64,000 bases of DNA, taken from assembly GCA_964016885.1 (NCBI GenBank), contig CAXHJY010001456.1, forward strand, positions 30,963 to 94,962, given 5' to 3'. Below are positions 1 through 64,000 of this stretch, one piece after another. Position numbers and translations under genes: made by a program. The stretch comes from Eledone cirrhosa. Its lineage: Eukaryota. Position 1 is the first letter of the stretch, and each line of letters begins with the position of its first letter. Below the pieces are notes generated by a model that ran no database searches, was not told the DNA's origin, and was given only the letters and a program-made list of their open reading frames with translations.

Positions 1-287
1 ATAATGAGTTCGTTGATGGGGAGAAAAAAATAATAATAAATTAAGGATGAAATTGAGATTAAAAAGATTTATGATAGAGAGAAAAAATAATAATGATTGC
101 GGATGAATATTCTAACGTCAAAACAAATGTTATGATTTTACAAGGAGAAGATAGAATGAGGGTAATGAGTAAACAAGTATTATAGAGTGTATAATGCCCT
201 TTAAAGTAAGGTAGATGGGTATATTTTAAAGAGGTGTATGTATATGTGCTTTTGAGAAAAGATTCTAAATTGATAAAGAATTGAATA

Positions 288-2053
288 TTAACTGTATACT
301 TTGTGAAAAGTTCTATGGAATTTATGCAGGCAGATAGAAAACAAATCTGTGCGTCTATTTATTATAGAATCTAGGTTAGAGATAATGGTAAATTTTTCAT
401 TTAGGCAGAGATTACAGATTTTAGATAGAGAGCTGTTCAAGTATGAGGATGCAGAAGAAATCTTCTTCCAAAAGATGGTATATTTAATGTTTTTGTCTTT
501 TAAGGACCATATGAGTTCTGAGAGAGCAGTGTTAGTTCTTTTAAGTTTGTATTTGAAAGATGAATGATGATTATAGAGACGAGCTTTAAAAGAGGTGGAA
601 GTGGAGCCAAAATAGGTGAAGGAATTGGTGCTAGTTATAATTTTACATTCATAAATTAAGTTTTTATCGAGACAATGGTTGTTGAGAGGACATTTATTTT
701 TAATGCGGCAGTTGCAATTAGAGAGATTATTAATGAGTGATCTAGTGTTATCTATAGAAGGAATTGGATTGGAGAAGTTGTTTGCGATAGGAATAATAGG
801 AATAATAGTTTCTTGATTTAGAGTTGGATTATGAACATTTAGCGAAGTCGTGTTTGACGTTGTATTTGGGTTTACAGAAGTTAGCCTAGGGTTTACAATG
901 ACGTCGGGAGTACTATTACTGTTATTATGAAATTCAATATTGGAAGGAAGATATTTAGTATTTAGTATTTTATTGTTGTGTTTAGAGATGATGTTGGAAA
1001 TATTGGAGGATGTAGAATACGAAAATTTGATGGTGTGTTTGTTAAATATTTTACTATAGATATGTGAGGGAGGGAAGCATTTATTTAAGGCACTAAAAAA
1101 TAGTTTAGGAATATTGTTATTAATAGAGATGGAGAAAGGAGCATTATACCAGATTATGTTTTTGTATCTAGGTCTTTTATTAAAATTATTGGAATGGTCA
1201 TGATTAATTATTCTACTGTAAGTTTTTCTAGAATTTGTTTCTTTATTATATTTGATTTTATCTGGATAGCCGGCTTTAGAAAGTGCGTTATTATAGTAAT
1301 TGGCGTTAGCATCAAAGATGTTTTTATTAGAAGATATGTTAGATATTCTATTTCCAATATTATTAACTATAGCATTCTTGATATTGGTAGGATGGTTAGA
1401 TTTAAAGTTAACATAATTAAGGTTCTCATTGTTTTTATGGTAAGGGTAATATAGGCCAGTGTCAAGATTAAGAGATACATCCAAGAAATTAGCTAGTTTG
1501 ATACTATTATCAAATTCAATTTTTAGGTTATGTTGGTTAAAGAGATTACGTATATTGTTCTTAATAATATTAAGGTTAACTATATTGCAATTTAGGATAG
1601 TAAAGAGTCCATCGTCACGATAAATTCCACCGCGAAGTTGAGGAATTTTCCGACTCAAAGAGTTCAAAATGAAGATACCAATTAAATCAGTCAATTGGGA
1701 TGAATCGGATGCTCCCATTGTGATGTCGAAGTTGTTAGAGGTATCGGTTCTGGTCCAATATTCGTTGTTGAACTCTAGGATGGTTTTACGTGCGGTGAGG
1801 ATGATGTGAAGTTCATCTGTGGTGATGTCAGAATATTTAAGTGCGAAAGATAGAGCATTATTGAGAAGTGAAGGCGAAATGGAGGAATAGTAGCTGGCAA
1901 TATCAAATTGAATAAATTTTAGTTTGTTTTTATTATCCAATTTGTTGAACCAGCCAATCACTTCAGAAGTACCAAACCATAAATTTAGGTTCAAAGAAGA
2001 GCAATTAGAACTAATCTGTGGGTTAATTCTATCCAAGATGGCTTTACTAATTC
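288..2053 (-). mobile_element. Penelope-like retroelement PLE-1, 5'-truncated: RT plus C-terminal GIY-YIG endonuclease
   Basis: ORF 288-2036 has RT motifs FDIASYYSSI, TMGASDSSQLTDLIG and IYRDDGL, a CNC..CPL..C linker, GIY-YIG-like LIYECKI...YFGSTSTSFKARLYNH and a C-terminal CxLC..EK..I..INRR. The frame is cut at about 2053. Confidence 0.92.
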
Positions 2054-2742
2054 CCTTCGTTAATTTTCAAATTCCTTTAATTTATACATTATCTTCCAAC
2101 GGTTCCCAACCTCTCTATGTTAAAACAATATATCTTTTTCTCAGTTATAAAAACTATCTCTTTCTCTCTATCACCCATCTCTCCCTCTCCACCTTCACTC
2201 TCATCTTCTCCCCCTTTTTTTCACCCCCCCCCTCCCTAAATAAAATATTTTATCCTCGCACATATCCTCCCTTCGTTAATTTTCAAAATTTTTAATTTAT
2301 ACAGTATCTTCCAACGGTTTTCAACCTCTCTATGTAAAAAATATATCTCCTCTCAGTTATAAAAACTATCTCTTTCTCTCTATCACCCATCTCTCCCTCT
2401 CATCTCCTTCCCTTTTCATCCTTTCCACCCCCCCTCTCTAAATAAAATATTTTTCCCAATATCACACATCAATCTAAAACCACTTTTCATATGTTGATTT
2501 AAAACTGCATTATCCACAAGTGTTTTTTAGCCTTCATATCATGTTCTCCTGTTTTATCTGATGAAAACACAAATATAATTGCATGATGATGTTTGTTTTT
2601 GAAATGCGCATAATAAAATATATGGAACTCCTTTAACCATCTTTTGATCTTATATTATGCATACTCCAGTCCTACAAACTGTAGAGTGCTTCTTATCCGA
2701 TATCTGCATTGCTTTATTTACTACAATAAAACTCACCTCCTA

Positions 2743-2745
<3 letters not shown>
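2053..2745 (+). mobile_element. Inverted pseudo-LTR-like segment (family A) with a ~216-bp tandem duplication and an HHR; possibly the inverted 3' end of PLE-1
   Basis: 2053-2268 is repeated at 2269-2460. 2500-2745 recurs at 26062-26459. It ends at (TA)n. The link to PLE-1 is inference. Confidence 0.6.
2551..2619 (+). ncRNA. Type I hammerhead ribozyme motif, family A
   Basis: gttttat-CTGATGA-aaacacaaa...tttgttttt-GAAA-TGCGCA-TA-ataaaat. Stem I pairs and the stem III region is palindromic. Confidence 0.85.
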
Positions 2746-3042
<297 letters not shown>

Positions 3043-3175
3043 TGCAAAAGTTTTATTTAAGATTGTTGGGTTACAACGAGTAAATATTTTATAACTGATA
3101 TAAAAGCACTCAACAGTTTCTGGAGTAGGTTTACGATATTAAACAAATGGAAACTATATTTATAAAACCATATTT

Positions 3176-3239
3176 ATTTCGTTATATATATTTCTGGGAT
3201 ATCATATTAAATATATGGTATGCCTTCCTCAGACAAAAT
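3176..3239 (-). ncRNA. Hammerhead ribozyme motif, family B
   Basis: Reverse complement of the 4870-4933 motif. Confidence 0.8.
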
Positions 3240-4869
3240 ACAATACATAAGCTGTTTTATAAATAATTATTGACATACCTTATAATAATGCAACTTCCAT
3301 TTAAAAAGTTGATTTGGTAGTGAAACTGTTATGACAGTTATATAGAAAGAAAAACGAAGATGAGAAGAAGAAGATGAAGAGATGTATGTAAATAAAAATA
3401 AAAAAAAGAAGAAGATGAAGAGATGTATGTAAAGAAAAACAACAGAGCGAGATAGAGAGACAAGGAGATATGGGAGAGAGAAATACATTGAGGAAGTGAA
3501 AAAATATAGTAAGCAGCTTTTGGACAGATGATCATCGTATATGTGAGAGGTTAAGGAGGGAAGGGATACAGTTAAACTAGCCGACACATAAATCACGTCC
3601 AGTGTATAGGAGAAAAAGAAAGAAAGATGATATATTTAAAATATATTAAAAATATATTATGTCTCATCCATTTGAATTATCAATTTTTATGAATTAGGTA
3701 TTATAATGTAAATATCAGTATTCATGAATGAGACAAATATCCATAATGTGTGAAAAAATCTTTTGAATAAATTTTTAAGCTGGATAAACTTCTATAATAA
3801 ATATAAGAGCATTTGTAGAATAAGTTTTGATTGATTTCTGCTAAATAAGGCTTGGTGAACAATCTTGGTTTTGTTTGCTTTTGATTCTGATTTTATGTGA
3901 CCGATATGCGTGGCATACTATGTTCTCTTGCGTCCCTAGATACTCTGTGGAGTCACGAAGATATTCTTGGCATTTTTAATTTTTAATATTGATATCTGTT
4001 GTCTACTCTATGCTTGATCGATAATCATGCAAGTGAGGCTGGAATGTTATTTTAAATGTTAATGTATATCTTATATATTTTATGTCTATATATATGTATA
4101 TATGTATGTAAATGTATGTAGGGTGGAATCTTTTGTAACGCAATGAAGTTTTTCATGAAATATAAGAATCTGTGGAGCATATCACATAGGTTCACAGGTG
4201 TGTCTATATTTATCAACTTTAATTTGAGATAACCTTCTCTTTTCTCTTTTTTTCTCTTTTTCTTTTTTCACGAGAATGCATATATACTTATGTTTGAAGT
4301 TTTATCTCAGATTTTGCTTATAGACCTAAGAATTTTTAAACTAAGCATGTGGTCATTTTGTTCACACATTATGGATATGTGTCTCATTCATGAATACTGA
4401 TATTTACATTATAATACCTAATTCATAAAAATTGATAATTCAAATGGATGAGACATAATATATTTTTAATATATTTTAAATATATCATCTTTCTTTCTTT
4501 TTCTCCTATACACTGGACGTGATTTATGTGTCAACTAGTTTAATTGTATCCCTTCCCTCCTTAACCTCTCACATATACGATGATCATCAATCCAAAAGCT
4601 GCCTACTATATTTTTTCACTTCCTCAATGTATTTCTCTCCCATATCTCCTTGTCTCTCTATCTCGCTCTGTTGTTTTTCTTTACATACATCTCTTCATCT
4701 TCTTCTTTTTTTATTTTTATTTACATACATCACTTCATCTTCTTCTCATCTTCGTTTTTCTTTCTATATAACTGTCATAACAGTTTCACTACCAAATCAA
4801 CTTTTTAAATGGAAGTTGCATTATTATAAGGTATGTCAATAATTATTTATAAAACAGCTTATGTATTGT

Positions 4870-4933
4870 ATTTTGTCTGAGGAAGGCATACCATATATTT
4901 AATATGATATCCCAGAAATATATATAACGAAAT
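4870..4933 (+). ncRNA. Hammerhead ribozyme motif, family B
   Basis: attttgt-CTGAGGA-(stem II)-GAAA-TATATA-TA-acgaaat. Confidence 0.8.
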
Positions 4934-4975
4934 AAATATGGTTTTATAAATATAGTTTCCATTTGTTTAATATCG

Positions 4976-5407
<432 letters not shown>

Positions 5408-5620
5408 TCGTTTCTGAATTTGTTTAGCAAGATTCTTTATCTGAAATCGTGTGTTGAAACCGATATTGTTATACTTTGGGAGGGTCATGTTGCCAATAAG
5501 AAACACACGCACCAGTTGCTTTCACTTCAATTTATTATATATTTATAAATTTACAAATCTACAAACTTATAAGTTTCTGGTTGGTTAGTTGGTTCCACAA
5601 CCAGATAGTTGTTTATATAT

Positions 5621-5665
5621 AGTCATAGTCCTTTCGTCACACACTCTGTGACCTCTTCAGTGACT
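5621..5665 (-). ncRNA. Hammerhead ribozyme motif in the PLE-2 pseudo-LTR, family C
   Basis: Minus strand: agtca-CTGAAGA-g-gtcaca(gagtg)tgtgac-GAAA-ggac-TA-tgact. Confidence 0.88.
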
Positions 5666-5962
5666 GGGGATTCCTTTCTTTGTTTCTGTGCCTTTCCTTT
5701 CTTCTATACTACGCCATTTTGTTTCTGTGTGTGTGTTGTGTGCTCAGTTTGCGCATGTGCCACATCCGGGTGTCTGTGTGTGTTTGTGTTCATTTATCTA
5801 TTTGTTTATTTATTTATTTATTGTTGGTTGGTTGTTTGTTCTATGTGTGTGTGTGTTTTCATTTTGTCCTGTGTGTGTTTTCATTTTGTCCTTAATTGTA
5901 AGTTGTTTGTTCTATGTGTGTGTGTGTTTTCATTTTGTCCTGTGTGTGTTTTCATTTTGTCC

Positions 5963-8665
5963 TTAATTGTAAGTTGTGATGTTGCTGTTCCACTCATATT
6001 TTCTATTTAATTTTGGTTTTAATTCTTTTATGCTTACTGCCTCTGTAATTTGCCTAAACATTGCGTCTTTTCTGTGTGTGGATTCTATTTTTATTTCTAT
6101 GCTCTCTAATCTACCCCTGTGTTCTATCTTAGCATGTTGGTATAGTACAGATGATTCTTTATTATCTTGAAGGTCTCGACAGTGTTCATTTATCCGTTCC
6201 CCTATACTACGAGCTGTCTCACCTATGTACACTATACTTTTGTTTCTACATTGTCCTTCAGTACATCTTATGCTATACACTACATTTCTAGTTTTACAGT
6301 TAATGTGGGGGCTTATTTTACAGGTTATACATTTCTTATCTATACATGAGGGTCTTTGGAACGGGTATGTCTTGCTAATAAGTGTTTTTACGGAGGTACC
6401 TGGTCTTTCTACTATCTTAATATTGAGATTATGTTTATTTAGGGCCCTTCTAAATTTATAGGCTAGTTCGCCTCTAGGGGTTGTATTGATGAACATTACA
6501 CTCTGGTATTTATTGCTATCATACCATGAGTTTATTCTATTGGCCTTGTTCCTAGTTCTTTCTATTCTATTCCAAAATTTGCTCCTATACAAGGGGCGGG
6601 TCCCATTTATGTCATTATTTATGATTTTTTCCCATTTGGTTCTGGCTCCTTTATGCACTCTGATTCTATCTCTCTGATTGTAGCCAGAGAACTGCATACG
6701 GTGGATGAAGTGTTGTATGTGTCTCTCTAGTTCTTCAGGGTTGCACATGCGGGACACATTTCTCATCACCCGTACCAAATCCGCAATCAGTATGTTGATT
6801 TTGGTATGGTCCGAAGTGGCCGAGTTTCGGTGGATCAGATGTTTGGAAGTCATGGGTTTGGCATAAAGGGAATGGAGGATTTGTTTTTGGTTGTTAATGG
6901 TATCTAACCAGAGCTCTGTGTCTAGTACAGGTAATTGATGATTGAGGTCTCTACTTGGGTAGTCTATAGTAACTCTAATGCTCTGGTGGATGGAGTTTGC
7001 TATTTGCTGGATGCTTTCCATTGTGTTTTTCTCTAGTTCCTGACTGTTCTTTAGTGGGGGTGTCTTAACTACGATGTTTATATCATCTACGTAGCGGGAG
7101 TACATTATCAGGGTTAAGCTGTCTTCTAATAGTTCATTAAGTTTTTGTTTAAGTCTACTGTCCCACCATACCATGAATAAGTTAGCTATGTCGCCTGCAA
7201 TGCTAACACCAATGGCTGCTCCTTCCTCTTGGGCATATGTTTTACCATTAAATTTGAACATATGTTCCTTAAGGGTTAATTTTATGCTGGCCCCTACCGC
7301 ATGTGCAATCATTTTCTTCAGTTCATCGTGGTTTTCGGCTGTCCGTATGGCTCTGGTCCACCCGTTCCATCTATCTGTGTGGGTTTTCTTGGCCATTGAG
7401 GTAATGGTAGGTGGTCTGCCTCTTGCTGGTCTTGTAGGGCACAGGTTGCTAAGGTCATAAGTGTCTAGGTAACTATTACTATGGGTAAGCTTAAGTAGAA
7501 GTCCCAGCTCACTGGTATCAATCCCACGGAACTCAACTTTGCTCTCGCTGATCATTTCTACGCATTTCTCCACACCAAAATCCACGTCAATAGATGGATA
7601 CAGGGACACAACATCCATACTGCCTATTATGCAGTTTGTTAGGTCCCCAAATCGGTTACCCGCGCCGATTTTCCTGAGGAGGTCCTCCGTGCTGTCACAC
7701 ACATCTGGGGACATCTCAATGATGGGGCGTATGATCAGGGAGAGGAAGTAGGACAGTCTGTAGTTACTAGCAATGTTAGCCCCACAGACCGGCCGTGTTG
7801 GTGGTCCCGCGACAGGGTCCCAGCCCGTTTTATGGTCTTTTCGAAGCCCATACAACGCCGGCACGTCATTGTTCCAGGCCTGGAAGTTGTTGGCAGTCCT
7901 TTTGTTGGGCTGCATTATATTCGTCCACATCACCATATGGGCATTGAGGGCTTTTTCTCTATCCTCATGCTCCTGTGGTGTTACCTCTCTTGTGTTAGTG
8001 ATGTGGGGTTGCATTGCCTGGATGTAGTTTGGCAGGCTGTCAACCGACATTCTGCCAGACTTGTCTGTTGGAAAACATGCTATCTCTCCATTACGCGAGC
8101 GCTGCATGAGCTTACGCAAGCCATTTGCAGATTCTTCTCCCAGTTGCTGGGCCTCTATTCTATTATGCTTATTGCTATACTGTTCTATAATATTTCTAAG
8201 TTCGGATTTAGCTATACTAAATTGTGCTTCTGTTTGTTCATCGACCTGCGACGGCAACTGCGTGCGTTTGTTAAATGGCAAAGTCGTGGCGTGGACTCGT
8301 CGTAGGTCGAATGATTTATCGGAGGGGTTATAAAACGGAGAGTTCCAGGCTGCTGCTTTATGTGTACTAGTGCTATTATTATTGTTAGTTGTGTTGTTTC
8401 TATTTCTATTTCCACCAACAGCCTCATGGTTGTTTCTATGTCTCTCATAATTACTCCTGTCTCTTTCCACTGGCTCAATGTTATTATCTACCCTATTTTG
8501 TGTGTCTGTGTGTTCGTCTTGGTTATTCTCTTTGTCCTTAGTCTCCCATCTCCTTTTCCTTTTAATCCTATTACTTTCTCTTATTTCTCTGATTTCTGTG
8601 CTACTGTCATTACTTGTTTTCTGTGTCTGTGTGTTTGTTAAGATTGTGGTGTTGGTGAGAGGCAT
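5963..8665 (-). CDS. PLE-2 reverse transcriptase / GIY-YIG endonuclease ORF
   Basis: PTDKSG, LYGLRKDHK, PTRPV, SMDVVSLYPSI, GAAIG, YSRYVDD, LPVLD and VVYSIRC..YIGETARSIGERINEH..EAVSI..LN. Confidence 0.92.
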   Translation of the reverse strand: MPLTNTTILTNTQTQKTSNDSSTEIREIRESNRIKRKRRWETKDKENNQDEHTDTQNRVDNNIEPVERDRSNYERHRNNHEAVGGNRNRNNTTNNNNSTSTHKAAAWNSPFYNPSDKSFDLRRVHATTLPFNKRTQLPSQVDEQTEAQFSIAKSELRNIIEQYSNKHNRIEAQQLGEESANGLRKLMQRSRNGEIACFPTDKSGRMSVDSLPNYIQAMQPHITNTREVTPQEHEDREKALNAHMVMWTNIMQPNKRTANNFQAWNNDVPALYGLRKDHKTGWDPVAGPPTRPVCGANIASNYRLSYFLSLIIRPIIEMSPDVCDSTEDLLRKIGAGNRFGDLTNCIIGSMDVVSLYPSIDVDFGVEKCVEMISESKVEFRGIDTSELGLLLKLTHSNSYLDTYDLSNLCPTRPARGRPPTITSMAKKTHTDRWNGWTRAIRTAENHDELKKMIAHAVGASIKLTLKEHMFKFNGKTYAQEEGAAIGVSIAGDIANLFMVWWDSRLKQKLNELLEDSLTLIMYSRYVDDINIVVKTPPLKNSQELEKNTMESIQQIANSIHQSIRVTIDYPSRDLNHQLPVLDTELWLDTINNQKQILHSLYAKPMTSKHLIHRNSATSDHTKINILIADLVRVMRNVSRMCNPEELERHIQHFIHRMQFSGYNQRDRIRVHKGARTKWEKIINNDINGTRPLYRSKFWNRIERTRNKANRINSWYDSNKYQSVMFINTTPRGELAYKFRRALNKHNLNIKIVERPGTSVKTLISKTYPFQRPSCIDKKCITCKISPHINCKTRNVVYSIRCTEGQCRNKSIVYIGETARSIGERINEHCRDLQDNKESSVLYQHAKIEHRGRLESIEIKIESTHRKDAMFRQITEAVSIKELKPKLNRKYEWNSNITTYN

Positions 8666-8995
8666 TGAATGCGTGTGTTGTTGTTGTTGATGTGTGTTGT
8701 TGTTGATGTGTGTTGTTGTTGATGTGTGTTGTTGTCTCCGTGTGTGTTATCGTTGTTGTGTGTGTTATTATTGTTGTTTGTGTCTGCGTGTCTGTTGTTG
8801 TTGTATCTGGGTATGTTGCTATTGTTGTTGTTGTTGGTGTGTGTGTTGTTATTGCTGTTTGTGTCTGCGTGTCTGTTGTTGTTGTATCTGGGTATGTTGC
8901 TATTGTTGTTGTTGTTGTTGATGTGTGTGTTGTTGTTATTGTTGTTTGTGTCTGTGTGTCTGTTGTTGTTGAGATGTGTGTTGTATATGTGTGTG
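8640..8995. repeat. (GTT)/(GT) low-complexity tract with a ~66-bp duplicated unit inside the PLE-2 N-terminal coding region
   Basis: Encodes Asn/Thr/His runs (NNNSNIPRYNNNRHADTN twice). The frameshift between ORFs 8638-9267 and 5963-8665 falls here. Confidence 0.85.
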
Positions 8996-9182
8996 CGTAT
9001 ATTGTTGCTTTTGTTTTTGATGCTCCAGCGTAGTTTTGTAAATGATTTTTCTATTTCTGACAGACAACTAATCATATTTACCTTCTTGAATGTCGCAAAT
9101 TTGGGTGGCAGACATAACACAGACATTTCATTATTATCTATTTCCGTGTTTCCATAAATGTTGGTATTTTCGTTGTTGAACC

Positions 9183-11285
9183 AAAAGACCATAAGACCAA
9201 AATACCATAAAACGGGCTGGGACCCTGTCGCGGGACCACCAACAAAGCCAGTCTGTGGGGATAACATTGCTAATAACTACAGACTGTCCTACTTCCTCTC
9301 CCTGATCATACGCCCCATCATTGAGATGTCCCCAGATGTGTGTGACAGCACGGAGGACCTCCTCAGGAGAATCGGCGCGGGTAACCGATCTGGGGACCTA
9401 ACAAACTGCATAATAGGCAGTATGGATGTTGTGTCCCTGTATCCATCTATTGACGTGGATTTTGGTGTGGAGAAATGCGTAGAAATGATCAGCGAGAGCA
9501 AAGTTGAGTTCCGTGGGATTGATACCAGTGAGCTGGGACTTCTACTTAAGCTTACCCATAGTAATAGTTACCTAGACACTTATGACCTTAGCAACCTGTG
9601 CCCTACAAGACCAGCAAGAGGCAGACCACCTACCATTACCTCAATGGCCAAGAAAACCCACACAGATAGATGGAACGGGTGGACCAGAGCCATACGGACA
9701 GCCGAAAACCACGATGAACTGAAGAAAATGATTGCACATGCGGTAGGGGCCAGCATAAAATTAACCCTTAAGGAACATATGTTCAAATTTAATGGTAAAA
9801 CATATGCCCAAGAGGAAGGAGCAGCCATTGGTGTTAGCATTGCAGGCGACATAGCTAACTTATTCATGGTATGGTGGGACAGTAGACTTAAACAAAAACT
9901 TAATGAACTATTAGAAGACAGCTTAACCCTGATAATGTACTCCCGCTACGTAGATGATATAAACATCGTAGTTAAGACACCCCCACTAAAGAATAGTCAG
10001 GAACTAGAGAAAAACACAATGGAAAGCATCCAGCAAATAGCAAACTCTATCCACCAGATCATTAGAGTTACTATAGACTACCCAAGTAGACACCCCAACA
10101 ATCGATTACCTGTACTAGACACAGAGCTCTGGTTAGATACCATTAACAACCAAAAACAAATCCTCCATTCCCATTATGCCAAACCCATGATTTCCAAACA
10201 TCTGATCCACCGAAACTCGGCCACTTCGGACCATACCAAAATCAACATACTGATTGCGGATTTGGTACGGGTGATGAGAAATGTGTCCCGCATGTGCAAC
10301 CCCGAAGAACTAGAGAGACACATACAACACTTCATCCACCGTATGCAGTTCTCTGGCTACAATCAGAGAGATAGAATCAGAGTGTATAGAGGAGCCAGAA
10401 CCAAATGGGAAAAAATGGTAAATAATGACATAAATGGGACCTGCCCCTTGTATAGGAGCAAATTTTGGAATAGAATAGAAAGACTAGGAACAAGGCGAAT
10501 AGAATAAACTCATGGTATGATAGCAATAAATACCAGAGTGTAATGTTCATCAATACAACCCCTAGAGGCGAACTAGCCTACAAATTTAGAAGGGCCCTAA
10601 ATAAACATAAACTCAATATTAAGATAGTAGAAAGACCAGGTACCTCCGTAAAACACTTATTAGCAAGACATACCCGTTCCAAAGACCCTCATGTATAGAT
10701 AAGAAATGTATAACCTGTAAAATAAGCCCCCATATTAACTGTAAAACTAGAAATGTAGTGTATAGCATAAGATGTACTGATGGACAATGTAGAAACAAAA
10801 ATATAGTGTACATAGGTGAGACAGCTCGTAGTATAGGGGAACGAATAAATGAACACTGGCGAGACCTTCAAGATAATAAAGAATCATCTGTGCTCTACCA
10901 ACATGCTAAGATAGAACACAGGGGTAGATTAGAGAACATAGAAATAAAAATAGAATCCACACACAGAAAAGATGCAATGTTTAGGCAAATTACAGAGGCA
11001 GTAAGCATAAAAGAATTACAACCAAAATTAAATAGAAAATATGAGTGGAACAGCAACATCACAACTTACAATTAAGGACAAAATGAAAACACACACACAC
11101 ATAGAACAAACAACCAACCAACAATAAATAAATAAATAAATAAATAAACAAATAGATAAATGAACACAAACACACACAGACACCCGGATGTGGCGCATGC
11201 GCAAACTGAGCACACAACACACACACAGAAACAAAATGGCGTAGGATAGAAGAAAAGAAAGGCACAGAAACGAAGAAAGGAATCC
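9183..11285 (+). mobile_element. PLE-2 inverted, 5'-truncated second arm (frameshifted)
   Basis: Near-identical reverse complement of about 5670-7840. It is split into ORFs 9158-10507 and 10758-11075 by single-base losses. Confidence 0.93.
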
Positions 11286-11330
11286 GCTGGAGAGAACTCG
11301 TCCATGGATCTCGGGAATTTTACACGCCTT

Positions 11331-11332
<2 letters not shown>
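11285..11332 (+). mobile_element. ~47-bp 3' tip of an RTE-like LINE fused to the PLE-2 pseudo-LTR
   Basis: ccgctggagagaactcgtccatggatctcgggaattt..cgccttag matches the reverse complement of 61511-61559. Confidence 0.85.
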
Positions 11333-11367
<35 letters not shown>

Positions 11368-11375
<8 letters not shown>

Positions 11376-12407
11376 AAGAATCAAAGAACTGTTCAAAACA
11401 TTATTGTGCTTACAGCTGTTTCCTCCAAACCGAGGTTTGGATTCTTCGGAGCAATTTATTAATGCATGGACAGTTAGATGACCTCCTTTTCAGCCGAGAG
11501 ACATACCGATACATATTCAAACATTGATACATATTCAAAAATTGGGGGTCAACATTCATTACAGAATTTAGACTGGCAGTACACACTTGGAGATTACATT
11601 TATATTAAGAGGTACAATCAAAAATCAAAAATACAGGTTAAAATACAACATGAAGATAAGCGGTTATATAGTGCAAATGTTATATGTGTGGCACGCATGT
11701 GCGTCTTGTTTATATAGTGTGGCAGAGAGATATGTGTGGTAGAGGCACTTAGGTAGGTAAACAAGAGTGTTAGGTTGGTAGATCTGGTGGTAAATTCTTT
11801 ATATGATTGATATAGTCTGTGTGTGGAGAAACATTATAAGCATTAAAAATAGTGCAAGCATTAAAAGTGTTAAAAGTATTGGAGATGCACAGCGCAGGGA
11901 AGTCAAGTATTTCATGTACTTCGGCATTTTCATGGTCAGGGGAGTGTATTTTTCGATTATATGCCCTTCACATAATGCACGACAATCCAGTTAGAGATCG
12001 TAGTCTGGTGTTCTTTAGTTCAATACAGGAGGCTGTTACGTTTCTAGAAACGCCATTGAATACCGCCCGGAAGTGTGTGTGTGGCTAAGGCGAGTTAATG
12101 CATGCGGGGAGGTAACTCTGGGGTTTCTATACCTAGCTATTAAAATGTGTCCCAATATAGACCCTAATTTCTAGAGTGATGCGCATCCTCCAAGAGAAAT
12201 TTTTAAAGCATAAAGTGTATTAACTATAGAGTAGTTTAACTAAGTTATGCTGAAGGTGATCATATTATTATGGTGGAATTTACCACCAGATCTACCAACC
12301 TAACACTCTTGTTTACCTACCTAAGTGCCTCTACCACACATATCTCTCTGCCACACTTTATAAACAAGACGCACATGCGAGCCACACATATAACATTTGC
12401 ACTATAT
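11368..12407 (-). mobile_element. Non-autonomous HHR-bearing element (family E) with a terminal inverted duplication
   Basis: About 11666-11797 is inverted at about 12276-12407. An HHR lies near the other end, and the element is (TA)n-flanked. Confidence 0.65.
11407..11453 (-). ncRNA. Hammerhead-like motif, family E (CCGAAGA core variant)
   Basis: tgct-CCGAAGA-a-tccaaacc(tc)ggtttgga-g-GAAA-CAGCTG-TA-agca. Confidence 0.72.
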
Positions 12408-12413
12408 AAATAT

Positions 12414-12476
<63 letters not shown>

Positions 12477-12691
12477 AATATATATATAAATATATATATA
12501 TAAATATATATATAAATATATATATATAAATATATAAATATATATATAAATATATATATATAAATATATATATAAATATATATATATAAATATATATAAA
12601 TATATAAATATATATATATATATATATAAATATATATAAATAATATATAAATATATATATATAATATATAAATATATATATATAATATATA

Positions 12692-12727
<36 letters not shown>

Positions 12728-13026
12728 AATATATATATATAATATATAAATATATATATATAATATATAAATATATATATATAATATATAAATATATATA
12801 TATAATATATAAATATATATATATAATATATAAATATATATATATAATATATAAATATATATATATAAATATATAAATATATATATATAATATATAAATA
12901 TATATATATAATATATAAATATATAAATATATATATATATAAATATATATATATATAAATATATATATAATATATAAATATATATATAATATATAAATAT
13001 ATATATAAATATATATATAATATATA

Positions 13027-13076
<50 letters not shown>

Positions 13077-13078
13077 AT

Positions 13079-13109
<31 letters not shown>

Positions 13110-13118
13110 ATATATATT

Positions 13119-13150
<32 letters not shown>

Positions 13151-13163
13151 ATATATATATATT

Positions 13164-13219
<56 letters not shown>

Positions 13220-13236
13220 ATAATATATATATATTT
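12405..13236. repeat. (TA)n/(TAAA) microsatellite
   Basis: Direct reading. Confidence 0.98.
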
Positions 13237-13533
13237 AAAAACAAATAACGAAACGAAATTAAATTTCGTTTCGTTTGTAACTCACTTTTGTATGACTGAC
13301 GCTCAAACAATCAAGTCAAAGATGTACATCCATATATGTATACTGAAATACTAGTATGTATATGAATACACACACGTATACATATGTAGATGTACCAAGT
13401 TTTTTTTTCACTGATCACTTTACTGTGAGTGGCCAGCTATTCTGTATGTAAACACACAGACAAACCGGTTTTTAGAGTCATACTGGTTTTTGAGGAAACA
13501 CCTTTCCTCTATTCCCCAGAAAGCCAGACAAGG

Positions 13534-13578
13534 AATATTGAACTAGTTTCGTTGTTGTTACAACTCATCAGCAATATT
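13534..13578 (-). ncRNA. Hammerhead ribozyme motif, family F
   Basis: Reverse complement of 14249-14293. Confidence 0.9.
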
Positions 13579-14002
13579 TACCTATCTTCCGGCCTCTCTA
13601 GAGAATCGTAAAAGCACATATCGCTATATGCTTTTTCTATGAAAATTAGTAGTGGGCAGACCAACTTGCATAGAGTGTGAGTAAGTACCGGTTCAACGGA
13701 GACGATAAAAACAAATAACGAAACGAAATTAAATTTCGTTTCGTTTGTAACTCACTTTTGTATGACTGACGCTCAAACAATCAAGTCAAAGATGTACATC
13801 CATATATGTATACTGAAATACTAGTATGTATATGAATACACACACGTATACATATGTAGATGTACCAAGTTTTTTTTCACTGATCACTTTACTGTGAGTG
13901 GCCAGCTATTCTGTATGTAAACACACAGACAAACCGGTTTTTAGAGTCATACTGGTTTTTGAGGAAACACCTTTCCTCTATTCCCCAGAAAGCCAGACAA
14001 GG

Positions 14003-14047
14003 AATATTGAACTAGTTTCGTTGTTGTTACAACTCATCAGCAATATT
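14003..14047 (-). ncRNA. Hammerhead ribozyme motif, family F
   Basis: Reverse complement of 14249-14293. Confidence 0.9.
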
Positions 14048-14248
14048 TACCTATCTTCCGGCCTCTCTAGAGAATCGTAAAAGCACATATCGCTATATGC
14101 TTTTTCTATGAAAATTAGTAGTGGGCAGACCAACTTGCATAGAGTGTGAGTAAGTACCGGTTCAACGGAGACGATAAAAACAAATAACGAAACGAAATTA
14201 AAGCGATATGTGCTTTTACGATTCTCTAGAGAGGCCGGAAGATAGGTA

Positions 14249-14293
14249 AATATTGCTGATGAGTTGTAACAACAACGAAACTAGTTCAATATT
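14249..14293 (+). ncRNA. Hammerhead ribozyme motif, family F
   Basis: aatattg-CTGATGA-gttgt(aaca)acaac-GAAA-CTAG-TT-caatatt. Stems I and II are perfect. Confidence 0.92.
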
Positions 14294-14525
14294 CCTTGTC
14301 TGGCTTTCTGGGGAATAGAGGAAAGGTGTTTCCTCAAAAACCAGTATGACTCTAAAAACCGGTTTGTCTGTGTGTTTACATACAGAATAGCTGGCCACTC
14401 ACAGTAAAGTGATCAGTGAAAAAAAACTTGGTACATCTACATATGTATACGTGTGTGTATTCATATACATACTAGTATTTCAGTATACATATATGGATGT
14501 ACATCTTTGACTTGATATATATATT

Positions 14526-14596
<71 letters not shown>

Positions 14597-14673
14597 ATAT
14601 ATATATAATATATATATAATATATATATAATATATATATATATATAATATATATAATATATATATATATATAT

Positions 14674-14706
<33 letters not shown>

Positions 14707-14732
14707 ATATATATATTTATATATATATATAT

Positions 14733-14765
<33 letters not shown>

Positions 14766-15004
14766 AATATATTTATATATATATATATATTTATATTGTT
14801 ATATTTGGGGAGGGTCATATTTGCGTAATATTGCCAGAATTAATAACAGAACACACTCACTGTTTGGTTGGTTTTCGCTTCTCGCTGTCTTTTATATATA
14901 TATATCTGCGATCTAGCTTACTCGGTCCTCAATGTTGCCATTGACTGACCGGCGGTCAAAAATAATACAGATACAATATAGACAAACACATATATATATA
15001 GTTT

Positions 15005-15047
15005 ACATAAATCTTTCGTTGCACATCTGCAACATCGTCAGTGGTGT
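15005..15047 (-). ncRNA. Hammerhead-like motif in the PLE-3 pseudo-LTR, family D (weak stem I)
   Basis: acacca-CTGACGA-t-gttgca(gatg)tgcaac-GAAA-gatt-TA-tgt. Confidence 0.7.
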
Positions 15048-15318
15048 TATATTCATTGTTCCTCCTGTTGTGTTGTATGTCTACGCCATTTTTTTTGTTC
15101 AGTCTGTCTATATATTTATTTATTTATTTGCTTGTTTGTTTATCTTATTTTATTTTGTCTTCTTTGCGCATGCGTTTGCGTGTGTGTATAGTGTTATGTG
15201 TGATGTGTGATGTGTGACTAGTGTGTATAGTGTTGTCTGCTGGGTGACTAGTGTGTGTTTATGTGCTTGTGTATGTATTTATTTATCTTATTTTATTTAA
15301 TTTAATTTACTTATTTAT

Positions 15319-16602
15319 TTATACTTCTCTTAGGTCAGTGTTGTTTGTTTGGGTGTTGTTGTTGTTCCACTCATTCTTTCTGTTTAGCTTTGGTCTTCTA
15401 ATTTCTATTTCACTGGCCTCTCTGATTTGCCTATCTGCTGGGTCATTCCTATGTTTAGATATTATTCTAATTTCTATGTTGTCTATGTTACCGTCATGAT
15501 GTTGTCTAGCATGTTCGTATAGTACTGACCCGTTTTTTCGTCCTTTTAGTTCCCCCCAGTGTTGGTCTATCCTTTCACCTATGCTACGAGCTGTCTCACC
15601 TATGTATGTTGTTGTCGTGTTTCTGCAAGTACCCTCTGTACATCTTATGCTATAGACTACGTTTCTAGTTTTACAGTTTATCCGGGGGTTCACCTTACAT
15701 ATGATACATTTCCTATTGGTACAGTGGGTTTTCTTAAAAGGGTAGGTTTTGCTGATCAGGGATTTTATGGTGGTTCCTGGCTTTTCTACCACCTTTATTT
15801 TTAAGTGGGTCTTTCTCAGGGCCTTTCTACACTGGTTAGCTAATTTCCCTCCAGGGGTGGCGTCCACAAACATGACACTCTGATATCTCTGGTTGTCGTA
15901 CCATGATGTGGCCTTCCCTATCTTATGTCTAGCCCTATCTAAGCTATTCCATGATTTGCTCCTGTATAGTGGGCAAATTCCTTTCATGTCCAGTTCTATG
16001 AGGGTCTTATACTTTTCCATGGCTCCTTCGTATACTCTGACTCTGTCTCTTTGGTTGTAGCCAGAGAACTGCATGCGGTTGATGAAGTGTTGGATGTGTC
16101 CTTCCATTTCTGTTGGGTCGCACATGCTGGACACATTCTTCATCACTCGTACCAAATCTGCGATCAGAATATTAAACTTAGCACTACTGGACATTGCTGA
16201 GTTTTTGAGTATCAGGTATTTGGAGGCCATGGGTTTAGCATAGTGTGAGTGGAGAATTTGGGCTCTCTCGTCTATAGTGTTAATCCAGAGTTCTGTGTCT
16301 AATACAGGTAGTCTATTGTTAGGGTGTTTGGAAGGGAAGTCTATAGTTACAGTTATACTCTGGTGTATGGAATTAGCTATCTGCTGGATGCTTTCCATCG
16401 TGCTACGTTCTAAATCAAACTTGTTAGTGCTGTCTAGTGGGGGTGTTCTTATAACTATATTGATATCGTCTACATAACGAGAGTACATGATGAGGTCTAT
16501 GGAGCTTTCATTAAGGAGATCTTTAAGTCTCCTTTCCCACCATACCATGAAAAGGTTGGCAACATCGCCAGCTATGCTGACGCCGATGGCTGCTCCCTCA
16601 TT
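15319..16602 (-). CDS. PLE-3 RT C-terminal half plus GIY-YIG endonuclease (truncated)
   Basis: Colinear with the PLE-2 protein from EGAAIG onward. The first ~19 aa of the tracked ORF come from the inverted pseudo-LTR. Confidence 0.88.
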   Translation of the reverse strand, partial: NEGAAIGVSIAGDVANLFMVWWERRLKDLLNESSIDLIMYSRYVDDINIVIRTPPLDSTNKFDLERSTMESIQQIANSIHQSITVTIDFPSKHPNNRLPVLDTELWINTIDERAQILHSHYAKPMASKYLILKNSAMSSSAKFNILIADLVRVMKNVSSMCDPTEMEGHIQHFINRMQFSGYNQRDRVRVYEGAMEKYKTLIELDMKGICPLYRSKSWNSLDRARHKIGKATSWYDNQRYQSVMFVDATPGGKLANQCRKALRKTHLKIKVVEKPGTTIKSLISKTYPFKKTHCTNRKCIICKVNPRINCKTRNVVYSIRCTEGTCRNTTTTYIGETARSIGERIDQHWGELKGRKNGSVLYEHARQHHDGNIDNIEIRIISKHRNDPADRQIREASEIEIRRPKLNRKNEWNNNNTQTNNTDLREV

Positions 16603-16689
16603 TTTTTCCAAGCGAAAACCAACCAAACAGTGAGTGTGTTCTGTTATTAATTCTGGCAATATTACGCAAATATGACCCTCCCCAAATAT

Positions 16690-16767
<78 letters not shown>

Positions 16768-16768
<1 letters not shown>

Positions 16769-17171
16769 CAATATTAAATAAATGGAAACTATATTTATAA
16801 AACCATATTTATTTCATTATATATATTTCAGGGATATCATATTAACAATATGCTATGCCTTCCTCAGACAAAATACAATATAAACAGTTGAATTGGCACT
16901 GCCAATTCAACTTTTCAAATACAAGTCGATGTTGTTACGGTATGTCAAATCTATTTATCTATAAAACTGTTTATATTGTATTTTGTCTGAGGAAGGCATA
17001 GCATATTGTTAATATGATATCCCTGAAATATATATAATGAAATAAATATGGTTTTATAAATATAGTTTCCATTTATTTAATATTGTAAATATACTCCAAA
17101 TACTTGTCGAGTGCTTTTATATCAGTTATAAATATTTACTAGTTGTAACCCAACAATTTAAATATAACTTT

Positions 17172-17174
<3 letters not shown>
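16768..17174. mobile_element. Family B fold-back pseudo-LTR pair with two head-to-head HHRs (16811-16874 minus, 16980-17043 plus)
   Basis: Palindromic arms related to 4850-4977, with CTGAGGA...GAAA-TATATA-TA in both arms. Confidence 0.8.
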
Positions 17175-17244
<70 letters not shown>

Positions 17245-17247
17245 AAT

Positions 17248-17320
<73 letters not shown>

Positions 17321-17328
17321 TATATATA

Positions 17329-18272
17329 TTTCGTTTGTGAATTTGTTTAGCAAGATTCTTTATCTGAAATCGTGTGTTGAAACCGATATTGTTATATTTT
17401 GGGAGGGTCATGTTGCCAATAAGAAACACACGCACCAGTTGCTTTCACTTCAATTTATTATATATTTATAAATTTATAAATTTACAAATCTACAAACTTA
17501 TAAATTTCTGGTTGGTTGGTTGGTTCCACAACCAGATAGTTGTTTATATATATAGTCATAGTCCTTTCGTCACACACACTGTGACCTCTTCAGTGACTGG
17601 GGATTCCTTTCTTCGTTTCTGTGCTTTTCCTTTCTTCTATCCTACGCCATTTTGTTTCTGCGTGTGTGTTGTGTGCTCAGTTTGCGCATGCGCCACATCC
17701 GGGTGTCTGTGTGTGTTTGTGTTCATTTTTCTATTTATTTATTTATTTATTTATTTATTTAGTTGGTTGGTTGTTTGTTCTATGTGTGTGTGTGTTTTCA
17801 TTTTGTCCTGTGTGTGTTTGTGTTTTCATTTTGTGTGTGTTTTCATTTTGTCCTTAATTGTAAGTTGTTTGTTCTATGTGTGTGTGTGTTTTCATTTTTT
17901 CCTTAATTGTAAGTTGTGATGTTGCTGTTCCATCATAAATAAACAAATAGAAAAATGAACACAAACACACACACGGATGTGGCGCATGCGCAAACTGAGC
18001 ACACAACACACACACAGAAACAAAATGGCGTAGGATAGAAGAAAAGAAAGGCACAGAAACGAAGAAAGGAATCCCCAGTCACTGAAGAGGTCACAGAGCG
18101 TGTGACGAAAGGACTATGACTATATATAAACAACTATCTGGTTGTGGAACCAACCAACCAACCAGAAATTTATAAGTTTGTAAATTTGTAAATATATAAT
18201 AAATTGAAGTGAAAGCAACTGGTGCGTGTGTTTCTTATTGGCAACATGACCCTCCCAAAGTATAACAATATA
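17329..18272. mobile_element. Solo inverted pair of PLE-2 pseudo-LTRs with HHRs at 17554-17598 (minus) and 18077-18121 (plus)
   Basis: 17329-17932 matches 5407-5990. 17935-18272 is its inverted partial copy. Confidence 0.88.
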
Positions 18273-18307
18273 TACACATATACACATATACACATATACA
18301 CATATAC

Positions 18308-18364
<57 letters not shown>

Positions 18365-19075
18365 AATACATACACACATAAATACATACATACATACATA
18401 AATACATAAATACATACATACATAAATATATACATACATAAATATATACATACATAAATATATACATACATAAATATATACATACATAAATATATACATA
18501 CATAAATATATACATACATAAATATATACATACATAAATATATACATGCATATATACATACATGCATGCATACATACATACATACATACATACATACATA
18601 CATACATACATACATACATACATACATACATACATACATACATAAATACATACATACATATATAAATACATACATACATATATAAATATATACATATATA
18701 TATAAATATATACATATATATATACATATATACATATATATATACATATATACATATATATATACATATATACATATATACATATATATATACATATATA
18801 CATATATATATACATATATACATATATATAAATATATATACATATATATAAATATATACATATATATAAATATATACATATATATATAAATATATACATA
18901 TATATATAAATATATACATATATATATAAATATATACATATATATATAAATATATACATATATATATAAATATATACATATATATATAAATATATACATA
19001 TATATATAAATATATATATATATATAAATATATATAAATATATATAAATATATATATAAATATATATAAATATAT

Positions 19076-19106
<31 letters not shown>

Positions 19107-19137
19107 AATATATATAAATATATATATATATATAAAT

Positions 19138-19168
<31 letters not shown>

Positions 19169-19183
19169 AATATATATAAATAT

Positions 19184-19236
<53 letters not shown>

Positions 19237-19557
19237 AATATATATATATAAATATATATAAATATATAAATATATATAAATATATATAAATATATATAAA
19301 TATATATAAATATATATAAATATATATAAATATATATAAATATATATAAATATATATAAATATATATAAATATATATAAATATATAAATATATATAAATA
19401 TATATAAATATATATAAATATATATATAAATATATATATATATATAAATATATATATAAATATATATATATATAAATATATATATATATAAATATATATA
19501 TATATAAATATATATATATATAAATATATATATATATAAATATATATATATATAAAT

Positions 19558-19606
<49 letters not shown>

Positions 19607-19635
19607 AATATATAAATATATATATATATATAAAT

Positions 19636-19666
<31 letters not shown>

Positions 19667-19695
19667 AATATATATAAATATATATATATATATAA

Positions 19696-19740
<45 letters not shown>

Positions 19741-19847
19741 TAAATATATATAAATATATATATATATATATAAATATATATAAATATATATATATATATA
19801 TAAATATATATAAATATATATATATATATATAAATATATATAAATAT

Positions 19848-19912
<65 letters not shown>

Positions 19913-19913
19913 A

Positions 19914-19976
<63 letters not shown>

Positions 19977-19985
19977 TATATATAA

Positions 19986-20016
<31 letters not shown>

Positions 20017-20317
20017 AATATATATATAAATAAATATATATATATAAATAAATATAAATATATATAAATAAATATATAAATATATATAAATAAATATATA
20101 AATATATATATATAAATAAATATAAATATATATAAATAAATATATAAATATATATATATAAATAAATATAAATATATATAAATAAATATATATATATAAA
20201 TAAATGTAAATATATAAATAAATATAAATATATATATAAATAAATATAAATATAAATATATATAAATATAAATATATATAAATAAATATAAATATATATA
20301 TATATAAATAAATATAT

Positions 20318-20374
<57 letters not shown>

Positions 20375-20409
20375 AATATATATATATAAATAAATAAATA
20401 TATATAAAT

Positions 20410-20474
<65 letters not shown>

Positions 20475-20535
20475 TATATATATATAAATATATATATATA
20501 TAAATATATATATAAATATATATATAAATATATAT
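18272..20535. repeat. Compound (CA)n/(TACA)n/(TA)n microsatellite
   Basis: Direct reading. Confidence 0.98.
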
Positions 20536-21410
20536 AACCATGTGCGTCACGCCGTCTTTTAAATTATTTAGAAGTGAAGCATATCAATTTGTCTCTGGAT
20601 GTTTACTGAGGAGAGCAGGACATGATATTCCTACACTTATTTAACTCGAAACATATTTGGATCTTAAAGTTTAAACTTATCTACCTAACAGGTTTGATTT
20701 TGAAATTTAAATGTGACTAAACATCACGGCCTCTTGGCAATACAGTTCGTCTTCGTTGATTTATTATTTTAAATCGATATGGACGAACTGTAGTATAATA
20801 ATTAGTATACTTCAATCTGCCTAAATTTTTCTTTTGCAATATATATACAGATGTGTTGGTATCTGTGTTTCATCACATACATATTAATTTATACACTGCT
20901 CAGGGGGTATTTTCCTCCTTCGAGCTGATTCCATTGTAAAAGATTTCATTACCTTATTAATTTTAACTGCTCCTAGTTTGAGCTGCAAGCCGCCTCATAT
21001 ATACGACGGTTATTTCTAGCAGTACGGTTATGAGACTAGTTGGATACTGTAAAACCATGTGCGTCACGCAGTCTTTTAAATTATTTAGAAGTGAAGCATA
21101 TCAATTTGTCTCTGGATGTTTACTGAGGAGTGCAGGGCATGATATTCCTACACTTATTTAACTCGAAACATATTTGGATCTTAAAGTTTAAACTTATCTA
21201 CGGAACAGGTTTGATTTTGAAATTTAAATGTGTCTAAACATCACGGATTCTTGGGTAATACAGTTCGTCTTCGTTGATTTATTATTTTAAATCGATATGG
21301 ACAAACTGTAGTATAATAATTAGTATACTTCAATCTAGCCTAAATTTTTCTTTTGCACTATATATACAGATGTGTTGGTATCTGTGTTTCATCACATACA
21401 TATTAATTTA

Positions 21411-21411
<1 letters not shown>
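20536..21411 (+). mobile_element. ~517-bp tandem unit (1.7 copies) in (TA)n with candidate HHRs (20601-20676, 21118-21193), family J
   Basis: The repeat starts at 20536 and 21053. Motif: gttta-CTGAGGA-gag...ctc-GAAAC...GTT-taaac, with irregular stems II and III. Confidence 0.5.
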
Positions 21412-26061
<4,650 letters not shown>

Positions 26062-26062
<1 letters not shown>

Positions 26063-26459
26063 GTAGGAGGTGTTTTATTGTAGTACAATAAAGCAATGCA
26101 GATATCGGATAAGAAGCACTCTACAGTTTGTAGGACTGGAGTATACATAATATAAGATCAAAAGATGGTTAAAGGAGTTCCATGTATTTTATTATGCGCA
26201 TTTCAAAAACAAACACCATCATGCAATAATATTTGTGTTTTCATCAGATAAAACAGGAGAACATGATATGAAGGCTAAAAAACACCTGTGGACAGTGCAG
26301 TTGATTTAAAACTGCACTGTCCACAGGTGTTTTTTAGCCTTCATATCATGTTCTCCTGTTTTATCTGATGAAAACACAAATATTATTGCATGATGATGTT
26401 TGTTTTTGAAATGCGCATAATAAAATACATGGAACTCCTTTAACCATCTTTTGATCTCA
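26062..26459. mobile_element. Family A fold-back pair with HHRs at 26186-26254 (minus) and 26358-26426 (plus)
   Basis: Palindrome centred near 26305, matching 2500-2745. Confidence 0.85.
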
Positions 26460-26491
26460 TATATATAAATATATATATATATATTTATATA

Positions 26492-26578
<87 letters not shown>

Positions 26579-26599
26579 TTATATTTATATATATATATA

Positions 26600-27097
26600 A
26601 AGGAACGATCGACTTTCGTCAAATCGGACCGAGGGAACAATGTTTCGGTTGGTCTTTCCAATTGCTACTACTATCTATCGGTCGCAACTCCAGGTAGAAG
26701 GATATACGATATTAATAAATGGAAACTATATTTATAAAACCATATATTGTATTGTGCCTTCTTCAGACATAATACAATATATAACAGTTTTACAAATAAG
26801 CTTTGACGTACCCTTTTAACATGCAACCATTATTTTTGGAAGCCATCAGGTTGCATTTTAAAAGGATACGTCAAAGCTTATCTGTAAAACTGTTATATAT
26901 TGTATTTTGTCTGATGAAGGCATACCATAATTTAATTTGGTATCCCTGAAATATGTATAATGAAATAAATATGGTTTTATAAATATAGTTTCCATTTATT
27001 AATATCGTATATCTACTCCAAATACTTGTCGAGTGCTTTATATCAGTTATAAAAATATTTACTTGTTGTATCCCAACAATTTAAATAGAACTTTTTT
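26600..27097. mobile_element. Family B-like fold-back element with an HHR at 26904-26966 (plus)
   Basis: attttgt-CTGATGA-agg.ataccа-type stem II-GAAA-tatgta-TA-atgaaat. The inverted arm at 26705-26830 carries a deleted HHR. Confidence 0.75.
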
Positions 27098-27139
27098 ATA
27101 TATATATATATATATTTATATATATTTATATATATATTT

Positions 27140-28078
27140 AGTAATAATAATACATATGAAGACTAAAATCCAAAGAGGGCTCGATAGGGATAAATATATA
27201 TCAATTATATAAGAACCGTAGAGCAAATATTTATTAAAACAACAGATTAAAGCTTTAATGGGATGTTCTGGTACTAAAAAAAAAAAAAAAATCAATCTGT
27301 GAACACAGAAATAAATATTTCAAAAAATGTTGCAACCAAAGGAAGACAGGAAGACGATACTTTGGTTCGTGATGACGTACTTTTAGGTATTTCATCCTGC
27401 TTGGTACGGGTATGTTCTTTGTAGAAATATTCAGATGTTTCTGCATGATGAATATAAGTCAATAGAGTACTCAGTCAAGGGATCCAAATAGTAATAATAA
27501 AAAATTTGAAGACTAACATCCAAAGAGGGCTCGATAAGGATAAATATATATCAAATATATAAGAACCGGAGCGCAAATATTTATTAAAATAACAGATTAA
27601 AGTTTAAGCAAAGAATCGGCTGCTTTCACCCTTAATGGGATCTTCTGAAACTATAAAAAAAAAAAAATCAATCTGTGAACGCAGAAGTAAATATTTCGAA
27701 AAACGTTGCAACCGAAGGAAGACAGGAAGGCGATACTTTGGTTCGTGGATACGTAGTTTTAGGTATTTCTTCCTGCTTGGTACGTGTATATTCTTTGTAG
27801 AAATATTCAGATGTTTCTGCATGATGAATATAAGTCAATAGAGTACTCAATCAAGGGAGCCAAATAGTAATAATAATAAATTTGAAGACTAACATCCAAA
27901 GAGAGCTCGATAAAGATAAATAAATATCAAATATAAAAGAACCGTAGAGTTAAAATAACAGATTAAAGTTTAAGCAAAGAATCGGCTGCTTTCACCCTTA
28001 ATGGGATCTTCTGAAACTATTAAAAAAAAAAAAAAAAAAAAAAAAATTAATCTGAACACAGAAGTAAATATTTTTAAG
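27140..28078 (-). mobile_element. ~360-bp tandem repeat (about 2.5 copies) with variant HHRs at 27602-27651 and 27968-28017, family L
   Basis: Units start at 27141, 27491 and 27867. Minus strand: gttt-CAGAAGA-tccc(attaa)gggt-GAAA-gca...tgc-TT-aaac. Confidence 0.65.
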
Positions 28079-28189
28079 CAGACCTTTCCCAAATGCACCT
28101 CTCAAGGGCAATGACACACAACCATGACCTCTGGCGTCACACAGTAATACAGAAGACCCGACTTTCCACAGGAACATATAGACAATATT

Positions 28190-29935
28190 TGTTTTCCTTT
28201 GTTTTTTTATGTGTCCTATCAACTAATCCGACCTCCAAAATGCTTGCAATTGACTATTTTTTTTAGCATATTAACAACAAATATGATTTCCACTGCAATT
28301 AAAAATGACTAGCTTTGTGAATGGTTTTTCCAGCCACTTTCTGCCTTATTTTTCTACAAAGCTAATCATTGACGATAGGTTTCAAAGTTATATTCATTCA
28401 TAATATGTGAAAAAAATAGTCAACTGCGAGCATTGGTGTGATGTAAATGGTAGGAGTAGGTGTTCTGTAATAAATTTACCATATAGTGAAGTATGGTTAT
28501 GGTGAATTTATGGGGTGGATTGGGGTAGATTAATGTGCTGTGGTGTGCTTTGTTATAAGTGGGGATTTCAATTTCAACTTTGATTTATGTTAGAAAAAAA
28601 TATTTCCTTCATTTTTGCATGTGCTATCAACTTACAAGATGCTCACAGTGGACTATGCTTTTAACATATTAACAAAAAATATGACTTCCGCTGCAATAAA
28701 AAATGGCTAGCTTTGTAAATGGTATTTCCACCCACATCCTCCCTCTTTTTTCTACAAAGCTAGTCATTTTCATCAGGTTTCCATGTCATAACCATTAATA
28801 ATATGTGCATAAAATAGTAATTTGCGAGCACCTTTGATGTCAAATTGGGTGGTAAGAACAAAAAAAAGAAAAAAGAAAAAATGCCAGATGAAAATTTGTC
28901 ACACCAAAATCAATAACTTGGTGTGATCTAGTATGGTGTAGTTTGGTGAAGTTTCTACAAAGATAGTCATTTTCGATAGGTTTCCATGTCATAATTATTG
29001 ATATGTGAAAAATAAAAGTAAATTGGGAGCACCTTTAATGTCAGATTGGGTGGTGAGCGCACAGAAAAAAAAAAAGGAAACGGGGAAAAAAATTTTTCAC
29101 ACCAAGATCAATAGCTTTGTGCGATGTAGTATGGTGTATCTTGGTATGGTGTGGTGAAGTTATGAAATGGAAACCAATTGTAAACGATAGATTCCCATGT
29201 CATATTCATTGATAATGTGTGGGAAAATAGTCATTTGCAAGCACCTTTGATGTTAGTTTGAGGTGGTAACAAAAAAAAAAAAAAAAAAAAAAAAAGCAGG
29301 TAGCAAATTTGTCACAGTGATTTCCATACCATGGTGTGATGTAAATGGTAGGTGTTATGTAATAAATTTACCATATAGTGAAGTCTATGGTGTGGATTGG
29401 GGTAGATTAATGTGCTGTGATGTGCTTTGTTATAAGTGGGGATTTCAATTTCAACTTTGATTTACGTTAGAAAAAAATTTTTCCTTCATTTTTGCATGTG
29501 CTATCAACTTCCAAGATGCTCGCAGTGGACTATGCTTTTAACATATTAACAAAAAATATGACTTCCGCTGCAATAAAAAATGGCTAGCTTTGTAAATGGT
29601 ATTTCCACCCACATCCTCCCACTTTTATCTACAAAGCTAGTCATTTTGATCAGGTTTCCATGTCATAACCATTAATAATATGTGCATAAAATAGTAATTT
29701 GCGAGCCTCTTTTATGTCAAATTAAGCACAAAATAAAAATTAAAAAAATTTAAAAAAATGCCAGATGAAAATTTGTCACACCAAAATCAATATCTTGGTG
29801 TGATGTAGTATGGTGTGGTTTGGTGAAGTTTCTACAAAGATAGTAATTTTCGATAGGTTTCCATGTCATAATTATTGATAAGTGGAAAAAAAAATAGTCA
29901 ATTGGGAGCACCTTTAATGTGCAGATTGGGTGGTA

Positions 29936-29987
<52 letters not shown>

Positions 29988-32900
29988 AAAAAGGAAACGG
30001 GGAGAAAATGTTTCACACCAAGATCAATAGCTGGGTGTGATGTAGTATGGTGTATCTTGGTTTGGTGTGGCTTGGTTTGGTTTGGTGAAGTTATGAAATG
30101 GAAACCAATTGTAAACGATAGATTCCCATGTCATATTCATTGATAATGTGTGGGAAAATAGTCATTTGCAAGCACCTTTGATGTTAGTTTGAGGTGGTAA
30201 CCAAAAAAAAAAAAATAAAAAGCAGGTAGCAAATTTGTCACATTGATCTCCATACCATCGTGTTCTGTAATAAATTTACCATATAGTGAAGTATGGTTAT
30301 GGTGAATTTATGGTGTGGATTGGGGTAGATTAATGTTCTGTGGTGTGCTTTGTTATAAGTGAGGATTTAAATTTCCACTTTGATTTATGTGAGAAAAAAA
30401 ATTTTTCCTTCATTTTTGCATGTGCTATCAACTTCCAAGATGCTCGCAGTGGACTATGCTTTTAACATATTAACAAAAAATATGACTTCCGCTGCAATAA
30501 AAAATGGCTAGCTTTGTAAATGGTATTTCCACCCACATCCTCCCTCTTTTATCTACAAAGCTAGTCATTTTCATCAGGTTTCCATGTCATAACCATTAAT
30601 AATATGTTCATAAAATAGTAATTTGCGAGCCCCTTTTATGTCAAATTAAGCAGAAAATAAAAATTAAAAAAATTTAAAAAAATGCCAGATAAAAATTTGT
30701 CACACCAAAATCAATATCTTGGTGTGATGTAGTATGGTGTGGTTTGGTGAAGTTTCTACAAAGATAGTCATTTTCGATAGGTTTCCATGTCATAATTATT
30801 GATAAGTGGAAAAAAAAATAGTCAATTGGGAGCACCTTTAATGTCAGATTGGGTGGTAAGCACACACACAAAAAAAAGGAAACGGGGAGAAAATGTTTCA
30901 CACCAAGGTCAATAGCTTGGTGTGATGTAGTATGGTGTATCTTGGTTTGGTGTGGTTTGGTTTGGTGAAGTTATGAAATGGAAACCAATTGTACACGATA
31001 GATTCCCATGTCATATTCATTGATAATGTGTGGGAAAATAGTCATTTGCAAGCACCTTTGATGTTAGTTTGAGGTGGTAACCAAAAAAAAAAAATAAAAA
31101 GCAGGTAGCAAATTTGTCACATTGATCTCCATACCATCGTGTTCTGTAATAAATTTACCATATAGTGAAGTATGGTTATGGTGAATTTATGGTGTGGATT
31201 GGTGTAGATTAATGCGCTGTGGTGTGCTTTGTTATAAGTGAGGATTTAAATTTCCACTTTGATTTATGTGAGAAAAAAAATTTTTCCTTCATTTTTGCAT
31301 GTGCTATCAACTTCCAAGATGCTCGCAGTGGACTATGCTTTTAACATATTAACAAAAAATATGACTTCCGCTGCAATAAAAAATGGCTAGCTTTGTAAAT
31401 GGTATTTCCACCCACATCCTCCCTCTTTTTTCTACAAAGCTAGTCATTTTCATCAGGTTTCCATGTCATAACCATTAATAATATGTGCATAAAATAGTAA
31501 TTTGCGAGCACCTTTGATGTCAAATTGGGTGGTAAGCACAAAAAAAAGAAAAAAGAAAAAATGCCAGATGAAAATTTGTCACACCAAAATCAATAACTTG
31601 GTGTGATCTAGTATGGTGTAGTTTGCTGAAGTTTCTACAAAGATAGTCATTTTCGATAGGTTTCCATGTCATAATTATTGATATGTGAAAAATAAAAGTA
31701 AATTGGGAGCACCTTTAACGTCAGATTGGGTGGTGAGCGCACAGAAAAAAAAAAACGAAACGGGGAAAAAAAATTTTTCACACCAAGATCAATAGCTTTG
31801 TGCAATGTAGTATGGTGTATCTTGGTATGGTGTGGTGAAGTTATGAAATGGAAACCAATTGTAAACGATAGATTCCCATGTCATATTCATTGATAATGTG
31901 TGGGAAAATAGTCATTTGCAAGCACCTTTGATGTTAGTTTGAGGTGGTAACCAAAAAAAAAAAAAATAAAAAGCAGGTAGCAAATTTGTCACATTGATCT
32001 CCATACCATCGTGTTCTGTAATAAATTTACCATATAGTGAAGTATGGTTATGGTGAATTTATGGTGTGGATTGGGGTAGATTAATGTTCTGTGGTGTGCT
32101 TTGTTATAAGTGAGGATTTAAATTTCCACTTTGATTTATGTGAGAAAAAAAATTTTTCCTTCATTTTTGCATGTGCTATCAACTTCCAAGATGCTCGCAG
32201 TGGACTATGCTTTTAACATATCAACAAAAAATATGACTTCCGCTGCAATAAAAAATGGCTAGCTTTGTAAATGGTATTTCCACCCACATCCTCCCTCTTT
32301 TTTCTACAAAGCTAGTCATTTTCATCAGGTTTCCATGTCATAACCATTAATAATATGTGCATAAAATAGTAATTTGCGAGCACCTTTGATGTCAAATTGG
32401 GTGGTAAGCACAAAAAAAAGAAAAAAGAAAAAATGCCAGATGAAAATTTGTCACACCAAAATCAATAACTTGGTGTGATCTAGTATGGTGTAGTTTGCTG
32501 AAGTTTCTACAAAGATAGTCATTTTCGATAGGTTTCCATGTCATAATTATTGATATGTGAAAAATAAAAGTAAATTGGGAGCACCTTTAACGTCAGATTG
32601 GGTGGTGAGCGCACAGAAAAAAAAAAAACGAAACGGGGGAAAAAAAATTTTTCACACCAAGATCAATAGCTTTGTGCAATGTAGTATGGTGTATCTTGGT
32701 ATGGTGTGGTGAAGTTATGAAATGGAAACCAATTGTAAACGATAGATTCCCATGTCATATTCATCGATAATGTGTGGGAAAATAGTCATTTGCAAGCACC
32801 TTTGATGTTAGTTTGAGGTGGTAACCAAAAAAAAAAAAATAAAAAGCAGGTAGCAAATTTGTCACATTGATCTCCATACCATCGTGTTCTGTAATAAATT

Positions 32901-35900
32901 TACCATATAGTGAAGTATGGTTATGGTGAATTTATGGTGTGGATTGGGGTAGATTAATGTTCTGTGGTGTGCTTTGTTATAAGTGAGGATTTAAATTTCC
33001 ACTTTGATTTATGTGAGAAAAAAAATTTTTCCTTCATTTTTGCATGTGCTATCAACTTCCAAGATGCTCGCAGTGGACTATGCTTTTAACATATCAACAA
33101 AAAATATGACTTCCGCTGCAATAAAAAATGGCTAGCTTTGTAAATGGTATTTCCACCCACATCCTCCCTCTTTTTTCTACAAAGCTAGTCATTTTCATCA
33201 GGTTTCCATGTCATAACCATTAATAATATGTGCATAAAATAGTAATTTGCGAGCACCTTTGATGTCAAATTGGGTGGTAAGCACAAAAAAAAGAAAAAAG
33301 AAAAAATGCCAGATGAAAATTTGTCACACCAAAATCAATAACTTGGTGTGATCTAGTATGGTGTAGTTTGCTGAAGTTTCTACAAAGATAGTCATTTTCG
33401 ATAGGTTTCCATGTCATAATTATTGATATGTGAAAAATAAAAGTAAATTGGGAGCACCTTTAACGTCAGATTGGGTGGTGAGCGCACAGAAAAAAAAAAA
33501 ACGAAACGGGGGAAAAAAAACTTTTCACACCAAGATCAATAGCGTTGTGAAATGTAGTATGGTGTATCTTGGTATGGTGTGGTGAAGTTATGAAATGGAA
33601 ACCAATTGTAAACGATAGATTCCCATGTCATATTCATTGATAATGTGTGGGAAAATAGTCATTTGCAAGCACCTTTGATGTTAGTTTGAGGTGGTAACCA
33701 CAAAAAAAAATGCTGTGGTGTGCTTTGTTATAAGTGGGGATTTCAATTTCAACTTTGATTTATGTTAGAAAAAAATATTTCCTTCATTTTTGCATGTGCT
33801 ATCAACTTCCAAGATGCTCGCAGTGGACTATGCTTTTAACATATTAACAAAAATTATGACTTCCGCTGCAATAAAAAATGGCTAGCTTTGTAAATGGTAT
33901 TTCCACCCACATCCTCCCTCTTTTATCTACAAAGCTAGTCATTTTCATCAGGTTTCCATGTCATAACCATTAATAATATGTTCATAAAATAGTAATTTGC
34001 GAGCCCCTTTTATGTCAAATTAAGCAGAAAATAAAAATTTAAAAAATTTAAAAAAATGCCAGATAAAAATTTGTCACACCAAAATCAATATCTTGGTGTG
34101 ATGTAGTATGGTGTGGTTTGGTGAAGTTTCTACAAAGATAGTAATTTTCGATAGGTTTCCATGTCATAATTATTGATAAGTGGAAAAAAAAAGTCAATTG
34201 GGAGCACCTTTAATGTCAGATTGGGTGGTAAGCACACACACAAAAAAAAGGAAACGGGGAGAAAATGTTTCACACCAAGATCAATAGCTGGGTGTGATGT
34301 AGTATGGTGTATCTTGGTTTGGTGTGGTTTGGTTTGGTTTGGTGAAGTTATGAAATGGAAACCAATTGTAAACGATAGATTCCCATGTCATATTCACTGA
34401 TAATGTGTGGGAAAATAGTCATTTGCAAGCACCTTTGATGTTAGTTTGAGGTGGTAACCAAAAAAAAAAAAATAAAAAGCAGGTAGCAAATTTGTCACAT
34501 TGATCTCCATACCATCGTGTTCTGTAATAAATTTACCATATAGTGAAGTATGGTTATGGTGAATTTATGGTGTGGATTGGGGTAGATTAATGTTCTGTGG
34601 TGTGCTTTGTTATAAGTGAGGATTTAAATTTCCACTTTGATTTATGTGAGAAAAAAAATTTTTCCTTCATTTTTGCATGTGCTATCAACTTCCAAGATGC
34701 TCGCAGTGGACTATGCTTTTAACATTAACAAAAAATATGACTTCCGCTGCAATAAAAAATGGCTAGCTTTGTAAATGGTATTTCCACCCACATCCTCCCT
34801 CTTTTTTCTACAAAGCTAGTCATTTTCATCAGGTTTCCATGTCATAACCATTAATAATATGTGCATAAAATAGTAATTTGCGAGCACCTTTGATGTCAAA
34901 TTGGGTGGTAAGCACAAAAAAAAGAAAAAAGAAAAAATGCCAGATGAAAATTTGTCACACCAAAATCAATAACTTGGTGTGATCTAGTATGGTGTAGTTT
35001 GCTGAAGTTTCTACAAAGATAGTCATTTTCGATAGGTTTCCATGTCATAATTATTGATATGTGAAAAATAAAAGTAAATTGGGAGCACCTTTAATGTCAG
35101 ATTGGGTGGTGAGCGCACAGAAAAAAAAAAAACGAAACAGGGAAAAAAAATTTTTCACACCAAGATCAATAGCTTTGTGCAATGTAGTATGGTGTATCTT
35201 GGTATGGTGTAGTGAAGTTATGAAATGGAAACCAATTGTAAACGATAGATTCCCATGTCATATTCATTGATAATGTGTGGGAAAATAGTCATTTGCAAGC
35301 ACCTTTGATGTTAGTTTGAGGTGGTAACCACAAAAAAAAAAAAAAAGCAGGTAGCAAATTTGTCACATTGATTTCCATACCATGGTGTGATGTAAATGGT
35401 AGTAGGTGTTCTGTAATAAATTTACCATATAGTGAAGTATATGGTGTGGATTGGGGTAGATTAATGTGCTGTGGTGTGCTTTGTTATAAGTGGGGATTTC
35501 AATTTCAACTTTGATTTACGTTAGAAAAAAATATTTCCTTCATTTTTGCATGTGCTATCAACTTCCAAGATGCTCGCAGTGGACTATGCTTTTAACATAT
35601 TAACAAAAATTATGACTTCCGCTGCAATAAAAAATGGCTAGCTTTGTAAATGGTATTTCCACCCACATCCTCCCTCTTTCATCTACAAAGCTCGTCATTT
35701 TCATCAGGTTTCCATGTCATAACCATTAATAATATGTTCATAAAATAGTAATTTGCGAGCCCCTTTTATGTCAAATTAAGCACAAAATAAAAATTAAAAA
35801 AATTAAAAAAAATGCCAGATGAAAATTTGTCACACCAAAATCAATATCTTGGTGTGATGTAGTATGGTGTGGTTTGGTGAAGTTTCTACAAAGATAGTAA

Positions 35901-37830
35901 TTTTCGATAGGTTTCCATGTCATAATTATTGATAAGTGGAAAAAAAAATAGTCAATTGGGAGCACCTTTAATGTCAGATTGGGTGGTAAGCACACACACA
36001 CACAAAAAAAAAAAGGAAACGTGGAGAAAATGTTTCACACCAAGATCAATAGCTTGGTGTGATGTAGTATGGTGTATCTTGGTTTGGTTTGGTTTGGTGA
36101 AATTATGAAATGGAAACCAATTGTAAACGATAGATTCTCATGTCATATTCATTGATAATGTGTAGGAAAATAGTCATTTGCAAGCACCTTTGATGTTAGT
36201 TTGAGGTGGTAACCAAAAAAAAAAATAAAAAGCAGGTAGCAAATTTGTCACATTGATCTCCAAACCATGGTGTTCTGTAATAAATTTACCATATAGTGTA
36301 GTATGGTTAAGGTGAATTTATGGTGTGGATTGGGGTAGATTAATGTGCTGTGGTGTGCTTTGTTATAAGTGAGCATTTAAATTTCCACTTTGATTTATGT
36401 TATAAAAAAAATGTTTCCTTCATTTTTGCATGTGCTATCAACTTCCAAGATGCTCGCAGTGGACTATGCTTTTAACATTAACAAAAAATATGACTTCCGC
36501 TGCAATAAAAAATGACTAGCTTTGTAAATGGTATTTTCACCCATATCCTCCCTCTTTTTTCTACAAAGCTAGTCATTTTGGATAGTTTTCCATGTCATAA
36601 TTATTGATAATATCTGCGAAAAATAGTCAATTGCAGCACCTTTGATGTCAGATTGGGTGGTAAGAACACACAAAAAAAAAAAAAAAGAAACAGGAAGAAA
36701 ATTTTTCACACTGAGATCAAAAGCATGGTGTGATGTAGAATGGTGTAGTTTGTTGTGGTATAGTTTGGACTGTTGTACTTATGACATGGGAACCTATTGC
36801 AAATGATAGGTTTCCATGTTATATACATTGATAATGTGTAAAAAAAATAGTTATTTGTGAGCACCTTTGATATCAGATTGGGTGCTAAGCATAAACACAC
36901 ACAGAAAAAAAAAACAGGAAGAAAAATGTTCTCACTGAGATTAATAGCATGGTGTGATGTAGTATGGTGTAGTTTGGTATGGTGTAGTTTGATGTAGTTT
37001 AATATGGTATGGTTTTCCAACCTCCAACATGCTTACAGCCGACTATGCTTTTACCATCATCATCATTTTACGTCCACTTTTCCCTGCTTGCAAGGGTGGG
37101 ACGGGAACTGATTTTGGCTTGATTTCTACAGATGGATGCCCTTCCTAACACCAATCTCACTTACAGTGAGTGCTGGGTGGTCTTTGCCGTAGCACGTACA
37201 CGACCACTTTGCAGTGGAATGATAGGGACACCAGTCCCTCTCATCTCATTACTACAGCTGAGTAAACTGGAGCAATGTGAAATAAAGTGTCTTGCTCAAA
37301 GAAACAACACACCACCTGGTCTGAGAATTGAACTCACATCCTTTCGATTGCAAGACCAATGCTCTAACCACTAAGCCATGTGCCTCCATTACCATATTAA
37401 CAACAAACATGACTTTCATTGCAATCAAAAATGACAAGCTTTGTGAATGGTATTTCCACCCACTTTCCGCCCTCTTTTTTCTACAAAGCTAGTCATTTTC
37501 AATAGGTTTCAAAGTCTTCATTGATAATATGTGCAAAAAATAGTTAATTGCGAACACTTTTAATGTCAGATTGGGTGGTAAGCACACACACAAAAAAGAC
37601 AAAAAAAGCAGGAAAAAACTTTTTCACACTGAGTTCAATAAAATGGTGTGATGTAGTATGGTGTAGTTTGTTATGGTGCGGTTTGGTTTGGTGTAGTTTG
37701 GTATGGTTTAGTTTGGTGTAGTTATAACATGGAAACCTATCATAAATTTACCAAGGTATGGTATAATCTGGTTTGGTGTAGTGTAGGTTAGTGTGGTGTG
37801 GTGTGTTATTGTGTTGCATCGTATAGCGTG
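28190..37830. repeat. Complex satellite, ~875-bp unit, about 10-11 copies, built from ~200-bp diverged subunits
   Basis: catttttgcatgtgctatcaactt occurs at about 28610, 29487, 30411, 31290, 32162, 33035, 33784, 34668, 35541 and 36421. Variants of ggtttccatgtcat occur three times per unit. Confidence 0.95.
37058..37387 (-). mobile_element. tRNA-derived SINE with CORE-like body and RTE-derived 3' tail
   Basis: Minus strand has A-box TGGCTTAGTGG, B-box GAGTTCAATTC and CORE-like ctttgagcaagacacttt. The 3' part matches the RTE 3' UTR (62585-62760) and ends in (GAT)n. A TTACCAT target duplication is at 37051 and 37389. Confidence 0.85.
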
Positions 37831-37924
37831 ATTCTCTTTAAATTAAAATCATTAAAATGTAATGCCTATCTTCTATATCTTAAAGAGTGACCTTAAATGT
37901 GATTGCAAATGACTTTTTCTCTGG

Positions 37925-40900
37925 ATTAATGTTAGATTTAGGGTTAGTGTAAGTTTTACTGTTAATGGTAAGTTTATTGTTAGTGACTGTGTTACTGTTA
38001 GCATTACTGTCACTGTTAGTGTTACTGTAACTGTTACTCTTACAGTTATTGTTTGCGTTACTGTCTGCATCAGCGTTAGCATTTGCATAAGCATCTATGT
38101 AAGCTTTTGTGTTAGTGTCTATGTAGACTGGTGTTAGCATCTGCGTTAGTGTTTGGATTAGCCTCAGTGTTTGCGTAAATGTCAGCATTTGCGTCAGCGT
38201 CTGCATTGGTGATAGTGATTGTGTCAGCATTTCCCTCAGTGTCAGCGTTTGCATCAGCGTGCACGTCAGCATTTGCATTAGTGTTTGAGTCAGTGTTAAC
38301 ATCAGCGTTTGCATTTGTATGGGGGTTTGCATTGGCGTCAGCATCTGCATCAGCATTCACATTAACATTAGCATTTGCGACAGCGTTTCCTTTAACGTCT
38401 TTGTCAGCATTTCCGTTAGCGTCTGTGTCAGTGTTTCCGTTAGCTTCTACGTCAGCGTTTCCGACCGCGTCTGTGTCAGCGTCAGTATTTACATCTACAT
38501 CAGCGTTTCAGTTAACGTCAGTATTTACGTTAGCGTCTGTGTCAGCGTTTACGTTAGCGTCTGTGTCAGCGTTTACGTTAGCTTCTACGTCAGCGTTTCC
38601 GTAACGTGTACGTCAGCGTTTTCCGTTAGCATTAGCGTTTCCATTAACCTTTCCTGTGGCGTCCGCATCATTGCAGCGTCTGCATATCCCATGTAAGCGT
38701 TAACTTCAGCATTTGCGTCAGCGTTAGCGTTAGCCTTAGCCCTAGCGTCCGCATCAGCATTTGCTTTAGCGTCAGCATACACGTCAGCGCCTGGCAATAC
38801 TGCCTCAACATTTACGTCAGCGTTAGCTTGGCTTTGGCTTCAGCAATCCGCATCAGAAATTGCGTTTTGGAGATCAGCTTCGGCGGTAAGGGTAAACGCT
38901 AATTTCTACGCCTGCTTCTACGTAACAACTACGTCAGCGTTTTGTTAGCTTCTACGTCAGCGTTTACGTTAGCTTCTACGTCAGCATCTACGTTAGCTTC
39001 TACGTCAGCGTCTACGTTAACATCTACGTCATCGTTTACGTTAGCTTCTACATCAGCATCTACATTAGCGTCTACGTCAGCGCTTACATTAGTGTCTGTG
39101 TCAGCGTTTGTGTTAGCTTCTACATCAGCGTCTCTATTTACATCTACATCAGCGTCAGCATTTACATTTGCGTCTGTGTCAGCATTTACATTAGCTTCTA
39201 CGTCATCGTTTACGTTAGCATCTGTGTCAACGTGTGTTAGCATCTGAGTCAGCGTTTATGTTAGCGTCTGCGTCAGTGTTTATATTAGCATCTGCGTCAG
39301 TGTTTACGTTAGCATCTGTGTTAACGTGTGTTAGCGTCTGCGTCAGCATTTTCATTAGTGTTTGCATCAGTGTTTCCTTTAGCTTCTACGTCAATGTTTA
39401 CGTCTGCGTTAAGGTTCAGATTAGCATCGCTGTCATCATTTGCGTCAGCATTTGCGTTTGCTTTAACATCTGCATCAGCATTTGCGTCTGTGTTTGCATT
39501 AGTGTCTGCATTTGCTTTAGTGTTTGCATCAGCGTGAGCATTTGTGTCAGTGTCCACGTCAGCGTTAGAGTCTGTGTAGCATTTACATCAGCGTGTGCGT
39601 CAGAGTCTTTGTCAGCATTCGCCTTTGCACTTGCATCAGTATTCACGTTAGTGTTTGTGTCAGCGTAAGCGATTGTGTCAACATTTGCGCTAGAATTTGT
39701 GTCAGCATAGCCATCTTCGTCAGTGTCAGCTTTGGCGTTAGTGTTTCCATTAGTGTTCGTGTTAGTGTTTGATTTTGTATTAGTGTTAGCATTTTTGTTA
39801 GTGTTCAGGTTAATGTTCGTGTTAATGTCAGTTTTAGTGTTAGTGTTTTATTGTGTGTTAATGTTTGTGTTAGTGTTTCCATTAATGTTAGTGCTAGTCT
39901 TTGTTTTTCTGTTAATGTTAGTGTTTGTTTTAGTGTTGAGGTTAATGTTAGCTTAGTGTTCTGGTTAGTATCAGTTTTCGTGTTAGTTTTAGTGTTTTTT
40001 TAGTGTTTGTTTTTGTGTTAATATGTGTTAGTATCTCTGTTAGCATTAGTGATTGATGTTTCCATTAGTGTTACTGATTGTGTTAGCGTTAGTCTTTGTT
40101 TTTGTGTTAATGTTAGCATTAGTATTTCTGTTAGTGTTAGCATGAGTGTTTGTGTTAGTGTTCAGGTTAATGTTAGCTTAGTTTTCAGGTTAGTGTTAGT
40201 GTTCAAGTTAATGTTAGTTTTAGTGTTAGAGATTGTGTTTGTTTTTGTGTTAATATTTGTGTTAGTATCTCTGTTAGTGTTAGTTTTAGTATTCAGGTTA
40301 ATGTTAGTTTTAGTGTAAGTGTTCAGGTTAGTGTTAATGTTCAAGTTAATGTTAGTGTTAGTTTTAGTGTTAAGGTTAGTGTTAGAGATTGTGTTAGTGT
40401 TAGTATTTGTTTTTGTGTTAATATTTGTGTTAGTATCTGTTAGCATTAGTGTTTGATGTTTCCATTAGTGTTAGTGATTGTGTTAGCGTTAGTCTTTATT
40501 TTTGTGTTAATGTTAGCGTTAATGTTAGCATTAGTATTTCTGTTAGTGTTAGCATTAGTGTTTATGTTAGTGTTCAAGTTAATCTTAGTTTTAGTGTTAG
40601 TGTTGAGGTTAGTGTTAGAGATTGTGTTAGTGTTTGTGTTAGTGTTTGTTTTTGTGTTAATATTTGTGTTAGTACCTCTGTTAGCGTTAGTGTTTGTTTT
40701 AGTGTTGAAATTAATGTTAGCTTAGTTTTCTGGTTAGTATCAGTTTTCAGATTAGTGTTTGTGTTACTTTTAGTGTTAGTGCTCAGGTCAGTGTTAGTGT
40801 TTACGGTAGTGTTAGTTTTAGTGCTGGTGTTCAGGTTAGTGTTAGTGTCAGTTTTAGTGTTCAGGTTAGTGTTTGTGTTAGTTTTCTATTTAATGTTAGT

Positions 40901-41020
40901 TTTCAGATTTTGTGTTTGTGTTAGTTTTCATGTTAGCGCTAAGTTCACTGTTAGCGCATGTGTGAGTGCAAGTGTTAGGGTAAGTGTTATTTTTAAAGTT
41001 CGGATTTAGCTTAAAGTTAG
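37925..41020. repeat. Degenerate hexamer tract (GTTAGT/GTTAGC/GTCAGC-type), ~3.1 kb
   Basis: 6-bp periodicity throughout, more GC-rich at 38100-39720 and more T-rich at 39720-41000. Confidence 0.9.
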
Positions 41021-41321
41021 GTTTTCTACTTTCCAAGAAAAAAAGTTGATCCTCTCTAACTTGAGTGGTGTGATATAGTGTGGTAAAGTATAGTGTTTCA
41101 TAGTCTTGTGTGGTGTTGTCTATTGTTGTATAGTGTAGTATGGTATAGTGTTTCATAACATGGTCTGATGTGAGGTCGTACAGTGTTTCGTAGTGTGGTA
41201 TTGGATAATGTGGTGTTGTATGGTATAGGTTGATGTAGTGTGACTTAGTTTGATTATAATAATACAAATAATAATAACAATAATAATAGTAATAATAATT
41301 GTTCTTCTTGTTCATTTTCTT

Positions 41322-41432
41322 TGTCTTCTTCTGTGCCTTTGTCTTCTTCTGTGCCTTTGTCTTCTTCTGTGCCTTTGTCTTCTTCTGTGCCTTTGTCTTC
41401 TTCTGTGCCTTTGACTTCTTCTGTGCCTTTAT
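41322..41432. repeat. 18-bp minisatellite (GTCTTCTTCTGTGCCTTT), about 6 copies
   Basis: Direct reading. Confidence 0.92.
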
Positions 41433-42271
41433 CTTCTCCTCTGCCATCTAAATACCAAAAACAAAGAATATAAAACATATGTTGCCTATCTCTCAGACTT
41501 TACAAAGTGCTGAGGAGATAAAGTTAATTTAAAGAGCAGTGTGCTCATGCACTGTGATCCTATAATGTAGCTTATAAGCTATTTCATAACTAAAAAACAA
41601 TGTCAAACATCAACAAAAGTATTTACAAATATCTTTGAATGTTTAAGTTAAACCTAAATAGATCGTATCTACAGGTCATTAGGTTAAGACTGAACTAAGA
41701 TCATATCTATAAATCATTAGGTTTAGACTGAACTGAGATCATACTTTCTTCTTCTTTTCGTCATCTTCGTTTCCCGTGTCTTCTTTGTCTTTGTTGTCAT
41801 TTTAGTTGTCTGCTGCTTCGTCGTCTTTTTCTTCTTTTCCATCTAAATATGAAAAAAAAATTGCAAACAAATATATAGCTGATCTCTCAGACTTTCACGA
41901 AACACCGAGGAGATAGAGTTAATATAACGAGTGGGGAGCTCATATATATATATATATGGTATAGCATGGTGTTATGTGGTCTGGTGTGGTACAACATGGT
42001 GTGATGTGGTGTGGTATGATATGGTGGTGGGGGGGACAACGTTAGATTAATGTTAACAATACACATGTAGCATCCACATGTGATGAGAAGGGGGAAACAG
42101 TGTTTAACTAATTTTAACATTACATGTAGCATCCATCTCCAGGTAATTCAGTTAAGACTGAGGTGTAATCATATGAAAAGGTCAATGAAGTGTTTACTTA
42201 CTCAGATCCTTTGAAATAACTTTCTCTTACTGTAACTGGACATACCTACAAAATAGAAAACAGTCAAATAG

Positions 42272-42772
42272 AAAGTGGTGTGGTGTTGTGTAGTGTGGTG
42301 TAGTGTGGTGTGGTGTGTAGTGTAGTGTAGTGTAGTCTAGTGTAGTCTAGTGTAGTGTAGGGTAGTGGAGTGTGGTTTAGTGTAGTGGACAGTGGTGTGG
42401 TGTAGTGGACAGTGGTGTAGTGTTGTCTAGTCTAGTGTAGAGTAGTGGAGTGTGGTTTATTGTAGTGGACAGTGGTGTGGTGGAGTGGAGTGTAGTTCAA
42501 TGTAGGGTGGGGGATATAGTGTAGTGGAGTGTAGTGGATGTAGTGTGGTAGCGTGTGGTGTGATGGCATGTGATGTGATGGGGTGTGGTGTGGTGTGGTG
42601 AGATGTGATGTGGTGTGAAGTGGTGTGGTGAGATGTGGTGTGGTGAAATGTGATGTGGTGAAATGTGATGTGGTAAAATGTGATGTGATGTGATGTGGTG
42701 AGATGTGGTGAGATGTGGTGAGATGTGGTGAGATGTGGTGAGATGTGGTGAGATGTGGTGAGATGTGATGTG
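42272..42772. repeat. Pentamer microsatellite (GTGTA/GTGGT/GTGAT)
   Basis: Direct reading. Similar tracts are at 41065-41250 and 43822-44262. Confidence 0.95.
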
Positions 42773-42775
42773 AAA

Positions 42776-43821
42776 TTTTTTCCTCCTATTTTTCATGTGC
42801 TATCAACTAATCCAATCTCCAAGATGCTTGAAACTGACTTCCTCCCCCCCAGGAAAACGGCGGGGTGAGGTGGTTCCCCCTTCACCCGGATAACCCCTGC
42901 TTACTCGGAATTTTCTCTTTGATTCTATTTTCATGCGTTATCAGTGAATATGACTTCCAAACCAGTCAAAAACAACTAGCTTTGGAGAAAGAGGAGAGGG
43001 AGAAGGGAAGAGTTTTGCAGATCTACACCCCACTCACATGTTGTGGGACTTAATCATTTTCGGTATATTTCCTTTGCTATTAATTTCCTATGCTATTTCC
43101 TATGCTATTTCCTATGCTATTTCCTGTGCTATTTCCTGTGCTATTAATTAATCTGACCTCCTAGATGCTTCCAATCAACTTATTTCCCTGGGTTAGGTTT
43201 AGGGTAATGTTTAGGGTTTAGTTTTAGGTTTGGAGTAAAGTTTAGGGTTTAGTTTTAGATTTGGGGTAAAGTTTAGGGTTTACTTTTAGGTTTGGGGTAA
43301 AGTTTAGGGTTTACTTTTAGGGTTGAGGTAATGTTTAGGGTTTAGTTTTATGGTTTGAGTATAGTTTAGAGTTTAGTTTAAGGGATGGAGTTAAGTTTAT
43401 ATTTATATTTAGCTTGGTTTGGTTTAGATTTAGAGTTTAGGGTTGGGGCTAGATTTAATTTTATGTTTAATTTAGTTTTAGTTTCCAAATCCCAGAAAAA
43501 AAATTGATTCAGAGCAACTAAAAGGTCAGATTAGTTGATAGCACTCAAAAGAAGACCGAAGAAAAATCATTCGGGTATATATCTACAAAACGACAATGGT
43601 TTTTCCACCTGCTTTACCCCTCCTTTTTCCTAGAACAACTAATCATTTCCAACTGGTTTGGAGGTCATATTCGTTGATAACATACGAAAAATCTTAGAGA
43701 AAACTCTAGGGTTAAATGAGAGAAGTGCATCCACCTAAGTTTTCCATGAAGAGAGAGTCAATAACAAACATCTTGGAGTTCGGATTAGTTGATAACACAT
43801 GATAAAAAGATGAGGAAAAAA
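42776..43821. mobile_element. Foldback/MITE-like element with ~350-400-bp degenerate inverted arms and a central TTAGGG-like tract
   Basis: ttttcctc..catgtgctatcaactaatcc..ctccaagatg at 42776 pairs with 43770-43821. Arm similarity extends to about 43190/43488, and TTTAGGG/TTTAG repeats fill 43190-43480. Confidence 0.7.
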
Positions 43822-44453
43822 TGTTGGGTGTTATGTGGTGTGGAGTAGTGTGGTGTGTTTTTATGTGGAGTGGAGTAGTGTGGTGTGCTTTTATGTGGTG
43901 TGATGTAGTGAGGTGTGGTGTTATGTGGTGTGGAGTATTGTGGTGTGTTCTTATGTGGAGTAGTGTGGTGTGTTTTTATGTGGTGTGGTGTGGTGTTATG
44001 TGGTGTGGAATAGTGTGGTGTGTTCTTATGTGGAGTAGTGTGGTGTGATATAGTGAGGAGTTGTGTTGTGTTCGTATGTGGTGTGGAGTAGTGTGGTGTG
44101 ATGTAGTGAGGAGTGGTATGTTGTGTTGTGGTGTGATGTGGTGTGGAGTAGTGTGGTGAAGTGTGGTGTGATGTGGCACGGTGCAGTGTGATGTGGTGTG
44201 GTGCAGTGCGGTGCGGTGCAGTGTGGTGTTGTGCAATGCGGTGTGGTGCAGTGCGGTGCGGTTCTTCATCTTTCTCTTTCTCTTCTTCATCTCTGTATTC
44301 ATCTTCTTTGTTTTGTCTTCCATCTAAACAAAAAAAAAAATATATATAAAACATATGTAGCCAATCTCTCAGACTTTTACAAAGCTCCAAGGAGATACAT
44401 TTAATATAAATGGTGTGTTCCTGAACAGAGATACTACAAAATAGCTTAAAAGC

Positions 44454-44479
<26 letters not shown>

Positions 44480-44486
<7 letters not shown>

Positions 44487-45360
44487 ATATACACGGGTGT
44501 GTATGATTGTGTATAGAAGATTATATTAATAAAAGGAATTCCAACTTTGTCTGATTTACTCGTTTTATTTACAATCCTTTAAAATTATAATGGTATTAGA
44601 ATGAAATAGTATGGTAGAGTGTTCAGTATTAATTGAACAAGTACTTTCATGCTTTCGCAATCTTCAGGTTCATATTCTGTGGTGACAGTCAAGTTTGCAA
44701 TTTTCAACTGTAATGAGATGGGTAAATGTTGTGCCTTATATACAGTGAAAAGCGGCTACAGAATGCTAAATTTTGCAAACTGTATTTCGACCAATCGGTG
44801 TATAGTTTCACTGGATTACTGAAGCTGATTGGTTTAAGCATTATGGTTGGTTGAGCATGTCTAACGACTTCTATTTGGCCCTATTCAAAGCATCGATTGT
44901 TTTGCTATTTTTAGAAATGATGTAAATAGCATTTTCTAGGATTTTTATACCCCTAAGAATTATTATTGTTCATCTATCCAGTCGTGAACCAACAAACCTA
45001 AATGAAACGTTCTGTTAAATGTTTTTCCATTCTTGAAAAAATTCTTTATAACTATTCGCTGGACATTCAATATCTACTTTGATTGTCGCATATAATACAG
45101 TTGCAGGTGTGTACGTGATTGCTGTGGGTGTATTGTGCCCGTATGTATCACGCCTGCGTGAAACATGGGTGAGGGCAGCGAATACAGGTTGAGAGGGTGG
45201 CGACAGGGCGCGAGTGGTTCAATCATACAACCGCTTACCTCCTACAGTAGTAATTCTGATTTAAGAAACAGCTTTGATTGACAGGTAGCAAATGAAGGGA
45301 ACCAAATATAGGACGGCCATGAGTGGCCAAAAATACCGATGACGTGTACAATTCTTGACC
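44480..45360 (-). mobile_element. Decayed PLE-derived element (family G) with an HHR
   Basis: HHR near the (TA)n-abutting end. A weak GIY-YIG-tail-like reading (KILENAIYI..LN) occurs at about 44880-44950 on the minus strand. Confidence 0.5.
44634..44672 (-). ncRNA. Minimal hammerhead ribozyme motif, family G
   Basis: tgaac-CTGAAGA-t-tgc(gaaa)gca-t-GAAA-GTAC-TT-gttca. Confidence 0.85.
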
Positions 45361-45378
45361 ACTCATAGAATGACAACA

Positions 45379-45466
45379 ACAGGATCTAAGCTGTTTCATT
45401 CGTGAGAAATCATCAGGAGCTTCCTGATGATTTCTTACGAATGAAACAGTTCTAGTCCTGTAGAAG
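45379..45466 (+). ncRNA. Hammerhead motif family H (45420-45466) preceded by an inverted partial copy
   Basis: cttc-CTGATGA-t-ttc(ttac)gaa-t-GAAA-cag(ttctagtc)ctg-TA-gaag. 45379-45419 is its diverged reverse complement. Confidence 0.8.
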
Positions 45467-45484
45467 TTTTATCATATTAAATAT

Positions 45485-46254
45485 CATCATCATCATCATC
45501 ATTTAACGTCCATCTTCCACGCTTGCAAGGGTTTGGACGGGAATTTTCCCACTTGAGGCAAGAGTGGTTGTCTTGCTCGCATAGGACTGTCTGGCGGGTT
45601 TTCTACGGCTGGATGCCCGTCCTAACACCAACCACGTTTACAGTGTGGACTGGGAGGTTTTTCCCGTGTTACCTACACGGCCACATTACAGCGTGGACTG
45701 TGTGTTTTTTTGTCGTGACACCTACACGACCTCATTTGTTTCGGACTGGATGTTGTGGTGCCAACATAACTTTACATTGAAAGGGTGGTGTGGATGGGGT
45801 GGGGGTAGTGGGACATTGTCCAGTGACATTGTCTTGGAGAGGTGTGTGTGAGGTCGGAATTTATCAAGTCGTCCCAGGTTTTTCTGGGTCTGCCTACTCC
45901 GTGGCTACCGTCTATTTTTATCGCCCTGCGCTTTTTTATACAGCTGTCGTCTTTCATGCGCATCACGTGACTGTACCAACGTAGCCTTCTCTCGAGTAAA
46001 CAACATCTGATCCCTCTTATTCCTAATTTCTCCCTTAGTTCGTTTATGCTTTGCCGTTCACGTATATTACTATTACACATCCAGCGGTGCATGCAAGCTT
46101 CGTTTCTCTCCAGTCTGCTTATATCCTCTGCACACAATGCCCAGGTCTCACTGCCATGTAACATTGCTGTTCGTATGCAGGCATCATACAGCCTGCCTTT
46201 CATTTTTAGAGAGAACCCTTTAGCGGCCAATAGTGGTATAAGCTCTCTGAACTT
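45485..46254 (-). mobile_element. RTE-clade LINE 3' fragment with (GAT)n tail
   Basis: KFRELIPLL..KGRLYDAC..MLHGSETW..RRLRW.SHVMR..GRPRKTW. Near-identical to 62585-63455. Confidence 0.93.
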
Positions 46255-46274
46255 TATATATATATATATAAATA

Positions 46275-46471
46275 TATAACAAAGAAGGTGTGGTAAGATA
46301 TCAGGTGGACCATAATGCACCAGAGTACTCGATACTTTGGGTAGTAGAGTGGTTAATAGGGAAAAGAGTCAGGAACCCGACAGCTGAGCTCCTGCTGTTT
46401 CGACAGCTAGATCAATTCGGACCTAGCTGTCGAAATGGCTGCAGCTCAGCCGTCAGGTTCCTGACTCTTTT

Positions 46472-46472
<1 letters not shown>
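46275..46472. mobile_element. Pseudo-LTR-like fragment (family K) with a ~55-bp-arm hairpin made of two HHR 3' halves
   Basis: Inverted repeat at 46358-46472. Each arm reads GAAA-stem III-TC-(a/g)ggttcc, with no CTGANGA half. Confidence 0.5.

Positions 46473-46529
<57 letters not shown>
46473..46529. repeat. (GA)n microsatellite
   Basis: Direct reading. Confidence 0.98.
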
Positions 46530-46532
<3 letters not shown>

Positions 46533-46943
46533 CAGTGGGAATTCCTGAAAGTTAACCTGTTGAAGGCTGCTGATGAAATCTGTGGCTGGAGCAGACAGTT
46601 AGGTAGGAGGAGAGTGAGTTGGTGGTGGAACAGTAAGGTGGAGGGGTCCATCAAGGGAAAAAAGGAGACTTGGAAAGAATGGCAGGAGGGGGGTAGTAGA
46701 GAACTCCCAGACAGTGAACCATGTAATACAGAATGGGGTTATACCAAATGACTAGTGTAGCATTATCATCGTCAAATATTACAAGGGCAAAGGAGACGCC
46801 CTGCATAGAGGAAACTATAGGGGCATTAAGTTAGTTGACCAGGTCATGAAAGTCACAGAAAGAGTTCTTACTCAACTGATTAGAGACTGAATTGATCGAG
46901 ATGAAATGCAGTTTGGCTTTGTACCAGGTAAAAGCACTATGGA
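46530..46943 (+). mobile_element. RTE LINE internal fragment (internally deleted), interrupted by the Gypsy LTR
   Basis: W..LK..LLKAADEICG..WWWN..V, then KGKGDAL.RGNYRGIKL..QVMKVTERV...MQFGFVPGKSTMD. Confidence 0.85.
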
Positions 46944-47218
46944 TGTTGTATTCCTCTCGGTACTCGCAGAGAAAACACAACGAGTTATATCAAATAATTT
47001 GTGTATTGTACGAAAGAACCAAAACGCCCCTCCTCACAGTAGCAGAATAACAAAGTAAGAGAATCAGTCTGTGACCGAGTTTTTAATACCAACGCTGACT
47101 GACTGCCCAGGTCACGTGATTCATATGCAAATGTGTGAGCACGTGTAAATTGAATAAAACGAATTTAACAGTCCATACAACAATGAGGTTGTGAGTTCGA
47201 TTCCCAGTCCATACAACA
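46944..47218 (-). repeat. 3' LTR of the Gypsy element (TGTTGTA...TACAACA) with adjacent polypurine tract at 47219-47229
   Basis: 7-bp inverted termini. Minus-strand GGTGGGGAGG directly precedes TGTTG. Confidence 0.85.
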
Positions 47219-50200
47219 CCTCCCCACCGAAATTGATGCGACAAAAGAAGCATCAACAGCAAAGTCTCTCTGGGGGTTTACGAGTTCTCTTGGACCGTCT
47301 TCGATTGTCTGGTCCATACTCTGGAACGGGCAATAAGGTCTTGTGTCTGGTCTGTCTTGGAGTTAGTGGCACGATTTCCGAGATCTCCATCGGGTGATCT
47401 GTTGCAAATTCAAAAACAGTGTCTACTGCATCACCAGGTTCATTGTCTTCCTCAGTAGTGTACCGCGGTTGCAGCTGTTCCCAGTGTCGTCTCCACACCG
47501 GGCCATGAGGTATGACCTTAACGTTGAAGCAGCGAGTACCCAATGACTTCTTAATGATTGCTGGTACCCATCGGGGATCTTTGTCTCGGCGAGGTCCGTA
47601 GTACAGTGCATACACAGGATCTCCAGCCTTGTACTGCCTTAGCGAGACCTGCCGAGTCCGGAGTCATCTGAGACTTATATGCTTTCTTAGACTGCTTGCC
47701 TTGAGCGATGTGTGCTGGCGAGGGCAGCAGAGAATCAATCCTTGTCCGTATCTGCCGGTGATTCAAAAGTTCACTCGGAGAGAATCCACTGGATGTCGGT
47801 GTTCTCCGGTACTGCATCAAGAACTCTTGAAGTGCTCGCTTCGGCGGAAGAGAAGTCTTCCTCAGAGCTTGTTTGAAGGTCTGCACCAAACGTTCCGCTG
47901 CTCCGTTGGTAGCTGGGTGGTAAGGTGCCCCTGTCAGGTGCGTGATCCCACATTCTTTGCACCAGCTCTGGAACTCCTCAGAAACAAAAGTTGGTGCGTT
48001 ATCGGTGATTAGCGTGTGAAGAAATCGGAAGTGCGCAAAGTCTTCTTCAAGCAGATCTAAAGTGGCTCTGGAGGACGTGGATGACGTAGGATGAATGCAT
48101 GGATATTTGAATAAGCATCCGTGATCACCAACCAATTACTGCCCATGAAATTTATTGCGTGGTCCCGGTGTAAGCGGCTCCACGGCTTTTCAGGTAACAT
48201 CCATGGGTGAACTGGAGACTTGGATGGCTGGTTTTGATGTTCACCACACAAATCACATTGTCGACTGGTTTTCTCTATAGCAGCATCGATACCAGGCCAA
48301 TAAACAGCAGTTCTTGCCAATTGTTTCATGCGCTCCATGCCAAAGTGTCCGAGATGCAGAAGATTGAGGATCTTTGGCTGTAAGCTATGTGGAATCACAA
48401 CTCTCGATCCATGGATAAGGCATCCGTGGCAGATACTGAGTGAATCCGATAACTTCCGGAACTTATTGACTTCGTCATTGATCTCAGTATTCTTTGGTGG
48501 CCAGCCTTCACGGACGTAGCGTATCACTGTAGATATCACTGGATCTTTCCCTGACTCTTGACGGAGGACGTTAGCATCGATAGGTTGGACTTGAAGACAG
48601 AGCTTTGATGGCGCACACCATGTCCATGTCTTCACCATTTTCCTTCCTGTCAAAGTCATTACCAAATGGCAAGCGACTGAGGGCATCTGCATTGCCATGA
48701 TCCGCTGTTTTCCGATATTCGATGATGTAGTCAAACTGGTTTAGCCACAGGGCCCACCGTGCTAGTCGGTTAGCAGCGAGAAGTGGCGTCCCTTTCCTCG
48801 GACTGAACAGTGATGTCAGTGGCTTGTGGTCAGTTACGAGTATAAACTGATGTCCGTACAGATACTGATAGAACTTCTGCAAGCCAAATATGATGGCCAG
48901 GGCTTCCTTTTGAATTTATCCGTAGTTACGCTGTGCAGAAGTAAGAGTCTTGGACACATTGGATATTGGGCGCTCGCTTCCATCAGGATAGCGATGAAAC
49001 AGGACTGCTCCAATACCAACGTTTGACGCGTCGCAAGCCAGTCCCAAAGTTTTGTTTGGATCGAAGTGTATCAGAACTCGATCCGATGAAAGCACATTTT
49101 TCGACTGATCGAAAGCTGACTGTTCTTCATCTCCCCACTTCCAAGTAGTCGTTTTTTTCGTAAGGCAATAGAGTGGCTCTGCCATGCAGGCCAGGTTTGG
49201 GATAAACTTTCCATAGAACTGAACTGAACCCAGGAAAGACTTCAAGCTTGAGACGTTCGTTGGAGGTGGCATCTTTGAAACTGCTTCGACCTTGGATCCC
49301 TTCGCGATCCCTTCAGCCGACAAGGTGTGTCCAAGGTATTCCACACTGGGTAGTGCAAACTGGCACTTGTCACGGCGACATCTGAGTCCTTTGTCGCACA
49401 GACGTGTGAGCAGACACTTTAGGTTGTTCAGGTGATCGTTTGCATCTTTCCCACTGACGAGCATGTCGTCCTGGAAGACGGCCACACCAGGTAGATCTTG
49501 AGTCAGGTTTTCCATGATCTCCTGAAAGTAACCAGGTGCTGACTTGATTCCGAAAGGGAGTCCTTCCTGCAGGAGCACCCCACGGTGAGTGCTGAGTGCG
49601 AGCCAGCTTGATCTGATTATAGGCATCAGCAAGATCAATCTTTGTGTATCCGAATCCACCCCCGAGCTTCTGCATCAGTTCCTCTGGGAGTGGCATTGGA
49701 TGACGATGATCTGCAAGTTGGTCATTAATTCCCACAGAGTAGTCACCACAAATCCGTAGTTTGGGCTTCAGGTTGCCTGAAGTATGTGCTTTACGAATCG
49801 GTACCACTGGCGTTCCGTATTGGTTGAACTGTACTGGCTTCCAGATTCCTTTGGCGATGCCTTCTTCGTAACCTTTGGCCAGGTCATCACGAAGAGCAAA
49901 CGGGACCGAGCGTGTCTTATGAAAGACCGGTGTCGCGTCCGACTTGAACTTCACTTCCAGTTCGAAGTCATTAAGACATCCCAATTCTTGATTGAAGAGA
50001 TCTGGGAATTCATCACACATGTGACAATCTCGTTGCATGGAAATATAGGGCTCATTTGAGGTCTTTGGATGCATCGCTTCTGCACCCTCACTCTTGGCCT
50101 GGCTGTCTATGCTTTTCAATCCTAGAGCATTGTCCACGGAAATTTCCAGAGTCTGGATAGCGTTTCGTCCCAGCAAATTAAGATCAGGGATCTTGGTGAC

Positions 50201-50796
50201 GATGTAGAGTATTGAATTCCGTTTACCGGTCGTTGGATCCTTGGTTTGGCCCATGAAAGTTCCCAGAACGGGCAGGTCGTGCTTGCTGGCAGATTCAAAG
50301 CGATGTTTGACATATTGCAGCTTCGGTTTTCCTAATTGTTTCCAAACTGACAAGGAAACAAAATTGCCTGTAGTAGCTATGTCCAATTCCATTGTGAAAA
50401 GTCTGTTCTGGATTGTTATTGGCACATTCAAACTATGAGTATCGTGGGGAACTTCACCAAGGATCGCCTTGACTAGCTCAGCTTTCGTGATTCTTTTCAC
50501 GTAATTCTGTGAGCGATGATCACGTTGCTGATATTGTTTCTTTCTACACACCGCTTGCAAATGTCCCTTTTTGTCACAAAAATGACATTTGGCTTCTTTG
50601 AAGGGGCAGTCTGTTGCTTTGTGGGCCTTTCCACATCGGTAGCACATCTCCTGGTCTGTGGAATAAGACTGCTGATGGTTCTTTCGAGGACCATTGTTCT
50701 TGTTCAGCTGGACCTTGTAGACTTGCTTGGTTTTGGAACCGTAAACAGTTTCCTTGGCAACCTTTGCTGCGTCTTCGGTCCCGATGGCAACTTGGA
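46944..50796 (-). mobile_element. Decayed Ty3/Gypsy LTR retrotransposon (Mag-like), 5' part missing
   Basis: Double zinc knuckle CYRCGKAH..C/CHFC..KGH..C, protease MELDIA, RT FQDD, RNase H CDAS/TDHKPL and integrase HLGH..CDLC/ITDN/PATNGAAE, in PR-RT-RH-INT order with many frameshifts and stops. Confidence 0.95.
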
Positions 50797-51369
50797 CAGA
50801 AAGAAAGAAAGGAAGGAGAGAGAAGAAGGGGGAAGAAAGAAGAAGAGAAGCCAGGGTTAAGCCTGGCTTCTCTTCTTTCTTCCCCCTTCTCTCTCGTCCC
50901 TTTCTTTCTTTCTTTTACCTTGTGTCATGAGATTGACGTTAATCTATGTTCCCATCCCTTTCTGTTTTCGTTTATCTGACCGGTAGTAGCATACTATAAA
51001 ATTTAGCCACGTCACTCGAGAGCGACCGGCTGAGGTTGAAGGAACAGAATAGCGGTCGCCCTCGGGTCCTCGATTTTCAGCCCCATGGATTTTATCTATT
51101 ACATTCACGTATTATATTTCGAATACCTGATGATATCACCGGATTCATACGGAACCCGGTCATTGAAATGATCATAGTATAATAAACCTTTCAAGGATTT
51201 ACACAAATCCAGCCTCCTGTCATTTCATTATAATATTTAACTCCGTAATAGCACCACCAACTACAAAATCAAAGACGGTTGAACTGCCTTACGTTGAGTA
51301 CTCTATATTATTGCATTACGATTGACCATACGGAATAGACCACCTCTATACAGTGGTGAACCTCAAACC

Positions 51370-51372
<3 letters not shown>
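50797..51372 (+). mobile_element. Non-autonomous HHR element (family I) with a 5' fold-back; truncates the Gypsy gag
   Basis: Purine/pyrimidine inverted repeat at 50797-50913, followed by an HHR and a (TA)n end. Confidence 0.7.
51123..51180 (+). ncRNA. Hammerhead ribozyme motif, family I
   Basis: atac-CTGATGA-tatc-accgg...ccggt-catt-GAAA-TGATCA-TA-gtat. Confidence 0.85.
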
Positions 51373-51421
<49 letters not shown>

Positions 51422-51451
51422 TACATATATATATACATATACATATATACA

Positions 51452-52067
51452 TGGTGGCTGCCAACACGTTTTCGAGTACGGCCACTACTTTATATCCATG
51501 TAGGAGAACCCCTACCGATGCGCTGAACGAGTGTGACTTTTTAGTCCAGCCAGCGACTTGAAAACTCTGGTACAAACACTACACTTGTGACAATTACTGA
51601 CAGATAGTGCTGGGCCCATGGCACCATGTGACGATAAGTGCAGAGAGATCTCCAGATACAAAGCAATGCCTGTGCCGTGAAGCATTTATAGTGAGTGAGC
51701 AAAGGCACCGCACAAAGCCAGTCCCACTCTCTTAACCAAGATGATATTTACCAAAAAGAAGAACAAGTCAACATCATTGGGTACCATCAGGGTTGCAGGT
51801 GTTATATCCGAATTCTCCTTCTCCTAGAATTCTGCCTTGACAAAGGCTAAGGGGTCATCTCTCCCGGTGATTTTGGATGGCCATTGACTCTTAAGAGCTC
51901 CTCTGCCCTTTGACAGGTTTTGCTTTTAGTCCTGTAGGATGTCCAAAGTCACATTCCTCACCAAGAAACCTTGGTGGGGTTGCCAGTTTAGTCGCCAATG
52001 ACCCGACCATGAGACAGGTTGTACTGGGATACATGTTACCAGTAGCACCAAGTGGTGACCTGACATA
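51452..52067 (-). mobile_element. Probable 5' UTR region of an RTE-type LINE inserted in (TA)n
   Basis: Minus-strand motifs ggcgactaaac, aaaacctgtcaaagggc..aagagtcaatggcca and ctaggagaaggag resemble, from memory, RTE 5' leaders. No ORF is present. Confidence 0.45.
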
Positions 52068-52500
52068 CAATATATATATACATATATACATATATACATA
52101 TATACATATACATATATACATTTATATATATATACATATATATATATACATTTATATATATATACATATATATATATACATTTATATATATACATATATA
52201 TATATACATTTATATATATACATTTATATATATATACATATATATATATACATATATATATATACATTTATATATATACATATATATATATACATATATA
52301 TATACATTTATATATATACCTATACATATATATACCTATACACATATATACCTATACACATATATATATATATACATATATATATATAGATATATACACC
52401 TATACACACCTATACACATATATATATATATACATATATATATACATATATATATATACATATATACATATATACACATATATATATATATATATACACA

Positions 52501-52558
<58 letters not shown>

Positions 52559-52559
52559 C

Positions 52560-52590
<31 letters not shown>

Positions 52591-52640
52591 CATATATATA
52601 TACATATATACACATATATATATATATATATACATACATA

Positions 52641-52671
<31 letters not shown>

Positions 52672-53105
52672 ACATATACATATATATATATATACATACA
52701 TACACATATATATATATATATATATATACATACATATACATATATTTATATATACATATATATACATATATTTATATATACATATATACACATATATATA
52801 TATATATATATACATACATATACATATATTTATATATACATATATACACATATATATATATATATATATACATACATATATTTATATATACATATATACA
52901 CATATATATATATATATATACATACATATACATATATTTATATATACATATATACACATATATATATATATATATATACATACATATACATATATTTATA
53001 TATACATATATACACATATATATATATATACATACATATACATATATTTATATATACATATATACACATATATATATATACATATATATACATATATATA
53101 TATAC

Positions 53106-53136
<31 letters not shown>

Positions 53137-54748
53137 CATATATACACATATATATATACATATATATATATACATATATATATACATATATATATACTCA
53201 TATATATATATATACATATACATACATATATATATACTCATATATATATATATACATATACATATATATACATATATATATACTCTCATATATATATATA
53301 CATATACATACATATATATATACTCATATATATATATATACATATACATATATATACATATATATATACTCTCATATATATATATACATATATATATATA
53401 GACATATATACATACACATATATACATATACATATATATACATATACACATATATACATATACACATATATACATATACACATATATATACACATATATA
53501 TATACACATATATATATACACATATATATATACACATATACATATACACATATACATATACATATATATGTACACATATACATGTACACATATATATACA
53601 CATATACATATACACATATATATACACATATACATATACACAAATATATATATACATATATATATACATATATATATACATATATATATACATATATATA
53701 CATATATATACACATATATATACATATATATACACATATACATATATACATATACACATATACATATATACATATACACATATATATACATATATATACA
53801 CATATACATATATACATACATATATATATACATATATATATATACATATACATATATATACATATATATACATATACATATATATATATACATATACATA
53901 TATATACATATATATACACATATACATATATACATATATATACATATACATATATATACATATATATACACATATACATATATACATATATATACATATA
54001 TATATACACATATATATACATATACATATATATATACATATATATATATCAATATATATATACATATATATACATATATATACATATGCATATACATATA
54101 TATACATGTATATATACATATACATACATATACATACATATATATATACATATACATATATACATATACATACATACATATACATACATATATATATACA
54201 TATACATATATACATATATATATATACATACATACATATACATACATATATATATACATATACATATATACATATATATATATACATATACATATATATA
54301 TATACATATACATATATATATACATATATATACACATATATATACACATATATATACACATATATATACACATATATATATACATATATATACATATATA
54401 TACATACATATATACATATATATATATACATATATGCATATATATATATGTATTTAATTCTATTATTAATTCTGGCAATATTACACAAATATGACCCTCC
54501 CCAAGTATAACCATATATATATATACATATATACATATATATATATGTATTTAATTCTATTATTAATTCTGGCAATATTACACAAATATGACCCTCCCCA
54601 AGTATAACCATATATATATATACATATATACATATATACATACATATATACATACATATATATATATACATACATATATACATACATACATATATACATA
54701 CATACATACATATATATACATACATATATACATACATATATACATACA

Positions 54749-54794
<46 letters not shown>

Positions 54795-55741
54795 CATATA
54801 TACATATATATACATATATACATATACATATATATATATACATATACATATATACATATATACATATATACATATACATATATATATATACATATATACA
54901 TATATACATATACATATATATATATACATATACATATATATATATACATATACATATATATATATACATATATATATATACATATATACATATATATACA
55001 TATACATATACATATATACATATACATATACATATATACATATACATATATACATATACATATATACATATACATATATACATATACATATATATATATA
55101 CATATATATATACATATATATATATACATATATATATACATATATATATATACATATATATATACATATATACATACATATATATATATACATATATACA
55201 TACATATATATATATACATATATATATACATATATACATACATATATATATACATATATACATACATATATATATATACATATATACATATATATACATA
55301 TATATATACATATACATATACATATATACATATACATATATACATATACATATATATACATATATATACATATATATATATACATATACATATATATATA
55401 TATACATACATATATATATATATACATATATATATATACATATATACATATATATACATATACATATATATACATATATATATATACATATACATATATA
55501 TACATATATATACATATACATATATATACATACATATATATACATATACATATATATATATATATACATATATATACATATACATATATATATACATATA
55601 CATATACATATATACATATATATATACATATATATACATATACATATATATATACATATACATATATATATATATATATATATACATATATATACATATA
55701 CATATATATATATATATATATATACATATATATACATATAC

Positions 55742-55773
<32 letters not shown>

Positions 55774-56095
55774 ACATATATATATACATATATATATACA
55801 TATATATATACATATATATATACATATATATATACATATATATATACATATACATATACATATACATATATATATATACACACATATATATATACACACA
55901 TATATATATACATATATACTTATACATATATATATATACATATACATATATATATATACATATATATATATACATATATATATATACATATATATATATA
56001 CATATATATATATACATATATATATATACATATATATATATATACATATACATATATATATATACATATATATATATATACATATATATACATAT
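52068..56095. repeat. 4-kb (TA)/(TACA)/(TATACA) microsatellite
   Basis: Direct reading. Confidence 0.98.
54450..54609 (+). mobile_element. Two ~63-bp PLE-3-type pseudo-LTR tips
   Basis: ttattaattctggcaatattacacaaatatgaccctcccca at 54450-54512 and 54547-54609 matches 16644-16690. Confidence 0.85.
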
Positions 56096-56181
56096 AACTT
56101 TGAATAACTTTGAAATGTTTTGGCCAGTATTGGCCCAGGCCATGTCTAACTTAATAGCACCACCTGGCGAAGTCTTTCAAT

Positions 56182-59100
56182 TCAGGATTTGGGCACCATG
56201 GCCCATTCGAGAAGAGAATTACTGTTTGCGGAGACATATCCGGGTGTGGGTGGTTTGTCCGGGATTACTTGGAGGAATTTGTCCAAAGACTTCTTGAATT
56301 TTGTGTGGTCAGTTTCTGTTTTGACGTGTCCTGGTGTGATGTTGAAGAGAGCAGGGCCGATTGGGGTGAAATAATTGTGCCGTATTGTTGTTATGAGTTG
56401 CGATTTAGATTTTTGAATGGGACGGATAGCACGGGGCCCAAGCCTTGGGTGTATCTTGAAGGCGATGCCAACATCATTTGGGCAGTGATGATGGAACATT
56501 TTCCACATCATGCAGATAATATAACGCTCACGGCGACGTTGGAGTGAGTAAAGTTTCAGGTTTTCCAATCGACCCCAGTAGTCAAGGTCTGACATGCCAT
56601 CTATCTTTTTCGTGATTGCCCTTTGAGGAGCTTCAAGTTTCATGATACTTTGTTTCGTGTGGGGAGACCACAGTGGACAACAGTATTCAAGGTGTGGTCG
56701 GGCGAAAGTAGAGAAGAGAAGGATAATGGTGCGGGAATCTCTCGACTGGAAGGTTCTGAGGATCCAGGAACACATTCTGCGGGCCATGTCAACTTTGCTG
56801 CTTATATGCGTGGTCCAGCTTATGTTGCTGTCCACGGTTACTCCCAAGTCTCTGATGTTGTTAGATGCCACGAGAGTTTCCCCGGAGGGAAGGGAGTACG
56901 GGAGTTTCAGAGCATCCTCTTTTCCAAAGTGGATCAGTTCGAATTTGTCTTCGTTCAGTAACATGTTGTTCTTTTCTGCCCATTGGGTAACAGCCAGTAT
57001 GTCTGACTGAAGGCTTATCCGGTCATCCACGCCATTGATGGCCTTTTGGAGCTTGGAATCATCAGCGAAAATTTTCATGTTGCTGTGTTTGATGATGTCA
57101 GTGATGTCATTAATATAGATGATGAAGAGAAGTGGGCCCAACACAGTGCCTTGTGGGACCCCACTACTGACTTTGGCTGGGCTTGATTTGACTCCCTCAA
57201 CTACAACATGTTGGGTTCTGTTTGACAGGAAGCTCTTGATCCACTGCAGCAGCTTTCCAGTGACACCAATATTGGACAGCTTTCGCAGTAGAATGTTATG
57301 ATCAACCCTGTCAAAGGCCTTGCTGAAATCAAGGTAGATAACATCAGTGTTGGAACCCTCTCCCAAGGCTCTCAAAATGTCATCAAAGTGATGCAGTAGC
57401 TGCGTCAGGCAATCCCTTCCATTACGGAATCCATGCTGGTTGGAGTTCAGCATATTGTTACTCTCAAGGAAGTGGGTCATTCGCGATCTCACCACTCGCT
57501 CAAATACCTTAATGATATGAGAGGTGAGTGAGATTGGACGGTAATTCACGGCAAGGGATTTGTTTCCCTTTTTGAAAACTGGGACAACAGACTGGGATAG
57601 AAGGTTTTCTGGCACATATCCAGCATCCAGTGAGTTCCGCGAAAGATTGGCAAGAGGAGATGCAAGTTGGTGTTGACACGCCTTCAAGACACAAGCAGGG
57701 AACCTATCGGGACCTACTGCTGAATTATGCTTGATTTCCTTTATTGCCGCCAAGACATCAGGGGCGCCAAACGTTATGTCCGATAAGGTGTAATGGGGAG
57801 TAACATCGCCGATACAGCCCAGATCGGCCATATTAGGATTGCTGAAAACAGAGCAGTATTGTTTCTGCAGTATCTCACCCATGGTTTTAGCATTGTCTTG
57901 AAGAGTGCCATTTTCATCAATTAGAGGGCCAACAGTAGAGCCAGTGATTTTGTGTTTTTTTGCAAATGAAAAGAACACTTTGGGATTGAGTTTGATCTTC
58001 TCAATGGCCCAGGCCTCTTCAGCTCTTCTCTGATTGTTGATGAGGGACATTATGTTGTTTTGGAGGTTATGTTTTTTAATCTCTAGTGATGAAATGGCAG
58101 TCAAGTTGATGTGTTGCTGCTGACAGTATTTCAGATTCTTGATTTTTTTGTTCGTTCTCTTAATTTTTCTGATGAGCGTTTTTCTATTTCTAGGGATTCT
58201 GCTCTTAGATTTGTTTATAGTTCTTAATGGGGTGTGTTTAGCACATATGTTTGTAACAGTGTCCACAAATGTCTGCCAGGACTTTTTGATGTTAGTGGGT
58301 GTATGAGTGTGCGTGAAGGACCAGTCGACATGTGCAAGATCATGACTGATCGCTTCCCAGTTTGCATTGTGGAAATCCATAGCGTCAAACGGATCGACAG
58401 GAGAGATGACATTGGGTTTGTATATTGGACGGTGGAATCTCAGATCACAGAGAACCATGTCATGATCAGAGAGTAGAGTTTTCTCCACTGCAATATTGTG
58501 GATATTGTCAGTGTTATTGCTGAAAATTAAGTCTAGGACGTTTTTGTGGCACCTCGTTGGTTCGAGCACCAGTTGAGATAGGAAGAAATCATCCATGAAG
58601 TCAAGAAGCGATTCCACAGCTTCCCTGTCAGAGGTTGAGGCAGAAGAACCTGGTGGCAGGCTGTTTGTGGACCAGTCAACTCCGGGGAGGTTGAAGTCCC
58701 CCATCATTAAGATGTTGTCATGGTGACACTCTTGGATGAAACACTTTATGCTGTTGAGGCATTCCTTGAAGCATGGTACAGGCGTTTGGGGTGGCCTATA
58801 GAGCCCAACTACTAATAGGTTGTTGGTTTGACTGAATACAGTGACTGCTTCACAGTATCCATTAGTGAATATGTTCATAGCCTCTGTTGAGAAAGAATTA
58901 TGGACATAAATGGCAGTTCCGCCCTTTCTTCTGCCAGCGCGATCAGCACGGATGGCCTTGAAATTTTTCACTTTCACCTCGGCTTCCAAGTGGAGGTTAC
59001 TGAGATGGGTTTCAGTGAGGACGAAGAAAGGGATGTGGTTTGGATGGACATCAATCCAGTCCTCTAGGAATTTGATCTTCCATTTTTGAGTATTGGTGGA

Positions 59101-59202
59101 AGGGCTGATGCCTTGGGCGTTAAGCAAAAATGTAGAGGCGAGAGTGGATGGTTTTAATTGTTTTGGTGTGTTGTTAATTTGTTTGTTTGTTAATGGCAGC
59201 AA
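56182..59202 (-). CDS. LINE ORF2: AP endonuclease plus reverse transcriptase (~1000 aa)
   Basis: [61 protein letters not shown] and DLGV, with no stops. Confidence 0.95.
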
Positions 59203-59500
59203 TGGGAGTTTGTGCAGTGGGGTGATAGTGGAGGGTGGTGCTGGGTGATAGCTCGAATGTTTTTTTCCAGTTCTTTTGCCAGATTCATTATGGCTAAAAA
59301 AGAGGAAGAAGTTTCCTGTTTAGAAGACTGTTGGTGACTGTGGTAGTGGTTATTTTTATGTAGGTTATGGTTTTTGTTTTTGCTTTTATTTATAATTTTA
59401 TTTTCATTTGTCCGACGGGTCCCCGGGAGATGGGTAAAGGGACAATCCCGGTCTAAACACAATCTGTCTCGCAGGGAAAAACGGCAGATTTGTGGATTCC
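59190..59500 (-). CDS. LINE ORF1 C-terminal remnant with a CCCH zinc finger
   Basis: PQICRFSLRDRLCLDRDCPFTHLPGTRR (C-x8-C-x4-C-x3-H). The stop at 59190 overlaps the ORF2 frame. Confidence 0.7.
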
Positions 59501-59789
59501 TTGTTTGAGTTATTGGTGGTTGTGTTGGTGTTAAATTAGAGTATGTATTATGGTGGTGGCTGTTTGTGGGGATAGATCGTTTTGTCCTAGGTAAATGGGT
59601 GAATTTGCAGCCACTATCCGTACATATTCTATAGCGTAGAGAGTAGCGGCAAATGATGGGGTTTCGAGTGGGTGGGTATGTGGGTGTGTGTGTTGTGAGA
59701 GGTGTAGATGATGGTTTGGGTAGGATTTGACGACCTTTGTGGACTGTGGGAGGGAGAGTTCTTGTTCTGGTATTAGAAGGTAAATTCTA

Positions 59790-59885
59790 ATACATATATA
59801 TATATACATATATATACACACACACATATATATATATATATACATATATATACACACACACATATATATATATATACATATATAT

Positions 59886-59924
<39 letters not shown>

Positions 59925-60015
59925 TATACACACACATATATGTATATATATATATATATATACATATATATACACACATATATATGTATATATATATATA
60001 TATATACATATATAT

Positions 60016-60054
<39 letters not shown>

Positions 60055-60057
60055 TAT

Positions 60058-60094
<37 letters not shown>

Positions 60095-60097
60095 TAT

Positions 60098-60136
<39 letters not shown>

Positions 60137-60139
60137 TAT

Positions 60140-60178
<39 letters not shown>

Positions 60179-60219
60179 TATACACACATATATATATATA
60201 TATATATATACATATATAT

Positions 60220-60256
<37 letters not shown>

Positions 60257-60259
60257 TAT

Positions 60260-60298
<39 letters not shown>

Positions 60299-60361
60299 TA
60301 TACACACATATATATATATATACATATATATACACACATATATATATATATACATATATAT

Positions 60362-60402
<41 letters not shown>

Positions 60403-60533
60403 TATACACACATATATATATATATATATATATACATATATATACACACATATATATATATATATATACATATATACATATATATACACACATATATATA
60501 TATATATATACATATATACATATATATACACAC

Positions 60534-60564
<31 letters not shown>

Positions 60565-60567
60565 CAC

Positions 60568-60634
<67 letters not shown>

Positions 60635-60672
60635 TATATATATATATACACATATATATATATATATACACA

Positions 60673-60708
<36 letters not shown>

Positions 60709-60712
60709 CACA

Positions 60713-60794
<82 letters not shown>

Positions 60795-60795
60795 A

Positions 60796-60830
<35 letters not shown>

Positions 60831-60969
60831 GATAGATATATATACACACATATAATATATATATATATATATACACACATATAATAAATATATACATATA
60901 TATACACACACATATATATATATATATATATACATATATAACCACATATATATATATATACATATATAT

Positions 60970-61006
<37 letters not shown>

Positions 61007-61077
61007 TATACACACATATATATATATATACATATATATACACACATATATATATATATATATATATACATATATAT

Positions 61078-61118
<41 letters not shown>

Positions 61119-61510
61119 TACATCTCTATATATATATATATATATCCATAATACATATATATATATACATATATATACATATATATATACATCTACATCT
61201 CTATATATATATATATATATCCATACATATATATATATACATATATATACATATACATACATACATATATATATATACATATATATACATATACATACAT
61301 ACATATATATATATATACATATATATACATATATATATATACATATATATATATATACATATACATACATATATATATATACATATATATATATATACAT
61401 ATACATACATATATATATACATATACATATATATACATATACATACATATATATATACATATACATATATATACATATACATACATATATATATATATAT
61501 ATATCTATAT
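59790..61510. repeat. (TA)/(CA) compound microsatellite
   Basis: Direct reading. It continues at 61940-62585. Confidence 0.98.
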
Positions 61511-61938
61511 CTAAGGCGGGTTAAATTCCCGAGATCCATGGACGAGTTCTCTCCAGCGGTCTCTGTCCATTATCGCTGCCATGTCCTGCATCTCCAACAG
61601 ACCAGTGTCTGTCCTTAGGGCATCAACATATGTTAACCTTGGTCTTCCACTTCTAGTGTGTCCATGTAGGGGCTCCCAAAGGAGCACTGAGTGCAATGTC
61701 AACTCTGGATGTCGGTGAGCATGTCCAGCCAACCTCAGTCTTCTGTGTCACATTTGAGCTGACTTTTTGAGATGATGTGGTTGAGAGGAAGAGCAAGGCC
61801 TGGGCGGCGTGTCACAGCTTGAGATCGGTGTGGAAGTCGGACCTTCGTAGAGACCTGAAAATCCGCCTCTTCATTGCTGTAGTGGAGTCTGTGCTGCTGT
61901 ATGGGTCTGAGACTTGGACACTGACCAAGAGACTCACT
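61511..61938. mobile_element. Second RTE-like family: 3' fragment with an inverted 5' part
   Basis: Minus 61511-~61750 reads LAGHAHRHPE..LLWEP.HG..GRPRLTYVD..DRDRWR. Plus ~61775-61938 reads [28 protein letters not shown]. Confidence 0.85.
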
Positions 61939-62584
61939 CAGATATATATATACATATATACATATATACATACATACATATATACATACATACATACATA
62001 TATACATACGTACATATATATATACATACATATATATATACATACATATATATATACATACATATATATACATATATATATACATACATATATATACACA
62101 TACATATACATACATATATATATACATACATATATATATACATATATATATACATACATATATATATACATACATATATATATACATATATATATACATA
62201 CATATATATATACATATATATATACATACATATATATATATATACATACATATATATATACATACATATATATATACATACATATATATATACATACATA
62301 TATATATACATACATATATATATACATACATACATACATACATATATACATACATATATACATACATACATATATATATACATACATACATATATACATA
62401 CATACATATATATATACATACATATATATATACATACATATATATATACATACATATATATATACATACATACATATATATATACATACATATATATATA
62501 CATACATATATATATACATACATATATATATACATACATATATATATACATACATATATATATATATACATACATATATATATA

Positions 62585-64000
62585 CATCATCATCATCATC
62601 ATCAACGTTTAACGTCCGTGTTCCACGCTTGCATGGGTTTGGACGGGGGTAGTCCCACTTGAGGCAAGAGTGATTGTCTTGCTCGCATAGAACTGTCTGG
62701 CAGGTTTTCTACAGTTGGATGCCCTTCCTAACACCAACCACATTTACAGTGTGGGTCTGGGAGGTTTTTACCGTGTTGCCTACACGGCCACATTACAGCG
62801 TGGACTGTGTGTTTTTTTGTCGTGGTGTTTTTTTGTCGTGACACCTACACGATCTCATTTGTTTCGGCCTGGATGGCGCGGCACCAACATAACTTTACAT
62901 AGAACGGGGTGGTGTGGATGGGGTGGGGGTGGCGGCGGGAGGGGTGTATTTTGTTAGAGATGCCTACTGGCAAGGCGGGTCTTCTCTGTTACTGAGTACC
63001 GCCAAAGGTCACGGTCCAGTGACATTGTCTTGGAGAGGTGTAAGTGTGTGAGGTCGGAGTTTATCAGCTCATCCCATGTTTTTCTAGGTCTGCCTATTCC
63101 GTGGCAACCGTCTATCTTTATTGCCCTGCACTTTGTAATACAGCTATCGACTTTCATGCGCATCACGTGTCCATACCAACGCAGCCTTCTCTCGAGTAAA
63201 CAACATCTGATCCCTCTTATCTCTAATTTTTTCCTTAGTTCGTTTATGCTTTGCCGTTCACGTATATTACTGTTACACATCCAGCGGAGCATGCAAGCTT
63301 CATTCCTCTCTAGTCTGCGTATATCCTCTGCACACAATGCCCAGGTCTCACTACCATGCAACATTGCTGTTCGTATGCAGGCATCGTACAACCTGCCTTT
63401 CATTTTTAGGGAGAACCCTTTAGCAGCTAATAGTGGTATAAGCTCTCTGAACTTTTTCCAACCAGTTCTGACTCTAGCTACAGTACTTTCAGAGCACCCT
63501 CCCCCACTGCTGATTTTATCGCCCAGGTAACGGAAGCTGTCCACTATTTCTATAAAACCCTCTGCGCAATTGAAAGAGCTAGTATTTTGTGGGCACTTGC
63601 TGCTACTTATTGCACCAGAACACCGGCCACATGTAAAGTCTATGTTCTTAGTTAGCTTACCTGTGATCCCACTACATCTTTTATGCACCCATACTTTGCA
63701 TTTAGGACATAAGATGGAGTTTCTACCTACGCCTTTCCTACATACCGAGCACGACCATTTCCCAGAAGGGACCGCCGCCTTGTTTTCTTTCCTACAAACT
63801 AGAACTTTGGTCTTAGCCAGGTTAATTTTAAGTCCTTTTGACTCTAGGCCGTGCTTCCATGTTTGGAATTTCTTCTCTAGCTCGGCCATTGATTCCGCTA
63901 TGAGTGTCAGGTCGTCTGCGTATAGGAGTTCCCATGGGCAGCCTGTCTTGAACTCCTCTGTTATAGCCTGAAGGGCAATAATAAATAGTAGGGGGCTGAG
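62585..64000 (-). mobile_element. RTE-clade LINE 3' part (continues beyond the window) with (GAT)n tail
   Basis: PWELLYADDL near 63910-63940, an open frame to 62954, and a 3' UTR shared with the 45485 copy and the SINE. Confidence 0.95.
62954..64000 (-). CDS. RTE ORF C-terminal part: RT with a PHD-like Cys-rich insert
   Basis: YADD, GLKINLAKTKV, CSVC..CPKC..WVH.RC..CGRC, FRYLG and MLHGSETW. Confidence 0.9.
   Translation of the reverse strand, partial: LSPLLFIIALQAITEEFKTGCPWELLYADDLTLIAESMAELEKKFQTWKHGLESKGLKINLAKTKVLVCRKENKAAVPSGKWSCSVCRKGVGRNSILCPKCKVWVHKRCSGITGKLTKNIDFTCGRCSGAISSSKCPQNTSSFNCAEGFIEIVDSFRYLGDKISSGGGCSESTVARVRTGWKKFRELIPLLAAKGFSLKMKGRLYDACIRTAMLHGSETWALCAEDIRRLERNEACMLRWMCNSNIRERQSINELRKKLEIRGIRCCLLERRLRWYGHVMRMKVDSCITKCRAIKIDGCHGIGRPRKTWDELINSDLTHLHLSKTMSLDRDLWRYSVTEKTRLASRHL

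Follow-up and report, generated by a model that had tools for sequence, protein, structure and literature searches.

A hammerhead-bearing tandem repeat in Eledone cirrhosa is probably a non-LTR retrozyme copied into a (TA)n tract by a Penelope-like element

Introduction

A short tandem repeat with a hammerhead ribozyme motif in each unit raises the question of whether it is a source of circular RNA, or is instead the product of an event that copied such an RNA into the genome. We address this question for one repeat, which lies in a stretch of 64,000 nucleotides from Eledone cirrhosa (the window, to which all positions refer). A first-pass annotation had interpreted it as a retrozyme and as the best candidate for a producer of RNA circles. 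The retrozyme class is likely to be right. The analysis indicates that an RNA longer than one unit was, in all probability, copied into a (TA)n tract by the reverse transcriptase (RT) and endonuclease of a Penelope-like element (PLE), leaving 2.06 units and an inverted arm.

Published work argues from co-occurrence and phylogeny as to which enzyme moves animal retrozymes, and whether circles are copied or DNA is duplicated. The insertion described here itself bears the signature of a PLE, and its layout demonstrates a template of more than one unit.

Layout of the locus

TRF reports a tandem repeat at 13236-14202 (period 469, 2.1 copies, 99%). The features of the locus and its target are as follows.

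13236..13705, minus strand: unit 1 (470 nt), which adjoins (TA)n at 13236, the long 3' end
13706..14174, minus strand: unit 2 (469 nt), as unit 1 except for one T
14175..14202, minus strand: last 28 nt of a partial third direct unit, stopping beside the loop of a 13-bp hairpin
14203..14516, plus strand: inverted arm, 314 nt; the short end is the 3' end of this arm and falls 74 nt short of the long one
13236..13309, minus strand: tail, 74 nt, at the direct 3' end only, the inverted arm having no tail
13247..13275, no strand: hairpin with a 13-bp core, inside the tail, with a second copy at 13717-13745
12403..13235, no strand: (TA)n tract (TRF), left side of the target
14517..14796, no strand: (TA)n tract (TRF), right side of the target

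The two units match at all 469 of 469 aligned bases and differ only by one T in a T run, so that the two near-identical 469-bp units described earlier are in fact 470 and 469 nt long. The inverted partial third copy is likewise confirmed: it is the reverse complement of 13780-14093, a part of unit 2, at 314 of 314 bases. The internal hairpin, previously placed at 13241-13278, is present with its core slightly inside those limits. What had been overlooked is that (TA)n tracts stand on both sides, and that the two 3' ends are offset by 74 nt, the inverted one being equivalent to 13310 and the direct one lying 74 nt beyond, at 13236. As both flanks are (TA)n, any target-site duplication (a retrozyme criterion, more than 4 bp when present) would be masked.

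Where the arms meet (14202/14203), each ends at or next to the apical loop of a local hairpin, one at 13717-13745 and the other at about 14080-14105, and the two overlap by 1 nt. Breakpoints at hairpin loops, of which this is a single case, may reflect stalling of the RT. A separate inverted pair of 127 nt and 98% identity is found at 11671-11797 and 12276-12402; its right arm ends at the left (TA)n tract, and it is possibly another PLE-type end.

Coding capacity and fold of the unit

The description of the unit as non-coding holds. Its longest stop-to-stop frame is 60 aa, and tblastn of six ORFs from the window (five PLE, one LINE) against the unit gave no match better than E 0.83. Its G+C content is below 50% (170 of 469), and pattern scans of metagenome contigs returned 0 matches.

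13541..14009, minus strand: predicted monomer, 469 nt between cut sites, strongly self-paired

On the hammerhead strand this monomer folds with −155.4 kcal/mol (z −10.1 against shuffled sequences) and the circular form with −151.1 kcal/mol (z −10.0), while the opposite strand gives z −3.9. Three 3' ends of coding PLEs from the window, taken at equal length, are not self-paired (z +0.4, −1.9 and +0.6).

The hammerhead motif

Each of the three copies carries one type I motif.

13518..13589, minus strand: hammerhead motif (type I) of unit 1, with cleavage predicted after 13541 (GUU)
13987..14058, minus strand: hammerhead motif (type I) of unit 2, with cleavage predicted after 14010 (GUU)
14238..14309, plus strand: hammerhead motif (type I) of the inverted arm, with cleavage predicted after 14286

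The cores lie at 14040 (minus), 13571 (minus) and 14256 (plus), with position 17 at 14010, 13541 and 14286 respectively. The cuts near 14010 and 13541, and the 469-nt monomer between them, thus agree with the earlier proposal, as predictions. All three motifs match the full Rfam model Hammerhead_HH9 with 37.7 bits (E 1.3e-7); because this is below the gathering score of 52 bits, a scan at gathering level missed them. A motif of equal strength was seen in 1 of 20,000 Markov-resampled units. Further Rfam matches (mir-297, sraA and others) were discarded as far below gathering and due to the hairpin or to low complexity.

Helix I is of the extended form, as aligned to HH9, and consists of 7 bp, a bulge and one more helix; helix II has 5 bp. 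Helix III consists only of the palindrome ACUAGU, with 1-2 bp, and position 17 is U, giving the cut triplet GUU. An alternative register with the cut after UUC was rejected because it breaks a G-C pair beside the core in the Rfam alignment. When the natural dimer is folded, the bases of helices I and II pair with probabilities of 0.63-0.99, and those of helix III with 0.0 in cis. The first-pass annotation had called the hammerheads perfectly paired, which is correct for helices I and II and not for helix III.

The dimeric active fold (−314.7 kcal/mol) is 8.2 kcal/mol more stable than two monomeric active folds (−306.5 kcal/mol). Both active forms are less stable than the minimum free energy (MFE) structure (−321.7 kcal/mol), the dimeric one lying 7 kcal/mol above it. 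Judged from these folding energies, by which cleavage is predicted, the ribozyme probably needs a dimer. GUU is cleaved more slowly than GUC. Together with a helix III of 1-2 bp, it points to weak cleavage. GUU is nevertheless described among the cleavable triplets (PMC3138052); metazoan hammerheads are described as having a short palindromic helix III and cleaving as dimers (PMC4209133), and axolotl retrozymes with a short palindromic helix III are reported to cleave as dimers and to produce circles (PMC7229834).

The family in public sequencing runs

Words of the unit are present in 20 of the 24 runs listed, none of which is recorded as RNA, and runs coded as 14 organisms hold at least 0.20 of them. 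Contigs from three runs (X1, X4 and X5) were aligned to one unit only, unit 2. A fourth run, X22 (raw Hi-C reads from organism D, about 1% of them sampled), gave 0 aligned reads, a sample that carries no weight either way, and runs with a share below 0.2 (X18-X20, one of them from wastewater) were set aside. X1 yielded 1042 contigs, of which 435 have a likeness of 99% or more, 335 of 95-99%, 221 of 90-95% and 51 of under 90%. The summed depth in X1 is about 3e4-7e5 per bin; the kind of run is unrecorded, so this depth is not a copy number. The share of X1 contigs that continue into unlike sequence is 0. Contigs break at branch points and drop rare forms, and copies linked to an ORF may yet exist in the genome.

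The head-to-tail joint is present in all three contig runs, and X4 contains one self-closing contig of 503 nt, a minority haplotype. A circle and a tandem are indistinguishable from contigs, and either would give such a contig. In X1, the unit meets (TA)n in one contig at 13775, near the short end, and in another at 14014, which is 4 nt from the predicted cut and inside the ACTAGT palindrome. Within 14010-14040 no variant of at least 5% is listed in X1, X4 or X5, and GUU is on this ground the state of the family.

X4 and X5 are coded as other organisms. Both are covered to a depth of mostly 10-30, X1 to about 1e5, and some pieces from X4 and X5 match no more than 33-36 nt of the hairpin. These traces are likely to be carry-over from a very abundant source, and horizontal transfer, as the list of many organisms might suggest, was rejected on the same two observations.

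Two alleles of the locus are almost absent from X1: that at 13782 (about 4.5 of a depth of 215,923) and that at 13984 (about 127 of 550,079). Both occur in the two units and in the arm alike, which is what copying from one template would produce. They provide a clean test of source versus product. X1 holds 0.76 of the unit's words and may come from another individual than the window, and alleles that look private may therefore be so at the level of the individual or the species. The near identity of the units had been taken as a sign of recent activity. This does not follow, since copying from one template in one event is expected to give identity, which then dates only the present insertion; the family as a whole is more varied, as the X1 likeness of 99% and above down to below 90% indicates.

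Variants and possible editing

Among the 13 variants listed, polarised on the X1 majority, nine are A-to-G on the hammerhead strand and one is T-to-C (p 0.010, or p 0.018 without 13871, a site at a T run). The window carries G at five of the nine A-to-G sites, and at seven of the nine the predicted partner in a stem is U. Of the listed variants, nine are at paired positions: all eight transitions keep pairing on the hammerhead strand (chance about 0.007, from pair counts), and the one transversion, at 14057, breaks it. All four changes that are seen in the window alone, or (nearly) in X4 alone, are A-to-G, and every locus copy that covers them has the same ones. In stems there are 7 A-to-G changes and 0 C-to-U (p 0.04). 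The variant test was post hoc, and its sites are few and partly linked. Singleton variants in three other families of the window, each with few copies, have no excess of A-to-G (3 of 20, 1 of 6 and 6 of 28).

The eight pairing-preserving transitions and the A-to-G bias imply that the hammerhead strand is the one present as a folded RNA, either through editing by ADAR or through selection on structure. The 7 to 0 count in stems leans towards ADAR, though structure selection alone could give part of the bias. It is conceivable, though less likely than not, that the genomic copies record an ADAR-edited circle, on which the PLE RT rolled more than twice and then primed the second arm, fixing A-to-I edits in DNA. 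If this is true, it would be DNA-level evidence for the circle-templated, PLE-driven cycle proposed in the literature, and editing would be a source of retrozyme heterogeneity. RNA editing has been named as a possible cause of that heterogeneity (PMC7229834). A search of the listings of openly accessible literature gave no report of A-to-I footprints in genomic retrozyme copies.

Penelope-like elements in the window

The window is dense in PLEs, with RT and GIY-YIG ORFs at 5963-8746, 9158-11075 and 15319-16731.

5407-11285, 14797-16693 and 17330-18268: two Neptune-like PLE families, with RT, CX4CxxC linker and GIY-YIG
16769-17171, 26063-26457, 26701-27095, 2493-2743 and 3046-3294: two small palindromic hammerhead insertion families, in (TA)n

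The Neptune-like families have about 62% protein identity to each other, inverted 5' arms and (TA)n ends, and solo end pieces of a coding family are found at 17330-18268. In the first, minimal hammerheads lie at 5660, 17593 and 18082, and the tail is 59 nt long; a scan of the 3' end of the second found no hammerhead. The small palindromic families have helix III palindromes of 8 nt, and a similar short hairpin motif recurs in their tails (about 86 and 92 nt). An inverted copy, (TA)n ends and a tail (about 59, 86 and 92 nt) are seen in three further hammerhead families of the window, which stand beside RT/GIY-YIG ORFs. Within the 64 kb, no sequence is common to the unit and the ends of the PLEs or of the other hammerhead families.

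A possible helper is the ORF at 288-2066 (minus strand), which is of Hydra type and encodes a 5'-truncated RT, a GIY-YIG-type domain and a CxCX5C linker. Pfam gave no match to it, and in the Atlas its look-alikes were RT/GIY-YIG proteins. The CxCX5C linker is described for Hydra-clade PLEs, which target (TA)n and carry canonical hammerheads (PMC8557442).

The window also contains a LINE-type ORF of 1045 aa with endonuclease and RT (56182-59319, minus strand), a broken LTR-retrotransposon pol with RT, RNase H and integrase (47551-50914, minus strand), tandems of about 376, 200 and 224 bp (27255-37000) and one weak tRNA-like match of 30.5 bits (37321-37378, minus strand).

A model for the insertion

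PLE insertions typically have a tail and an inverted 5' copy (Craig et al., 2021, PMC8557442). At AT-rich sites, a PLE protein has been reported to cut the two strands of the DNA and to extend both (Frangieh et al., 2024, PMC11167929), with the RT beginning at two internal sites whose spacing equals the tail (PMC11167929). Retrozymes have been described as passengers of PLEs (PMC7229834; bioRxiv 10.64898/2026.07.22.740005), and those of animals have been argued to be non-autonomous PLE derivatives (bioRxiv 10.64898/2026.07.22.740005).

On this basis the following course of events can be proposed. Tandem copies somewhere in the genome would be transcribed on the hammerhead strand. Adjacent hammerheads are predicted to pair via their ACUAGU palindromes and to cleave after GUU; the 469-nt monomers set free in this way are perhaps closed into circles by a host ligase. 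A PLE protein, if it acts as in the biochemical work, would nick both strands of the (TA)n target. The RT would then have two internal starts with a spacing of 74 nt, one lying 305 nt and the other 231 nt downstream of the cut. The copy begun at the long site would be the 967 nt of direct sequence, which pass the cut site twice, and that begun at the short site would be the 314 nt in opposite orientation, the two meeting at 14202/14203; this layout is what is observed, and the two starts are its presumed cause.

Because the long copy crosses the cut site twice, its template was either a religated circle or an uncut multimer, and not a linear monomer. The 28-nt overhang leads to a template of more than one unit even if the second unit is disregarded; unit 2 could be a later duplication at DNA level between the two 28-nt direct repeats. 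An uncut RNA templated the Anolis PLE (PMC11167929), and a circle is consequently not required.

A transcript that enters from upstream would begin with the inverted arm. The arm is predicted to pair with a direct unit and to bury one ribozyme, which would make the locus a poor source of monomers. The locus is for this reason probably a product and not a source of circles, and its former standing as the best circle producer is doubtful: 314 of 314 arm bases are predicted to be paired with the unit, covering one hammerhead. As one locus of a described class, it represents a modest gain unless the editing footprint or the circle is confirmed.

Alternative explanations

It is possible, though we doubt it, that the element is the same and was mobilised by a PLE, with no circle involved: the hammerhead would be nearly inactive, and uncut multimeric tandem transcripts would be the template. 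A multimer and a circle account equally well for passage across the cut site, and the unpaired helix III in cis and the position of the active dimer fold 7 kcal/mol above the MFE agree with low activity. Eight of nine Xenopus dimers were inactive in vitro (bioRxiv 10.64898/2026.07.22.740005), where one of the nine predicted dimers did cleave, and insertion of the Anolis PLE was unaffected by hammerhead mutants (PMC11167929). However, the core is conserved, with no variant of at least 5% listed at 14010-14040 in the three contig runs; axolotl retrozymes with a like helix III cleave as dimers and give circles (PMC7229834); and the unit is strongly self-paired at monomer length (z −10). Transcription of the locus itself on the minus strand to yield a 469-nt circle, which was the earlier reading, seems unlikely to us. 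Two intact hammerheads in the same orientation, 469 nt apart, do correspond to what has been defined as an active retrozyme (bioRxiv 10.64898/2026.07.22.740005), but the predicted 314-bp duplex would cover one of them in read-through RNA, the first is preceded by no more than about 145 nt of direct sequence, and the alleles at 13782 and 13984 are almost absent from X1.

That the units are pLTR end pieces of an autonomous PLE, 5'-truncated and duplicated in place, with no independent non-coding element, is improbable; the layout is indeed that of truncated PLEs, which surround the locus, and solo ends of a coding family lie at 17330-18268. However, what stands upstream of each unit is the unit itself, twice, with an identical joint that recurs in X1, X4 and X5; the share of X1 contigs running into unlike sequence is 0, the unit has no coding trace, and the ends of the coding families are not self-paired. 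That the assembly duplicated and inverted one unit between two microsatellites is very improbable: it could be suspected from the near identity of the copies and from the long (TA)n tracts that flank them, but the head-to-tail joint occurs in three of three contig runs, X1 has a (TA)n joint near the short end, and the layout recurs in three other families, with the contig check covering one unit. We give equally little credence to a transmissible viroid-like RNA that passes between hosts and is now and then integrated. The runs coded as 14 organisms and the self-closing X4 contig might suggest it, but the two other organisms show depths of mostly 10-30, far below the value of about 1e5 in X1, the hammerhead is on one strand only, and carry-over from an abundant source explains the traces. 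A non-LTR retrozyme copied by a PLE from an RNA of more than one unit is the reading that we retain.

Comparison with known systems

Endonuclease-bearing PLEs (PMC8557442, PMC11167929) are described with the same partial tandem and inverted 5'-truncated copy, the same tail at one end and (TA)n target, and a hammerhead upstream of the 3' end. They differ in that the present locus has no RT/GIY-YIG ORF and its repeating unit is the whole 469 nt; its tail is 74 nt, compared with 30-40 nt in those papers, and its hammerhead has an extended helix I, compared with the minimal PLE form (PMC4209133). An RT and GIY-YIG ORF joined to the repeat, which would mark an autonomous PLE, is absent at the locus, and the share of X1 contigs running on is 0. 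The insertion works like that of a PLE, though the ORF of an autonomous PLE is lacking. Non-autonomous Chlamys PLEs such as MRC1 (PMC8557442) are similar in being non-coding, multicopy, head-to-tail insertions made by a PLE. Chlamys PLEs are reported generally to share 3' sequence with an autonomous family, whereas the unit has no such partner within the 64-kb window, and the Chlamys clade is described as lacking canonical hammerheads (PMC8557442), whereas the unit has a hammerhead motif.

The closest resemblance is to animal non-LTR retrozymes (Cervera and de la Pena, 2020, PMC7229834; Li, Clavereau and Pollet, 2026, preprint), as far as these sources describe them. The two have in common a short non-coding tandem unit, one type I hammerhead per unit in the same orientation, G+C under 50%, a strongly self-paired monomer, an abundant multicopy family and the presence of PLEs in the same genome. 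Helix III resembles that of axolotl HHR_Amex1, which has one pair and a palindromic tetraloop and is dimer-dependent (PMC7229834). The length of 469 nt is just above the 150-450 bp of PMC7229834 and inside the 51-972 bp of the 2026 preprint, and the cut triplet GUU is a difference from the animal elements described. Expression and cleavage have been demonstrated for coral, mussel and axolotl retrozymes, whereas for the present unit both are predictions. Mobilisation by PLEs is argued in the retrozyme papers from co-occurrence and pLTR phylogeny, whereas here the insertion itself carries the arm, the tail and the (TA)n target. On all the sequence-level criteria tested the unit fits an animal non-LTR retrozyme, and it is likely to be a new member of that class.
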